DNA of 64,000 nt from Endomicrobiales bacterium (lineage in GTDB: Bacteria > Elusimicrobiota > Endomicrobiia > Endomicrobiales > JALOBY01), in contig CAWCNJ010000008.1 in NCBI GenBank assembly GCA_963796955.1, positions 224,001-288,000 of the forward strand, in the 5' to 3' direction. Shown one piece after another: positions 1 to 64,000 of this stretch (position 1 is the first letter of the stretch; the number at the start of each line of letters is the position of its first letter). The position numbers and the translations under genes were made by a program. Below the pieces are notes generated by a model. The model was not told the origin of the DNA. It ran no database searches and worked only from the letters and a program-made list of their open reading frames with translations.

Positions 1-2
1 GA

Positions 3-137
3 AAAGCGGTCATGACCTTTTATTTCAGGCCTTCGTATTTGCGTTTACGGTTATCAAAACTGAGTTCGTTCGGAGACTTTGTAAGAAGCATATCTCAGGC
101 GCTAAGCCTTTTGAGGCAAACATGGCTGACAAAATAA
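3..137 (+). CDS. 3' end of an upstream CDS (partial), possibly a B12-binding radical SAM protein
   Basis: Open frame KAVMTFYFRPSYLRLRLSKL...WLTK* overlapping the next start; FYFRPSY resembles C-termini of B12/radical SAM proteins. Confidence 0.4.
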   Translation, partial: KAVMTFYFRPSYLRLRLSKLSSFGDFVRSISQALSLLRQTWLTK

Positions 138-1222
138 CCGGCACCGCCAGGCGGCGTCTGCTGTACCTTGCCACCAGCATGAATATCGGCGGCACCGAGA
201 CGAACCTTTTCCGGCTTATTGAACATTTTATAACGGAATATGATGTTACGGTCGCGGTACTCAAGGAAACAGGCTATTACGGCGGTGTGTTGTCCGAGAA
301 CGGGATCAACGTAGTACGGCTGCCGGGTTTCTTAGCGGTGCTATCATATCTCAACGAAAATAAATTCGACATTTTACATACCAGCCTTTACCGGGCCAAT
401 GTTATCGGCCGCGTGGCGGGCAGGATGGCTGGAGTTCCTGTTGTTATCTCCAGCCGTCAGGCGATGGATAAGTGGCGCTCCCCATGGCAGGTAGCCCTGG
501 ACCGCCTGACCGACGGCCTGGCGCACCATATAATCTGCAATTCCAAGGCGTGCTTATCGGCCCTGGTGAAAGAAGGTTATCCTGCGCAACGCGCAAGCGT
601 GATCTATACCGGTATAGATCCCCTGGTCTTTAACATGGCTGAATCAAAATCGGCCGCCAGGACGGCACTTGGTCTGCCGGAAAATGAGCCGGTAGCTTTA
701 ATGATATCGCGCCTGCATGCCGAAAAAGGTTTTGACTTTATGCCTCTGATCGCGTCAATGATGCCGAAAGGTATATTCGTGATCGCAGGCGACGGTCCTT
801 TAAAAGAACCGGTGAGCGCGGAGCTAAAAAAACTTGGTTTATACGACCGCTTTCGTTTTCTGGGTTGGCGGCAGGATATCGCCCGCCTGATGAGAGCCTC
901 TGACCTGATGCTGATGCCCTCACGGGAAGAAAGTTTTCCGCAGGCCGCCCTTGAAGCCGCGGGCTGCGGCCTTCCGGTAGTCGGTTTTGACATCGGCGGC
1001 ATGAAGGAATTAATTGACGACGGCCAGAGCGGCTTTCTGGTATCGCACATGAATTTTCAGGCATTCGCTGATTGCGCGAACAAGCTGGTATCCGATCTGC
1101 CCACGGCGAAACGCATGGGCTTGCTGGCGTATGAAAGATCGAAAACATTCACCCTGAAGAATATGACGGCGAAAACCGGTGAGCTGTACGCTTCACTGTT
1201 GGGGGAGAAAACAACAACATGA
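122..1222 (+). CDS. Glycosyltransferase family 4 (GT-B)
   Basis: GGTE N-terminal motif, EKG, FLGWRQD, PSREESFPQAALEA. Confidence 0.9.
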   Translation: MADKITGTARRRLLYLATSMNIGGTETNLFRLIEHFITEYDVTVAVLKETGYYGGVLSENGINVVRLPGFLAVLSYLNENKFDILHTSLYRANVIGRVAGRMAGVPVVISSRQAMDKWRSPWQVALDRLTDGLAHHIICNSKACLSALVKEGYPAQRASVIYTGIDPLVFNMAESKSAARTALGLPENEPVALMISRLHAEKGFDFMPLIASMMPKGIFVIAGDGPLKEPVSAELKKLGLYDRFRFLGWRQDIARLMRASDLMLMPSREESFPQAALEAAGCGLPVVGFDIGGMKELIDDGQSGFLVSHMNFQAFADCANKLVSDLPTAKRMGLLAYERSKTFTLKNMTAKTGELYASLLGEKTTT

Positions 1223-3312
1223 TGAATTGGCTGAAGCTGGTGATCATCGCTTTCTGGATGGCGCTTGCGGGCACCGCATATCTGCACCTGTACCCGTTCG
1301 GTGCTATTCTTTCAGGCTTACCGTCCATTACGAATATCAGTCTGTTCTCCGGCTTTTCGCATTTATTCCCGCATGTCTTCGCCCTGTTCTTTATCCTTTT
1401 CGCCGCCAACGGCTGGGGACTGTATTTTTGGTTCGACCAGCACCTGCAATTCAACGAAAAACTTGCCTTTGCTACCGGCGCGGGCCTGGGCGGAATGTCG
1501 CTGGCGGTGCTGCTGGCCAATTTCTTCGGCATAGCAGGCAACGGGATATTCCTTATCATACTTTTTTCAGGCTCCATGGCTTTTGTTTTCACGATACCAC
1601 GCGTGTATACCGGCACTTCGATCCGCCCTACCTGGCTTATAGCGCTGTGTCTGATCCCCCTCGGCAGCGCCCTGATAGGCGCGTTAGCCGCCCCCACGCA
1701 ATTCGATTCCCTGTGCTACCACCTGGCCCTGCCAGCTCAATATATAATGGCGGGGCATATGTTCCGCGTTCCTCACAACTTCTTTTTTGCATTCCCTCAG
1801 AATGCTGAGATGCTTTTTCAGCTGGGGCTGACCATCGACGGAGACATACTGGCGAACCTGCTTCATTGGGCATTCCTGCCGCTGATCGCATTACCCCTGC
1901 ACACGCTGACCACCCGGTATATGGGCGAGCGCGCCGCCTGGCTTGCAACGATCATCTGGTGCTCTACACCGGCGGCGCTGTTCCTGGCGACCGGGACATA
2001 CGTGGATCTCGCGCTCACCTTTTACCTGTTCCTGTCACTGCACGCCCTGCTGTTATGGTACTCCAGCCGGCACGAACGCTGGCTTATATGCTCGGGAATA
2101 TTTTTGGGCCTTGCCATAGGTACCAAGTACACCGCCGTGCTTTACGGAATACCGCTGGGACTACTGATGCTCTACAATTTGCGCGGTATCAGAGAAGCGC
2201 TGGTTTTCGGTCTGTCCGCCTTTGCCGCGTTTTTACCCTGGCTCATAAAGAACATTATTTATATTGGCAACCCGATCGCTCCCTGGGGAGCGGGTCTGCT
2301 TTCGTCATCGGGCATAACAGGCGCCCAGGCAGCGAAGTATTTCGAGCATATCCGCGGACATGGCATGAGCATGCATACCCTGCGCGATATAGCGGCGCTT
2401 CCCTGGAATATCACCGCGTACGGCTATACTTTTGGCGGCGCCTTTGACATCGTCGGTCCTGTGTTTTTGATCTTTATACCCATGCTGCTTTTGAAACGCA
2501 GGAACGATAAAATGCGTTTGGCGATGCTGGCGTATGTGCTCCTTTCGTTCGTGCTCTGGGCGTTAACGGGAAAAGTGCTGCGTTTTCTTATGCCTTTGAT
2601 ACCGTTGCTATGCATGTTTTCCGCCGAAGGAATTATTCAGGCTATCGGTGTAAGTGTGCCGGTGCCGATTAAAGATAAGTTCCGGATCATCATGGGAACG
2701 CCCCAGCCCGAGGAAACTCCAAAATTTTCGAATGCGGGCGGACATGCGGTAGTGAAGGCTGAGAATGCATTCAGAGGCATGCTCATCAGGGAATTTGCCG
2801 CAAAAACCATATTGTATCCGGTCCTGGCGCTGGCGCTTATCCATAATGTGCTCTTCTTTCACTGGGTGATGGCCTCTCCCGACCCGTACGCGCCGGTGCT
2901 GCGCGGCATCGACAGGAATGAATATCTTACAGCAAAGGTCAGTTACTACGGAGCGGTTAACGGCTACATCAACAAACTCCCGAACGCCAAAGTCCTTTTC
3001 CTGGGCGAGACCCGCGGCTACTACTGCCGAAAACCCGCGCTGGTCCCGACAGCTTTTGACCCTAACCCCTTCTTCAATTGGGCGAACACTTCTGCCGACG
3101 GCAACGAACTACTCGCCGATCTTCAAAAAGAACGCTTTACCCACATACTTTTTAACCAGACCGAATATGAGCGACTGGGTTTTGCGAAACAATTAACCAC
3201 AAAAGGACAAAGTAATTTCGACCAGCTGAAAAAAGATATGCTTACCATCGAATACGCCGACAAAAACACCAGGGTTTACCGGATAAACCCGTCAGAGAGG
3301 CAAACGCAATGA
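1219..3312 (+). CDS. Polytopic GT-C fold glycosyltransferase (ArnT/PMT-like)
   Basis: Many TM segments, DSLCYHL, YVDL, GLAIGTKYT, PWLIKN..GNP, RFLMP motifs; ATGA overlap with the previous gene. Confidence 0.7.
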   Translation: MMNWLKLVIIAFWMALAGTAYLHLYPFGAILSGLPSITNISLFSGFSHLFPHVFALFFILFAANGWGLYFWFDQHLQFNEKLAFATGAGLGGMSLAVLLANFFGIAGNGIFLIILFSGSMAFVFTIPRVYTGTSIRPTWLIALCLIPLGSALIGALAAPTQFDSLCYHLALPAQYIMAGHMFRVPHNFFFAFPQNAEMLFQLGLTIDGDILANLLHWAFLPLIALPLHTLTTRYMGERAAWLATIIWCSTPAALFLATGTYVDLALTFYLFLSLHALLLWYSSRHERWLICSGIFLGLAIGTKYTAVLYGIPLGLLMLYNLRGIREALVFGLSAFAAFLPWLIKNIIYIGNPIAPWGAGLLSSSGITGAQAAKYFEHIRGHGMSMHTLRDIAALPWNITAYGYTFGGAFDIVGPVFLIFIPMLLLKRRNDKMRLAMLAYVLLSFVLWALTGKVLRFLMPLIPLLCMFSAEGIIQAIGVSVPVPIKDKFRIIMGTPQPEETPKFSNAGGHAVVKAENAFRGMLIREFAAKTILYPVLALALIHNVLFFHWVMASPDPYAPVLRGIDRNEYLTAKVSYYGAVNGYINKLPNAKVLFLGETRGYYCRKPALVPTAFDPNPFFNWANTSADGNELLADLQKERFTHILFNQTEYERLGFAKQLTTKGQSNFDQLKKDMLTIEYADKNTRVYRINPSERQTQ

Positions 3313-4361
3313 CAGCTCACCAGCTTTTACGCCATCACCCCTCGCTCTTATACGCGATCACTTTTGCCATAGCTCTGGTCATATCGGCCGTCGTTACACC
3401 GGTCATGCGCTATATCGCTACAAAACTGAACATCTTCGACTGCCCGCATTCGGCTATAAAGACCCACCGGCAGCCGATACCGTACCTGGGCGGCGTCGCG
3501 ATCTGGGCGGGCCTGGTACTGGCGCTTTTCATTATACGTTTCTTCACTAACTTTCCGACCGGAACACTGCACAATCTGCGCGGTATCCTTTTAGGCAGCA
3601 CCATCATGCTGGGGCTTGGGCTGATAGACGATATCAAAACAAAGGGCCTCGGCTTTAAGAAAAAGTTTCTGATACAGATACTGGCTGCCGTGATCGTGAT
3701 CTGGTTCGATATCCGTCTGCATTTCGTGACCCCCTACCTCATGGCCTTCGCGCTCAGCATCGTCTGGCTGGTAGGCATCACGAACGCCTTTAATATCATT
3801 GATATTATGGACGGTCTTTCAAGCGGCGTCGCATGCATCGCGTCCGTCGCGTTCTTGCTTATCTCACTGCCTTCCGAAATGATCTACGTGAACTTTTGCG
3901 CCGCCGCATTGGCAGGCGCCTGCCTCGGCTTTATCCCGTACAACCTTTCAAAAAAGCTGAAGATATTCATGGGGGACACAGGCAGCCTGACCATAGGTTT
4001 TGTCTGTGCCTCGCTGGCATTGGGCACCTCCTACACCAGGCTTAACGATATCGGTTTAATAGCTCCGTTATTTATACTTGCCATCCCTATTTATGATACA
4101 ATCCTGGTATCGGTGCTGCGTTTGCAAAAAGGCCAATCGCCTTTTCTGGGCAGCAAAGACCATTTCGCGCTGCGGCTTGAATTCATGGGTTACAGCAGAA
4201 AGCAGATACTGGTGATCATTTATGTCGCAAGCGCCTGGCTTGCCCTCAGCGCCTATTTTATAACGGTCGCAACCGTCAATGAAGCCCTGATGATCTGCGC
4301 CGTGACCGCCGTATTATCCTGGTTCGTAACGACACGCCTTGCCAAAGTGGAGATCCATTGA
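3309..4361 (+). CDS. wecA: Undecaprenyl-phosphate GlcNAc-1-phosphate transferase (WecA/TagO, MraY family)
   Basis: PYLGG, GLIDD, NAFNIIDIMDGL, FMGDTGS, DHF motifs. Confidence 0.85.
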   Translation: MTAHQLLRHHPSLLYAITFAIALVISAVVTPVMRYIATKLNIFDCPHSAIKTHRQPIPYLGGVAIWAGLVLALFIIRFFTNFPTGTLHNLRGILLGSTIMLGLGLIDDIKTKGLGFKKKFLIQILAAVIVIWFDIRLHFVTPYLMAFALSIVWLVGITNAFNIIDIMDGLSSGVACIASVAFLLISLPSEMIYVNFCAAALAGACLGFIPYNLSKKLKIFMGDTGSLTIGFVCASLALGTSYTRLNDIGLIAPLFILAIPIYDTILVSVLRLQKGQSPFLGSKDHFALRLEFMGYSRKQILVIIYVASAWLALSAYFITVATVNEALMICAVTAVLSWFVTTRLAKVEIH

Positions 4362-5641
4362 AGAAAAACAACAAGACCATCATCATCGGCGGGGGAATAA
4401 CCGGCCTGGCCTGCGGCTATTACGCAAGACAGCCATACGAAATTCTCGAGAAAGAAAACGAACCCGGCGGCCTGTGCCGCTCTGTCAAGTTCGGCGGATT
4501 TACCTTCGACCACGCCGGCCATTTTATCCATGCAAGAAAACCCGAAACTATCAGCCTGCTGAAAAAACTATTAGGAAGGGATCTGGCGAAAGTAAACCGA
4601 AAAGCCTGGATCCACGCCTACTCTTCCTATATACCGTTCCCGTTCCAGGCAAACCTTTATGCACTGCCGCCCAAACAACGCGCGGAATGCGTTAAAGGTT
4701 TCCTTGCCCGCAAAGAGGACCCCAAAGCGCAAGTTAACTTCCTGCGCTGGTCGCTGGCGACCTACGGCAAAGGCATAACCAAACATTTCATGCAGCCGTA
4801 CAATGAGAAACTCTGGACGGTACATGCCGCAACCCTTATGACCGACTGGGTAGCCCCGTTCGTGCCGAATCCGAGGCCGGAAGAGATACTTGCCGGCTCT
4901 AAAAAATTCGCTGATAATACGTTGGGTTACAATGCCCATTTCTTTTATCCGAAAAAAGGCGGCTGTGCAGCGCTCGTCAACGCTCTGGCGAAACGTTTAA
5001 AGAATTTGAAGGTGGGTACCGCCGTAACGAAAGTAGATTGGAAAAACCGCAGGGTACATACAGCAGACGGCGGGCAGGTTTCTTATAAAAACCTCATTTC
5101 GACCCAGCCGCTACCCGAGTTGCTAGGCCAAATGCCGAACCTGCCTGCAAAAGTTAAAGCCGCCGCAGAAAAATTGAACTGGAACGGAGTCCTGTGCCTG
5201 AATATATCGGTAAAGACAAAACTAACCGATAAAGACCGCCACTGGGTCTACTTTCCTGAAAAGAAATACGCCTTCTACCGCGCCGGCGTTTACACGAACG
5301 TAATGCCCGGCATGGCCCCCAAAGGATGGCGGAGCTTCTATGTGGAATTCTCCTACCGGCCCGGCAAAAAACCCGCCGAAGAAAAGTTCCTTGCCGGCGT
5401 TAAAAGGGACCTCACGGAATCCGGCCTGATAGCAAAAGGGGAGAACCTTGACGTGGTAAACCCGATCAACATCCCATACTCCTACGTCATTTACGATAAG
5501 AGTCGCACTGAAGCCGTAAACACGATACAGGAATTCCTGAAAAAGCATAACATCCACTCCATAGGAAGATACGGCGCATGGAAGTATTCATTTATAGAAG
5601 AATCGATCACTGATGCAAGAGAGTTAATGGCAAAGCTATGA
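4358..5641 (+). CDS. FAD-dependent oxidoreductase, UDP-galactopyranose mutase/protoporphyrinogen oxidase-like
   Basis: IIGGGITGL Rossmann, GGLCRS..FTFDHAGH, PYNEKLW, GRYGAWKY; glycan locus context. Confidence 0.7.
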   Translation: MKKNNKTIIIGGGITGLACGYYARQPYEILEKENEPGGLCRSVKFGGFTFDHAGHFIHARKPETISLLKKLLGRDLAKVNRKAWIHAYSSYIPFPFQANLYALPPKQRAECVKGFLARKEDPKAQVNFLRWSLATYGKGITKHFMQPYNEKLWTVHAATLMTDWVAPFVPNPRPEEILAGSKKFADNTLGYNAHFFYPKKGGCAALVNALAKRLKNLKVGTAVTKVDWKNRRVHTADGGQVSYKNLISTQPLPELLGQMPNLPAKVKAAAEKLNWNGVLCLNISVKTKLTDKDRHWVYFPEKKYAFYRAGVYTNVMPGMAPKGWRSFYVEFSYRPGKKPAEEKFLAGVKRDLTESGLIAKGENLDVVNPINIPYSYVIYDKSRTEAVNTIQEFLKKHNIHSIGRYGAWKYSFIEESITDARELMAKL

Positions 5642-6798
5642 CTATAATTAAAGTCGCACACATAATTACAAAACTTGAACTGGGGGGAGCGCAGCAAAAT
5701 ACCCTTTACACCGTAAGTCATCTCGACCGTGAACGCTTTGCACCGGTTCTTATAACCGGCGAGGGCGGCATTCTTGATGATGATGCAAGAAAACTTAAAG
5801 GCGTAGAAGTAATTTTCGTTCCCGGATTAGTCCGTTCTATTATCCCGATCTTCGATGTCACTGCTCTGTTTCGTCTCTATAAAATACTACGCAAAGTAAA
5901 ACCCGATATAGTCCACACCCACTCATCCAAAGCCGGCATCCTGGGAAGATGGGCCGCCTGGTTCGCAAAAGTCCCCGTGATAATCCACACCTTCCACGGC
6001 TTCGGCTTCCACGATTTTCAGCACCCTTTAATAAAATGGCTGTATGTTACTGTTGAAAAAGCAACCGGCCTGATAACCGACAAATTCGTCGTAGTCGCCG
6101 CCGATAATACAGACAAAGCCGTAAAAGAGGGTATTGGAAAAAAAGAAGATTATATTGTGATCCACAGCGGCATAGATACAGAAAAATACAAAACACCGAT
6201 ACAAAACAAAGAAGCCAAACGCGCCGAGCTGGGCTTAAAACCCACTGATCAAGTAGTAACAACCATCGGCCCCTTCAAACCCCAAAAAAACCTCCCCGAC
6301 TTCTTCAAAGCCGCCGCCATAATAACCAAACAAAACCCCAAAGCCGTCTTTCTCGTAGTAGGCGACGGCGCCCTGCGCCCCCAATTTGAGGCCCAGATGA
6401 ACGAACTTGGCATCACAGACAAAGTAAAACTTTTAGGCTGGCGCCGAGACACCGCCGAGTTATTAGCCATCTCCGACGTCTTCGTAATGACCTCCCTCTG
6501 GGAAGGTCTTCCCAGATCCGTCCTTGAAGCCATGTGCGCCGCCCTCCCAGTCGTAGCCAACAACGTCGACGGCGTTGCCGAAGTAGTAAAAGACGGCCTC
6601 ACCGGCTATCTAACTACTCCGAGACAACCTGAACAAACCGCCCTGAAGGTTATACAGGTTCTGGCAAATCCATCAAAAGCCAATGCTATGGGTGTTTCTG
6701 GCAAAGATACCATGACAAAGATTTTTGACATAAACCAGATGGTTGTTGAGCAAGAAACACTTTACTTGACCCAAGTAGCAGTTGGTTGTGCGGACTAA
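5638..6798 (+). CDS. Glycosyltransferase family 4
   Basis: GGAQ, HTHSSKAG, HTFHG, QKN, SLWEGLPRSVLEAM. Confidence 0.92.
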   Translation: MTIIKVAHIITKLELGGAQQNTLYTVSHLDRERFAPVLITGEGGILDDDARKLKGVEVIFVPGLVRSIIPIFDVTALFRLYKILRKVKPDIVHTHSSKAGILGRWAAWFAKVPVIIHTFHGFGFHDFQHPLIKWLYVTVEKATGLITDKFVVVAADNTDKAVKEGIGKKEDYIVIHSGIDTEKYKTPIQNKEAKRAELGLKPTDQVVTTIGPFKPQKNLPDFFKAAAIITKQNPKAVFLVVGDGALRPQFEAQMNELGITDKVKLLGWRRDTAELLAISDVFVMTSLWEGLPRSVLEAMCAALPVVANNVDGVAEVVKDGLTGYLTTPRQPEQTALKVIQVLANPSKANAMGVSGKDTMTKIFDINQMVVEQETLYLTQVAVGCAD

Positions 6799-6942
6799 AT
6801 CCCTTTATCCGCCAATCAGGTGAGCGATCTTCATTCCTTCGGCTCAGCTGTTTGAAGCCCCACTCCTAAGTATGTTGAATGGGGGTGTGGGGCAAGTTCT
6901 GAGCCGGCGAAGATCGTGAACCGAAATGGATATACGGATTTA
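6796..6942. other. 147-nt nested inverted-repeat (rod-like hairpin) element; MITE/REP-like or structured ncRNA
   Basis: Paired segments TAAATCC/GGATTTA, TATCC/GGATA, CGATCTTC/GAAGATCG, CGGCTCAG/CTGAGCCG, GCCCCAC/GTGGGGC. Confidence 0.6.
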
Positions 6943-6981
6943 CGTAGTACAATCAACTGCGAACGATGCACCCATTATCAA

Positions 6982-7251
6982 ATGAGAACACACAACTCCA
7001 ACGGATTTTCTTTCATTCGTATGCTGCTTACGATAGTACTGATCGGGGCAGCGTATTATCTTATCATGAAATTATCTTTAAGCGGTTTCTTAGGGCACAA
7101 CCGGGATGTGATACAGACTGCTGGCGATGTTGGGATCAATACTTCAAGTTATGCCGAACTTGTGAAGTCGGCAAAGGATGTTGTTGCAGATGCTAATGCC
7201 AAACTTATCAAGCAAGATGAAGACATGCAAAAGCAGCTTGATACACATTAA
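6982..7251 (+). CDS. Small hypothetical protein with one N-terminal TM helix (start uncertain; ORF track starts at 6916)
   Basis: MRTHNSNGFSFIRMLLTIVLIGAAYYL then a helical tail; GFSFI weakly resembles a pilin-like N-terminus but lacks the E+5 residue. Confidence 0.5.
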   Translation: MRTHNSNGFSFIRMLLTIVLIGAAYYLIMKLSLSGFLGHNRDVIQTAGDVGINTSSYAELVKSAKDVVADANAKLIKQDEDMQKQLDTH

Positions 7252-7286
7252 AAACAGTAATAGGCGTTGTAAACAGGAGATTCGAT

Positions 7287-7733
7287 ATGAGCAATGTTGA
7301 GAAGTCGGTTGATGTTTTCAAACAGGGTTTTAATTGCGCGCAGGCTATAATTTCTGTCTATGGGGAAGAGCTTGGGTTAAATAAGACGGATGCGCTGCGG
7401 TTGTCGGCGGCTTTTGGGGCTGGGATCGCGCGGACTGGTTCTGTCTGCGGGGCGGTTTCAGGTGCTTTGATGGTGGTGGGTTTACGGCACGCTAAAGGGC
7501 TGGAGTCTAAAGAGAAAGTTATTGCCACGGCACAGGAATTCCTGAAAGTGTTCGCTGAGACCTGCGGATCAACGGAATGCAGGGAACTGCTTGGCGTTGA
7601 TCTCGGCACGCCTGAAGGAGCGCAGAGGTTCAAGGATAAAGATCTGCTGCGCAGCCGCTGCACTGAATTCGTGCGCGCTGCGGCTGAAATACTTGAAGGG
7701 ATAACGCCTAAGAAAATTGCGGGTGGTATCTAG
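7287..7733 (+). CDS. C_GCAxxG_C_C family putative redox-active protein
   Basis: FNCAQ, CGAVSGA, CRELLG, C-terminal Cys; AGGAG RBS. Confidence 0.85.
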   Translation: MSNVEKSVDVFKQGFNCAQAIISVYGEELGLNKTDALRLSAAFGAGIARTGSVCGAVSGALMVVGLRHAKGLESKEKVIATAQEFLKVFAETCGSTECRELLGVDLGTPEGAQRFKDKDLLRSRCTEFVRAAAEILEGITPKKIAGGI

Positions 7734-7757
7734 TCAGGTTTTGTTTTTATGCGGTAA

Positions 7758-7786
7758 TTGACTTCCTCTGCAGGTACTGATAGCAT
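7758..7786 (+). promoter_or_regulatory. Putative sigma70 promoter
   Basis: TTGACT-17 bp-TAGCAT upstream of 7828. Confidence 0.35.
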
Positions 7787-7827
7787 CACGGTATCACGCA
7801 CCGTATTGGTGCGAACGGGGGAAATCA

Positions 7828-8379
7828 ATGAAATGGTCACTGCTGCTGTTATCTTGTCTGGTGTTGATGGGCGGCTGCGCGAGTCTCAGGGTTCGGCAGG
7901 ATTATGACACGACGGTGGATTTTACCCGGTTAAAGACTTACGACTGGATCCATCACGATATCAACAACGCCTCAGTGGACAACTCTTTGACCAACGACCG
8001 TATAAGGAAAGCAGCTGATAACGCCCTGAAAGTAATTGGATACGTAAAAAAGACCACCGGCACTGTCGATTTTCTTGTGGACTACGATTATAGTATTACC
8101 CGGGAATCGCAGACCGGTAACAGCACCAGTTTAGGTCTCGGCTTTTCAGGCGGTTTTGGCGGCGGCTTTGGGCTGGGTGTGGGGCAGAACATTGAGCAGG
8201 ATGAGACGGAAACCCTGGGTATCGCCGTGATAGATCCGGTAACGAACAAACTGATGTGGAGAGGCTTTGTGCAGCAGGGCTATGTCAGACATACCGACCC
8301 GAATAGAGCTGCCCGCGATATACGGAAAACCGTTGAAGAGATATTAACCAGATTCCCGCCGGTAAAAGGCCTTAAGTGA
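7828..8379 (+). CDS. DUF4136 family lipoprotein
   Basis: Lipobox LMGGC, DYD..VDF..LKTYDW, Gly-rich stretch, LMWRG, FPP end. Confidence 0.8.
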   Translation: MKWSLLLLSCLVLMGGCASLRVRQDYDTTVDFTRLKTYDWIHHDINNASVDNSLTNDRIRKAADNALKVIGYVKKTTGTVDFLVDYDYSITRESQTGNSTSLGLGFSGGFGGGFGLGVGQNIEQDETETLGIAVIDPVTNKLMWRGFVQQGYVRHTDPNRAARDIRKTVEEILTRFPPVKGLK

Positions 8380-8471
8380 TTTTTCATAGCTTTCACAAAT
8401 AATTCTCTCGATTTTCACCCTTATAATGTATTATACTAATAGTAGAAGAGCGCGACCAGGAGGCCCCGATC

Positions 8472-8846
8472 ATGAAATGTCCGAAATGCGAAGGCAAGAT
8501 GCAGGAAGTAGAACACCAGCACATTGAGATCGACCGCTGCAGCGAGTGCAACGGCATATGGTTCGATATACTGGAAGCTGAAGATCTGAAGAAATTAGCC
8601 GGCAGCGAAGTTATAGATATCGGGGATAAAAAGATTGGCAAACAGTTGAATGGTAATGACGATATCGCCTGCCCCAAATGTAACGTTAAAATGCTGCGGA
8701 TGGTGGACGCCAAACAACCGCACATCTGGTATGAAGCCTGCCCGGTCTGCTACGGCACTTTTTTTGACGCTGGAGAATTCATAGATTTCAAAAAACATAC
8801 GGTGTTGGACTTAATAAAAGATATATTCACTAAAGAACGCAAATAG
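8472..8846 (+). CDS. Tandem zf-TFIIB zinc-ribbon protein
   Basis: MKCPKC...IDRCSECNGIWFD and CPKC...CPVCYGTFFDAGE. Confidence 0.85.
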   Translation: MKCPKCEGKMQEVEHQHIEIDRCSECNGIWFDILEAEDLKKLAGSEVIDIGDKKIGKQLNGNDDIACPKCNVKMLRMVDAKQPHIWYEACPVCYGTFFDAGEFIDFKKHTVLDLIKDIFTKERK

Positions 8847-8866
8847 AGACCGGCAGCGGGGTAAAA

Positions 8867-8895
8867 TTGACAACACCCGCCAAATTGGGTAAAAT
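8867..8895 (+). promoter_or_regulatory. sigma70 promoter of the icd-ndk-ackA-fab region
   Basis: TTGACA-17 bp-TAAAAT. Confidence 0.7.
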
Positions 8896-8980
8896 ACAGG
8901 TAATAACACTTTTCCAAGACAACGGCTTAACGTGTCTTGGGATTGTTATTTTATAGGTTTAAAAGGTTTAAGGAGCGACC

Positions 8981-10042
8981 ATGACTACCCACACTGTAAC
9001 TTTGATCCCCGGCGACGGGATAGGCCCGGAACTAACCAACGCAACGACCAGGGTCGTTGACGCTTCCGGAGCATCGATCCGCTGGGAAATAGCTGAAGCC
9101 GGCTCAGATGTGATGAGCAAATACGGCACGCCGCTGCCGGAAACAACACTACAATCTGTGCGCAAGAATAAGGTAGCGCTTAAAGGCCCCATAACGACGC
9201 CGATCGGCACTGGGTTTCGCTCTGTCAACGTTGCTATCCGTAAAGAGCTGGACCTGTATTGCTGCCTGCGCCCCTGCATAACCTATCCCGGCGTAAAATC
9301 GCGTTTCAAAGATATCGATCTGGTCGTGGTAAGGGAAAATACCGAAGACCTTTACGCGGGCGTAGAATGGCCTGCTGATGCCGATGAGTCCAAAAAAGTG
9401 ATCGAGCTTTCCAAAAACAAGATCCGCGAACACTCCGCCATATCCATTAAACCCATCTCCCGCTTTTGCACCGAACGCATAGTTAAATTCGCATTCGAAT
9501 ATGCCGTTGCCAAAGGCCGCAAGAAAGTTACCGCCGTTACGAAAGCCAATATAATGAAGTTCACGGACGGCTTGTTCTTTGAAGTAGCCCGTGAAGTCGC
9601 GAAGCGCTACGAAGGCAAGGTTGCCTACGAAGAGCGCCTGATAGACAACATGTGCATGCAACTGGTGCAAAAGCCCGAGCTGTACGATGTTATAGTGCTG
9701 CCCAACCTTTACGGAGACATCCTTTCAGACCTGTGTGCCGGCCTGGTCGGCGGCCTTGGCGTCGCGCCCGGCGCGAACCACGGCAGCGAGATAGCTGTCT
9801 TTGAAGCCGTGCACGGCTCCGCCCCGAAGTACGCGGGACAGAACAAGGCGAACCCTACGGCGCTGATATTGTCCGCGAAATTAATGCTGGAGCATCTGGG
9901 CGAAACAGCCGCCGCGGCAAAAATAGAGAAAGCCGTCTCAGAACTTATAGCCGAAGGCAAAGACGTAACGTATGACCTTGGCGGGACCTGTGGCACGAAA
10001 GAATATGCCGATGCCATTATCGCGCGTATGGCGAGGGGATAA
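8981..10042 (+). CDS. icd: Isocitrate dehydrogenase (NAD-type, IDH/IPMDH family)
   Basis: [44 protein letters not shown]. Confidence 0.85.
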
Positions 10043-10046
10043 CAAC

Positions 10047-10487
10047 ATGGAACGCACCTGCGTAATAGTTAAGCCCGACGGCGTCTGCAAGAACAACGCC
10101 GGCGCGGTCATTGCCCGGCTACAGCAGGACGGATTAAAGCTGCTCGCGATCAAAATGGAAAAACCAAGTCGCGGTAAAATAGAAGAGTTTTACGAAGTAC
10201 ACAAAGGCAAACACTTTTTCCCTGCACTGATAGATTTCATGGCATCGGCGCCATTGATAGTTACCGCGTGGGAAGGCAAAGGCGCCGTAAAGAAAGTGCG
10301 AGAAACAATAGGGGCAACGAACTCCCTTGAGGCGGCACCCGGCACGCTACGCAGGATGTACGGCACGGACGGCAGACGCAACCTGGTACATGCCTCGGAT
10401 TCACCGGAGAACGGTTTACGCGAGACCCGCTTTTTCTTTTCCGAAAGTGAGATCTTCGAATACGGTTGTGACGACTGGAACATATAA
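10047..10487 (+). CDS. ndk: Nucleoside diphosphate kinase
   Basis: ERT..IVKPDGV, GATN...APGTLR, NLVHASDS. Confidence 0.95.
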   Translation: MERTCVIVKPDGVCKNNAGAVIARLQQDGLKLLAIKMEKPSRGKIEEFYEVHKGKHFFPALIDFMASAPLIVTAWEGKGAVKKVRETIGATNSLEAAPGTLRRMYGTDGRRNLVHASDSPENGLRETRFFFSESEIFEYGCDDWNI

Positions 10488-10496
10488 GGAAATATC

Positions 10497-11699
10497 ATGA
10501 AAGTATTGGTAATAAACAGCGGCTCATCTTCACTGAAATATACGCTCTATGAAACTGACGGTGAACAACGGCTTGCCAAGGGCCTTGTGGAATGCATCGG
10601 CCTGCCGGAAGCCTATTACAAACATCAGGTGGCGAAGAACGAAGAGATCAAGGAAAGCTGCATTGCTAAAAATCACGTAAACGCCCTCACACTCGTACTT
10701 AACAAACTAATGGACCCGGCAAGCAAACTAATAGCGAACCCCCAGGAGATCGGCTGCGTCGGTCACAGAGTAGTACACGGCGGCGAAAAATTCTCGAAAC
10801 CGGTCCTTATCAATGAAGAGGTTCTCAATGATATCAGGGCCTGCTCTATACTTGCCCCGCTGCATAACCCGCAGAACATTCAGGGCATAGAAGCCTGCCA
10901 ATCCCTGTTGCCAGGTGTTCCCCAGGTAGCCATATTCGATACGGCATTCCACCAGACCATACCGAATTTCGCCTTCCTCTACGCTCTACCGTACGCGATC
11001 TACGAGAAACAGAACATTCGCCGCTATGGTTTCCACGGCACTTCGCATGAATATGTCGCACAGCGCGCGGCAGCCATGCTGGGCCGGCCCTTTAACGAGC
11101 TGAAGCTCATCACCTGTCACCTGGGCAATGGCTGCAGCATAGCCGCTATTGAAAATGGGAAGTCGGTTGATACATCCATGGGGTTAACGCCTCTTGAAGG
11201 TCTGGTCATGGGTACCCGGTGCGGGGATGTGGACCCCGCCATCGTTATGCATTTAATAGAAAATGAGAAAATGACCAGCCCGGAAGTGAATACGCTGCTT
11301 AATAAGAAAAGCGGCCTCTACGGCCTTTCAGGCTTGACCAATGATATGCGCACAGTGCTGAACGCCGCCTCGGCTGGTTCTGAGCGGGCCAAGATAGCGG
11401 TGGAGGTATTCTGCTACAGAGCCAGGAAGTACATAGCCTCCTATCTGGGCGTGCTTAATGGCGCTGATGCAGTGATCTTTACTGCCGGTGTTGGCGAGAA
11501 TTGCCCTACGATACGCGAAAAGATAGTATTAAAGCTCAGCAACCTTGGGATAGAGCTGGACCCGGAGGCGAACATGGCACCTTTAACCGGTGAACGGACG
11601 ATATCGAAAGCCGGTTCCCGCGTGAAACTGCTGGTTATACCAACCAACGAAGAGCTGATGATCTCCCGCCAGGCTATAAACGTCTTGACAAATAAGTAG
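10497..11699 (+). CDS. ackA: Acetate kinase
   Basis: INSGSSSLK, GHRVVHGG, APLHNP, RRYGFHGTSH, PTNEE. Confidence 0.97.
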   Translation: MKVLVINSGSSSLKYTLYETDGEQRLAKGLVECIGLPEAYYKHQVAKNEEIKESCIAKNHVNALTLVLNKLMDPASKLIANPQEIGCVGHRVVHGGEKFSKPVLINEEVLNDIRACSILAPLHNPQNIQGIEACQSLLPGVPQVAIFDTAFHQTIPNFAFLYALPYAIYEKQNIRRYGFHGTSHEYVAQRAAAMLGRPFNELKLITCHLGNGCSIAAIENGKSVDTSMGLTPLEGLVMGTRCGDVDPAIVMHLIENEKMTSPEVNTLLNKKSGLYGLSGLTNDMRTVLNAASAGSERAKIAVEVFCYRARKYIASYLGVLNGADAVIFTAGVGENCPTIREKIVLKLSNLGIELDPEANMAPLTGERTISKAGSRVKLLVIPTNEELMISRQAINVLTNK

Positions 11700-11712
11700 A
11701 TAATGGAATATA

Positions 11713-12168
11713 ATGAGCGAACTTAAAATACACACAGTCCTTCTGAAAAATGAAGGCAAAATTGAAAAAACAGTTGAAGGCTACCGCTGCGCGAGCATTG
11801 AAGATGTAGTCAAGGCTCAAAGTTTCACTATAAGCTATGAAGCCTCACTGGCCGGTGAAGAGTACCTGCTGCAGGGGAAAGTAAGCGGCACTATCTTATT
11901 GAACTGCGGTAAATGTCTCAAGGATTTTGAACTGTCTGTCAAAGATATATCTTTTGTACAGTCTTACGAGCTAACCACGGTAGAGATCGATGTCGATGAA
12001 GAGATACGACAGGCGATCGTATTGGGTATACCCCAGCATCCGGTATGCACCGAGCTGTGCAAAGGACTGTGCCCGATGTGCGGCACGGACTTGAATGTGA
12101 GAACATGCTGTTGTCATAAGGAAAAACAGACGGACGCGAGATGGGATAAGCTGAAAAAATTGTTGTAA
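11713..12168 (+). CDS. yceD: YceD/DUF177 family protein
   Basis: CGKCL, C..LCKGLCPMCG.DLN, D.RW..L; lies before rpmF. Confidence 0.88.
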   Translation: MSELKIHTVLLKNEGKIEKTVEGYRCASIEDVVKAQSFTISYEASLAGEEYLLQGKVSGTILLNCGKCLKDFELSVKDISFVQSYELTTVEIDVDEEIRQAIVLGIPQHPVCTELCKGLCPMCGTDLNVRTCCCHKEKQTDARWDKLKKLL

Positions 12169-12192
12169 AGCATCTATAAAGGAGCTCGACCA

Positions 12193-12423
12193 ATGCCAAA
12201 TCCCAAAAAGAAACATAGCCAAAGTCGCCGCGATTCACGCCGCGCAGCCAACTGGCGCGTAACAGCAGGTAACGCAAGCAAATGTCCCCAGTGCAGCGCA
12301 GCCCGCATGCCGCACCGTGTGTGCCCTTCCTGCGGTTTCTACAACGGCGAACTTATTGTCGCTAAGAAAGAAAAAAAATCCACCACCCCTGAACAGGGAC
12401 AAAACCCCGAGGCCTCTAAATAA
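12193..12423 (+). CDS. rpmF: 50S ribosomal protein L32
   Basis: MPNPKKKHS.SRRD.RR, CPQC..PHRVCPSCGFY. Confidence 0.97.
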   Translation: MPNPKKKHSQSRRDSRRAANWRVTAGNASKCPQCSAARMPHRVCPSCGFYNGELIVAKKEKKSTTPEQGQNPEASK

Positions 12424-13434
12424 ATGCGCCTGGCCCTGGACGCAATGGGCGGCGATCATGCCCCGGCGGTCACCATTGCCGGTGCACTATTGGCCGCAAG
12501 AGAATTCTCCTATGATATAGTGCTTGTGGGTCCTGAAAAAATAATCAGGGAAGAACTCGCAAAGCATAAAAACATAGGAAGCCTGCCAATAACGGTCGTC
12601 AATGCCGATGAAGTTATCGGTATGGACGAAAATCCGGCGCTGGCGGTGCGGCAAAAGAAAAATTCTTCCATGGCAGTAGCCGCCAGAATGGTGGCGGACG
12701 GCAAGGCGGACGCTTTTGTTTCAGCGGGTAATTCCGGCGCTGCTATGGCCACGTCCCTTTTCACAATGGGCAGGATCCCGGGTGTAAGCCGGCCGGCTAT
12801 CACCACATTGTTCCCGACCCTCAGGGGTATGAGCGCGGTGCTGGACGTGGGTGCTAACGTGGATTGCAAACCGATGCATCTGCAGCAGTTCGCCATCATG
12901 GGGAAATTGTATTACAAAGATGTTTTTGGCGTTGAAAACCCGAAAGTGGGGCTGCTCTCCATAGGCGAGGAAGATTCTAAAGGCAATGAACTTTCTCTGG
13001 CGACCTTCGATCTGCTGAAAAAAACCAACGATCTGAATTTCATAGGCAACGTAGAAGGACGGGATATCCCGAAAGGCACGGCAGATGTCGTTATTTGCGA
13101 CGGCTTTGTCGGCAATATCGTGCTCAAACTTGCCGAGGGCATCGGCGAAATGATGTTTTCATTAATAAAGAACGGGATGAAGGCACACCCGTTCGCCTGG
13201 GCAGGCATTCCATTTCTCTGGGCCGCGCTGAAGGATATTAAAAAACGCGTGGATCCCAGCGAGTACGGCGGCGCGCCGCTGCTTGGGGTGGATGGTATTT
13301 GTATCATCGGTCACGGCGGTTCAAACGAAAAAGCGATCAAGAACGCCCTGCGCGCTGCTGCACGCGCCGCACAGGCAAAAGTACATATCGACATTGCCGA
13401 AGAAATAAAAAAATACGGGGTTATGGATAACTAA
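12424..13434 (+). CDS. plsX: Phosphate acyltransferase PlsX
   Basis: DAMGGDHAP, SAGNSGA, LDVGANVD, DGFVGN, YGGAPLLG. Confidence 0.97.
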   Translation: MRLALDAMGGDHAPAVTIAGALLAAREFSYDIVLVGPEKIIREELAKHKNIGSLPITVVNADEVIGMDENPALAVRQKKNSSMAVAARMVADGKADAFVSAGNSGAAMATSLFTMGRIPGVSRPAITTLFPTLRGMSAVLDVGANVDCKPMHLQQFAIMGKLYYKDVFGVENPKVGLLSIGEEDSKGNELSLATFDLLKKTNDLNFIGNVEGRDIPKGTADVVICDGFVGNIVLKLAEGIGEMMFSLIKNGMKAHPFAWAGIPFLWAALKDIKKRVDPSEYGGAPLLGVDGICIIGHGGSNEKAIKNALRAAARAAQAKVHIDIAEEIKKYGVMDN

Positions 13435-13435
13435 C

Positions 13436-14422
13436 ATGGCTAATTACGGCGTAAAAATCCTGGGGACCGGCTCTTACGCCCCGGAAAAAATTTTAACGAA
13501 CGGTGATCTGGAAAAAATGGTCCAGACAACGGACGAATGGATAACCACCCGCACGGGTATTAAAGAAAGGCGCATCGCCAAAGACAGCGAAGCGACGTCC
13601 GATATCGCGATCCCTGCGGCCCTTGAAGCTATCAAGGAAGCCGGCATAACCGCGCAGGATATAGACCTTATTATGGTCGCGACCATAACCCCCGATATGA
13701 TATTTCCTTCAACCGCCTGTATGGTGCAGCGCGCGCTTGGCGCGGTGAACGCCGCATCCTTCGACCTGGCGGCCGCCTGCACCGGCTTTGTGTACGGCCT
13801 GAACATAGCCAGGGGCTTCATTGAAAGCGGTATATATAAGAACATATTATTAATAGGGGCGGAAACGCTTTCTAAAATAACCGATTGGCAGGACCGCAAC
13901 ACGTGCGTGCTTTTCGGTGACGGAGCCGGTGCTATGGTACTCGGCCGTAAAGAAGGCACTTCCGATATACTCTCGGTATTTCTTGGCTCCGACGGTAACT
14001 ACGAAAATCTGCTTAAGTTGCCGGCTGGCGGTTCGCGCATGCCCGCAACCGAAAAGACTATCGCTGAGCGGTTGCACTTCATGAAAATGGAAGGCAAGGA
14101 AGTTTTTAAAGTGGCGGTTACCAAAATGGCGCACGCTGCCGAGAAAGCGCTTGAGATAGCCGGCAAGAAACCCAATGACCTCGCTTTGATCATACCGCAC
14201 CAAGCGAACCTCCGTATCATAGACGCGATCGCCAAGCGCATGGAATTCCCCAAAGAGAAAGTTTGCATCACGCTTAATAAATACGGCAATGTCTCGGCCG
14301 CGACAACCATTGTTGCCCTTCATGAAGCCAGGAAGGAAGGCCGTGTCAAAGCAGGAGACCTGGTTGAGCTGGTGGCGTTCGGCGGCGGCTTCACCTGGGG
14401 TGCTGCGGTAATACAGCTATGA
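13436..14422 (+). CDS. fabH: 3-oxoacyl-ACP synthase III
   Basis: AACTGF, FGDGAGA, PHQAN.RI, GNVSAA, FGGGFTWG. Confidence 0.97.
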   Translation: MANYGVKILGTGSYAPEKILTNGDLEKMVQTTDEWITTRTGIKERRIAKDSEATSDIAIPAALEAIKEAGITAQDIDLIMVATITPDMIFPSTACMVQRALGAVNAASFDLAAACTGFVYGLNIARGFIESGIYKNILLIGAETLSKITDWQDRNTCVLFGDGAGAMVLGRKEGTSDILSVFLGSDGNYENLLKLPAGGSRMPATEKTIAERLHFMKMEGKEVFKVAVTKMAHAAEKALEIAGKKPNDLALIIPHQANLRIIDAIAKRMEFPKEKVCITLNKYGNVSAATTIVALHEARKEGRVKAGDLVELVAFGGGFTWGAAVIQL

Positions 14423-15369
14423 AAAAACTGGCATTCATGTTCCCGGGCCAGGGTGCCCAGACAGTTGGGATGGGAAAGGACCTTTACGATACGTATCCTG
14501 CCGCAAAAGAAGTATTTGATACGGCCAATGAAGTACTTGGCTTCGATCTGAAAAAGATCGTTTTTGAAGGCCCGGATGAAACGCTTAAGCTTACTCAATA
14601 TACACAACCGGCTATATTTACTACCAGTATAGCGGCATTCAAAGCATTCACGACTCTTTTTCCGCTTGATACCTGCGAATGCGCTTTTGCCGGCCATTCA
14701 CTGGGTGAATATTCAGCGTTGTGCGCTGGCGGCGCCTTCTCGCTTGAAGACGGATTGCGTATGGTAAAAGCCCGTGGGGAATACATTCAAAAAGCAGCGC
14801 TGGACAACCCTGGAACGATGGCGGCAATAATCGGTCTTGATAAACTAAAAGTTGAAGAAGTGTGCAAAAACGCAAATGTATCGGGCATTTGTGAACCAGT
14901 TAACTACAACTCACCGGAACAAATAGTTATAGCCGGTTCCGCGACAGGCATAGAAAAAGCCGTCGCTCTTGCCACTGAAGCCGGTGCCTCAAAAGCTATC
15001 ATTCTTAATGTTTCGGGTCCGTTCCACTCAAGCCTTATGAGTTCAGCTGCATTGTTGATGCGCACCGAACTCGCCAAATACACATTTAACGATATAACAT
15101 ATCCGGTGTATATGAACTGTGACGCGGCAAGGACAACTGCTGCTTCGGAGATCCCCGCGAAACTGGTCACACAGATAGATCACCCGGTACTTTGGGACAC
15201 GGCTGTCAGGAATATGACCGCAGGCGGAGCTGAAACCTTTATTGAAATAGGCCCCGGCAGGGTACTTTGCGGACTGATCAGGCGCATCGACAAAACCAGA
15301 AAGTTTTTGAACATAGAAGATTCTGTCAGCATGGGTAAGTGCATGGCAGCTCTTGGATCTCAGATTTAA
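14419..15369 (+). CDS. fabD: Malonyl-CoA:ACP transacylase
   Basis: FPGQGAQ, TQPAI, GHSLGEYSA, VSGPFHS, EIGPG. Confidence 0.97.
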   Translation: MKKLAFMFPGQGAQTVGMGKDLYDTYPAAKEVFDTANEVLGFDLKKIVFEGPDETLKLTQYTQPAIFTTSIAAFKAFTTLFPLDTCECAFAGHSLGEYSALCAGGAFSLEDGLRMVKARGEYIQKAALDNPGTMAAIIGLDKLKVEEVCKNANVSGICEPVNYNSPEQIVIAGSATGIEKAVALATEAGASKAIILNVSGPFHSSLMSSAALLMRTELAKYTFNDITYPVYMNCDAARTTAASEIPAKLVTQIDHPVLWDTAVRNMTAGGAETFIEIGPGRVLCGLIRRIDKTRKFLNIEDSVSMGKCMAALGSQI

Positions 15370-15386
15370 AATTTCACATTTCAGAT
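15357..15386. repeat. Degenerate heptamer tandem repeat (ATTTCAG-like x4) over the fabD stop
   Basis: ATCTCAG ATTTAAA ATTTCAC ATTTCAG AT. Confidence 0.5.
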
Positions 15387-15410
15387 ATACAACAAACACA
15401 GGAGATCAAT

Positions 15411-16154
15411 ATGAGACTCAAAGATCAAGTAGCTATAGTCACCGGCGGCGCGCAGGGAATAGGCCGTTCGGTTTCAGAGGCCCTTGCGAAAGAAGGGGCG
15501 AACATTGTCGTAAGCGACATTAACCTTGAGGCGGCGCAAAAAACGGCCGATGAGATAAAGGTCAAATATAATGTAGAGACCCTTGCTGTCGCCGGAAACG
15601 TCGCTATATTCGCTGATTGCGAAAATCTTGTGCAAAAGTCGCTTGACAAATTTTCTAAAATAAATATACTTATTAACAATGCCGGCATCACCAAGGACAA
15701 TCTGGTGTTGCGCATGAGCGAAGCGGAGTGGGACTCGGTGATCTCGGTAAACCTTAAAGGCGTGTTCAACTGCACCAAGGCCGCGAGCAAGTTTTTATTA
15801 AAACAACGGTCCGGACGGATAGTGAATATTGCATCAGTTGTGGGCCTTATGGGTAATGCGGGACAGGCAAATTATTCAGCATCAAAGGGCGGCGTAATAG
15901 CCCTTACCAAAACCTGCGCGCGCGAGTTTTCATCCAGAGGCGTGCTGGTAAATGCGGTGGCGCCCGGTTTTATACGCACTGCAATGACCGATAAGCTGAG
16001 TGATGAACAGAAGAATAAACTAGCAGAACAGATCCCGCTGGGCCGCCTGGGCGAACCTGAAGATGTTGCCAAGGCGTGCGTTTTTCTCTCCAGCGACGAA
16101 TCGTCTTACATAACCGGACTGGTGGTATCGGTGAACGGCGGCATGTACATGTAA
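15411..16154 (+). CDS. fabG: 3-oxoacyl-ACP reductase
   Basis: TGGAQGIG, NNAGIT, YSASKGG, APGFI; AGGAG RBS. Confidence 0.97.
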   Translation: MRLKDQVAIVTGGAQGIGRSVSEALAKEGANIVVSDINLEAAQKTADEIKVKYNVETLAVAGNVAIFADCENLVQKSLDKFSKINILINNAGITKDNLVLRMSEAEWDSVISVNLKGVFNCTKAASKFLLKQRSGRIVNIASVVGLMGNAGQANYSASKGGVIALTKTCAREFSSRGVLVNAVAPGFIRTAMTDKLSDEQKNKLAEQIPLGRLGEPEDVAKACVFLSSDESSYITGLVVSVNGGMYM

Positions 16155-16196
16155 GAAGTTTCGGTGAAAAGGGGCTGTTCGTTTTTTGCGGGCAGA

Positions 16197-16214
16197 TTGT
16201 GAAATTTTTAACAA
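16197..16214. promoter_or_regulatory. Putative Rex operator upstream of acpP
   Basis: TTGTGAA-ATTT-TTAACAA, one mismatch to TTGTGAA-N4-TTCACAA. Confidence 0.55.
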
Positions 16215-16276
16215 GAAATGAGCAACAGCAATAAACCGGCGGGTAGTTTACCGGTCAATACCAAGGAGGCAGTATC

Positions 16277-16513
16277 ATGGCAGACATCGAAGCCAGAGTA
16301 AAAGAGATCATAGTTGAGCAATTGGGCGTCGACCCGGCTGAAGTCGTTACCGGAGCTTCTTTCGTAAATGACCTCGGAGCCGATTCACTCGACACCGTTG
16401 AGCTTGTCATGGCGTTCGAAGAAGAGTTCGGCATTGAAATTCCCGACGAAGACGCTGAAAAGATCCAGTCGGTTGGGCACGCAGTAGACTACATTAAAAC
16501 CCACAAGAAATAG
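16277..16513 (+). CDS. acpP: Acyl carrier protein
   Basis: [30 protein letters not shown]. Confidence 0.98.
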
Positions 16514-16524
16514 TTCCGCAGGTA

Positions 16525-16592
16525 CCGGCGGTGGTATAACGAACAGAGGATACTCTTTGGAGGGATCTTCTGTTCGTTATCATTGTCGCCGG
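16525..16592 (+). other. Long intercistronic stem-loop (mRNA processing/stability element)
   Basis: CCGGCG/CGCCGG outer stem plus ATAACGAACAGAGGAT/ATCTTCTGTTCGTTAT 16-bp inner stem; no U-tract. Confidence 0.65.
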
Positions 16593-16617
16593 CGCCGCGG
16601 CACAAACAGAGAGACCA

Positions 16618-17856
16618 ATGAGAAAGAAAATAGTCATCACCGGCATGGGAGTTGTTTCACCGATAGGTACAGGATTGGATGCTTTTCAGCAGGCTCTGCA
16701 TGAAGGCAAGTCCGGCGCGCACAAGATCGAATCGTTCGACGCCAGCGCTTTTTCTTCGCAAATATGTGCGGCCGTACGAGATTTCGTTCCCGAAAATTTT
16801 ATAGATAAGAAGAAAGCCCGCCGCATGGCGCGCTTTACGCAACTGGGCATGGCCGCCGCAAAAATGGCCATTGAAGACGCCGGTATAGATCTGTCAAAAC
16901 TTGACGCCACCCGTATCGGTGTTATCACCGGCACTGGTATCGGCGGCCTTGACGTTATAGAAGAAGAACACAAAGTGCTTCTGGAAAAAGGTCCTCGACG
17001 TGTAAGCCCTTTCCTTATACCCATGATAATTACGAATATGCTGCCGGGCGAGATAGCCATACAGCACGGTTTCCGCGGCCCCAATTATGCGGTTGCCAGC
17101 GCCTGCGCCTCTTCAAACCATGCTATTGGTGACGCACTGCGTCTGCTGCGTTACGGCGATGCCGACATGATGATAGTCGGCGGGGCGGAAGGCGCCATTA
17201 CACCGCTCGGACTGGGCGGTTTTTGCAGCATTAAAGCTCTCTCCACCCGTAATGACGACCCGGCGCACGCGTCGCGCCCGTTCGACAAGAACCGTGACGG
17301 TTTCCTGATGGGCGAGGGTGGCGGGATACTGGTGCTGGAGACTGAAGAACACGCGAAAAAGCGCGGAGCTAAAATATACGCCGAACTGGCAGGCTACGGT
17401 GCCTCTGACGACGCCTACCATATGACCGCCCCAAACCCTGAAGGTATAGCTGCGATTGACGCCTTTAAGCGCGCGATGGCGGATGCCGAAGTGACGATCA
17501 ATGATGTTGACTACATAAACGCTCACGGCACGTCGACAGAATTCAACGATAAGACGGAAACCTCCGCGATCAAGCAGCTGTTCGGCGAGCGCGCTTATAA
17601 GATACCCGTTTCCTCAACAAAGTCTATGACGGGCCATTTGCTGGGCGGCGCCGGAGCGGTGGAGCTTATTGCTACCGTGCTCTGTATGAACGCGGGCTTT
17701 ATACATCCGACAATAAATTATGAAACTCCGGACCCTGAGTGCGACCTTGACTATGTGCCGAACAAAGCGCGGGAACAAAAGTTCTCCTGCGCCATGTCGA
17801 ACTCGCTGGGTTTTGGCGGACATAACGCCACGATTATCGTTAAGAAATATGCCTAA
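16618..17856 (+). CDS. fabF: 3-oxoacyl-ACP synthase II
   Basis: SACASS, SRPFDKNRDGF, DAYHMTAP, NAHGTST, GHLLG, GFGGHN. Confidence 0.97.
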   Translation: MRKKIVITGMGVVSPIGTGLDAFQQALHEGKSGAHKIESFDASAFSSQICAAVRDFVPENFIDKKKARRMARFTQLGMAAAKMAIEDAGIDLSKLDATRIGVITGTGIGGLDVIEEEHKVLLEKGPRRVSPFLIPMIITNMLPGEIAIQHGFRGPNYAVASACASSNHAIGDALRLLRYGDADMMIVGGAEGAITPLGLGGFCSIKALSTRNDDPAHASRPFDKNRDGFLMGEGGGILVLETEEHAKKRGAKIYAELAGYGASDDAYHMTAPNPEGIAAIDAFKRAMADAEVTINDVDYINAHGTSTEFNDKTETSAIKQLFGERAYKIPVSSTKSMTGHLLGGAGAVELIATVLCMNAGFIHPTINYETPDPECDLDYVPNKAREQKFSCAMSNSLGFGGHNATIIVKKYA

Positions 17857-18544
17857 TCAGATCAAGAGCCTTGAAAAGGCTATTTCATATAAGTTCAAGG
17901 ATCCGGTCCTTGCGCAGAACGCTCTGACCCACAAATCGTACGCTACCGAGCAGGGTCTGAGCGAATTTAACGAGCGCATGGAGTTCCTGGGTGACAGCAT
18001 ACTGGGAGCCTCCGTTGCCGAGTTCCTATATAATAAGTATCCGAAGCAGGACGAAGGCCGCCTTTCACAGCTTAAATCGCAGATAGTATCACGGATCAAC
18101 TTAAGCAAGTGGGCAAAAGAGATAAAACTCGGCGCCTGCATGCTGATAAGCACCGGTGAGGAAGCCAGCGGCGGGCGCAATCGCGACTCGCTTCTGTCCA
18201 ACACCATGGAAGCGGTGATCGCCGCGATGTATCTGGACGGGGGATTTTCGACCGCCAGAGAATTTATCTTTAAGTATCTTGCGTCGCAGAAACGGCTTAT
18301 CGTCAGCGACTCAAAAAGTAAATTGCAGGAATATATGCAGTCGCAGTTCCAGACCCTCCCTGACTATAAAGTTGTTTCAGAATCAGGGCCCGACCATGAA
18401 AAGATATTTGAGATCGGCGTCATGCTGAAGGAAAAACTTCTGGGGACCGGTTCGGGAAAATCAAAGAAAGAAGCCGAGCAGGCAGCGGCCCGCAGCGCAC
18501 TCAGGGAAATTAATAAAGCAAAAAAAGCGACACAAAAGGCGTAG
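17849..18544 (+). CDS. rnc: Ribonuclease III
   Basis: ALTHKS, NERMEFLGDS, dsRBD KSKLQE..GPDH..SKKEAEQ. Confidence 0.96.
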   Translation: MPNQIKSLEKAISYKFKDPVLAQNALTHKSYATEQGLSEFNERMEFLGDSILGASVAEFLYNKYPKQDEGRLSQLKSQIVSRINLSKWAKEIKLGACMLISTGEEASGGRNRDSLLSNTMEAVIAAMYLDGGFSTAREFIFKYLASQKRLIVSDSKSKLQEYMQSQFQTLPDYKVVSESGPDHEKIFEIGVMLKEKLLGTGSGKSKKEAEQAAARSALREINKAKKATQKA

Positions 18545-18588
18545 GGCCGGTGTTCAGACCACGTTAACAAACAAGGAGAAATAAGTAA

Positions 18589-19753
18589 ATGGATTATTTC
18601 CTCAGCGATGAACAAAAAATGATGAAGGACCTGGCGAGAAAGATCGCGCAGGAAAAAATGAAACCGGTGCGCGAGCATTACGACGAAACCGGCGAGTTCC
18701 CCTGGCCGATAGTGAAAGAGCTTGCGCAGGCTGACCTGTGCGGCGTGTATATCGGTTCTGAATACGGCGGCTTTGGCGGCGGTATTCTTGACCTGGTCAT
18801 TGTTGTCGAGGAGCTTTGCAAGGTTGACGGCGGCGTGGCGCTGGCGCTTGCAGCAACCGCACTTGGTACCTTCCCGATACTTATCCATGGTTCTGAAGAA
18901 CAGAAAAAGAAATTTTTGCCGGATATAGCCTCAGGTAAAAAACTTGCGGCCTTCGGTCTTACCGAACCGGAAGCAGGTTCTGATGCGACCGGTATGCGGA
19001 CCAGGCCGCAAAACTTGAAGGTGATTTTTACGTGCTCAACGGCACGAAATGCTTTATAACCAACGCCGGCGAAGCAGAGACCTATACGGTATTCGCGAAA
19101 ACAAACCCGGCGCGGCGCCAGGGGCATTTCCTGCTTCATAGTTGAAAAAGGAACCATGGTTTTAATTCGGCAAGAAAGAGAATAAGATGGGCATCAGGGC
19201 TTCCTCCACGAGCGAACTGATATTCAATAACTGGATGATACCCAAGAGCAAATTTGCTGGTGGAAAAGAAGGTATGGGTTTGATAATCGCGCAGGCGACA
19301 CTGGATGCATTCACGCCCGGGTGTTGCGGCGCAGGCTCTCGGAATAGCGGCCGGTGCGCTTGATGAAGCCTTCGGCTTATTCAGGCAGCGCAAACAGTTC
19401 GGCCTGCCTATATGCAGTCTTTCCAGGCTGTCCAGCACATGATGGCAAATATGGCGGTTGAAGTCGAAGCCGCAAGATGCTCTGATGTATGCGGTCGCAA
19501 GGAACGTGGACTCAGGACCGTTGAAGATCTTGCCAAGGAATCGGCAATGGCAAAGTCTACGCTTCGGAAGTGGCGATGGGGGTGACCACTGACGCCGTCC
19601 AGATCTTCGGCGGATACGGTTACTGCGAGAGTACCCGGTAGAGAAAATGATGAGGGACGCGAAGATAACACAATATATGAAGGCACCAGCCAGATACAGC
19701 GTAACGAGATCGCATTATCATTGATAAAAGAAGCGGCAGCGAACAAGCAGTAA
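18589..19753 (+). pseudogene. Acyl-CoA dehydrogenase (Bcd/CarC-like), disrupted by roughly 10 or more indels in its 3' two-thirds (pseudogene or assembly error)
   Basis: Intact to TEPEAGSD; later motifs LNGTKCFITN, KMGIRAS, RKQFG, FQAVQH, QIFGGYG, MRDAKI, YEGTSQIQR fall in shifting frames; stop TAA at 19751-19753. Confidence 0.85.
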
Positions 19754-19776
19754 TCAAAATACATACTTAATATACA

Positions 19777-19817
19777 AGAAGGGCAACGGCACATCAAAAC
19801 AATGTCGTTGCCCTTCT
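19777..19817. other. 15-bp stem-loop between the acyl-CoA dehydrogenase and etfB
   Basis: AGAAGGGCAACGGCA / TGTCGTTGCCCTTCT (one G-U pair). Confidence 0.55.
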
Positions 19818-19851
19818 CAAAAGTACATGACACACCATATGAGGTAAAGCC

Positions 19852-20637
19852 ATGCACGTGATAGTCTGCATCAAACAGGTGCCCAACACGACAAACGTTC
19901 AGATCGACCCGCAAACGAACACCCTGAAACGCGAGGGAGTCGAGTCCATCATCAATCCGTTCGACGAATTCGCTATCGAGGAAGCCATACGCCTGAAAGA
20001 GCGTTGCGGCGCGAAAACGACGGTCGTCACCATGGGACCGCCGCAGGCTGAAGCTATACTGCGCGAAGCTATCGGTCGCGGTATAGAGAACGGCATCCTT
20101 ATCTCCGACCGGGCTTTTGCCGGTGCCGACACGTGGGCGACCGGATACACGCTGGCCATGGCGATCAAAAAGATCGGCGATGTAGATGTGATACTCTGCG
20201 GCAAACAGGCCACGGACGGCGACACTGCCCAGGTCGGGCCAAGCATAGCCGAAATGCTGGATATTCCGCATGTCGCCTACGTTAAAAAGATAGAGAACAT
20301 ATCCGAGACAACAACGACCGTCGAACGTATGATGGAAGACGGTTATGATGTGATAGAATCACCCCTGCCGGTGTTGCTGACCGTCGTCAAAGAGATCAAC
20401 ACCCCGCGCCTGCCTTCACTCAAGGGAATGATGGCGTCAAAGAAAGCGGTCATTACTGAATGGGGCGCCGCAGATATTAATGCCGAGGCGAAATTTATAG
20501 GTCTTACCGGCTCGCCGACACAGGTAAAAAAGATCTTCGCACCGCCAAGCCGTCCGGGCGGGGAAAAGCTGGAAGGCTCGCCCGAGAGCATCGGTCAAGC
20601 GCTGGTTGATAAACTTAAAAAATTACAGCTCATTTAA
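19852..20637 (+). CDS. etfB: Electron transfer flavoprotein beta subunit (bifurcating-type motifs)
   Basis: CIKQVP, NPFD, DRAFAGADT, GKQATDGDTAQVGP. Confidence 0.95.
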   Translation: MHVIVCIKQVPNTTNVQIDPQTNTLKREGVESIINPFDEFAIEEAIRLKERCGAKTTVVTMGPPQAEAILREAIGRGIENGILISDRAFAGADTWATGYTLAMAIKKIGDVDVILCGKQATDGDTAQVGPSIAEMLDIPHVAYVKKIENISETTTTVERMMEDGYDVIESPLPVLLTVVKEINTPRLPSLKGMMASKKAVITEWGAADINAEAKFIGLTGSPTQVKKIFAPPSRPGGEKLEGSPESIGQALVDKLKKLQLI

Positions 20638-20652
20638 CATCGGAGAAAAACA

Positions 20653-21882
20653 ATGTCTAATCAGATAGTTGTCTCGCTTGAAAAATGCATAGGCTGCGGG
20701 CTGTGCGCCAGCGCGTGTCCGTTCGGAGCCATCGTTATCACAGAACGCCCGGACCATCCTAAGAAACTTAAATTAGCCGTGATAGATATGCACAAATGCA
20801 CCTTCTGCGGCAGCTGCGTAGAAGCCTGCAAAAAATTCGGAGCCATATCTCTTATCAAGGAAGAGCCCATACAGCTGGACAAAGATGTTTCGCATTACAA
20901 AGGCGTCTGGGTTTATGCAGAGCAGCGCCACGGCGAAATATCTGAAGTGGTTTTTGAGCTGCTCAGCAAAGGACGTGACCTGGCTGACAAATTGCAGCAG
21001 CCGCTTACCGCCATTCTGCTTGGCGATAAGATAGAACACAAGGCGGTGGATCTGATAGCCCACGGCGCAGACAGAGTTCTCCTCTATGACGACCCGATCC
21101 TGGCCGAATTCCAGGATGACTGCTACAGCGACATCCTCTCGCACCTTATAGAATCGGACAAGCCCGAGATAGTTCTGATGGGCGCCACCAATATCGGCCG
21201 CTCCTTCGCCAGCCGCGTCGCCGCAAAGATCTATACCGGCCTCACCGCTGACTGCACCGAACTGGAGATCGACCCTGAAACCAAGCTGCTGATGCAGACC
21301 CGCCCGGCTTTTGGCGGTAACATCATGGCAACGATCCTCTGCCCGCGCCATCGCCCACAGATGTCGACCGTGCGCCATAAGGTTTTTAAGCCGGCCCCCC
21401 GCGACCCGAACAGAACCGGCGAGATAATTAAGAAAACCTTTGATGCCGCTAAAACCATAAACCGAACAAAATTCCTTAATTTCGTCAAGGACCTCGGTGC
21501 GAAAGTTAACCTCTCAGATGCCGACATCATCGTCTCAGGCGGCAGAGGCGTAGGCAAACCTGAGAACTTCAAGCTGCTGCAGGATTTTGCAGACGCTATT
21601 GGCGGAGCACTGGGCGCATCAAGAGCCGCTGTTGACGCCGGCTGGATACCCTACGCCCATCAGGTAGGCCAAACCGGGCGTACGGTAGCCCCGAAACTAT
21701 ATATCGCCTGCGGCATATCGGGCCAGATCCAACATCTCGTCGGGATGGGGTCCTCGGACATCATCGTCGCCATAAACAAAGACCCGCACTGCCCCATGAT
21801 GAAAATGGCGACCTACGCCATAGAAGGCGATCTGTTCGAGTTGATCCCGCAGATCATATCAGCGATAAAGAAAAACGGCTAA
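20653..21882 (+). CDS. etfA: ETF alpha subunit with N-terminal 2x[4Fe-4S] ferredoxin domain
   Basis: CIGCGLCASACP and CTFCGSCVEAC, then TGLTADCT, RPAFGGN, QVGQTG, GISGQIQH. Confidence 0.95.
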   Translation: MSNQIVVSLEKCIGCGLCASACPFGAIVITERPDHPKKLKLAVIDMHKCTFCGSCVEACKKFGAISLIKEEPIQLDKDVSHYKGVWVYAEQRHGEISEVVFELLSKGRDLADKLQQPLTAILLGDKIEHKAVDLIAHGADRVLLYDDPILAEFQDDCYSDILSHLIESDKPEIVLMGATNIGRSFASRVAAKIYTGLTADCTELEIDPETKLLMQTRPAFGGNIMATILCPRHRPQMSTVRHKVFKPAPRDPNRTGEIIKKTFDAAKTINRTKFLNFVKDLGAKVNLSDADIIVSGGRGVGKPENFKLLQDFADAIGGALGASRAAVDAGWIPYAHQVGQTGRTVAPKLYIACGISGQIQHLVGMGSSDIIVAINKDPHCPMMKMATYAIEGDLFELIPQIISAIKKNG

Positions 21883-21902
21883 TTCATTCTTTCTGGGGAA
21901 TT

Positions 21903-23768
21903 ATGAAACGATCGTGGGTGTTGCCATGCCTGCTGCTCTGTATAACTGTTCCTGTCGCTGCAACGAACAGGACCAATTTTTTATCCCACGGTCCTTCGAC
22001 AGAGGCGTACGGGCGCGGTGAGACGGGCGCATCCAGCGGTACTGACATAGCGGCGGCATTTTATAATCCATCTCTCCTCTCCGGATTGCCGAACTGGGGA
22101 GCATCTCTTTCTGAATTTCCGTTGTACGACGGCTCCAATTACAGCTTCGCCGGGATCGGTAAGAATATCGACAACTTCGGTTTCATCGGACTGTCGGCTA
22201 TAAATCTTACCAGCGGTGAGGTTGAACTACGCGAAAACCTTACGCTTGACGCAGACAACACAACCCAGGCAAAAAGCTGGGCATACCTGATATCGTACGC
22301 ACGACCTCTCCCGCGGCTCTACGGCATTACCGCCGGCGCTAATATCAAATATATCTCACTGGACATAGATCAGCATTCCGGCGGGGCTCTTGGCGCCGAT
22401 ATCGGATTGTCCCGCGGTTTAACGCTGCCGGCGCTATTCGAATCTGAAACTGAACTTCAACTGGGACTTGCGGCGATTAACATTTTGCAGCCTTCTGTGA
22501 CGCTTATATCTCAAGCGGATACCTATGCAACCACCTATAGAGCCGGGGCCAGCTGGCACGTACCGACCGTTATGAGGGCGCTGGATTTTGATACCGCATC
22601 CATCTACACCGACGTTGTCATGGAAGACAGTACCATCAATTGTAACGCCGGCCTTGAATACGCCTTCGCCGGCCGATACATAGCACGTGCGGGAATGTAT
22701 GGGGATCACTACACCGCGGGACTCGGCTACCGCCTTTCAATACTGCATGTTGATTATGCCATGGATTTTGCGGGCTACACCAGTTTCAACCGCTTTAGCG
22801 TAAGCTATTTTTGGGGCGACGGGCAGAAACATCAACCATCTCCCAGACAGCCGGCAGCCGACAACACAGTCATCACCTCAAGCGCAGCACACGATGCCGC
22901 AGGTGTTACAGACCTGATGGTAGAGGCGAAACAGGCCTTAGCCCTCAGCAAAGAACAACAAGCCGCTCGTGACAAAGAAATAACCGTTCTGTATAAAGCT
23001 GCCAAGAAAGATTACAACAAAAAACGCTATTTAGTGGCTACAGAAAAGTTCAGCAACCTGATAATGAATTACCCGGAATGTAAGAACGCCGCTAAATATT
23101 ATTTACTGATCACAGAAAAGATGTTCGGCACGGCAACATCCGACAGTATGAGCGATTTCGAAGAACTCTCCTACGCTAAAGGGTACGTGGCTTACAAACA
23201 GCAAAATTTCCACGACGCGCTGAACGAATGGGAAAAAGTTATACAAACAAACCCCAAGCGCACCGAACTTACGGAATATATTGAAAAAGCATCCGTCTAC
23301 CTGAAAGATCAGGCGCGCGCTGCCCGAGAGCGCGAAGCGAACGAGAAAGCGCAGGCAATATTCGACGAAGGCGTAAAACACTTCAACGACAACAAACTGG
23401 TAGCCTGCATAAAGAAAATGGAATCTCTGCAGGATTTCTGCAAAGCGCAGCCTGATTTCTCTAAAGCCGCGGACTGGACGAACAAAGCTACAGAATATAT
23501 AAATAAGTCCCTCAAAGACCTTGCTGCCTCGCTTAAGAAAGAGCGCAAAGCCCGCACGCAGGAAGTAAAGGTCCAGGAGCAGAAGAAACCTGAAGTGGAA
23601 CTGGACACCGAGGGCGCCGACAAGCGATACAAAGAGGGCCTTATCCTCTACGCCCAGGGCAAAACAAGCGACGCTATTAATATGTGGGAAATAGCCATCC
23701 GGTTGAACCCCAATCATGAAAAAGCACAAAAAGCCATCGTCAAAGCAAACGAAGAATTGAAGAGATAA
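21903..23768 (+). CDS. Secreted PorV/PorQ-like beta-barrel protein with C-terminal TPR repeats
   Basis: Signal peptide, G...A.GRG...D..AAFYNPS.L N-terminal motif, amphipathic beta strands, TPR-like C-terminus (A..W..AIRLNPNH..A). Confidence 0.6.
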   Translation: MKRSWVLPCLLLCITVPVAATNRTNFLSHGPSTEAYGRGETGASSGTDIAAAFYNPSLLSGLPNWGASLSEFPLYDGSNYSFAGIGKNIDNFGFIGLSAINLTSGEVELRENLTLDADNTTQAKSWAYLISYARPLPRLYGITAGANIKYISLDIDQHSGGALGADIGLSRGLTLPALFESETELQLGLAAINILQPSVTLISQADTYATTYRAGASWHVPTVMRALDFDTASIYTDVVMEDSTINCNAGLEYAFAGRYIARAGMYGDHYTAGLGYRLSILHVDYAMDFAGYTSFNRFSVSYFWGDGQKHQPSPRQPAADNTVITSSAAHDAAGVTDLMVEAKQALALSKEQQAARDKEITVLYKAAKKDYNKKRYLVATEKFSNLIMNYPECKNAAKYYLLITEKMFGTATSDSMSDFEELSYAKGYVAYKQQNFHDALNEWEKVIQTNPKRTELTEYIEKASVYLKDQARAAREREANEKAQAIFDEGVKHFNDNKLVACIKKMESLQDFCKAQPDFSKAADWTNKATEYINKSLKDLAASLKKERKARTQEVKVQEQKKPEVELDTEGADKRYKEGLILYAQGKTSDAINMWEIAIRLNPNHEKAQKAIVKANEELKR

Positions 23769-23803
23769 GCAAGTACAATGCGCCCTGAGGTCAGCAAGTT
23801 TTC

Positions 23804-23832
23804 TTGACAATAAAAAGGTTTTGATGTATAAT
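23804..23832 (+). promoter_or_regulatory. Consensus sigma70 promoter of the hydrogenase operon
   Basis: TTGACA-17 bp-TATAAT. Confidence 0.85.
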
Positions 23833-23874
23833 CAGTGTGAACCTGAACAACGGTTCTCATTTTTTAGGGCCACA

Positions 23875-23892
23875 TTGTGAAATATTTCACAA
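23875..23892. promoter_or_regulatory. Rex operator (perfect palindrome)
   Basis: TTGTGAAATATTTCACAA matches the Rex consensus TTGTGAA-N4-TTCACAA; downstream of the promoter. Confidence 0.75.
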
Positions 23893-23976
23893 GCAACATG
23901 TAACCTAGTCAATTATTCTGTCCGAGGGAACCATCGCTGTTTTCCTCATTAAATAACCGACGAAGACCTGGTCATT

Positions 23977-25017
23977 ATGGCAACATACTTTATTTCAACC
24001 GTTAACTGGGCTGATTTCGTTCAGTCCATTTCAAAACAATTTACTACTTTTTGCCTGCAGGGGTATGGGAAGAATTTGTTTTGGGAACCCATAACGCCCG
24101 AGAACATAGAGAGCGCGATCGTTTCAAAATATCGCGCCGTAACTCCGGTCAAGCAGTTCTTTTTTCCGCTCAAAGAAGAAGTAACGAAAGAGCCGGCGGA
24201 AAAAAAGGTGCTGCTTATCGGCGTAAAGGCATGCGATCTGGCCCACCTGACCACCGCTGATAATATTTTTCTTGGCGGCGTGCTGGTAGACCCGTATTAT
24301 GCCGTCAAACGGCAGAACACCATCATTATTTCAAGCGATTGCAATGATTATCTGCCGACGTGTTTTTGCACGCACATGGAAGGTTCTCCAAGTCCTTCCA
24401 AAGGGTACGATCTGAACCTCACATCGGTCAGGGGCGGCTATATCGTTGAGACGGGCACGGCCAAGGGTGAAGACCTGGTAGCGCAAAGAAAGAACCTGTT
24501 CCAGGTGGCGCAGGCGGAATTGATCGCCGCGCGCAAAGCCCAGCGGGCCAAGATGGTCCAGGCGGTCACGGAGAACAACGCGCAGTTCCACTGGTCCAAT
24601 CCTCACGACCTGGTAAGCGCGACCTGCGACACGGCCCCCTGGAAAAATGATATTGCAAAGACCTGTGTAGAGTGCGACGCCTGCAGGTTCGCCTGCGGTT
24701 CATGCTACTGTTTTCTTCTGGGCGAAACGAAAAAATTGTGGGAGAAAACACGCACGTGGGATTCCTGCCAGTCCTGCGGTTATGGCCGTGTCGCCGGCGG
24801 CGCTAATCCTCGCAAAACACGGGACGAAAGATTACGTAATTTCTATACGTGTAAGCTGGTGTACCGGAAAGAGAACTTCGGTTCGTACGCCTGCACGGGC
24901 TGCGGCCGCTGCATAGAGGTGTGCCAGGGTAAGATCGATATCCGCAAGTCGCTGGAAAAGCTTAACGATGCCAACGAGAGCAGCAAGATAAAAGAGAGCG
25001 ATAAGAAAGATGTTTAA
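23977..25017 (+). CDS. 4Fe-4S protein, sulfhydrogenase beta (HydB)/AsrA-like
   Basis: GVKACDL, DPYY, C...CFC, CVECDACRFACGSCYCF, RTWDSC, CTGCGRCIEVC. Confidence 0.85.
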   Translation: MATYFISTVNWADFVQSISKQFTTFCLQGYGKNLFWEPITPENIESAIVSKYRAVTPVKQFFFPLKEEVTKEPAEKKVLLIGVKACDLAHLTTADNIFLGGVLVDPYYAVKRQNTIIISSDCNDYLPTCFCTHMEGSPSPSKGYDLNLTSVRGGYIVETGTAKGEDLVAQRKNLFQVAQAELIAARKAQRAKMVQAVTENNAQFHWSNPHDLVSATCDTAPWKNDIAKTCVECDACRFACGSCYCFLLGETKKLWEKTRTWDSCQSCGYGRVAGGANPRKTRDERLRNFYTCKLVYRKENFGSYACTGCGRCIEVCQGKIDIRKSLEKLNDANESSKIKESDKKDV

Positions 25018-25834
25018 AAGCCCGTATCAACCAATAGCGGCGACCCTGGAAAAAGTCATAGAGGAATCGTCAAATATAAAAACGTTCGTTCTGCGGCCGC
25101 ACGAACCGTTCTCGTTCATAACGGGACAGTTCATTGAACTGTCACTGCCCGGCGTCGGCGAAGCGCCTTTCACGCCGTCGTCCTCGCCGATGGACACCAG
25201 CACGATCGACGTTACGATCATGAAGGCCGGTATGCTGACCGAACGTATTCATGCCCTGAAAGGCGGTGAAACACTGGGCATCCGCGGGCCGTACGGGACC
25301 GGCTATCCCGTCGACAAATTTCACGGCAAGGAAGTGCTTATCCTGGGTGGAGGCGTTGGTTTGGCGCCGCTGCGTTCTTTCATGTACACCTGCTTTTCCC
25401 AGATCGATAAATTCAAGAACCTTGTGCTGTGCTACGGCTCCAAAACGCCGGACGACGTGGTTTACAAATACCTGTTCCCCGAATGGGAAAGAATTAAGGG
25501 GTTCGATATTTTAAAAAGCGTCGATAAATGTCCGATCGGCTCCTGGAACGGGCAGGTGGGACTGGTCACCTGTCTGCTAGACAGCATGAAAAAGATGGAC
25601 ACCGAGCGCGCGGTAGCGGTGGTTTGCGGTCCTCCGATAATGATGAAATTCGGGACCATCAAACTCCTTGAGCTTGGTTTTAAACCGGCTAACATCTACC
25701 TGTCTATGGAAACGAACATGTCGTGCGGCCTGGGAAAATGCGGCCACTGCCAGCTGGGGCCCTATTTTATCTGTAAGGACGGACCGGTATTCACCTACGA
25801 GCAGATAAAAACTATTCCGGGCGCGTTCCACTAA
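25010..25834 (+). CDS. FAD/NAD(P)-binding [2Fe-2S] protein, sulfhydrogenase gamma (HydG)/AsrB-like
   Basis: GEAPF, RGPYG, GGGVGLAPLRS, CGPPIMM, MSCGLGKCGHC..CKDGPVF. Confidence 0.88.
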   Translation: MFKSPYQPIAATLEKVIEESSNIKTFVLRPHEPFSFITGQFIELSLPGVGEAPFTPSSSPMDTSTIDVTIMKAGMLTERIHALKGGETLGIRGPYGTGYPVDKFHGKEVLILGGGVGLAPLRSFMYTCFSQIDKFKNLVLCYGSKTPDDVVYKYLFPEWERIKGFDILKSVDKCPIGSWNGQVGLVTCLLDSMKKMDTERAVAVVCGPPIMMKFGTIKLLELGFKPANIYLSMETNMSCGLGKCGHCQLGPYFICKDGPVFTYEQIKTIPGAFH

Positions 25835-25837
25835 TTT

Positions 25838-26326
25838 ATGAAAAAACTTTTGATTGATCTTGAGAAGTGTTATAACTGTGATAAAAAATGCATGGTAAAG
25901 TGCAGTTATCACACCAATGCGGGCGGGGAAGTTTTCACGCGGTTGGTCGCCCTGGGTATTCAGGAACACGTGTGCCGCCGCTGCGAAGAGCCGCCCTGCG
26001 TGAACGCGTGCCCGCAAAAGGCGCTGGAGAAAGACGCGAACGGGATGCTGCAACGCTACTCAATGCGCTGCACATCGTGCAAGACCTGTACGGTCGCCTG
26101 TCCGTTCGGCGTTATTATCCCTGAGATCGTTGAATACAAGACCATCGGCTGCGATCTCTGCGAAGGCCGCTGCGACGACAACACTCCGCCGCTGTGCGCT
26201 AAGGAATGCCCGAACCACGCATTCCAATGGGTGGAAACAGCCGAGGACCCGTCAAAAGATATCTATGCGGTGCGCGGCGGAAAATATTTTGTGCACACGG
26301 TAAGATGGCGGGGACCGGTAAAATGA
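25838..26326 (+). CDS. Polyferredoxin electron-transfer subunit (HycB/DmsB-like)
   Basis: CRRCEEPPCVNACP, CTSCKTCTVACPFG, CDLC..PLCAKECP. Confidence 0.85.
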   Translation: MKKLLIDLEKCYNCDKKCMVKCSYHTNAGGEVFTRLVALGIQEHVCRRCEEPPCVNACPQKALEKDANGMLQRYSMRCTSCKTCTVACPFGVIIPEIVEYKTIGCDLCEGRCDDNTPPLCAKECPNHAFQWVETAEDPSKDIYAVRGGKYFVHTVRWRGPVK

Positions 26327-27234
26327 TGATCTCGCTCTTTCACTATTTTGTGTTCCCGGGTTTACTGTTCCTGATAGCGGCTGGCGTACTGGTATCCTGG
26401 ATAGACCGCAAGGTAACGGCCCGGGTGCAATGGCGTCAGGGCCCGCCGCTGCTGCAGCCGGCCTACGATCTTATAAAACTTTTCATGAAAGAGATCATCG
26501 TGCCGGTGCACGGCAACGCGCGGCTGTTCATCCTGGCGCCCGCCATTGCGGTCTTGTGCGTCGTATTGGTGGCAAATCATGTCTTGCTGGTGGCATTTCA
26601 GCCGTCTGCCGGGTACGCTGGTGATGTGGTCGTCGTTCTGTATCTGTTCGCCATGCTGCCTCTGTGTTCAGTGCTCGGCGCCTCCGCTTCGGGCAATCCC
26701 ATGGCTTCCGTGGGCGCCAGCAGGGAAATGAAGCTGGTGTTAAGCTACGAACTGCCGCTGATCATCGCCGTGCTGCTCCCCGCGCTTAAAGCAGGCACAT
26801 TCTCTCTGCGGGAATTAGCCGCTTTTCAACAGAGCAACGGTTCTTTCGCCGCCAGTTTTTCAGGCTTTCTAGCCATGGTGATCGCCTTCGTGTGCCTGCA
26901 GGGGAAAATGGGTCTGGTGCCCTTTGACGCCGCCGAGGCCGAACAGGAAATATCCGGCGGCAGCATGATAGAATATTCAGGACCGCTGCTGGCCCTGTGG
27001 AAGTTCAGTAAAATGGTCATGCTGATCGCGGCGCCTTTTTTTATCGCAACCGTGTTCTGGGGCGGCGGAAAACCCGTTCTGCTGATCGTTAAATATGTTG
27101 TTCTGTTGTCGGCTGCGATCGTAATGCGCAACACCAATCCGCGTCTGCGTATAGACCAGATCGTAAAATTTTTCTGGGGGATCGTGACCGTTGCCGCCGT
27201 TCTTGCGCTGGGATTATCGGCCATTGGCTTTTAA
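26323..27234 (+). CDS. Hydrogenase membrane anchor (NuoH/HycD/MbhM-like)
   Basis: DRKVTARVQWRQGPP, PFDAAEAEQE, EYSG, PRLRIDQ. Confidence 0.9.
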   Translation: MMISLFHYFVFPGLLFLIAAGVLVSWIDRKVTARVQWRQGPPLLQPAYDLIKLFMKEIIVPVHGNARLFILAPAIAVLCVVLVANHVLLVAFQPSAGYAGDVVVVLYLFAMLPLCSVLGASASGNPMASVGASREMKLVLSYELPLIIAVLLPALKAGTFSLRELAAFQQSNGSFAASFSGFLAMVIAFVCLQGKMGLVPFDAAEAEQEISGGSMIEYSGPLLALWKFSKMVMLIAAPFFIATVFWGGGKPVLLIVKYVVLLSAAIVMRNTNPRLRIDQIVKFFWGIVTVAAVLALGLSAIGF

Positions 27235-27247
27235 TGAAAAATATAAT

Positions 27248-27679
27248 ATGATTACCAAAGAGAAACTTTTTACCAAATCGCTGTTCGCACTGCACGTGCC
27301 CTGCAGCCCCTGCAACAATTGCGACATAGAGATCGCGGCGCTTTTCACGCCGCGGTTCGATGTCGAGAGGCTGGGTATCCAGCTGGTCGGTTCCGTGCGG
27401 CACGCCGATGTGCTGGTCTGCACAGGCTGTATCAACAATAAGATCGTACACCGTCTGCGTAAAATTTACGAGCAGGCGCCGAAACCGGTATACGTTATAG
27501 CGATCGGCGGCTGTGCGTGCTCCGAGATAATTTTCAAAGACTCGTACAATACATGCGGTCCTCTCGATAAGATATTACCCGTCGATGTGTATGTGCCGGG
27601 CTGCCCCCCGCGTCCTGAAGCAATGATGGCGGGCTTTTTAAAGCTTATTGAAAAGATTAAAGCAGGTAAACCAAAATGA
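27248..27679 (+). CDS. Group 4 [NiFe]-hydrogenase small subunit (NuoB/MbhJ-like)
   Basis: CNNCDIE, DVERLG, RHADVL, GGCAC, PGCPPRPE. Confidence 0.92.
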   Translation: MITKEKLFTKSLFALHVPCSPCNNCDIEIAALFTPRFDVERLGIQLVGSVRHADVLVCTGCINNKIVHRLRKIYEQAPKPVYVIAIGGCACSEIIFKDSYNTCGPLDKILPVDVYVPGCPPRPEAMMAGFLKLIEKIKAGKPK

Positions 27680-28131
27680 ATGAAACATTACAGAAAATTA
27701 AAGACAATTTCGGCGATACGATAACGGTCTGGGATGAAAGCCATGCAGGAAAGGTCTATATCGACCTTAACGACACGAAGATCAGGACGGTGGCAAGCCA
27801 TATGCACAACGCCGCTCACGCGCGATTCATTTCGATCACGGCTTCGGACGTCCCGTCCGGCATAGAGCTGTTGTATCATTTTTCTCTGGACAGCGCCGGT
27901 TTGGTCGTATCGTTCAGAGTACTGCTGGCAGACAAACAAGACCCTTCGATAGAAACGATCGCACCGTTGTTCAGGGGCGCCCACTGGATAGAGAGAGAAG
28001 TGCACGAGCTGATGGGTGTGAACTTCGCGGGGAACAGTGAACAGAACAATCACCTTCTGCTGCCGGAAGATTGGCCCGGGGGCGTCTATCCTCTCAGGAA
28101 AACCTTCGTCAGTGAAAAGGCAAGATCATGA
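27676..28131 (+). CDS. NuoC/MbhK-like subunit
   Basis: ELLYHF, WIEREVHELMGV.F, LLPEDWP..YPLRK. Confidence 0.88.
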   Translation: MNETLQKIKDNFGDTITVWDESHAGKVYIDLNDTKIRTVASHMHNAAHARFISITASDVPSGIELLYHFSLDSAGLVVSFRVLLADKQDPSIETIAPLFRGAHWIEREVHELMGVNFAGNSEQNNHLLLPEDWPGGVYPLRKTFVSEKARS

Positions 28132-29321
28132 CAGAATTAAATAAAACGATCATCCCCATAGGTCCCTATCACCCTCTGCAGGAAGAGCCGGAGTTCTTCA
28201 AACTGCATGTCGACGGCGAAAAGGTGGTAGGTATCGATATCGAGATCGGGTACAATCACCGGGGGATAGAAAAACTCTCCGAATCGAAACATTATGACCA
28301 GAGCCTGTTCCTGGTAGAGCGCATCTGCGGTATTTGTTCCACCAGCCATCCGCTTGCATTTGCGAGCGCTGTTGAGAACCTGGCCGGGATCGAAATACCT
28401 GACCGGGCGAAATATATACGCAGCTTTGTCGGAGAGATGGAACGGGTGCATAGCCACCTGTTATGGCTGGGTCTTGCCGGACATTTTATCGGCTATAACA
28501 CCGTTTGGATGTGGGCATGGAAATACCGTGAGCCGGTGCTGGACATATTCGAAAAGATCGCCGGGAACCGCCAGCATTACGCGATGATGAAGATAGGCGG
28601 TGTCAGGCGCGACATTCCGAAAGAAGATATCCCCTGGATACGTGCGACGCTCAACGATCTGCGCGTCCACATGGAAATGCTGCGGGACGCGATAATCGAC
28701 GATCCGGTGCTCCATGCCAGACTTAAAGGTATCGGAACATTGACAAAAAAGGACGTTATAGATTTCTGCGCGACCGGCCCGTTGGCGAGAGCCTCAGGCT
28801 TGGATATCGACGTCAGGCGCGATGCGCCTTACGCAGCCTACCCGATGCTGGATTTTAAGGTCATCACGGCCGCCGAAGGCGACATATACGCAAAGACCAT
28901 CGTCAGGATACTGGAAATACTCGAAGCGATAAAAATAGGCCACCAATGCATCAACTGGCTTGAAACGAACAACGGTGAGCTGTCCCTGAATATCAAAGAT
29001 ATCCCTGCCGGCGAAGGGATCGGCCGCCATGAAGCGCCGCGCGGCGAATGTTTCCATTACGTGAAAAGCGACCGCACGACCAGGCCTGTACGGCACAAGG
29101 TGCGTTCACCGTCTTTCATGAACGTCGCGACCAACGCCCAGGCGGTGTTAGGCTACCACATATCAGACGCACTGATAGTGCTGGGCGCCGTCGACCCGTG
29201 CTATTGCTGCGCGGAACGGCTGGCGGTAGTTCGCGATAACCGCGGCGAAACCGCTTTGTCTTACGGTGATCTGCTGAAATTGTCATGTGAAAAAACTGAA
29301 CGCTTAAGGAAACAATTTTAA
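28128..29321 (+). CDS. Group 4 [NiFe]-hydrogenase large subunit (probably 4g-like)
   Basis: GPYHP..EP, HRGIEK, L1 ERICGICS, EAPRGE, L2 DPCYCCAER plus a cleavable C-terminal tail. Confidence 0.92.
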   Translation: MTELNKTIIPIGPYHPLQEEPEFFKLHVDGEKVVGIDIEIGYNHRGIEKLSESKHYDQSLFLVERICGICSTSHPLAFASAVENLAGIEIPDRAKYIRSFVGEMERVHSHLLWLGLAGHFIGYNTVWMWAWKYREPVLDIFEKIAGNRQHYAMMKIGGVRRDIPKEDIPWIRATLNDLRVHMEMLRDAIIDDPVLHARLKGIGTLTKKDVIDFCATGPLARASGLDIDVRRDAPYAAYPMLDFKVITAAEGDIYAKTIVRILEILEAIKIGHQCINWLETNNGELSLNIKDIPAGEGIGRHEAPRGECFHYVKSDRTTRPVRHKVRSPSFMNVATNAQAVLGYHISDALIVLGAVDPCYCCAERLAVVRDNRGETALSYGDLLKLSCEKTERLRKQF

Positions 29322-31105
29322 TGCTGCTCTACCCGATAATGGTTCCGCTCTTCGCAAGTCTGGTGTTCATGCTCATACCGCGCCGTTTCAGCGCGGCGTG
29401 CCGTAACGCGCTTGCTTTTATTGCCGCCGCCAATATCGTTATTTGCTTTGCCATAGCTTTCAGGCAGGCAAAGGTTATATCAGAGCTGCTCAGGTTCGAT
29501 GCGCTCTCGGCCCTGGTCCTGGCCGGCGCGGCTTTTTTCGCCGCAGTGATCACCGCGTACGCCATCGGTTATTTCGACGCTGCGTTCAACTGGAAATCCT
29601 TCGGGATCTATGTTTGCTGGGCGATGGCCTGCGCCAGCGGCATCGCGCTCACCAATGATTTTGTACTCTTGCTGGTCTTCTGGGGTTTTCTGGGCCTGAC
29701 GTTATTCCTTATGATGAACCTTGATCCCAAGGCTTCCCAGGCCGCAAAAAAAATGCTTATCATCGTAGGCGGCACCGATATTTTGATGGCCGCGGGCATT
29801 GTGATCATCTGGTCTCAACGGAACAGCTGGATGATGAGCGGGACCCCCTTGCCGGTGACCGGGATCAATGTTATGGCTTTCATTCTGATAGCGGTCGGCG
29901 CGCTTGCAAAAGCCGGCGCTTTCCCGGTGCACTCCTGGCTGCCGGACGCCGCCGAGTTCTCTCCTGCGCCGTTCACCGCAATGCTGCCGGCCTCGCTGGA
30001 CAAATTGCTGGGCATTTATTTGCTGACGCGCGTCGTTACCGGCTTTTTTGAACCCGCGGCGCCTTTCATTACCGGCTTTCTTCTCATAATAGGTGCGATC
30101 ACCGTTTTTGGCGCGGCTATGATGTCGCTGGTCCAAAAGGACATGAAGAGGCTGTTAGGCTATTGCGCCGTCTCCCAGGTGGGTTTCATGGTCATCGGCA
30201 TCGGTACGGGAAACCTTATCGCCATGGCAGGCGGCCTGTTCCATATGCTCAATCACGCCATATACAAATCTTCTCTTTTCATGACGGCGGGTTCCGTCGA
30301 AAAACAGACCGGCACTACGGACCTGGACAAACTTGGCGGTTTGGCCAAGGCGATGCCGCTGACGTTCGTGAGCGCGCTTGTTGCATCGCTGTCGATCTCC
30401 GGTTTTCCGCCGTTCAACGGCTTCTTCTCAAAGTGGATGATATACCAGGGTCTGCTGGTCTCCTTCTCTCAAGACCATTCGGTGATCACGATCGTCGCGC
30501 TGCTCTCGGCCATGTTCGGCACCTCGCTGACATTGGCGGCCTTCATTAAGCTGTTGCACTCGGCCTATCTTTCTTTTCCGCGTTTGTCCCTGGAAAGCAT
30601 AAAGGAAGTCCCGCCGGTCATGTGGATATCTACCATGCTTTTGAGCGTACTGTGCCTGGTGCTTGGTATCGGTTCCATGAATTTCGTAGTGCCGCGCATT
30701 ATCCTGCCGGCCCTTTCAGCCGCCACCTCCGGCAATATTCCTTTGCTGGTCTACCCATCAGGTCTCGCGATAGCCTGCCTGTTGGGAAGCATCGCGGCGG
30801 GCATATTGTTCTACGTTATCACCGTGCTGCCGGTCAGAAAAGATTGCGCGTACCTGGGCGGGGAAAATGTGGATGAGAATTGCTACCCGACCGGCACCGA
30901 CTTTTACAGGACTTTTGAGACTGCACCGCTGCTCAGGAGCGTCTACCGTTGGTCGAAAAATAAATATCTGGATCTGTATGACCTTTCTGCGCGGGCATTA
31001 CGCAGCGCAGGTTCTGTACTTTCAGATATGCATGCCGGCGTATTAAATTCTTACGTGCTGTGGGTGGTCGCCGGCCTGATAGCACTGTTACTGGTATCCC
31101 TATGA
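29321..31105 (+). CDS. Antiporter-like proton-translocating subunit (NuoL/MrpA/HyfB-like)
   Basis: KAGAFPVHSWLPDA, SLDKLLG, HMLNHAIYKS.LF, PPFNGFFSKW. Confidence 0.88.
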   Translation: MLLYPIMVPLFASLVFMLIPRRFSAACRNALAFIAAANIVICFAIAFRQAKVISELLRFDALSALVLAGAAFFAAVITAYAIGYFDAAFNWKSFGIYVCWAMACASGIALTNDFVLLLVFWGFLGLTLFLMMNLDPKASQAAKKMLIIVGGTDILMAAGIVIIWSQRNSWMMSGTPLPVTGINVMAFILIAVGALAKAGAFPVHSWLPDAAEFSPAPFTAMLPASLDKLLGIYLLTRVVTGFFEPAAPFITGFLLIIGAITVFGAAMMSLVQKDMKRLLGYCAVSQVGFMVIGIGTGNLIAMAGGLFHMLNHAIYKSSLFMTAGSVEKQTGTTDLDKLGGLAKAMPLTFVSALVASLSISGFPPFNGFFSKWMIYQGLLVSFSQDHSVITIVALLSAMFGTSLTLAAFIKLLHSAYLSFPRLSLESIKEVPPVMWISTMLLSVLCLVLGIGSMNFVVPRIILPALSAATSGNIPLLVYPSGLAIACLLGSIAAGILFYVITVLPVRKDCAYLGGENVDENCYPTGTDFYRTFETAPLLRSVYRWSKNKYLDLYDLSARALRSAGSVLSDMHAGVLNSYVLWVVAGLIALLLVSL

Positions 31106-31644
31106 ACATGAACTCAATGGCAATATTACTGACCGTACTTATTTCGCTGATGGTCATCGGCGCTATCGCGGCTCTGGAAACAAAGAATATGTTCGCGGCT
31201 GTGCTCAGCTGGGCGGGAGCCTGTCTGACGCTTTCAGCTATATTTGTGATGCTTAACGCTCTCGATCTGGCGGTCGTACAACTGGCCGTCGAAATCATCG
31301 TTGTCGTGTTACTGCTGCGCGCTACCGCCAGTCTCGGAACGGAGACGCCGAGGGAACGCTCCGTGCTCAGCGCACTGCCGAGATATCTAACCGCGCTGCT
31401 TATGGCCGCCGGCTTTTTCATACTGTGTTATTTTGCCTTAAAAGATCTGCCGCCCTTTGGCCTGCCGTTGTTTAAAGCTGCGCAGACCGTGCTGAATAAC
31501 GGCTCGCAGACCACCGGCTTCACCAATCTTGCCGGCGCGGTATTCTTAAGGATCAGGTCTCTCGATGTTTTCGCGGCCGCAGCCCTGTTCTTCGCGGCTG
31601 TGCTTGGCGCGATGTCGCTGCTGCGCGGCAAGGGGCACAAATGA
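31102..31644 (+). CDS. MbhD/MbhE-like (DUF4040 + MnhB-related) membrane subunit
   Basis: A.DLAVVQLAVE, TNL..AVFL..RSLDVF; ATGA overlap. Confidence 0.7.
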   Translation: MNMNSMAILLTVLISLMVIGAIAALETKNMFAAVLSWAGACLTLSAIFVMLNALDLAVVQLAVEIIVVVLLLRATASLGTETPRERSVLSALPRYLTALLMAAGFFILCYFALKDLPPFGLPLFKAAQTVLNNGSQTTGFTNLAGAVFLRIRSLDVFAAAALFFAAVLGAMSLLRGKGHK

Positions 31645-32060
31645 AATTTATGTCACGTAAAACCGCAATAATTATACTGGTCGGCGCAGCCATGGTACTC
31701 GCGATCATTTTCTCGCTCCTCGGCGCGGCACTGCCGGGCGGCGCCTTCGCCTCGGGAATACTGTTTGCCGCAGCCTATATCACCGTTCTTTTTACTGTCG
31801 GCCGGCAGCAAATGGCGGAATATTGCTCCGTCGCGCAGCTGGTGGCTGTCAGCTGCAGTGGTCTGGCGCTCCTGCTGTTGTTATCCCTGCTTGGCTCCAG
31901 CAGCATTGGCTCGGGCAGCTTCATGGGTGACGCTTTCGCCGGCTCCAGGGTGTTCAGTATCATCGCTTTGAATATTTCGATCGCGCTTGCCTTCGGCGCC
32001 GGCATCAGCGGTATTGTAACTATTTTTTTAACATACGATCCCGCGGAGGACGCAGAATGA
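31641..32060 (+). CDS. MnhB/MbhF-like membrane subunit
   Basis: PGGAFASG motif, four TM segments, operon position. Confidence 0.65.
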   Translation: MKFMSRKTAIIILVGAAMVLAIIFSLLGAALPGGAFASGILFAAAYITVLFTVGRQQMAEYCSVAQLVAVSCSGLALLLLLSLLGSSSIGSGSFMGDAFAGSRVFSIIALNISIALAFGAGISGIVTIFLTYDPAEDAE

Positions 32061-32371
32061 TACTATACTCGCTCGCGCTTACCTTGCTGGCCCTCGGGAT
32101 ATACGGACTGCTGGCAAAAAAAGACCTGCTGAAAATATTCTTCTCTATATCGTTCATGGAGCTGGGCATGGTGCTGCTGTTCGTTGTTGCGGGTTACCGG
32201 CAGGACCCGTTCACCGGCTTAGGCGAAATGAGCCCGCTGAGCGAATCGATAACGATCTGTCTTCTTATCGCAGGCCTTGTTTTTACGGTGATCTTCGCGG
32301 CTCTGATGGTCCGGCTGAAAGCAAAATACGGCAGCCTTGATATAACCACCATGAGGAAACTAAAAGGATGA
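32057..32371 (+). CDS. MnhC/NuoK/MbhG-like subunit
   Basis: GIYGLL.KKDLLKI, YGSLDI..MRKLKG. Confidence 0.8.
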   Translation: MILYSLALTLLALGIYGLLAKKDLLKIFFSISFMELGMVLLFVVAGYRQDPFTGLGEMSPLSESITICLLIAGLVFTVIFAALMVRLKAKYGSLDITTMRKLKG

Positions 32372-33867
32372 CGATAAAACTGCTTCCCTTGTTCATACTA
32401 TTACCTTTTCTGCTCTCTGTTGCGATCACCCTGTGCAGGGGTTTCGCGAAGAACACCGAGAAGCTGATACCCCTTGTCGGCACGGCCGCGCTCTTCCTGC
32501 TCTCGATCGTTTCGATCAAGCCAGTATTTCAGGCATTAGTTTACCCGATCGCGGGCTTTCATCCGCCGGTCGGCTCACCCCTTATTTTCGACTCTTTATC
32601 CGTTGTCATGTTGATCGCCATCAATACGGTAACGTTCGCCGTTACCCTGTACTCGTGGAATTACATAGACAGCTACACCGGAGGTTGGAAATTCTTCGCG
32701 CTGCTGATGCTGATGTTGTGCGGCCTTAACGGCACGGTGCTTTCGGGCGATCTTTTCACCATGTACCTTTTCGTCGAACTCACGGCTATCACGGCCTACG
32801 TGCTTGTCGCCTTCGGTAACCGCGGCGCAGAGCTGGAGGCCGCGTTAAGATACCTTGTTCTGGGAACACTTGCCTCCATTCTTATATTACTCGGCATATG
32901 GCTGCTGTTCTCTTTTACCGGCACATTGAATTTTGCTGAATTATCGCGTTCGCTGCAAACCTTCGGCAATTCCTGGCTGACGAGGGCCGTCTTGCTTTTA
33001 TTTGTAACCGGTTTTGGGCTGAAAGCGGCGCTGGTACCGTTCCACGCCTGGCTGCCCGATGCCCATACTTCTGCGCCAGCCCCCGTATCCGCGATGCTTT
33101 CAGGACTGGTCATTAAAACACTCGGCATCTATGCTCTTGCAAGGATCATATTCAACGTTCTCGGCCTGACGCCCCACGCGGCCGCCGTGCTGATGCTGTT
33201 AGCGATGCTCTCTATTGTGATAGGTTCACTGCTGGCGCTGAGGCAGACCGATATCAAAAGGATGCTGGCGTACAGTTCTATAAGCCAGGTGGGTTTCATC
33301 GTCATGGGCCTGGCCCTTGCAACGCCGCTTGGTATCGTCGGCGCGCTGTTCCACCTGCTTAACCACGCTTTCGGCAAATCAACGCTGTTCCTCAACGCCG
33401 GTGCGGTGGAACACTCGACGGGCACGCGTGATTACGCACTGCTCGGAGGGCTCAAGGAAAAAATGCCGCTGACGGCCAATGTATCGCTGCTTGCTTCCAT
33501 GTCCATCGCGGGCGTTCCACCCTTCGCGGGCTTTTGGTCAAAGCTGATCATAATCATCGCCTGCGTGCAGGCCGGTTTCATAAATCTGGCTGTTTTTCTT
33601 GCCGCGGCAAGCATACTGACACTGGCCTATATGGTCAACCTGCAAAAAAGGGTTTTCTTCGGCACGCTTAAAGAGGCATTAAATGATGTTAAAGAAGCGC
33701 CGTTCTCCATGTGTTCTGCGATGGTGTTTTTAACCATTGTCAGCCTTTCGGCAATAACGCTGATGCTGCCGCTATTGTCGAACGCCGTATTCGTTAATGC
33801 GCAGCGGGTCCTGGCGTTGGGCGTTGACTACGCCCAGGTGCTTGTGCGGATCACGGGGAAATTCTAA
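32368..33867 (+). CDS. MnhD/MbhH-like antiporter subunit
   Basis: DLFTMYLFVE, KAALVPFHAWLPDAH..AP, KRMLAYSSISQ, PPFAGFWSK. Confidence 0.9.
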   Translation: MTIKLLPLFILLPFLLSVAITLCRGFAKNTEKLIPLVGTAALFLLSIVSIKPVFQALVYPIAGFHPPVGSPLIFDSLSVVMLIAINTVTFAVTLYSWNYIDSYTGGWKFFALLMLMLCGLNGTVLSGDLFTMYLFVELTAITAYVLVAFGNRGAELEAALRYLVLGTLASILILLGIWLLFSFTGTLNFAELSRSLQTFGNSWLTRAVLLLFVTGFGLKAALVPFHAWLPDAHTSAPAPVSAMLSGLVIKTLGIYALARIIFNVLGLTPHAAAVLMLLAMLSIVIGSLLALRQTDIKRMLAYSSISQVGFIVMGLALATPLGIVGALFHLLNHAFGKSTLFLNAGAVEHSTGTRDYALLGGLKEKMPLTANVSLLASMSIAGVPPFAGFWSKLIIIIACVQAGFINLAVFLAAASILTLAYMVNLQKRVFFGTLKEALNDVKEAPFSMCSAMVFLTIVSLSAITLMLPLLSNAVFVNAQRVLALGVDYAQVLVRITGKF

Positions 33868-34136
33868 TGAATATATCCACTAGTATCATTGCGGTTGTCA
33901 TATGTGCGATAGTGCTTACTGCTTTTCGTCTATGGACAGGTAAAAACGTTCAGGGACGTATTACGGCGATCATCGCGCTGGAAGCACTGCTCATAGCATT
34001 TGCCCTTACCGTGGCGGCCGTGAGGGGAAGCGCAGTGCTGCTTCTCGTGACCGCCGCGTGGCTTGTTCAGGCCGGAATGCTGCTTATTGTATTGACGAAA
34101 ATCGGCGAGTCGTTAAAGGCGGACCACACCGAATGA
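33867..34136 (+). CDS. Small membrane subunit, MrpF/MbhB-like (divergent)
   Basis: Three TM segments, FRLWTG...GRITA pattern like MrpF R..GP...DR. Confidence 0.5.
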   Translation: MNISTSIIAVVICAIVLTAFRLWTGKNVQGRITAIIALEALLIAFALTVAAVRGSAVLLLVTAAWLVQAGMLLIVLTKIGESLKADHTE

Positions 34137-34756
34137 AATACCCGAAACTACGCGAGTTGAAGGAAGCGCTCAAAGCGATATTCAAAGGCCCCTTCACCAA
34201 TAAATTTCCCTTCGCGCCGCACACCGCGATGCCGGGTTTTCGCGGCCGACCGACCCCATCCGACAAGCACTGTATCGGCTGCGGCGCCTGCGCCGCGGTC
34301 TGTCCGCCGGGAGCGATCACGGTTGTAGAAGACCTGAAGGCGAACCCGCCGACAAGGAAATTAGTTTGGAATTATGACGTCTGCATTTTTTGCGGCCAGT
34401 GCGAACGGTTGTGCACGACCGAAAAAGGCGTAAAACTTACCCAGGAATATGACCTGGCGACGTACGACAGGGCCGGTCTTACAGACAGCGTTCAAAAGGA
34501 ACTGGTAGTCTGTGAATGCTGCAACACGGTCATTGCCCCGAAGGAACAACTGCTGTGGGCAGCCAGAAAACTAGGTCCGCTTTCTTCGGGCAATTTCAAC
34601 CTCACATTCACGGTGCAAAAAGATCTTAAGATAGCTGATGATGTTAAAACTGAACTGCCCGATACACCGGCCGCCAGGGCTAACCTGTACCGGGTGTTGT
34701 GCCCGAAGTGCCGGCATACGGTGCTTGTCTTCAACCAGACCGGAAAACAACCCTGA
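34133..34756 (+). CDS. NuoI/MbhN-like 4Fe-4S subunit with extra Cys pairs
   Basis: GPFT.KFP, FRG.P, CIGCGACAAVCP, CIFCGQCERLC, CECC...CPKC. Confidence 0.88.
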   Translation: MKYPKLRELKEALKAIFKGPFTNKFPFAPHTAMPGFRGRPTPSDKHCIGCGACAAVCPPGAITVVEDLKANPPTRKLVWNYDVCIFCGQCERLCTTEKGVKLTQEYDLATYDRAGLTDSVQKELVVCECCNTVIAPKEQLLWAARKLGPLSSGNFNLTFTVQKDLKIADDVKTELPDTPAARANLYRVLCPKCRHTVLVFNQTGKQP

Positions 34757-34759
34757 AGT

Positions 34760-35224
34760 ATGGGTGGCTTAAAAGACTTTCTGGCAAAGGCGCGCAAACC
34801 CCTTATCTTCGCGGGTGTCGGCAACAAAGAGCTGTCCGATGACGGCGCCGGCCCCGCTCTCGCCGGCAGGATCTTAAACCCGGCGTTCGAGACCGTCGAT
34901 TGCGGTACCGTACCTGAAAATTTTCTTGAAAAGATAGCTGCACTGAAGGCTGCAACAATAGTGATCATAGACGCGACCGACCTGAGAACCACGCCCGGCT
35001 CCTACTCCATTCTCCCCGCTCACCAGATCGCTCATGCAGCTATCTCAACCCACGCGTTATCGCTCGGTATGATGGCGCAGTATCTTTCTTCAGAGGGAAC
35101 CTCTGAGTTGTACCTTCTTGCTGTACAGCCGCGGACGATCTCAGAGGGTGCGTGTTTAAGCGGACCTGTCGAGAAGACCATTTTGGAACTGGCGACAATT
35201 ATTAATGCCTATCAAGAACGATAA
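34760..35224 (+). CDS. hycI: Hydrogenase maturation endopeptidase (HycI-type)
   Basis: GVGN..LSDDGAG, CGTVPEN, IIDA, STHAL. Confidence 0.88.
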   Translation: MGGLKDFLAKARKPLIFAGVGNKELSDDGAGPALAGRILNPAFETVDCGTVPENFLEKIAALKAATIVIIDATDLRTTPGSYSILPAHQIAHAAISTHALSLGMMAQYLSSEGTSELYLLAVQPRTISEGACLSGPVEKTILELATIINAYQER

Positions 35225-37502
35225 GACGATCACAAAAAAAATATTGATACGGGGAACCGTTCAAGGCATAGGCTTTCGCCCCGCTGTGCACAGGATAGCC
35301 GCCCGGCTCCGCCTGACCGGTTCCGTCGCCAATACGTCCGCCGGCGCCGAGATCATACTGGAGGGACCGGCGAACAACGTAAATAAGTTCATACCTGCGT
35401 TAAAAAAACAGCTGCCGCCGGCCTCAAAGATCACATCCCTCACCAGTGCCATGGTCCCGGCACGAGGCTTCAAGAACTTCACTATCACAGACTCGTCAAA
35501 AGATAAAAGCACTACCGCCGATCTGCCGCCTGACCTTGCGACCTGTCCAAAATGCCTCAGGGAACTTTTCACCTCATCCGACCGAAGGTACCGCTATCCA
35601 TTCATTAACTGCACGGAATGCGGACCGCGCTACACGATCTCGACCGGTTTGCCCTACGACCGCCCCGAAACGACTATGGCGGACTTTTCCATGTGCGCCG
35701 CCTGTGAAAAGGAATATCAGTCCGCGCACGATCGCCGCTTCCATGCCCAGCCCAACGCCTGCGGCGATTGCGGACCGCAGCTGACGCTCATGGATAAACA
35801 ATGGCATGTCGTGGCCAAAGAAGACGAGGCGGTCGCCAGATCCGTGGAATATTTGCAGAAAGGGAAGATACTTGCGGTGAAAAGCCTGGGCGGCTATCAC
35901 CTGGCCTGCGACGCCAGGAACCCGAACGCCATCGCCTGCCTGCGCATGCGCAAGCAGCGCCCGCATAAACCTTTCGCCGTTATGCTGCCGGACATCGCCG
36001 CTGTTCATGAATATTGTCATGTCAGCAAGGCGGAGCGGACACAGCTTTTATCAGCCGCCAGGCCGATCGTATTGTTGCGAAAAAAGATCCGGGTTGCCCG
36101 CTTAAGCCTGCCGCTGTATGATATCGCCCCGGACAACGCCTACATGGGTGTCATGCTGCCGTACACGCCGCTGCACAACCTGTTGTTCCGCCCGGCAATG
36201 GATCGGGCATGGCGGCCGCGCGCCCTTATCATGACGAGCGGAAATCGTTCAGATGAACCGATATGCAGCACGGAACCGGAAGCCCGCAGCCGGCTGGCGG
36301 GTATTGCCGACTTTCTGCTGACGAACGACCGTCCGATCCATAACCGCGCCGACGACTCCATAGTGCAGGTAATGCCTTCCGGCAACACGGTCGTAGTGCG
36401 CAGAAGCCGCGGTTTTGCGCCCCGTCCGGTAACGCTATCGATCCCCGGGGGGACACCTGCTATTTTTGCCGCCGGCGCCGAATTAAAGAACACGTTCTGT
36501 CTGACCCGGGGTTCGCAGGCCTATATTTCCCCGTACATAGGAGATCTGGACAGCGCCGAAGCGCTCTCATTCTACCGGGAATCATTCGAGCGGAACAAAA
36601 AATTTCTCGATGTAAACCCTGCGATCATAGCTCATGATCTGCACCCCGACTATCATTCAACGATCTTCGCCCGGGAACTGCGCTCAAAGGATAGGACGCT
36701 TAAACGAATTGCCGTTCAGCATCATCAGGCGCACATTGCCTCGGTCATGGCCGAGCACCGGCAGAAGGGACCGCTCACCGGCATCGCCTTCGACGGTACC
36801 GGTTTGGGGCTTGACGGCACTATCTGGGGTGGGGAATGTTTTACGGTTAATGCCGCGGGCGTTTTCGAACGCGGGGCGCACATTGGTTACTTTGCCCTGC
36901 CGGGCGGCGATATCGCCGCGCGCGAGATATGGCGGCTGGCTGTTTCCCTGCTGCACCAATCCGGGATATCAAAAGTCCCGAAGCATTTAAAAGCCTATCC
37001 CGTAAAAATGACGCGGCAGATGATACAGAAGAATATGAACAGCCCCCGGTGCTGCAGCGTCGGCAGATTATTTGACGCGGTAGCCGCGATAATTAACCTG
37101 CGGACCGAGTGTTCTTTTGAGGCGCAGGCGGCCATGGAGATGGAAGCGCTGGCAGTGGACACACCGACAAAAAAAGGATATAATTTTGTTTTCAAAGACG
37201 GTATAGTGCCTGTCGAGCCGATCATTCAGGCGGTGTACGCGGACTTTATGGCAGGGGTGCCTTCATTTGAGATAAGCGCCAGTTTTCACCTTACCTTAAG
37301 CCGCATTATTATCGCGCTGGCCGAACATTTTAATAACCGGACGGTTGCGTTAAGCGGCGGCGTTTTTCAGAACCGCGTGTTGTTGGATCTGGCGGAAAAA
37401 CAGCTGCTCAACGCAGGTTTCAAGGTGTATTATAATAATAGTGCCCCCATAAATGACGGCGGGATTTCTCTGGGGCAGGCGTATATCGCCGCAAAGGAAT
37501 AA
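35205..37502 (+). CDS. hypF: Carbamoyltransferase HypF
   Basis: GTVQGIGFRP, CPKC/CTECGPRY zinc fingers, RRFHAQP, HDLHPDY, QHHQAH, NDGGISLGQ. Confidence 0.96.
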   Translation: MPIKNDKTITKKILIRGTVQGIGFRPAVHRIAARLRLTGSVANTSAGAEIILEGPANNVNKFIPALKKQLPPASKITSLTSAMVPARGFKNFTITDSSKDKSTTADLPPDLATCPKCLRELFTSSDRRYRYPFINCTECGPRYTISTGLPYDRPETTMADFSMCAACEKEYQSAHDRRFHAQPNACGDCGPQLTLMDKQWHVVAKEDEAVARSVEYLQKGKILAVKSLGGYHLACDARNPNAIACLRMRKQRPHKPFAVMLPDIAAVHEYCHVSKAERTQLLSAARPIVLLRKKIRVARLSLPLYDIAPDNAYMGVMLPYTPLHNLLFRPAMDRAWRPRALIMTSGNRSDEPICSTEPEARSRLAGIADFLLTNDRPIHNRADDSIVQVMPSGNTVVVRRSRGFAPRPVTLSIPGGTPAIFAAGAELKNTFCLTRGSQAYISPYIGDLDSAEALSFYRESFERNKKFLDVNPAIIAHDLHPDYHSTIFARELRSKDRTLKRIAVQHHQAHIASVMAEHRQKGPLTGIAFDGTGLGLDGTIWGGECFTVNAAGVFERGAHIGYFALPGGDIAAREIWRLAVSLLHQSGISKVPKHLKAYPVKMTRQMIQKNMNSPRCCSVGRLFDAVAAIINLRTECSFEAQAAMEMEALAVDTPTKKGYNFVFKDGIVPVEPIIQAVYADFMAGVPSFEISASFHLTLSRIIIALAEHFNNRTVALSGGVFQNRVLLDLAEKQLLNAGFKVYYNNSAPINDGGISLGQAYIAAKE

Positions 37503-37504
37503 TT

Positions 37505-37723
37505 ATGTGCCTTGCAGTACCCGGTAAAATACTTTCTATCAACAAGGAGCGCAAGGCTGAGGTTGATTTCGGCGGAGTGACCCGTTCGGTACAATTGGAC
37601 CTGGTGCCTGCGGCGGCGTGCGGCGATTATGTGATCGTCCATGCCGGCTACGCTATTCAACAACTTTCAAAACAACAGGCTCAGGAAACCCTTGATATCA
37701 TCAAAGAGGCGTTCGGTTCCTGA
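37505..37723 (+). CDS. hypC: Hydrogenase chaperone HypC
   Basis: MCLAVPG, GDYVIVHAGYAI. Confidence 0.96.
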   Translation: MCLAVPGKILSINKERKAEVDFGGVTRSVQLDLVPAAACGDYVIVHAGYAIQQLSKQQAQETLDIIKEAFGS

Positions 37724-38277
37724 TGAGCAGGCAATTTGTTATGAACGACCTGGCAACACCCCGCCTGTTGCTGAGAAAGCTCACTCTTAATGATGCCCCC
37801 GATATGTTCGAATACGCCAGTGATCCGCAGGTTCCGCTCTATACCCTCTGGGAAGCCCACGAAACGATCGACTGCACCCGTACGTTCATCAATACCGTTC
37901 TTGCCGGTTACCATGTTAATGAGACTGAGCCATGGGGAATAATATACCGCGAGAACGAAAAGCTGATCGGCACCGTCGGGTTTTTCGATTACCGGGAAAC
38001 CGAAGGTATCGGTGAAATCCATTACGCCCTCTCACGCGCCTATTGGGGAAAGGGCCTGATGCCGGAAGCCGTAAAAGAAGTGATACACTATGGTTTCGAC
38101 GCCCTGGAACTGAACACCATCACCGCGAAATGCATGTTGCAAAACCTGGCCTCCGAAAAAGTAATGCAGAAAGCCGGTATGACCTTTAAGGAAATACGGG
38201 CTGAGGCGATAGAGGCGAAAGGCAAAAAATGGGACGCGAAAGTGTATTACATTAAACGATCTGACCGATCCGTCTGA
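37723..38277 (+). CDS. GNAT acetyltransferase, RimJ/RimL family
   Basis: TPRLLLR, YWGKGLMPEA, NLASEKVMQKAGM. Confidence 0.88.
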   Translation: MSRQFVMNDLATPRLLLRKLTLNDAPDMFEYASDPQVPLYTLWEAHETIDCTRTFINTVLAGYHVNETEPWGIIYRENEKLIGTVGFFDYRETEGIGEIHYALSRAYWGKGLMPEAVKEVIHYGFDALELNTITAKCMLQNLASEKVMQKAGMTFKEIRAEAIEAKGKKWDAKVYYIKRSDRSV

Positions 38278-38297
38278 TCTGACTGATCCGCCCGATC
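38258..38297. repeat. Nonamer array of five GATC sites at 9-bp period
   Basis: GATCTGACC GATCCGTCT GATCTGACT GATCCGCCC GATC. Confidence 0.75.
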
Positions 38298-38309
38298 AAA
38301 GGGGTAACA

Positions 38310-38645
38310 ATGGAAAACAACAACGACACACATTTCTTAACATTAACCATGATGCTGGCCCAGGCAGCCTGGCAGCAGTTGGGGAAAGTTGCCAATCCCA
38401 TGACCGGTAAGATAGAAAAGGATCTAACGCACGCGCAGATGTCCATTGATATGCTGAGAATGCTCAAAGACAAGACCAAAGGCAACCTGCAGCCGGAAGA
38501 GGAAAAGATATTGTCGAACGCTGTCTGCGACCTGGAATTAAATTACGCCGATGAGGTAGACAAGACCTCTAAAGAACCAAAGAAAACGGAAACCACTCCT
38601 GCTAACGACCAACTGAAAGCTGATGAAAACAAATCCCAAGGTTAA
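38310..38645 (+). CDS. DUF1844 family protein
   Basis: LGK..NP.TGK.EKDL..A..SIDML.ML..KTKGNL..EE. Confidence 0.8.
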   Translation: MENNNDTHFLTLTMMLAQAAWQQLGKVANPMTGKIEKDLTHAQMSIDMLRMLKDKTKGNLQPEEEKILSNAVCDLELNYADEVDKTSKEPKKTETTPANDQLKADENKSQG

Positions 38646-39645
38646 CATCATGGAGGTGTGCGGCACGCACACCATGTCCATTGCCAGGCACGGACTGAAA
38701 AGCATCCTTTCTGAAAGAGCGAAACTACTTTCGGGCCCGGGCTGCCCGGTATGCGTTACGCCGGTCGGCGATATCGACGTTGCGATCGCGCTTTCTAAAA
38801 TACCGAACGTCATTATCACCACCTTCGGCGATATGCTGAAGGTCCCGGGATCCACCTCGTCTCTTGAAAAAGAGCGGGCGAACGGTGCCGATGTGCGTAT
38901 GGTGTATTCCAGTGCCGATGCATTGGAGCTTGCAACTGCAAACCCGGCGAAAGAAATCGTTTTTCTCGGCATAGGTTTTGAGACCACCTCACCCGCAATA
39001 GCCGCCACCATCGCGGCGGCAAAAAAGGCCGATATCAGGAACTTCTCCGTGCTGCCCATGTTCAAGATGGTCTTACCGGCGCTGAAATATATTTTGGATA
39101 TCAAGGGCCATAAGATCGACGCCTTTATTTTACCGGGCAATGTTTCGGCGATAATCGGATCCGATACCTATAGCTTCATACCTCAGAAATACCACATTCC
39201 GGGAGTTATTGCCGGTTTTGCGCCCAGCGAAATTTTACAAGCCGTCGATATGATATTTGAACAGCTGAAGTCCGGTGTGCCCAAAGTCGGTGTAGAATAC
39301 GGTATTGTGTCGCCGGAAGGCAACCCCACGGCGAAAAGGCTGTTGAAAGAGGTTTTTTGCATACAAGACTCTACCTGGCGCGCGATCGGTAGAATACCCA
39401 AAAGCGGCATGGGTATCTGCAAAGCCTATGCCGGCTGGGATGCGTCAAGGAAATTCAAGATCACGGTACCGCCGCCAAAAGAACCGAAGAATTGCAAATG
39501 CGGCGAGATCCTGCTGGGCTTAAAACTGCCGGACAACTGCAAACTCTTCGCCAAAGCCTGCACTCCCGAACACCCGGTTGGCCCCTGCATGGTATCCAGC
39601 GAAGGCAGCTGCGCCGCACATTTTAAGTACGGAAAGGTCCTCTGA
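38623..39645 (+). CDS. hypD: Hydrogenase formation protein HypD
   Basis: MEVCGTHT, GPGCPVCVTP, GFETT, GPCMVSSEGSCAA. Confidence 0.95.
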   Translation: MKTNPKVNIMEVCGTHTMSIARHGLKSILSERAKLLSGPGCPVCVTPVGDIDVAIALSKIPNVIITTFGDMLKVPGSTSSLEKERANGADVRMVYSSADALELATANPAKEIVFLGIGFETTSPAIAATIAAAKKADIRNFSVLPMFKMVLPALKYILDIKGHKIDAFILPGNVSAIIGSDTYSFIPQKYHIPGVIAGFAPSEILQAVDMIFEQLKSGVPKVGVEYGIVSPEGNPTAKRLLKEVFCIQDSTWRAIGRIPKSGMGICKAYAGWDASRKFKITVPPPKEPKNCKCGEILLGLKLPDNCKLFAKACTPEHPVGPCMVSSEGSCAAHFKYGKVL

Positions 39646-40647
39646 ATGGAAAAAATATTATTGGCGCACGGCGCGGGCGGCAAATTAACGCATGACCTTA
39701 TAAAAACGCTTTTCAGATCGAAATTTTCAAATCCAACGCTCAACCGCATGGATGATTCCGCACTATTGAAGGCCGGCGGCGAACGTTTGGCGTTCACCAC
39801 GGATTCATTCGTGGTCAACCCGGTCATTTTTCCCGGCGGGGATATCGGTAAGCTGGCCGTCTGCGGCACTATCAACGATCTTGCCATGGCCGGCGCGCAG
39901 CCGCTTGCCATTTCTGTCGCCGCGATAATCGAGGAAGGCTTACCGCTCAGCCTGTTGAAAACCATTACCGCATCCATCGCAAAAGCTGCCGCTGAGGCAG
40001 GGGTCATTATCGCGACCGGAGACACGAAGGTGGTGGAAAAAGGCAAAGCCGATAAGCTATTCCTGACCACGACCGGGATAGGCATCGTAAAAAAGGGCAT
40101 AAAACTCTCCGGTTCTTTCGCAAAACCCGGCGATCGGATACTTATTAACGGCAGCATCGCGGAACACGGCATGGCGGTGATGGGCGCCCGCAACGATTTT
40201 AAATTCAAGTCCGCTATCATGAGCGACTGCGCCCCCCTGAACAAGCTTACCGGAGCATTATTAGCAAAGTGTCCGCAAACCCATGTCTTAAGAGACCCGA
40301 CCCGGGGCGGTGTCGCGACAACGCTCAATGAGATCGCCGAACAATCCGGCGTCGGCATCATACTGAACCAATCCGCCATCCCCGTGCAAAAAATGGTACG
40401 CGCGGCCTGCGAACTGCTGGGCATAGACCCTTTATACGTCGCAAATGAAGGGAAGGTTTTGGCTTTTGTGCCTCAGAGTCAGTCTTTAAAGGCTTTAAGC
40501 GCTTTAAAGAGCTGCAAATATGGTATACACTCAACTATTATCGGCGAGACCGTGACGGCGCCTCTGGGTGTCTGGCTTAAAACGACCTCCGGAGGGATGC
40601 GGCCTCTGACCATGCTTACCGGAGACCAGCTGCCCAGGATCTGCTGA
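39646..40647 (+). CDS. hypE: Carbamoyl dehydratase HypE
   Basis: HGAGG, TTDSFVV, GDTKVV, RDPTRGG, ANEG, C-terminal LPRIC. Confidence 0.96.
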   Translation: MEKILLAHGAGGKLTHDLIKTLFRSKFSNPTLNRMDDSALLKAGGERLAFTTDSFVVNPVIFPGGDIGKLAVCGTINDLAMAGAQPLAISVAAIIEEGLPLSLLKTITASIAKAAAEAGVIIATGDTKVVEKGKADKLFLTTTGIGIVKKGIKLSGSFAKPGDRILINGSIAEHGMAVMGARNDFKFKSAIMSDCAPLNKLTGALLAKCPQTHVLRDPTRGGVATTLNEIAEQSGVGIILNQSAIPVQKMVRAACELLGIDPLYVANEGKVLAFVPQSQSLKALSALKSCKYGIHSTIIGETVTAPLGVWLKTTSGGMRPLTMLTGDQLPRIC

Positions 40648-40663
40648 CTTTCATGGGGGAAAC

Positions 40664-41014
40664 ATGAAATATATTATAATTTTGTTGTCATGCCTGTTCT
40701 TTAGCTTGTTGCCTTTACGCGCCGCGGAATTCATGGCCAATGACCCCTACAGATCGTATGTTCAACAAGTCCACAACCAGATATCACAGCACTGGACTTA
40801 CAAAGGTACCCGTCTGAAGGCTACCGTGCATTTTTTTATTGATCGCGACGGTAAGCTGGAAGGCGTACCAATAGTCAGCGAGCCTTCAGGTGATAGCACG
40901 TATGACGCCCTTGCCGTCAGAGCTGTTTACGACAGCGAACCTTTTCCGCCTCTGCCGAAAGATTATAACGAGAAGACTTTCGAAGTGTATTTCGAATTTT
41001 CGCCGATCAAATAG
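40664..41014 (+). CDS. Secreted TonB/TolA C-terminal domain protein
   Basis: Signal peptide, I..HW, F.IDRDG, SG...YD..A.RAV....PFPPLP. Confidence 0.75.
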   Translation: MKYIIILLSCLFFSLLPLRAAEFMANDPYRSYVQQVHNQISQHWTYKGTRLKATVHFFIDRDGKLEGVPIVSEPSGDSTYDALAVRAVYDSEPFPPLPKDYNEKTFEVYFEFSPIK

Positions 41015-41045
41015 AGCTTAATAAAATAGCGGTGTCAGGAATTTC

Positions 41046-42023
41046 ATGAAAGTGCTTGTGACCGGTTCAAACGGATTCGTCGGAAGCCATATCGTTCAAT
41101 ACCTTGCCGGGCTCGGGCATGAGGTGACCTGCCTGGTCAGGGCTACCAGCGATTGCCGCTGGATCAATGGTCTGGACGTATCATGTGTGACCGGCGACAT
41201 AGAGGATCCGCGAACCTTACAGGACGCGGTCCGCGCTGTGGATGTGATCGTGCATGCGGCAGCCCTGGTACGGGCAAACACACCCGAAGAATATTTCGCC
41301 GTTAACGCGGCCGGGACCCGGAATCTCGCCCGGGCGGTATTACAGAACAATCCTTCTCTTAAACAATTCATTTTGATATCATCCCAGGCCGCGATGGGGC
41401 CGAGCCCCGCGCTGCGGCCAAAACTGATCAGCGAGACCAACACACCCGTATCGGATTATGGCCGAAGCAAACTGGCGGGTGAGCTGGAGCTTATCAGAAC
41501 GCTGGAGGGCACCGTGCCTTACACCATACTACGCCCTACCAGTGTCTACGGGCCGCGCGATAAGGATATCCTGATCTTTTTCCAGTTGATAAATCTGGGA
41601 TTAAGACCAAAAACAAGCGATCAACGGTTCATTCAGCTGCTATATGTAGATGATATACCCGTAGCGGTGGAACGCGCCATGAGCCTGCCGGCGGCACGGA
41701 ATAAGATATATTGTCTGGGTGAGCCGGCCTGGCGCACCTGGCCGCACCTGGGCGAAGTGATGGCGATAGCGAACGACCTGAACACCCGCAGCATTCCGGT
41801 GCCGGACTGGGCTTTCACCGCGACCTCATTTGTCGCCGAGACCATAGCCCGGATATCCGGCAAGCCGGCCGTACTTAACCGGCAGAAGATCGAGGAAATG
41901 AGACAGCGTTTCTGGATAGCGGATGTCACCGCTGCCGTCAGCGAGTTGGGGATGGACTTTACAAATCTCTCCAGAGGTGCTAAAATCACGTATCAGTGGT
42001 ATAAAGAAAACAAGTGGCTGTAA
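41046..42023 (+). CDS. NAD-dependent epimerase/SDR; candidate ceramide (3-keto) reductase, CerR-like
   Basis: TGSNGFVG, ISSQAA, YGRSK, LRP..VYGP.D; adjacent to spt and GNAT. Confidence 0.7.
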   Translation: MKVLVTGSNGFVGSHIVQYLAGLGHEVTCLVRATSDCRWINGLDVSCVTGDIEDPRTLQDAVRAVDVIVHAAALVRANTPEEYFAVNAAGTRNLARAVLQNNPSLKQFILISSQAAMGPSPALRPKLISETNTPVSDYGRSKLAGELELIRTLEGTVPYTILRPTSVYGPRDKDILIFFQLINLGLRPKTSDQRFIQLLYVDDIPVAVERAMSLPAARNKIYCLGEPAWRTWPHLGEVMAIANDLNTRSIPVPDWAFTATSFVAETIARISGKPAVLNRQKIEEMRQRFWIADVTAAVSELGMDFTNLSRGAKITYQWYKENKWL

Positions 42024-42057
42024 TTACATACTTATTTGTGTTTTGCAAAGGGGAGAA

Positions 42058-43362
42058 ATGCAGACAGATATTTTCAGTAAATGTGTAAAATTCAATACCG
42101 CTCACGAAATAATGGCCGCGGGGCTCTACCCGTACTTCCACCAGACCGAGTCCGGCCAGGGACCCGAGATAATTATCGACGGAAAATCCAGGGTTGTGTG
42201 TTGTTCTAACAATTACCTTGGGCTGGCGAACAATCCCAAAGTCAAAGAAGCATCACGCAGGGCTATTGAAAAATACGGCACCTCCTGCACCGGCTCGCGA
42301 TTCCTGAACGGGACGATAGACCTGCACATTAAGGTCGAACAGCGTTTCGCCAGCTTTGTCGGCAAAGAATCCGCGATCCTTTTTACGACCGGCCACCATG
42401 CGAACCTCGGCGCCATTTCCACCCTCGTAGGCAAGAATGATATAGTGCTTACGGACAAACTGGACCATGCCTCTATCATCGACGGTTGTCATTTAGCCCA
42501 TGGCGAAATGGTCCGCTACCGTCATAACGACATGGACGACCTTAAACGTCTGCTTGAGAAACATTGCGAAGCGGCAAAACTTATCGTTGTGGACGGTGTA
42601 TTCAGCATGGAAGGCGATATCTGCGACCTGCCTGAAATAGTTAAACTTGCCCGCACCTATGGCGCCAGGATCATGGTGGATGAGGCCCATTCGTTAGGAG
42701 TTCTGGGGGCCTCGGGCAGAGGCACCGGAGAACACTTCGGGCTCCAGCATGAAGTTGATGTGGTCATGGCCACCGCTTCGAAATCCCTGGCCTCCATCGG
42801 CGGCTTCATCGCAAGCCGCGAAGAAGTGATACACTACGTTAAACATCTTTCCAGATCATTGATATTTACCGCCTCCCTGCCGCCCGCGAACGTGGCGGCT
42901 ATCGACGCTGCCCTTGAGGTGATGGAAACCGATAAAACATTAAAAAAACGGTTGTGGCATAATGCGAATAAAATGAAGGAAGGATTCCAGTCGCTGGGCT
43001 TTAACACCGGCTCTTCCGTTACCCCGATCATCCCGATCACCGTGGGCGACGATATGAAGGCCTTCCAGATGTGGCGGATGCTGTTCGATGAGGGCGTGTT
43101 CTGTTCTCCCGTCGTGAGCCCCGCCGTGCCGGAAGGACACGCGATAATCCGCACCAGTTATATGGCCTCGCACACCGACGAACAGCTTGATTACGTGCTG
43201 GACCGGTTCGAGAAAGTAGGCAAGCACCTGGGGATAATCCCGGGCGGCACGCGCCGGCCCAAAGCTGAAACTAAACAGGCGCGTTTCACATTTTCCAAAG
43301 AACAAATGGCGGCTGCGACCAAGAACTGGCTGAAAAATCTATGGCCCCTGAACGGCAGGTAA
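42058..43362 (+). CDS. spt: Alpha-oxoamine synthase, most likely serine palmitoyltransferase
   Basis: GLYPYF, SNNYLGL, GTSCTGSRFLNGT, DHASIIDG, DEAHS, TASKSLAS (PLP Lys); no bio or tdh genes nearby. Confidence 0.75.
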   Translation: MQTDIFSKCVKFNTAHEIMAAGLYPYFHQTESGQGPEIIIDGKSRVVCCSNNYLGLANNPKVKEASRRAIEKYGTSCTGSRFLNGTIDLHIKVEQRFASFVGKESAILFTTGHHANLGAISTLVGKNDIVLTDKLDHASIIDGCHLAHGEMVRYRHNDMDDLKRLLEKHCEAAKLIVVDGVFSMEGDICDLPEIVKLARTYGARIMVDEAHSLGVLGASGRGTGEHFGLQHEVDVVMATASKSLASIGGFIASREEVIHYVKHLSRSLIFTASLPPANVAAIDAALEVMETDKTLKKRLWHNANKMKEGFQSLGFNTGSSVTPIIPITVGDDMKAFQMWRMLFDEGVFCSPVVSPAVPEGHAIIRTSYMASHTDEQLDYVLDRFEKVGKHLGIIPGGTRRPKAETKQARFTFSKEQMAAATKNWLKNLWPLNGR

Positions 43363-43364
43363 CA

Positions 43365-44477
43365 ATGAAATTCATAACGGTACAAACAAAAGCCGAATTA
43401 CACGATTTCATCACGTTCCCCTGGAAGATATACGCGGGTGACCCGCTGTGGGTACCGCAGCTGATAGAGGATTACGTATTTACCATGACGGAGCAGAACC
43501 CTTTCTGGGAACACGCCGAGAAAGAATTCTATATCTGTTACAACGATAAAGGTGAGCCGGTGGGCCGCATAGCCGCGATCATAGACCATAATTACATTAA
43601 GTTCCAGGATGAGAGCTGCGGTTTTTTCGGCTTCTTTGAATGCATAAACAACGTTTCGGTCGCAAAGGCTTTACTGGACAAAGTGCGCAACTGGCTGCAC
43701 CTTAAGGGCGTAAAACTGATGCGCGGCCCGATGAACCCTTCTACGAACGATGAGTGCGGTTTTCTCTGCGAAGGCTTTGATTCCGCACCCCGGCTTATGA
43801 TGCCGTACAATCCGCCGTATTATCTTTCGCTGATGGAGCAGGCCGGGCTGAACAAAGCGAAGGAACTCTACGCCTACGATATGGATGTGACGGAAGGGCC
43901 CATCAAGCGTCTGGAACGCCTTGCCGAGATCGCAAGGAAAAAGCTTCCGGGCCTCACGGTACGGCCGTTCAAACTTTCGGACTTCAAGAATGAAATATAC
44001 AAGGCGGTAAAAGTTTACAACGCCGCCTGGGAAAAGAACTGGGGCTTTGTGCCCTGGACGGAAAAAGAATTCTATACGATCGCCAATAAGTTAAAGGACC
44101 TGCTGTTGCTGGAAACAACGCTGTTGGCCGAGATCAACGGCGAACCGGTGGGAATGCTTATCGCGGTACCGGATTACAATCTGGTGATGCAGAAGATGAA
44201 TGGCAGACTCTGGCCCTTCGGCATCTTCAAGTTCCTCTGGTATAGAAGGAAGATCAAGGCTTTGCGCCTGATGATCATGGGTGTGGTCAAGGACTTCCGC
44301 CAGAAGGGGATAGAAGGCGTTATGTACTACGAATCGCTGAAAAGCTCGCAAAAACTCGGCTATACCAAGTGCGAGTTTTCCTGGATACTGGATGACAATG
44401 TGCTTACACAACGGGCCGCGGAAATGATGGGCGGTAAGTTGTATAAGAAATACAGGATATATGAAACAAACGTTTAA
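43365..44477 (+). CDS. Double-GNAT YghO-like protein; candidate bacterial ceramide synthase bCerS
   Basis: FI.FPW.IY..DPLWVP, NPFW, GRIAAI, FGFFEC, GPMNPSTNDECG, MMPYNPPYY, NWGFVP, E.SWIL.DN, K.YRIY. Confidence 0.72.
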   Translation: MKFITVQTKAELHDFITFPWKIYAGDPLWVPQLIEDYVFTMTEQNPFWEHAEKEFYICYNDKGEPVGRIAAIIDHNYIKFQDESCGFFGFFECINNVSVAKALLDKVRNWLHLKGVKLMRGPMNPSTNDECGFLCEGFDSAPRLMMPYNPPYYLSLMEQAGLNKAKELYAYDMDVTEGPIKRLERLAEIARKKLPGLTVRPFKLSDFKNEIYKAVKVYNAAWEKNWGFVPWTEKEFYTIANKLKDLLLLETTLLAEINGEPVGMLIAVPDYNLVMQKMNGRLWPFGIFKFLWYRRKIKALRLMIMGVVKDFRQKGIEGVMYYESLKSSQKLGYTKCEFSWILDDNVLTQRAAEMMGGKLYKKYRIYETNV

Positions 44478-44512
44478 CCGGTTCCGGTGACACGTACTTT
44501 AAGGAGGGGAAT

Positions 44513-44950
44513 ATGGCAGTAGCTAAGAAAGCAGCAGCTAAGAAAGCGGCGCCTAAAAAGGTAAAGAAGCAGGCGGTCCCGCAGGAAACAGCGTGTATCG
44601 CGGAGGTAATGCCAAAAGCTCCTGCGCGCGTTCGAGCCTCAAAGCCTAAGACAACGGAAGCAGCGGCCAATACAAATGAACCGGTCGTATATGTCGTTAT
44701 AGACCATCCCGTCAACAATGAGCTACTGGTCCCGGGCCATTACGCTATCCGTATCGGCGCAAGCTGGGGCGGTATCGTGGAATTCCAGATCAATGACGCC
44801 GATTGGATACCCTGCCGCCATAACGCGGGCTATTGGTGGTTTGACTGGCACAACATACCGGCCGGTAAACACAAACTCGCGGCACGGCTTGTCGATAACA
44901 ACGGCACGGTGCTGAAAAAAAGCGCGATACGCCGCGTAGAAGTCAAGTAA
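44513..44950 (+). CDS. Hypothetical protein: Lys/Ala-rich N-terminus plus Ig-like beta domain
   Basis: AKKAAAKKAAPKK; IDHP...YAIRIGA..VEFQIND..W..C....YWWFDW....G.H.L.AR; strong RBS AAGGAGG. Confidence 0.75.
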   Translation: MAVAKKAAAKKAAPKKVKKQAVPQETACIAEVMPKAPARVRASKPKTTEAAANTNEPVVYVVIDHPVNNELLVPGHYAIRIGASWGGIVEFQINDADWIPCRHNAGYWWFDWHNIPAGKHKLAARLVDNNGTVLKKSAIRRVEVK

Positions 44951-45138
44951 TGGGGACAGCGCAGCAAACGGACGAAAGAGATCCCGATCATACACGCGGG
45001 CTGCTGGCGGCCGCGATCACTCTAGCAGCTCTCGCGCTGGTGGCTGTCATTGCTGTTTCCCGGACAAAAAAGCGCAGGCCTCTTAAGATCGCCGACGTAA
45101 GAGCAGCGTACGAAGGCCTTTCGCCCGAAGAGTTTTAG
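44950..45138 (+). CDS. Small single-TM hypothetical protein
   Basis: TAATG coupling to the previous gene; hydrophobic helix followed by basic residues. Confidence 0.5.
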   Translation: MGTAQQTDERDPDHTRGLLAAAITLAALALVAVIAVSRTKKRRPLKIADVRAAYEGLSPEEF

Positions 45139-45172
45139 AAGCAAACAGCTGTTTGCCAAGGAGTTTCATAGT

Positions 45173-45604
45173 ATGGGTTCCCGAAGACACGCGCGAGAGA
45201 TCGCATTGCAGATGCTGTACCTGTGCGACAATTGCCGCTGTACTCCCACCGACGCTCGTAATTCGATCCTCAACGGGTTAGGCTCACTGCCGCAGGCCGT
45301 CAGGTCGTTCTCCCTGCAGCTTTTTGACGGCATCGCCGGCAAGAAGGAAGAACTCGACGCTATCATAGAGCAGAGCGCCGAGAACTGGGAAATGAACCGC
45401 ATGGCCTGTATTGACCGCAACATATTACGTCTCGCGGCCTTCGAGATCACGGACATGAAGGATACCCCCATCAACGTGATCATCAACGAAGCGGTTGAGA
45501 TCGCCAAGCGCTTCTCGACGGATGACTCGGGAAAATTTGTCAACGGTATTCTTGACAACATGAAAACAGCCCGCAAGAACGCGCCTCTTTTGAAAAAGAG
45601 CTGA
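45173..45604 (+). CDS. nusB: Transcription antitermination factor NusB
   Basis: RRHARE.ALQ.LY, IDRNILRLA, INEAVEIAK.F, FVNGILD. Confidence 0.95.
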   Translation: MGSRRHAREIALQMLYLCDNCRCTPTDARNSILNGLGSLPQAVRSFSLQLFDGIAGKKEELDAIIEQSAENWEMNRMACIDRNILRLAAFEITDMKDTPINVIINEAVEIAKRFSTDDSGKFVNGILDNMKTARKNAPLLKKS

Positions 45605-47620
<2,016 letters not shown>

Positions 47621-47623
47621 CCG

Positions 47624-48292
47624 GTGCTGATATTAAAAACCTCAAAACAGCGTTTCAAAAAGAATTTCTACACCGTTCTGCTGGAAGACGGCAGGCGTAT
47701 TTCCTGTTCTGATGATATTATGGTAAAATATGGCATCAGTCCGGGCGTTGACCTTGACGACAATACGCTCTCATTATTCATCATGGAGGCGCAGCGTTCG
47801 CAGGCGATGGACGGCGCTTTGCGGCTGCTGAGCCTGCAAGCACGGAGCCGGAAAGAACTTGCGGACAAGCTTAAGGCTAAAAAATATGATCCGGCTGTGA
47901 TAGAAGCCGTCCTGAAACGCATCGCGGAACTCGGCTATCTGAATGATGATACCTACGCGCGTAACCGCGTTTCCGCGCTTATTGCCCAGGGTAAAGGGCC
48001 GGCGCTGATAACATTCGATCTGCGAAGAAAAGGAATAGCATCTGCTGTTGTGAACGACCTTCTTGCAGAAGCCTCGCGACAACCCGGGCAGGATCCGCTG
48101 TACCGGGTGCGCGATGCTGCAAAGAAATATTTACGGCGTCTGAAAGAAGAAGACCCGCGCGTGATCGCCAGAAAGCTGACCGGTTTCCTGGCCCGGCGCG
48201 GTTTTGAAATAGAAGATGTAAGAAAGATCCTTCGCGAACTTCGAACGGACCAAAGCGATGATGATGATACCGGAGCCCAACATGACCAGTAA
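47624..48292 (+). CDS. recX: Regulatory protein RecX
   Basis: ALRLLS..ARS.KEL..KL, GYLNDD.YA, KG...I..DL..KG, FLARRGF. Confidence 0.85.
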   Translation: MLILKTSKQRFKKNFYTVLLEDGRRISCSDDIMVKYGISPGVDLDDNTLSLFIMEAQRSQAMDGALRLLSLQARSRKELADKLKAKKYDPAVIEAVLKRIAELGYLNDDTYARNRVSALIAQGKGPALITFDLRRKGIASAVVNDLLAEASRQPGQDPLYRVRDAAKKYLRRLKEEDPRVIARKLTGFLARRGFEIEDVRKILRELRTDQSDDDDTGAQHDQ

Positions 48293-49139
48293 AGACATTT
48301 CCCTTAGATCAGAAAGGTCCTTAAAAGTACTTTCTATCATAGCCTCAGTCTTAACGATCTTGATCGTCGGGTATGTTGATTACATCACCGGCGAAGAGAT
48401 ATCACTGGCGCTGTTTTACCTTATACCGATATCCGCCGCCACCTGGCTGCTGACACGCTGGGTTGGGATCACTCTTGCGTTGCTGTCTGCCGCTCTGGAA
48501 CTGTTCATTCATTACCTGGCCCAGCCGGACTCGATACAGACCTTCCATATCCTGAACTCGGCAGGCGACCTGTTCTTTTTCTCGTTCTTTGTTATCATAC
48601 TTTCAATACTAAAAAAACAGTACTACCACGAAAAAAAAGCAGCGGGCACCGACCCCCTTACCCGCGTCATGAACCTGCGGGCATTCAACACCTTCTCTAC
48701 CAGCGAGATAGAGCGGTCATACCGCTACAAACACGTCTTTTCAGTCGCCTATATGGACATAGATAATTTCAAGGAAGTCAACGACACCTTCGGGCACGCG
48801 GTGGGCGACGACGTGCTGAAAGTGGTCGCGATCACCATGCAGGAGTTTGTGCGTTCCACCGATGTCGTGGCGCGTGTGGGGGGCGATGAGTTCGTTATCT
48901 TCCTGCCGGAAACCGACGCTGATGCCGCTAAAACCGTTATGAATAAGATCCATGACATACTTAACCGGGTCATGAAACGCAATGAGTGGCCGGTAACCTT
49001 CAGCATCGGCGCTATAACGTTCCTTGACGCGCCGCGGGATTTCGATGAGATGATGAAGAAGACCGACCACCTGATGTACGACGCGAAAAAAGAAGGCAAG
49101 AATATGCTTAAACACGAGACCTACAAGTCACAGTGGTAA
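48282..49139 (+). CDS. Membrane-anchored diguanylate cyclase (GGDEF)
   Basis: Four TM helices, DPLT, DIDNFK.VND.FGH..GD, RxxD I-site, GGDEF. Confidence 0.92.
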   Translation: MTSKDISLRSERSLKVLSIIASVLTILIVGYVDYITGEEISLALFYLIPISAATWLLTRWVGITLALLSAALELFIHYLAQPDSIQTFHILNSAGDLFFFSFFVIILSILKKQYYHEKKAAGTDPLTRVMNLRAFNTFSTSEIERSYRYKHVFSVAYMDIDNFKEVNDTFGHAVGDDVLKVVAITMQEFVRSTDVVARVGGDEFVIFLPETDADAAKTVMNKIHDILNRVMKRNEWPVTFSIGAITFLDAPRDFDEMMKKTDHLMYDAKKEGKNMLKHETYKSQW

Positions 49140-49164
49140 ATATCCTGAACAAAAGGACCGACCG

Positions 49165-50730
49165 ATGGCCATCACCAGCGCGCTGCTGAGCGTATCAGAC
49201 AAGACGGGGATCGTTGACTTCGCGAAAGGGCTTCACGAGCTTGGTATAACTATTATATCCAGCGGGGGAACGGCAAAGACCCTTAAAGAAAACGGCATTC
49301 CCTGTAAAGAGGTCTCGGATGTTACGGGATTTCCTGAGATACTGGACGGGCGTGTTAAAACGCTACAGCCCAAGATCCACGGCGGCATCCTGGCCATACG
49401 GGAAAAACAGTCTCATCAGGACGACCTTAAAAAACACGGCATCACGCCGATCGATATAGTGGTCGTGAACCTGTATCCTTTTGAAGCTACCTCGGCAAAA
49501 TATCCAAAAACAGCGTCGGGCACCGTTCCCCAGCAGATCGTCGAAGATATAGATATCGGCGGCGTGGCGCTGCTGCGTGCCTCTGCAAAGAACTTTAATG
49601 ATGTGCTGGTATTGTGTGAAAACAGCGACTACGCCGGCGTGCTTGCGGCTGTTAAGACCGGCACAGTAAGTTATTCGCTCAGAAAAGAACTCGCGGCAAA
49701 AGCCTTCCGTCATACCGCCTATTACGACTCGCTGATATCCGGTTATTTTACTGATCAGCCCTTTTCGGAGAAGATATCGCTGGGGCTTACAAGGATAGCG
49801 GGACTGCGTTACGGCGAGAACCCGCATCAGTCGGCATCGCTGTACGCGCTTGGCACGGATACGACCGGCGCCGGTATCGTGAGCGCGAAACAACACCAGG
49901 GCAAAGAGCTTTCCTACAATAATTATCTTGATATGGATTCCGCCTGGAAGCTGGTGAACGAATTTGAAAAGCCGGCCTGCGCGATAATAAAACACAACAA
50001 CCCCTGCGGCTGCGCTGAAGACGCCGATATCAAAGCCGCCTATTTGAAAGCCTATATCTGCGACACCACCAGCGCCTTCGGCGGCGTGGTCGCCTTCAAC
50101 AAACCCGTCGGGGAAGACACCGCCCTTGAGGTGACCAAGATATTTACCGAGTGCATTATCGCGCCGGCCTATACCGACGAAGCGATGAAAATATTCGCTG
50201 CAAAAAAGAACCTGCGTATATTGACCCTGCCGGTGAGGCCGACGACGCTGCCGCATCTGAACGCGGAATTCAGGCAGGTTTCCGGCGGTATGCTGGTACA
50301 GAACAAGGACAACGCTGTTTTCCAGGAAACAAAACCCGTCACAAGGCGCACGCCGTCGGCGGAGGAACTTGCTTCCCTGACGTTTGCGATGAAGGTGTGC
50401 AAACATGTTAAATCGAACGCGATCGTGCTGGTTAAAGGTAAGCAGGCGGTGGGCATAGGGGCCGGCCAGATGAGCCGGATCGATTCCCTGCAGATAGCCG
50501 CGCACAAAATGTCCCTGGTCCCTGCGGAACTGCAACCCCAGGACAAGCCGCTGGTCATGGCTTCCGACGCATTCTTCCCGTTCAACGATGTCGTACTGGA
50601 ATCGGCTAAAGCCGGTATCAAGGCGATCATCCAGCCCGGCGGCTCCATAAACGACGACAAATCCATAACTGCTGCCGATGCTAACGGCATGGCGATGGTC
50701 ATGACGGGAATGCGCCATTTCAGGCATTGA
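49165..50730 (+). CDS. purH: Bifunctional AICAR transformylase/IMP cyclohydrolase
   Basis: ALLSVSDKTG, GRVKTL, IDIGG, LRYGENPHQ, KHNNPCG, SDAFFPF, RHFRH. Confidence 0.98.
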   Translation: MAITSALLSVSDKTGIVDFAKGLHELGITIISSGGTAKTLKENGIPCKEVSDVTGFPEILDGRVKTLQPKIHGGILAIREKQSHQDDLKKHGITPIDIVVVNLYPFEATSAKYPKTASGTVPQQIVEDIDIGGVALLRASAKNFNDVLVLCENSDYAGVLAAVKTGTVSYSLRKELAAKAFRHTAYYDSLISGYFTDQPFSEKISLGLTRIAGLRYGENPHQSASLYALGTDTTGAGIVSAKQHQGKELSYNNYLDMDSAWKLVNEFEKPACAIIKHNNPCGCAEDADIKAAYLKAYICDTTSAFGGVVAFNKPVGEDTALEVTKIFTECIIAPAYTDEAMKIFAAKKNLRILTLPVRPTTLPHLNAEFRQVSGGMLVQNKDNAVFQETKPVTRRTPSAEELASLTFAMKVCKHVKSNAIVLVKGKQAVGIGAGQMSRIDSLQIAAHKMSLVPAELQPQDKPLVMASDAFFPFNDVVLESAKAGIKAIIQPGGSINDDKSITAADANGMAMVMTGMRHFRH

Positions 50731-50749
50731 TAACCGCAACGGATACCAA

Positions 50750-51571
50750 TTGAAAAAACACATTTCGATCGCCGATCTCATGTCACTGAAGCCGGCGCTG
50801 CGCAAACACAATGTTAATACGGTCTGCGAAAGCGCCAGATGCCCGAATATCGGTGAGTGTTTCGCGAAGAAGCAGGCCACGTTCCTGATAGCGGGCACCA
50901 CGTGCACCCGGGGCTGCGCCTTTTGCGCGATCGAAGCCGGCCGCCCGGACGCGCTTGATGCCGCCGAACCCGCCAGGATAGCAACGATCGTCAAAGAACT
51001 TAAATTGTCATACGTTGTTATAACCTCGGTGACACGCGACGACCTGAGGGACGGCGCCGCGATGCATTTTTGCGAAACGGTGGCCGCCGTACGCGCAAAG
51101 AACCCCGGGGTTAAAATAGAGATACTGGTCCCGGATTTTCAAGGCAATTGGTTCGCCGCGCGTGATTCTTTCGCCTGCAAACCGGATGTGTACAGCCACA
51201 ACCTGGAAACCGTGCCGCGGCTGTATGAAGCCGCGCGGATCGGCGCAAGCTTTGAACGCTCACTTGACCTGCTGGACAGGGCGCACAGAGCCGGACTGCT
51301 CACAAAATCCGGTCTGATGCTGGGTCTTGGCGAAACGACGGAGGAAGTGCGCGAAACTATGAAGGCCCTGAGAGCGGCACATTGCGATATATTGACCCTC
51401 GGACAATACCTGGCTCCCGCTGATGGGAAATACCCCGTGCAACGTGAAGTGAGCGTTGCCGAGTTCGATTCGCTGAAAGCAGAAGCGCTCAGCCTTGGGT
51501 TTAAAGCCTGCGCCAGCGCGCCCTACGTGCGCAGTTCGTATCTTGCTGAAAGCTATCTTCCGGGAGATTAA
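50750..51571 (+). CDS. lipA: Lipoyl synthase
   Basis: TVCESARCPNIGEC, CTRGCAFC, HNLETV, VRSSY; TTG start. Confidence 0.95.
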   Translation: MKKHISIADLMSLKPALRKHNVNTVCESARCPNIGECFAKKQATFLIAGTTCTRGCAFCAIEAGRPDALDAAEPARIATIVKELKLSYVVITSVTRDDLRDGAAMHFCETVAAVRAKNPGVKIEILVPDFQGNWFAARDSFACKPDVYSHNLETVPRLYEAARIGASFERSLDLLDRAHRAGLLTKSGLMLGLGETTEEVRETMKALRAAHCDILTLGQYLAPADGKYPVQREVSVAEFDSLKAEALSLGFKACASAPYVRSSYLAESYLPGD

Positions 51572-52984
51572 ATGCCATTACCGCGTTCTGACAAGTCGCA
51601 AACGCCCGCAAAACCGATGGAAGAACATTTCTATCGCATTATGGTGGAATCTTCCAGGGACATCATCTTCATTATCGGCAAGGATCACAAAGTCCAATAT
51701 GTTAACCCGTTCGCGGCGAAACAGCTGGGTTCAACGAAGGGAAAGCTTATCGGCAGACCGCTGCACGACCTGTTCCCGCCTGAAACGTACCTTTCGATGA
51801 AACCCAAGGTTGAAAAGGTGTTCCGCGAGGGCATCATGATATCGACGGAAGATAAAATGCCTTTCGCCTCCGGCACCCTGACCCTGGAAACGATACTGAT
51901 ACCTAACTTTGACGAAAAGGGAAAAACAACCTCCGTTATCGGAACATCCCGGAACGTGACCAGCCACCGCAAGGCCGAAGAAGCTCTGCTTGAAAGCGAG
52001 CGCAGATACAAGGAAATGTGGGACAACGCACCGGTCGCCTACCATACGCTCGACAAACACGGTATCATCACCCAGGTCAACCAGACGGAACTGCGCATTC
52101 TCGGCTATAAACGGGAAGAAATGATAGGCCATCCGATCTGGGATTTCGTGGCTCCCGAGCAACGCGATGAGGCCCGCCAGCGTTTCCTGCAGAAACTTTC
52201 AGGTGAAGAAACGCCCCGCACCTGCAACCGCATTTATTACCGTCGCGACGGCTCCAGTTTGTTCGTCGCTATCGATGATATGCTGGAATTGGATGAGAAG
52301 GGCAAGGTTACCGGTGTACGCACCACCATGGTGGATATCACCGAACGAAAAAAAGTCGAGGACGAGCTGCAGGCCTCGCTCGGCATGCTGAAAAAAACCA
52401 TTAATGACACCATCTTCGCGATGATAAAAATAGTAGAGACCCGCGACCCCTACACCGCCGGCCACCAGAAACGCGTCGCGGAGCTTGCCTGTCACATCGC
52501 CCGCGAGATGAAGCTGGAACCAGCGACGATAGAATCGATCGAGATAGCCTCGCTGATCCACGACATTGGCAAGATATACGTTCCCGCCGAGATATTGAGC
52601 AAACCCGGTAAATTATCGGATATCGAATACAGCCTGAATAAAACCCACGCGAAACTCAGCTACGACATACTTAAAACGATCGAATTTCCCTGGCCGATCG
52701 CCAGGATCGTGCTGCAGCACCACGAACGCCTGGACGGCACCGGCTATCCCTACGGCATATCCGGCAACGAGATACTTCAGGAAGCCCTGATCCTGGCAGT
52801 CGCCGACGTCGTAGAAGCCATGACCTCGCACCGCCCCTACCGCTCCTCACTCGGCCTTAAAACAGCCCTTAAAGAGATCAAGGATCAGCGCGGCCAGCAA
52901 TACGACCCAAAGGTCGTCGACGCCTGTATCCGCGTTTTCCGCAACAAAAAGATAAAGCTCGACGATTGGCAGAAAATGGCGTAG
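51572..52984 (+). CDS. PAS-PAS-HD-GYP c-di-GMP phosphodiesterase
   Basis: Two PAS/PAC domains, RDPYTAGH, HDIGK, HHERLDGTGYP, RPYR. Confidence 0.93.
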   Translation: MPLPRSDKSQTPAKPMEEHFYRIMVESSRDIIFIIGKDHKVQYVNPFAAKQLGSTKGKLIGRPLHDLFPPETYLSMKPKVEKVFREGIMISTEDKMPFASGTLTLETILIPNFDEKGKTTSVIGTSRNVTSHRKAEEALLESERRYKEMWDNAPVAYHTLDKHGIITQVNQTELRILGYKREEMIGHPIWDFVAPEQRDEARQRFLQKLSGEETPRTCNRIYYRRDGSSLFVAIDDMLELDEKGKVTGVRTTMVDITERKKVEDELQASLGMLKKTINDTIFAMIKIVETRDPYTAGHQKRVAELACHIAREMKLEPATIESIEIASLIHDIGKIYVPAEILSKPGKLSDIEYSLNKTHAKLSYDILKTIEFPWPIARIVLQHHERLDGTGYPYGISGNEILQEALILAVADVVEAMTSHRPYRSSLGLKTALKEIKDQRGQQYDPKVVDACIRVFRNKKIKLDDWQKMA

Positions 52985-53000
52985 CAACACGGCTTAGACC

Positions 53001-53029
53001 TTCACAACAAAGGATAATTTTGGTAAAAT
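53001..53029 (+). promoter_or_regulatory. Putative sigma70 promoter immediately upstream of alaS
   Basis: TTCACA-17 bp-TAAAAT with TG extension. Confidence 0.5.
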
Positions 53030-53037
53030 CAATTATT

Positions 53038-55668
53038 ATGAATACTAAATCATCGGTGCAGATCAGGGCTCGTTTCCTTAAATTCTTTGAAGAACGCGGC
53101 CACAAGGTTGTGGCTTCAGATTCGCTTATTCCATCGGGTGATCCGACGCTGTTGTTCACTTCGGCGGGGATGGTGCAGTTCAAAAAGAACTTTTTGGGAC
53201 TGAGCAAGGATACCTTCAGCAGGGCCACAACGGCCCAGAAATGCCTCCGCACTTCAGATATTGACAACGTCGGACAAACGAACCGCCATCTTACGTTTTT
53301 CGAAATGCTGGGGAATTTTTCGTTCGGCGACTATTTCAAAAAAGAATCTATTCATTGGGGCTGGGAATTTCTGACGAAAGAAATGGGACTGCCGGTAGAT
53401 AAATTGTATTTGACCGTCTATAAAGATGACCGCGAAGCCGCCGAAATATGGGGAAAGATCGTTAAGGGCGACCGCATTATCCCGATGGGCGATGATACGA
53501 ATTTCTGGAACATGGGCCCCACCGGCCCCTGCGGGCCCTGTAGCGAGATATTGCTGGACCTGGGCCCTGAGATGAGCTGCGGTAAACCCGATTGCGGGCC
53601 GCAGTGTTCCTGCAACAGATATCTGGAGATCTGGAACCATGTGTTCACTCAATTTGACCGGCAGGCGGACGGGTCCCTTAAAGATCTGCCGAAAAAGAAC
53701 ATCGATACCGGCATGGGCATTGAACGCCTGGTGGCGGCTGCCAACGGTAAGAAGAATGTTTTCGAGACCGACCTTTTTATTCCGCTGATCAATACCGCTT
53801 CCGATATGTTGTCGGTGAACGAAGACCGGACAAACATCGCGGGCCTTCGTCTGATCGCCGACCATTCGCGCGCGATAACATTTATGATCGCCGACGGTAT
53901 ATTGCCTTCCAATGAAGGCCGCGGCTATGTGTTGCGCCGCTTACTGCGCAGGGCGCTGAGAAAGGGAAAACTGTTCGGGGCCACCAAGCCGATGCTGTAC
54001 AAGATGACATCGCATGTGATCGACATAATGAAAGACGGGTATCCCGACCTGGTCAGCCGCAGGGAAAACATCGCCGCCGTCGCTAAAATGGAAGAGGAAA
54101 AATTCCTTGAAACCCTTGAGGCAGGCAGCCACCTGCTGGAAAGCGTTATCTCCAAATGCGCTCCGGGCCACGTTATTCCCGGTTCCGAGGTCTTTAAACT
54201 GTACGATACTTTCGGCTTCCCCGTCGACCTTACCCGCGAGATAGCGGCGGAACACCACCTGAGCATAGACGAGGCGGGTTTCGCGGCAGCCCAGAAAGAT
54301 GCGCAGGAAAAATCGCGCGCCGCCTGGACCGGTTCGGGGGAAAAGGACCAGACATTTTATTCTACCCTGAACAAAGAATTAGGCGACACGACGTTTCGCG
54401 GTTATGAGTACGTTGACCTTACGGCAAAAGTTTCCGCGCTGCTGCAGAACGGTAAACGGGTGTATGAGCTCGGGGCCGGTGAAGAGGGCGAGGTAGTGTT
54501 GACCGAAACACCTTTTTACGCCGAGTCTGGAGGACAAACGGGTGACCACGGCACCATTACGACCGCCGATATATCTGCTAAAGTTCTGGACACCAGCAAG
54601 CCGTCGGGTGGACTGATAACACATAAAGTAAAAGTAATCAGAGGCACTTTAAAAGACGGCCTGATCGTAGAGGCCTCTGTCGATCTTGAACGGCGTAAGT
54701 CTATTATGCGGCATCATACATCAACACACCTGCTGCACAAAGCTCTTCGCCAGATACTTGGTCCGCACGTTGGCCAGGCAGGCTCGCTGGTGGGACCTGA
54801 TTCCTTCCGTTTCGACTTCACCCATTTTTCAGCCCTTAAACCGCAGGAAATAGAAGCGGTTGAAGATATAGTGAACCGCGCAATCCGGGAGAACATGCCA
54901 GTGCGGATAAAAGAAATGAAACTGCAGGAAGCCCGCGAAGCAGGCGCGATGGCCCTATTCGGCGAAAAATACGGAGAGATAGTACGCTCGGTAACCGTTA
55001 AGTCTGACACTTCCGAAGAAACTTTTTCCATGGAACTTTGCGGCGGAACCCACGTAACACGCACCGGCGATATAGGTTTCTTCAAGATAACCGGTGAATA
55101 TTCCGTCTCCTCCGGCACCCGCAGAATAGAAGCGGTGGCGGGCGCAGCGGCAACGCAGACGGTGCGTTCAGCTGAAAACCTGCTTAAAGAAGCCTCATCG
55201 TATCTGAAGGTGCCGCTCAATGAAGTGCCCGCCCGCCTTGAAAAACTTATATCCCTGCAAAAGGATAACGAGAAAGAAATAATGAAACTTAAGGGCCAGG
55301 TAGCCATGGGTGGTTCAGGGACAGGCAGTTTTAACGATGAAATTATAACCGTGAAAGGCATGAAGGTGTTGTCGAAGGTCGTGACCGGCCTTGATGCGTC
55401 CGCGCTGCGTAATTTCGCCGACACACTGAAAGGAAAGATCGGTTCGGGCATCGTGGTTGCCTTTAACACAGCGGAAGACAAAGTATCTTTCATAGTTGCA
55501 TTGACCGATGACGCACTTAAAGCAGGCTTTAATGCCGGCGTGATCGCAAAAAAACTCTCTGCCATTCTTGAAGGCTCGGGCGGCGGGAAACCTGATTTTG
55601 CCCAGGGCGGCGGCAAAGATCCTTCAAAAGTCAAATCAGCTATAGAGCAGCTTTCTTCATTATTGTAA
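53038..55668 (+). CDS. alaS: Alanine--tRNA ligase
   Basis: DPTLLF..AGMVQFK, RHLTFFEMLGNFSFGDYFK, DTGMG.ER, HTSTHLLH, ELCGGTHV, GGGKPDFAQGGG. Confidence 0.98.
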   Translation: MNTKSSVQIRARFLKFFEERGHKVVASDSLIPSGDPTLLFTSAGMVQFKKNFLGLSKDTFSRATTAQKCLRTSDIDNVGQTNRHLTFFEMLGNFSFGDYFKKESIHWGWEFLTKEMGLPVDKLYLTVYKDDREAAEIWGKIVKGDRIIPMGDDTNFWNMGPTGPCGPCSEILLDLGPEMSCGKPDCGPQCSCNRYLEIWNHVFTQFDRQADGSLKDLPKKNIDTGMGIERLVAAANGKKNVFETDLFIPLINTASDMLSVNEDRTNIAGLRLIADHSRAITFMIADGILPSNEGRGYVLRRLLRRALRKGKLFGATKPMLYKMTSHVIDIMKDGYPDLVSRRENIAAVAKMEEEKFLETLEAGSHLLESVISKCAPGHVIPGSEVFKLYDTFGFPVDLTREIAAEHHLSIDEAGFAAAQKDAQEKSRAAWTGSGEKDQTFYSTLNKELGDTTFRGYEYVDLTAKVSALLQNGKRVYELGAGEEGEVVLTETPFYAESGGQTGDHGTITTADISAKVLDTSKPSGGLITHKVKVIRGTLKDGLIVEASVDLERRKSIMRHHTSTHLLHKALRQILGPHVGQAGSLVGPDSFRFDFTHFSALKPQEIEAVEDIVNRAIRENMPVRIKEMKLQEAREAGAMALFGEKYGEIVRSVTVKSDTSEETFSMELCGGTHVTRTGDIGFFKITGEYSVSSGTRRIEAVAGAAATQTVRSAENLLKEASSYLKVPLNEVPARLEKLISLQKDNEKEIMKLKGQVAMGGSGTGSFNDEIITVKGMKVLSKVVTGLDASALRNFADTLKGKIGSGIVVAFNTAEDKVSFIVALTDDALKAGFNAGVIAKKLSAILEGSGGGKPDFAQGGGKDPSKVKSAIEQLSSLL

Positions 55669-55677
55669 GGGGGCACC

Positions 55678-56217
55678 GTGGCAAAACACATCGCGTTGTC
55701 GGTTCTGGGTCAGGACAGGCCGGGCATTGTTTCCGGTATCACGAAAGTTCTCTTTGAGACCGGCTGCAATATAGAAGACTCTTCCATGACGCTGCTGCGC
55801 AGCGAGTTCGCGATGATACTGCTGGTGGCTCTGGGGAACAACACATCCGCCGACACTCTGCGTGCCTGCTTCGCTAAAACCGCCGCCACAAGCAAACTCG
55901 CCGTATTCATTAAGCCCATCTCTTTTAAGGAAGACCTCCCTGAACCCAAAAAAGGCGAGCCGCACATTATCGCGGTCTACGGCGCCGATAAGCCCGGCAT
56001 CGTTTATCGAGTAAGCGATCAGCTGGCAAAGAAAAAGATCAATATTACCGACGTACAAACTGCGTTTTCCAGGGGTGCGAACACGTATACTATGCTGCTT
56101 GAAGCGACCCTTCCCGGCTCGATCTCACGCGCTGCCGCTAAAACAATGCTCACGACACTCGGCAAAAAGTTAGGCGTTACTATCTCCATTCAGCCGGTAG
56201 AAACATCCAACCTCTAG
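55678..56217 (+). CDS. Tandem ACT domain protein (GcvR-like)
   Basis: GQDRPGIV..NIEDSSM and GADKPGIV..NITD. Confidence 0.85.
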   Translation: MAKHIALSVLGQDRPGIVSGITKVLFETGCNIEDSSMTLLRSEFAMILLVALGNNTSADTLRACFAKTAATSKLAVFIKPISFKEDLPEPKKGEPHIIAVYGADKPGIVYRVSDQLAKKKINITDVQTAFSRGANTYTMLLEATLPGSISRAAAKTMLTTLGKKLGVTISIQPVETSNL

Positions 56218-56218
56218 C

Positions 56219-56719
56219 GTGGCTATCCTTAAAATACGCACCATCCCCGACCCGGTACTGAAAGACACAGCGAAACCGGTCACCTCAATAACCGCCGATA
56301 TCATTACGCTTGCCAACGAGATGGTCGCCACGATGCACCATTTTCCAAGATGCACCGGGATCGCCGCGCCGCAGGTGGGACATTCGGTCCGACTGGTAGT
56401 CGCTGATGCCTCGTTAACGGCAAAACCCTGTGATAATCACGGGCTCTTGATAATGATAAATCCGGCGATAACTGCCCGCTCAGGCTCGATATCCGGTCGC
56501 GAGGGCTGTCTAAGCATCCCTGATTTCACGGCCAACGTTACCAGGGCTGCAACGGTGACGGTACAATTTACGGATGAGGGCGGCCAACAACACACCTTCA
56601 CCGCGAACGGCTTTGAAGCGGTCCTGCTGCAACATGAAATAGACCATCTCGACGGATATCTTTTTCTTGACCGGGTAACGTCGCTTAAAACGGATGTGTT
56701 CCGGCGGAAAACAAAGTGA
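56219..56719 (+). CDS. def: Peptide deformylase
   Basis: GIAAPQVG, EGCLS, QHEIDHLDG. Confidence 0.95.
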   Translation: MAILKIRTIPDPVLKDTAKPVTSITADIITLANEMVATMHHFPRCTGIAAPQVGHSVRLVVADASLTAKPCDNHGLLIMINPAITARSGSISGREGCLSIPDFTANVTRAATVTVQFTDEGGQQHTFTANGFEAVLLQHEIDHLDGYLFLDRVTSLKTDVFRRKTK

Positions 56720-56760
56720 TCAGACCGATCGGTCCGATCTGACGGACCTGACCGATCAGA
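56718..56760. repeat. Second GATC nonamer array
   Basis: GATCAGACC GATCGGTCC GATCTGACG GACCTGACC GATCAGA. Confidence 0.75.
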
Positions 56761-56790
56761 GAAGTTGTAGTATATTTAACCCCAAAAAAG

Positions 56791-56799
56791 TGGTATAAT
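56791..56799 (+). promoter_or_regulatory. Extended -10 promoter of the tRNA
   Basis: TGGTATAAT ending 9 nt before the tRNA 5' end. Confidence 0.6.
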
Positions 56800-56808
56800 C
56801 ACATTACT

Positions 56809-56881
56809 GCGCCCGTAGTTCAATTGGATAGAGCACTGGCCTCCGAAGCCAGTCGTCCCGGTTCAAGTCCGGGCGGGCGCA
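56809..56881 (+). tRNA. tRNA-Arg(CCG), CCA not encoded
   Basis: GCGCCCG/CGGGCGC acceptor stem, D arm GTTC/GAGC, anticodon arm CTGGC-CTCCGAA-GCCAG, T arm CCCGG-TTCAAGT-CCGGG. Confidence 0.95.
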
Positions 56882-56908
56882 TGAACACCACCGACCGTTG
56901 TCACTGAC

Positions 56909-56947
56909 TGTAGCGAAATTCCGTCGTTTGGAATTTTGCGATGGTGA
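56909..56947 (+). repeat. Left copy of a GTAG-headed REP-like inverted repeat
   Basis: TGTAGCGAAATTCCGTCGTTTGGAATTTTGCGATGGTGA; 34/39 identical to the reverse complement of 57389-57427. Confidence 0.8.
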
Positions 56948-57031
56948 AATCCCCTTTAGGGGATACAGACTTGTTTTTCGCACGCGAAACACCCTTTAGG
57001 GTGCAAACATGATTCCATTGCAATCTCGTTC

Positions 57032-57409
57032 ATGAAAATCCCTCTAATATTAACCTTGCTGATCATCTCTACTTCAATTTCTTGCGCCGCAGGGGATGCT
57101 TATACCCGGGCTATAGCTGATCATTTTGACAAAGACCCTGCCCAGATCGGGCGGTTGTTCGCTAACGGTTATGGGCGCTCCGAGCTAATTACGCTGATAC
57201 TGATAAGCAAGGCCGCGAATGTTGATCTGCTGGATGTGATCGTGATGCGCAAACACGGAAAAAAGTTTTCAGAAATTTGCCCAGCGTTTAAAGTGGATTG
57301 GAACCTTATTCAAGCGCGGTCTCTCGAAGAGAGGAACAAGATTGACGCCATTGTTACTTCTGCGGAAAGCGGCACCCCAAATGGTGTCTCACCATCGCAA
57401 AATCCCTAA
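57032..57409 (+). CDS. Hypothetical exported protein between the inverted repeats
   Basis: Signal peptide MKIPLILTLLIISTSISCA; helical domain; its last codons lie within the right repeat. Confidence 0.7.
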   Translation: MKIPLILTLLIISTSISCAAGDAYTRAIADHFDKDPAQIGRLFANGYGRSELITLILISKAANVDLLDVIVMRKHGKKFSEICPAFKVDWNLIQARSLEERNKIDAIVTSAESGTPNGVSPSQNP

Positions 57410-57427
57410 AAACGGGATTTCGCTACA
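57389..57427 (-). repeat. Right copy of the REP-like inverted repeat
   Basis: Reverse complement TGTAGCGAAATCCCGTTTTTAGGGATTTTGCGATGGTGA. Confidence 0.8.
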
Positions 57428-57457
57428 AGCGATGATACTTTACAGGTGGTGTTTTCG

Positions 57458-58342
57458 ATGGCTCCAAATTATCCTGCCATTATCAACTCCCTCAACGCCA
57501 TGCTTTCACGCTGCACCCTGTGCGCCCATAATTGTAAGGTTAACCGGCTTCTTGGAAAGGCCGGGCGCTGCCATACAGGCACAACTGCCAAGATCGCCAG
57601 TTATAACGTTCATTTTGGCGAGGAACCGCCGATATCCGGCACGAAAGGTTCGGGAACTATTTTTTTTGCCAACTGCAACCTCTCCTGCGATTTTTGCCAG
57701 AACTATCCTATAAGCCAGTTGGGCCACGGTCAGGAAGTATCGCGTGCCAGGATCGCCGACATTATGCTGGAACTGCAGGACAAGGGCGTGCATAACATTA
57801 ATTTTGTCACTCCAACGCATGTTGTGCCTATGATCGTTGAAGCGGTATCTATCGCCAGGGAAAGGGGACTGGATATTCCATTAGTCTATAATTGCGGCGG
57901 TTATGAAACTGTCGAGACATTGAGGTTGTTGGACGGAATAATAGATATTTATCTTCCCGACGCAAAATATTCTGATCCGGCTATGGCGCAGAAGTATTCA
58001 AATGCGCCGGATTATCCGGCAATCAACAAGGCGGCGATCAAAGAGATGCAGCGGCAGGTTGGCACGCTGCGGCTTGATGAGAACGGGATTGCGGTGAAAG
58101 GCATTATAATACGCCATCTGGTGCTGCCAAATAACATTTCAGGAAGCATCGAGGTATTGAATTTTGTAGCGAAGGAAGTGTCCCCCGAGACATTTGTAAG
58201 TATAATGGGACAATACCATACCGCAAATAAATCTGATAGAATACCGGAGTTGGCGCGTAAAATCTCCAGCGAAGAGTACGCGGCGGTGATAACTGCGGCG
58301 GAAGAGCTTGGGATGGAAAATTGCTGGATACAGGAACTATGA
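57458..58342 (+). CDS. Radical SAM protein, PflX-like
   Basis: CTLCAHNCKVNR..G.C, HFGEEPPISG..GSGTIFF.NCNLSCDFCQN, NINFVTP, DIYLPD.KY, IIRHLVLP. Confidence 0.88.
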   Translation: MAPNYPAIINSLNAMLSRCTLCAHNCKVNRLLGKAGRCHTGTTAKIASYNVHFGEEPPISGTKGSGTIFFANCNLSCDFCQNYPISQLGHGQEVSRARIADIMLELQDKGVHNINFVTPTHVVPMIVEAVSIARERGLDIPLVYNCGGYETVETLRLLDGIIDIYLPDAKYSDPAMAQKYSNAPDYPAINKAAIKEMQRQVGTLRLDENGIAVKGIIIRHLVLPNNISGSIEVLNFVAKEVSPETFVSIMGQYHTANKSDRIPELARKISSEEYAAVITAAEELGMENCWIQEL

Positions 58343-59355
58343 GAAAGATAAAGATCTTTTTGGGGCTTATACTGTTGCTGACTTTATTCGCACCCGGCGC
58401 CTACAGTGCAGGATCCGTGCGGGCGGTCACGAACGGCGAATATTTAGAGGCCTGCCTTTCGACGATCTCTAAAGCAGCAAGCTCAATCGATATAGCCACA
58501 CTTGCCTTCGATAATGATACAACGGCTAACCGTATAAAAGACGCGCTTTATAAGGCGGTTAACAGAGGCGTGGCGTTAAGGATCATTCTGGATGATTCAG
58601 CTGCAAAAAAAGACGGCGATGTTATTGAAGAACTGCGCCAGGCAGGGATCGCGTTAAAGCTCGATGGGCCAAGACGAACACTGCATGAAAAGCTGATCAT
58701 CGTTGACCGGCGAATAGTACTGTTCGGCTCAACGAATCTGGGGTCGACGTCCATTGACCGTAATAATGAAACCGATCTTTTGGTTGATGACAAAGAGACC
58801 GGCGACGTTTTCAATGAATATTTTGAAGCTCTCTGGCACGAACCGGACCGGCAGGTAAGATTTCCGGCCGCGGTTAGTTCCGGGCTGCTGATACCGTTAA
58901 ATGCCTTTGATTACTCAAGAAAACTGCCCGGCATCATCCGAGCGGCCAGAAAACGGGTTTGGGCCGTGATGTATGACGCGCGTGTTTACGAGCCGGGTTC
59001 GAGCAACCCGACAGCTGAAATATACGAAGCCTTGTCCTCAGCGCGCGTTGCCGGAGTTGATGTGCGGGTACTATTAGAAAAAAGCGACCACGACAAAGAA
59101 CTTAACGCTTCAAATACGGAAACAGCAATGTTACTTTTAGCTGAAAAGATCCAGGTGCGCAGGGACCCGGAAGACATCATAACCCATGCAAAACTGGTGA
59201 TCGCCGATGATAGCGTTATAACGGGTTCATCCAACTGGAATGCCCGTTCCCTGAGGGTTAACAATGAGGTGAACGCGCTTATAACCATCCCGTCGGTTAC
59301 GAGCAGCTTTAGCGCATATTTCGAAAAACTATGGCAGGAAGCAACACAGGATTAG
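58339..59355 (+). CDS. Secreted phospholipase D superfamily protein with two HKD motifs
   Basis: Signal peptide, HEKLIIVD..GSTN..N.E and HAKLVIAD..GSSNW..N.E. Confidence 0.85.
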   Translation: MRKIKIFLGLILLLTLFAPGAYSAGSVRAVTNGEYLEACLSTISKAASSIDIATLAFDNDTTANRIKDALYKAVNRGVALRIILDDSAAKKDGDVIEELRQAGIALKLDGPRRTLHEKLIIVDRRIVLFGSTNLGSTSIDRNNETDLLVDDKETGDVFNEYFEALWHEPDRQVRFPAAVSSGLLIPLNAFDYSRKLPGIIRAARKRVWAVMYDARVYEPGSSNPTAEIYEALSSARVAGVDVRVLLEKSDHDKELNASNTETAMLLLAEKIQVRRDPEDIITHAKLVIADDSVITGSSNWNARSLRVNNEVNALITIPSVTSSFSAYFEKLWQEATQD

Positions 59356-59363
59356 GGGGGAAC

Positions 59364-60161
59364 ATGAATCGCGCAGCGGTATTTGCAGGAAGCTGGTATC
59401 CTGATAACAGCACCGAGATCATTGATTATGTCGATCTTAAGGCAAAAAGAAAAAAAGCCCTGGGTGCTATGTGCCCGCATGCCGGGTGGATCTATTCCGG
59501 AGCCACCGCCGGCAAGGTATACTCAAAATTACAACCGGTCTCTACATACATATTAATAGGTCCCAACCACTCCGGGCTCGGGGCACCGGTCAGCCTGTTC
59601 GCTGAGGGCAGCTGGGCCACGCCGCTTGGGCCGCTTGAAGTAGACAACGCTCTTGCCAAAGCGATCCAGGAACGCGACGGCTTCGCGATCTTTGATACAA
59701 CCGCGCACGCGAAAGAACATTCCATAGAGGTGCAGCTGCCTTTCATAAAACTCTTCAACCATCACGCGAAGATACTACCGATAGCGCTGGGCGATTATAA
59801 TCAGGCGACCTGCCAAAGGCTCGGCTGTGCGATAGCGGATTCGCTGCGGGCGCAGCACAAAGAGAATGATGCTTTGATAATAGCATCATCCGATATGAGC
59901 CACTACTTGACGGAGCAGGACGCCGAAGCAGCCGACAAGCCGGCTCTTGACCGGTTACTAAAGCTGGATCCGGCCGGGTTGTTGAAAGTGGTGACGGAAA
60001 ATGAGATATCCATGTGCGGTTCGGGACCGGCCGCGGTCATGCTCTACGCCGCCAAATCACTGGGCGCCACTACCGCTGAACTGGTAGGCTACACCAACTC
60101 AGGGGACGTAAGCGGCGATCATTCCCAGGTGGTCACGTATGCCGGTATCATAGTCTCATGA
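59364..60161 (+). CDS. amrB: Memo/AmmeMemoRadiSam system protein B
   Basis: R.A.FAGSWYP, PHAGWIYSG, GPNH, EHSIEVQLPF, ASSDMSHY, SMCG. Confidence 0.9.
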   Translation: MNRAAVFAGSWYPDNSTEIIDYVDLKAKRKKALGAMCPHAGWIYSGATAGKVYSKLQPVSTYILIGPNHSGLGAPVSLFAEGSWATPLGPLEVDNALAKAIQERDGFAIFDTTAHAKEHSIEVQLPFIKLFNHHAKILPIALGDYNQATCQRLGCAIADSLRAQHKENDALIIASSDMSHYLTEQDAEAADKPALDRLLKLDPAGLLKVVTENEISMCGSGPAAVMLYAAKSLGATTAELVGYTNSGDVSGDHSQVVTYAGIIVS

Positions 60162-60183
60162 AATATTGTATAATCAAACCACT

Positions 60184-60543
60184 ATGAAAGAAATTATCAT
60201 TTCAGTATTGCTGACGCTGCTGCTTGGGCCCGGTGTGGGACATCTGTATCTTAGAAGTTTTAAAAAAGCATGGGCGCTTATCGGGCTGACGGTGCTCGGC
60301 GCCGGCGTGTTCGTTATAAACGCCTTAAGGGGGCTGACACCGCAGCAGATCATAGCGATCCAGAACGATCCGGGAGCGTTCGCACGATCTATCACCGTTG
60401 GAAAATCGGCGCCCGGGCTTTTTTTTGATATTTTCTTCGCCGCGATCTGGGCTTATGCCGTCGTCGACGGTTATATAATCTGCCGTAAAAGAATGGAGCA
60501 GGGACCGCAGGACGGCCAAAACAGCCGGGACCACGCTGCTTAA
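60184..60543 (+). CDS. Small membrane protein
   Basis: PGVGHLYL...KKA, IWAYAVVDGY; three hydrophobic segments. Confidence 0.7.
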   Translation: MKEIIISVLLTLLLGPGVGHLYLRSFKKAWALIGLTVLGAGVFVINALRGLTPQQIIAIQNDPGAFARSITVGKSAPGLFFDIFFAAIWAYAVVDGYIICRKRMEQGPQDGQNSRDHAA

Positions 60544-60549
60544 AGAACT

Positions 60550-61854
60550 ATGAAACGATATGTGCTTACATTATTATTCCTGTTCAGTAGCGGTGTTGTG
60601 TCGTTCGCCGGGGATCAAACTTTCGAAGGGGTGATACACGTGAAATTAGATAACGGGCTTACGGTGCTGCTTAAAGAGAACCATCGCTACCCTGTGGCTT
60701 CGGCACAGGTGTGGGTACGGGTCGGCTCCGTTAATGAGTCACCCGCTACTTCCGGCTTGTCCCATTTTCTTGAGCATTTGATATTTAAAGGCACGGAAAA
60801 ATATCCGGGGGACGCAATCAGCAGGATAGTAGAGAACCAGGGCGGCATGATAAACGCAGCCACATCAAAAGAATTCACAGAGTTTTATATAGACACCCAA
60901 TCAACCGGTTGGAAAGACGCGGTCAGCATTTTGGCCGATGCCATGGCGAACGCCAACATGCCGGAGCAGGATATTAACAAAGAACGGCCCGTGGTCATCG
61001 AAGAGATAAGCAGGAGCGAAGACAACCCCGGACATGAACTGTATGACGTATTCAACGCGGCGATGTTCGTTGCCAGCCCCTACCGGGAACGCATAATCGG
61101 CTCTTCCGACGTCATAAAGAATATTTCCCGCGACGGTATTCTGGAATATTACCACACCCATTATGTACCGTCTAACATGGTTTTTGTGTTGGCGGGAGAT
61201 TTCAAAACGGACGAAGCACTGGCACACATCAAGGACACTTTCGGCACACAAAAGCCGGGCAACGCGCCCGCCCAGCCGGATCTGGTGGAAAAAGCCCATG
61301 AAGCAGTCACGATCAAAAATTCGAAAGAACTGGAACAATCCTACTGGATGGGCGGCTTTTTAGGACCAGTTATCACGCAGGACAGGGACTCCGCGACAGC
61401 GGACGTCGTATCCTCTATTCTCGGCGGCGGCCGCTCTTCAAGGCTGTACCGCTCGCTGAGGGAAGATAAGCAGTTGGCCTATTCGATCTGGTCCTCCTTC
61501 TGGTCACAGCGCGGCAGCGGAATATTAGCGGTTAACGGTGTATATGATCCCAAAAATGAAAAAGCGCTTATTGAAGGTGTTCGCGCTCAGATAGAGAACC
61601 TGGCTGCCAACGGACCGACCGAGGTCGAGCTGGCGCGGGCAAAACAGGTGATTAAAGCACAATGGGTGTTAGGCAATGAGACGTACCACGACGAAGCGGC
61701 CCAAATGGCCTACTGGCATTTGCAGGGAAACCCCGGCATGCTGGACCACTACCTAGAGCTGATCGGCGCGACAACAGGTGACGATGTCCGTCATTTCATG
61801 AAGACGTACTGCGTAACAGATAAATTCAATCAGGCGATACTTTCACCGAAATAA
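60550..61854 (+). CDS. M16 (pitrilysin/PqqL) zinc peptidase, catalytic subunit
   Basis: Signal peptide, LDNGL, GLSHFLEHLIFKGT, INAATS, ER.VVIEE. Confidence 0.92.
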   Translation: MKRYVLTLLFLFSSGVVSFAGDQTFEGVIHVKLDNGLTVLLKENHRYPVASAQVWVRVGSVNESPATSGLSHFLEHLIFKGTEKYPGDAISRIVENQGGMINAATSKEFTEFYIDTQSTGWKDAVSILADAMANANMPEQDINKERPVVIEEISRSEDNPGHELYDVFNAAMFVASPYRERIIGSSDVIKNISRDGILEYYHTHYVPSNMVFVLAGDFKTDEALAHIKDTFGTQKPGNAPAQPDLVEKAHEAVTIKNSKELEQSYWMGGFLGPVITQDRDSATADVVSSILGGGRSSRLYRSLREDKQLAYSIWSSFWSQRGSGILAVNGVYDPKNEKALIEGVRAQIENLAANGPTEVELARAKQVIKAQWVLGNETYHDEAAQMAYWHLQGNPGMLDHYLELIGATTGDDVRHFMKTYCVTDKFNQAILSPK

Positions 61855-63173
61855 TGAAACGACTATTACACACTTTTCTGGCGATTTTCTTTTTATCAGG
61901 AGGCCTCGTGCAGGCAACTACCAATGATACCACAAACTTCAAACTTTCGAATGGCTTGATGGTCATACATCGTAATATACCGGAACATCCGATAGTCTCT
62001 GTACAGCTTTTTATCAAACACGGAGCTATCGATGAACAGGCATCGCAGGCAGGCCTGGCGTACCTTTCCCAAACGGTCATGATACAGGGAACGCAGCACC
62101 GCACCAGCGAACAACTGGCGGCGGACCTGGAAAACCTGGGAGCCTCTCTTTCAAGCGATGTTGAACATGACTACTGCAATATCGGTTTTTCGTCTCTCAG
62201 CGACAATGCGCCGAAAGCGATGGAATTATTGTCCGATATCGCGTTAAACCCTTCATTTCCAAAAACGGAGATCGAAAAAGAACGGGCAAATACGCTGGCC
62301 GGCATTAAAAGCCGCCAGGACTACATCTTTAACGCGACCCAGGATCTGTTCAATGCCGCGTTTTACGGAAAGCACCCGTACTCCTGGTCGGAAAGCGGCA
62401 AAGCTGAGACGGTTAAAAAATTCACGGCCTCTGATCTTAAAGAGTGGCATAAACAGCACTTTACCGCCGGCGGCGCACTCCTGGTAGTTGCAGGCGACAT
62501 TTCGCTCGCGGACACTAAAACACTTGCCGAAAAATATTTTGCGGTGATGCCAAAAGATGGGAAACTGCCTGTTCTGCCACCGACAACGCTTCCCAAACAT
62601 ACCGAAGAAAAACATACATCGCCTAAATTCCAGCAGGCGATGCTGATGACGGGGTGGCCCTGCCCGGATATGTCCGCCCCGGACTATCCGATAGTAAAAG
62701 TATTGAATGCCCTGATGGGCGGGCGCATGACGGGCCGCCTGTTCGTTGAGCTTCGTGAGAAAATGAGCCTGGGTTACGAGGTCAGCTCATTTTATCCGTC
62801 CCGCCGCCAGCAGAGCCGCTACGTCGTGTACCTGGGCCTAAAACAGGAAAATATCGAGCGTGCGAAAAAGCGCCTTGCGGAAATGATCTCTGAACTGAGA
62901 ACGACGCCGGTACCGGAGCAGGAATTAAGCGACACAAAGAATTATATACGAGGCGTATACCTGATGGACCACCAGACGGCTAACCGCCAGGCCTGGTACC
63001 TGGGCTGGTGGGAACTGATGGGCGGCGGCTACAAAAATGACGACACGTATCTTGATCGCCTTCAATCCGTCTCAGCGCAGGACATACAACGAATAGCGCA
63101 AAAGTATTTGACCGACGAAAATTCAGTTCAGATCGAACTGACCCCTGCTCCGAGCGCTGTTCCGGCTAAATGA
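61854..63173 (+). CDS. M16 peptidase, non-catalytic subunit
   Basis: Signal peptide, LSNGL; HXXEH replaced by YLSQT; LFVELREKMSLGY retained; TAATG coupling. Confidence 0.85.
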   Translation: MKRLLHTFLAIFFLSGGLVQATTNDTTNFKLSNGLMVIHRNIPEHPIVSVQLFIKHGAIDEQASQAGLAYLSQTVMIQGTQHRTSEQLAADLENLGASLSSDVEHDYCNIGFSSLSDNAPKAMELLSDIALNPSFPKTEIEKERANTLAGIKSRQDYIFNATQDLFNAAFYGKHPYSWSESGKAETVKKFTASDLKEWHKQHFTAGGALLVVAGDISLADTKTLAEKYFAVMPKDGKLPVLPPTTLPKHTEEKHTSPKFQQAMLMTGWPCPDMSAPDYPIVKVLNALMGGRMTGRLFVELREKMSLGYEVSSFYPSRRQQSRYVVYLGLKQENIERAKKRLAEMISELRTTPVPEQELSDTKNYIRGVYLMDHQTANRQAWYLGWWELMGGGYKNDDTYLDRLQSVSAQDIQRIAQKYLTDENSVQIELTPAPSAVPAK

Positions 63174-64000
63174 ACTATGCGGTAATATTGATCATGCTGT
63201 TTTGCGCCTCCTGCGCGAAACACACTGAAAGGACGTCTTCCAACAACACCATCGAAAGCAAAACACCGGTTAACGGCGATATGTATGTCGCCTCATCCAT
63301 CGGCGATGCCTCCTATCTCAACCCCATCCTTGCCACCGACCAGACCTCCGGTACTATAAACAACCTCATTTATAATGGTCTTCTAAAATATGATAAAGAT
63401 CTTAAGATCACGGGGGATCTCGCCGAAAGCTGGACCGTCAGTAAAGACGGTCTTACGATAACCTTTCATCTGCGGCCCGGTGTTACCTGGCACGACGGCC
63501 AACCGTTCACCTCGGCGGACGTACAGTTCACCTATAATAAACTAATAGACCCCGCGGTAAAAACTCCCTATGGAGCAGACTATCTTCTGGTAAGATCTCT
63601 TGTTACACCGGACCCCTTGACGGTTCGCGTGACCTACAAGGAGCCCTTCGCCCCGTCATTGGAATCCTGGATGATCGGCATTGTGCCGAAACATATCTTT
63701 GCAGGAACCGATTTCAACACCGCTGCAGCGAACCGCGCGCCGGTCGGCACAGGGCCGTTCATCTTTAAAGAGTGGAAAACCGATGAAAAAATAGTACTTG
63801 AGGCCAACGCCTCATATTTCGAAGGCAAACCTTTTATAAAAAAATACGTACTGAGGATCATCCCGGACCAATCCGTTGAATTCCTTGAGATGCGCCAGCA
63901 GAACATCGACGAAATAGGTCTCTCGCCAGACCAGTACCGGGCATACGATGAGTTCTTCACGCATTACAACCGCTTCAACTACCCTTCATTCTCGTATGTG
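63170..64000 (+). CDS. Peptide/nickel ABC transporter substrate-binding lipoprotein (family 5), partial
   Basis: MNYAVILIMLFCASC lipobox, LNPILA.D, GDLAESW, TFHLRPGVTWHDGQPFTSADV.FT, PVGTGPF; runs off the window end. Confidence 0.9.
   Translation, partial: MNYAVILIMLFCASCAKHTERTSSNNTIESKTPVNGDMYVASSIGDASYLNPILATDQTSGTINNLIYNGLLKYDKDLKITGDLAESWTVSKDGLTITFHLRPGVTWHDGQPFTSADVQFTYNKLIDPAVKTPYGADYLLVRSLVTPDPLTVRVTYKEPFAPSLESWMIGIVPKHIFAGTDFNTAAANRAPVGTGPFIFKEWKTDEKIVLEANASYFEGKPFIKKYVLRIIPDQSVEFLEMRQQNIDEIGLSPDQYRAYDEFFTHYNRFNYPSFSYV

Follow-up and report, generated by a model that had tools for sequence, protein, structure and literature searches.

A putative ceramide biosynthesis cluster in an Endomicrobiales genome and a decayed spt gene in its small-genome relatives

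Organization of the locus

The window, a stretch of 64,000 nucleotides (positions 224,001 to 288,000 of contig CAWCNJ010000008.1, assembly GCA_963796955.1), comes from a host within Endomicrobiales, as a first-pass annotation had correctly guessed in naming Elusimicrobiota. The three contiguous, co-oriented genes which that annotation described are present on the forward strand: a CerR-like SDR (41046..42023, 325 aa; Pfam Epimerase, E 3e-34), a PLP enzyme assigned as a putative serine palmitoyltransferase (Spt) of the Bacteroidota/deltaproteobacterial type (42058..43362, 434 aa), and a tandem-GNAT acyltransferase of the YghO/bCerS family (43365..44477, 370 aa). Only 34 bases separate the SDR gene from spt, and 2 bases separate spt from the GNAT gene. 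The spt start was placed at the ATG at 42058, which follows a purine-rich stretch; the mechanical ORF opens earlier, at 41923. The GNAT ORF has an alternative in-frame ATG at 43341, overlapping the end of spt. The trio is part of a longer series of genes on the same strand, its flanking genes lying 31 and 35 bases away, and a scan for promoters and terminators gave no more sites than shuffled sequences (5 vs 7.4 and 7 vs 10.2), so that the scan lends no support to transcript limits for the trio. GC content at codon position 3 (0.64-0.67) matches that of the neighbours (0.63-0.65) and hence gives no sign of recent transfer.

The hydrogenase context noted earlier is also there, at 26206-40647, with a NiFe large subunit, membrane antiporter subunits, HycI, HypF, HypD and HypE. 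Between hypE and the SDR gene lies a gene for a small protein with a TonB C-terminal domain (40664..41014, forward strand; PF13103, E 4e-15), for which tblastn found no match in 12 relative loci and which is not part of the pathway. On the other side of the trio, a Lys/Ala-rich protein of 145 aa with a possible Ig-like C-terminal domain (44513..44950, forward strand) had no match in Pfam or NCBIfam. Among 11 spt-region loci of relatives, 7 have its homolog on the 3' side, and a homolog also adjoins the separated GNAT gene of G001; the protein is probably outside the ceramide pathway. Its top atlas cluster is an Elusimicrobiota hypothetical protein (0.95), and Big_7 clusters at 0.77-0.81 serve as a lead only.

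The PLP enzyme resembles serine palmitoyltransferase

The PLP enzyme carries the expected alpha-oxoamine synthase signature, GLYPYF at residues 22-27, SNNYLGL at 50-56 and GSRFLNGT at 79-86, as well as the PLP lysine K242, the stacking His137 and some 40 extra C-terminal residues. A membrane anchor in this tail was considered and is not supported, since the tail is only weakly amphipathic (moment 0.49 vs 0.72 for the best internal helix). The best NCBIfam family was NF047600 (SerpalmtaseCFB) at 524.7 bits, under the curated cut-off of 640; among the controls, proteins of Bacteroides (700) and Parabacteroides (684) pass this cut-off and a Myxococcaceae homolog (513) fails it. Being below the cut-off, the putative Spt is not filed under that equivalog. 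BioF and Kbl profiles scored 397-422 bits. Searched against the PDB, the enzyme matched Sphingobacterium multivorum Spt structures at 402 bits, BioF/Kbl at 307, Kbl at 281 and a cysteate acyltransferase at 257; in NCBIfam and PDB alike, Spt leads the other families by about 100 bits. Against E. coli BL21, spt ranked first at 290 bits, with Kbl close behind at 278.

In a tree of 38 alpha-oxoamine synthases, inferred by a fast search and with no cysteate acyltransferase row, the enzyme falls in a clade with the Bacteroides and Parabacteroides proteins that pass NF047600 (SH-aLRT 93.2, aBayes 1). The references for Kbl (three), BioF (two) and HemA (two) all fall outside the Spt clade; support is weak (68.2/0.72) where the two Spt subgroups join. 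The grouping with BioF or Kbl which the first-pass annotation had named as fatal to its reading did not occur. The genome's second alpha-oxoamine synthase is a distinct BioF, encoded on contig C4 in a bio cluster, where its neighbours, judged by N-terminal sequence, are ORFs that we take to be bioA-, bioD- and bioB-like.

The residues described around PLP-serine in S. multivorum Spt are N52, G80, S81, H138, S185, T241, S243 and K244 (PMC10196870). All are kept in the window enzyme, as N51, G79, S80, H137, S183, T239, S241 and K242, respectively. The acyl-wall residues Y27 and F83 map to Y26 and F82, and M271, a main-chain contact, is replaced by Ile269. The motif G-T-F-S-K-S, called SPT-characteristic in PMC10196870, here reads A-T-A-S-K-S; it is variable among relatives, and the catalytic T-x-S-K-S is kept. 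In addition, His113 replaces Phe114 and Thr78 replaces Ala79. ATASKS and His113 are shared within the order and could shift the substrate. Taken together, family scores, tree and active-site residues indicate that the PLP enzyme is likely an Spt.

The GNAT and the SDR match ceramide pathway genes

In Caulobacter crescentus the pathway consists of Spt (CC_1162), bCerS/aca (CC_1154) and CerR/epi (CC_1164) (PMC11087976; PMC9386255). In all pairwise comparisons, genes of E. coli B and Sphingomonas stood in for those of Caulobacter. The counterparts used from E. coli BL21(DE3), a strain with a five-gene cluster of its own, were ECD_02854 (spt), ECD_02850 (yghO) and ECD_02852 (the reductase gene, epi); the same three enzyme families are found there, and the window Spt, GNAT and SDR are 41%, 32% and 28% identical to them. 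The reciprocal search that had been proposed was run with these genes: each of yghO, epi and spt has the corresponding window gene as its best match, and the window SDR and Spt in turn find epi and spt first.

The GNAT aligns with YghO over 379 columns (E 3e-67) and is 31% identical to its Sphingomonas counterpart and 28% to a Bacteroides homolog. Its AlphaFold model (pLDDT 94) has as best structural matches the tandem-GNAT entries 5kf1 and 7q3a (E 4e-14 to 9e-14, TM 0.61-0.65); a sequence search of solved structures gave no relative (best E 0.41). The gene is single copy in the genome. Full-length homology to bCerS-family references and a tandem fold are thus both seen in this protein, which agrees with its earlier description as a YghO-like double GNAT.

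The SDR has the motifs of its family (TGxxGxxG at 6-12, Arg32 after the second strand, Asn87, Ser113 and YxxxK at 138-142). Caulobacter CerR is periplasmic and reduces oxo-ceramide; the window protein opens at the Rossmann strand itself, like the E. coli and Sphingomonas references. Identity to proteobacterial references is 25-28%, and pairwise E values are 2e-31 with the E. coli gene and only 6e-21 with the Sphingomonas gene. The best NCBIfam family was HpnA at 117.8 bits, under its cut-off of 367.65, and the structure search gave only a weak match, PDB 3wj7. As an extended SDR that adjoins spt and is the reciprocal best match of an spt-linked reductase, the protein is a candidate CerR, and this assignment is the weakest step of the reading.

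Comparison with known clusters and distribution

The cluster differs from that of Caulobacter and E. coli B in several respects. The specialised AcpR is absent from both the window cluster and the genome; AasR is absent from the cluster, its best genome match (26%) being on another contig; the genome has no match to the LptF/G paralogues of their cluster; and the window Spt belongs to the other Spt subgroup, its gene lying in a single run ordered SDR-spt-GNAT. In the rhodobacterial five-gene pathway (aasR, epi, acpR, spt, aca), likewise, a dedicated AcpR and AasR accompany spt, which is not the case here. S. multivorum Spt (PDB 3A2B, 8GUH) is the best structural match and shares the residues contacting serine and PLP, but the window enzyme departs from it and from NF047600 in its score, in ATASKS and His113, and in its C-terminal tail. 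Bacteroidota Spt is described as usually unlinked to GNAT and SDR genes, whereas here it is clustered with both; in the 'Spt-like' clade B from a Black Sea metagenome, also from anaerobes, Spt, bCerS and CerR homologs lie close together (both PMC11334938).

The trio is adjacent and in the same order in 71 of 104 Endomicrobiales genomes, by hand count from searches of the order's genomes; taken singly, Spt is present in 86, the GNAT in 91 and the SDR in 88 of them. A close Spt was found in 196 of 251 genomes of the phylum. Of 15 loci from Elusimicrobiota of other orders and classes, 12 lack the SDR in the vicinity of spt-GNAT. Among 80 named loci from many phyla, picked on the GNAT alone, 50 have the trio, which occurs commonly in records from Nitrospirota, deltaproteobacteria and Acidobacteriota, and 18 lack a nearby Spt, some being cut by contig ends. 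These two counts of the trio, in GNAT-picked loci and in genomes of the order, indicate linkage beyond chance.

The first-pass annotation had presented the trio as an extension of the known range of sphingolipid producers. The trio does occur in Elusimicrobiota; its novelty was overstated, as genomic prediction of a bacterial ceramide pathway already spans 38-40 phyla, anaerobes included (PMC11334938). Elusimicrobiota are unnamed in the main text of that paper or its preprint, and may be listed in a figure or supplement. The main text of a comparative-genomics paper on the order (PMC11257099) is silent on sphingolipids, ceramide and Spt. Our literature searches found no publication linking Elusimicrobiota with serine palmitoyltransferase, and among the titles of matches listed for Elusimicrobiota and sphingolipid none concerns the ceramide pathway. 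The Nature Chemical Biology paper that reportedly defined bCerS and CerR may include Elusimicrobiota in its supplementary species list.

Proposed pathway and alternatives

We consider it likely, from homology and gene order, that the trio is a cerR-spt-bcerS cluster whose product, by the route known from bacteria, is a sphingolipid of the dihydroceramide type; the cerR-spt-bcerS reading is the one with which the first-pass annotation began. The PLP enzyme would join L-serine and a long-chain acyl thioester to give a 3-ketosphinganine-type base; no ACP of its own is encoded in the cluster, which makes acyl-CoA or a housekeeping acyl-ACP the probable donor. The tandem GNAT, by its homology to YghO and bCerS, would then N-acylate this base with a second fatty acyl chain, and the SDR may reduce the 3-keto group with NAD(P)H. 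Reduction is placed after acylation by the Caulobacter model. The genome keeps lpxC, lpxB and kdtA, so that in the envelope the product would be found alongside LPS.

The alternative that deserves most attention, albeit an improbable one, is that Spt in Endomicrobiales favours an amino acid other than serine, such as alanine or glycine, yielding a 1-deoxyceramide or a related aminolipid. The three changes near the PLP site (His113, Thr78 and ATASKS) are order-wide, S. multivorum Spt is reported to accept Ala and Gly weakly (PMC10196870), and 1-deoxysphingolipids are reported as abundant in anoxic water (PMC11334938); against this, the contacts to the serine hydroxyl and carboxyl (N52, G80, S81, H138 and S243 in S. 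multivorum) are all conserved. Less likely still is another role for the SDR: Spt and GNAT might produce an oxo-ceramide or make use of another reductase, leaving an HpnA-like SDR with a different job, or the SDR might reduce the free base before acylation, as in the eukaryotic order. Low identity to references, the sub-threshold HpnA match and the 12 loci of other Elusimicrobiota with no SDR beside spt-GNAT all fit such a role, and the order of acylation and reduction is disputed in print (PMC11087976). However, an SDR of this type adjoins Spt and GNAT in the 50 trio loci from many phyla, a like SDR is also found in Aureispira and Rubrobacter clusters, the window protein and its E. coli B counterpart are each other's best match, and SDR and GNAT are jointly missing or broken in G031, G060-G062 and G063.

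Synthesis of a capnine-type sulfonolipid from cysteate is very unlikely. The cysteate fatty acyltransferases CapB/SulA (PDB 28EH, 7U7H) share the superfamily, fold and chemistry of alpha-oxoamine synthases (PMC13692747), but the two solved enzymes score far lower than Spt (257 and 232 bits vs 402), and in place of the Gly81-Ala82 and Lys280 described for the cysteate enzyme (PMC13692747) the window protein has a serine-type pocket with Gly79-Ser80 and Ala272, the latter mapped from the M-F motif. We give equally little credence to the PLP enzyme being a BioF or Kbl among unrelated neighbours: the profiles of these families score high too, yet the tree position contradicts this, the genome has its separate BioF in the bio cluster, and the linkage with the GNAT is conserved across phyla.

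Decayed spt in small-genome relatives

In two small-genome relatives that are probably termite flagellate endosymbionts, G010 and G020, a decayed spt lies between intact GNAT and SDR genes. The latter are under purifying selection, with dN/dS of 0.17-0.20 from pairwise distances. Retention of these two genes under selection beside a decayed spt suggests salvage of host long-chain bases; counting against salvage, G063, a close relative of G020, has lost all three genes. The literature search found no publication joining bacterial sphingolipid, salvage, endosymbiont and ceramide synthase, and nothing on Spt in parabasalid hosts. A frameshift common to G010 and G020 was considered as proof that they lost spt in one event. 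This argument was dropped, since the insertion that they seem to share may simply reflect where spt meets the start of the GNAT gene; what speaks for a single loss is limited to their sister grouping and to how far the decay has gone.

G020 is also without lipid A genes, as are others: 8 of 44 g11 genomes lack intact lpxC, lpxB or kdtA. Half of these keep GNAT and SDR (G020, G049, G066 and the 60% complete G074); the other four, of 0.2-0.4 Mb and 34-76% completeness, have neither gene set, and on their account the notion that a genome losing one set, ceramide or lipid A, always retains the other was rejected. As 33 of the 44 keep a GNAT match anyway, the lipid A/ceramide pattern is not significant. 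A joint reading, which we offer as speculation and think rather doubtful, is that ceramide is an ancestral Endomicrobiales envelope lipid that survived reduction to 0.5-0.6 Mb, that the G010/G020 lineage switched to host-base salvage, keeping only ceramide synthase and reductase, and that in the lipid-A-less G020, G049 and G066 ceramide takes over the LPS role.

Significance

The window trio adds one more lineage to a pathway for which predictions already cover about 40 phyla, a useful annotation and no surprise. Its distribution carries more weight than the window itself, the cluster being near-universal in the order; as a close Spt is found in most Elusimicrobiota genomes searched, a lipid result in one cultured strain would speak for much of the phylum. 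What is new is the pair of relatives, G010 and G020, with their decayed spt between two genes under purifying selection. Should such spt-less relatives acylate and reduce host bases, bCerS and CerR would be serving in salvage within a eukaryotic cell, offering a natural test both of the disputed order of acylation and reduction and of sphingolipids standing in for lipid A outside Alphaproteobacteria. If the joint reading is true, this would be a bacterial half-pathway completing a eukaryotic host's sphingolipid.

Gene cluster, surroundings and host

The first-pass annotation had reported three contiguous, co-oriented genes, and this observation was confirmed: an extended SDR of 325 aa (41046-42023), a PLP enzyme of 434 aa (42058-43362) and a GNAT of 370 aa (43365-44477) follow one another on the + strand, with gaps of 34 and 2 bases. 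Upstream lie a membrane-bound NiFe hydrogenase cluster and hypF, hypD and hypE, and downstream a hypothetical gene, nusB and a ligA-like ORF. The GC content of the trio at codon position 3 is that of the neighbouring genes, and a promoter and terminator scan gave no signal above shuffles at either end of the unit. The host genome (2.1 Mb, 81% complete) was placed in the order Endomicrobiales of the phylum Elusimicrobiota, the phylum that had been guessed, and it lies beyond f10, the order's largest family (89 of 104 genomes, taken to be Endomicrobiaceae). Among named records, the one closest to the GNAT carries the title Endomicrobiales (L001; GNAT 65%, Spt 75%), and its genome agrees in coordinates and score with one catalogued in the host's own order.

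The region 23977-40647 holds the hydrogenase with its Mrp/Mbh-type antiporter subunits, together with 4Fe-4S- and NAD-binding-domain genes before these and maturation genes after them; several families of the order likewise have hypD/hypE immediately 5' of the trio. The usual 3' neighbour of the cluster (44513-44950) encodes a hypothetical protein of Elusimicrobiota, rich in Lys and Ala at its N-terminus and possibly carrying an Ig-like domain; no homolog was seen at the corresponding place in the relatives G010 and G020. A plsX-fabH-fabD-fabG-fabF fatty-acid cluster (12424-17856), ~23 kb 5' of the trio, is a likely acyl-donor source. The window also encodes a two-domain phospholipase-D-family protein (58321-59355), which we take to be cardiolipin-synthase-like, and a 621-aa ORF (21903-23768) without a Pfam match at E 1e-8.

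Identity of the three enzymes

The proposal that the PLP enzyme is a serine palmitoyltransferase (Spt) and not BioF or Kbl was supported by family scores, structure scores and phylogeny. In NCBIfam the Bacteroidota-type Spt ranked first (524.7 bits, below the cut-off of 640), followed by the BioF/Kbl subfamily (421.6), Kbl (405) and BioF (397.3). Against solved structures the top score went to S. multivorum Spt (402 bits); a BioF/Kbl enzyme followed with 307, then the remaining bacterial Spt entries (294-302), Kbl (281) and the cysteate acyltransferases (257 and 232). In a phylogeny of 38 sequences, computed from 392 columns with LG+G4 and a fast search, the enzyme shares a clade (SH-aLRT 93.2, aBayes 1) with sequences from Nitrospirota, deltaproteobacteria, myxobacteria and Bacteroidota; the Bacteroides and Parabacteroides members of this clade exceed the Spt family cut-off. 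The Spt of E. coli B and Sphingomonas attach to this clade at a weak node (68.2/0.72), and the node beyond (96.8/1) also takes in two unassigned paralogues; Kbl, BioF and HemA fall outside the Spt grouping. Just one other alpha-oxoamine synthase family member (38%) was found in the genome, and it presumably sits in a bio cluster.

The residues that PMC10196870 places around PLP-serine in S. multivorum Spt are retained, except Met271, a main-chain contact. Two departures are order-wide: ATASKS instead of GTFSKS, and His113 instead of Phe114. The Spt tail of ~40 residues (43246-43362), ending in a Trp/Lys/Leu-rich stretch, occurs in most of the order's families and in several Elusimicrobiota outside it, but genus g11 and certain other genera of f10 (395 aa) lack it. 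A second alpha-oxoamine synthase outside the main Spt clade (40-46% identity, open frames of 561-582 aa) was seen in three relatives (L157:3850-5574 in G009; G012:C76; G045:C30).

The GNAT matches E. coli YghO over its full length (32% identity, E 3e-67) and its model (pLDDT 94, 60-row alignment) matches tandem GNAT structures, in keeping with its earlier description as a YghO-like double GNAT. The SDR, which carries the glycine-rich motif, Ser113 and YxxxK, matches ECD_02852 (28%, E 2e-31). When yghO and ECD_02852 were used as queries, the window's GNAT and SDR were the best matches in its genome; with ECD_02852 standing in for Caulobacter CerR, the SDR was also best in the reverse direction. 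These E. coli BL21 references were themselves assigned by homology to the acyltransferase and reductase of Caulobacter (PMC9386255), so they connect the window's genes to the tested enzymes only at one remove.

Taken together, the Spt scores and tree, the GNAT match and the reciprocal SDR match support reading the trio as the ceramide pathway cerR-spt-bcerS, with all chemistry deduced from sequence. Spt would condense serine with a long-chain acyl thioester, the GNAT would add the amide-linked chain and the SDR would reduce the ketone; for Caulobacter, PMC11087976 supports acylation before reduction and acknowledges the rival order. No dedicated ACP was found in the genome; three strong AMP-binding-family matches elsewhere in it could provide acyl-CoA. 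No head-group enzyme was found within the cluster. Since lpxC, lpxB and kdtA are intact, ceramide would accompany LPS.

Conservation in the order and beyond

Across 104 Endomicrobiales genomes, the GNAT was found in 91, the SDR in 88 and Spt in 86. Judged by coordinates, the three genes stand side by side in 71, and in 10 others the trio is split at contig ends; two carry the GNAT elsewhere, and three (G003, G008, G016) only a GNAT of 28-29%. The trio is intact even in genomes of 0.5-0.8 Mb (G048, G053, G056, G076). An Spt match at E <= 1e-125 is present in 196 of the 251 genomes of the phylum that are >=85% complete, and among 15 loci from other orders and classes of the phylum spt adjoins the GNAT in 14, three of which also include the SDR. 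Eighty named loci picked by GNAT alone comprised 50 with all three genes, 12 with GNAT and Spt, 2 with GNAT and SDR, and 16 with GNAT alone.

One genome holds the whole trio twice (G034:C13 and C24). G003 (L158:3588-5533) and G008 (L159:4423-6411) have no GNAT behind spt; elsewhere they carry a Bacteroides-like GNAT (in G003, 46% to a B. finegoldii homolog) with a classical SDR after it, a pair that may be a substitute ceramide synthase and its 3-ketosphinganine reductase. A spt-GNAT-SDR trio adjoins an LTA-synthase-family gene on a Rubrobacter radiotolerans plasmid (L163:4908-8275), and a lone Spt-clade gene occurs on Priestia megaterium plasmids (L164:5007-6221).

Loss of spt in two relatives

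Judging by their size (0.2-1.4 Mb), the 44 genomes of g11 probably belong to Endomicrobiellum, the genus of flagellate endosymbionts treated in PMC11257099. G010 and G020, sisters (95/93) and both 99% complete, lack an intact spt; remnants of ~710 bases (G010, L102:5879-6588) and ~240 bases (G020, L101:5895-6135) lie between SDR and GNAT. Set beside an intact relative, the G010 remnant shows differences of 0.34/0.35/0.40 at codon positions 1/2/3, against 0.09-0.12/0.05-0.07/0.34-0.41 in three intact pairs, and has 12 indels, while the G010/G020 flanking genes have none against ~21 expected at the remnant's rate. These flanking genes show dN/dS of 0.17 and 0.20 at dS 0.72 and 0.65 (0.11-0.27 per branch, distances being split using three outgroups). 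The remnant's corrected second-position distance of 0.47, a value inflated by misalignment of the decayed gene, suggests that the gene has been non-functional over at least the whole of G010's own branch. Decay of the remnant and low dN/dS beside it thus argue that selection continued to act on acyltransferase and reductase well after Spt had gone. At columns that are invariant in the other sequences, G010 and G020 have changes in common (SDR L59S and P255A, GNAT Q278Y).

The simplest mechanism, which we offer tentatively and hold to be rather unlikely, is salvage, in which GNAT and SDR would finish a host-derived long-chain base. G020 may instead represent a late stage of decay: its sole AMP-binding match is a broken fragment. 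Its near relative G063 (10-13% third-position difference) has all three trio genes broken (L116:3755-5959), with frameshifts in SDR and GNAT, and in G031 and G060-G062 (90-97% complete, 90-270 contigs) none of the three was matched, so both genes can be lost. Four tiny genomes with neither ceramide nor lipid A genes likewise count against salvage. Another possible explanation of the selection on the GNAT is that in spt-less genomes it works on a different substrate, the family being found without Spt elsewhere.

Lipid A genes are deleted, broken or not found, with GNAT and SDR kept, in G066 (L155:9715-13187), G020 (G020:C1:878700-883550) and G049. In G020, lpxA, lpxC, lpxB and kdtA are broken. 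G049 and G066 (83% complete) keep the trio; in G066 an lpxC remnant stands alone between bamA- and fabZ-like ORFs. G063 is the reverse of G020, with lpxA (two copies), lpxB, lpxC and kdtA intact.

On the same kind of gene evidence, predicted sphingolipid producers were raised from 9 to 40 phyla (PMC11334938), and neither that study's main text nor its preprint names Elusimicrobiota. The main text of PMC11257099 does not mention sphingo, ceramide or palmitoyl, and in the four of its five supplements searched, the 4 of 24 'sphingo' matches listed were taxon names; a literature search found no paper joining Elusimicrobi and serine palmitoyltransferase. The main value of the cluster lies in its order-wide conservation and in the testable lead on salvage that its relatives provide.
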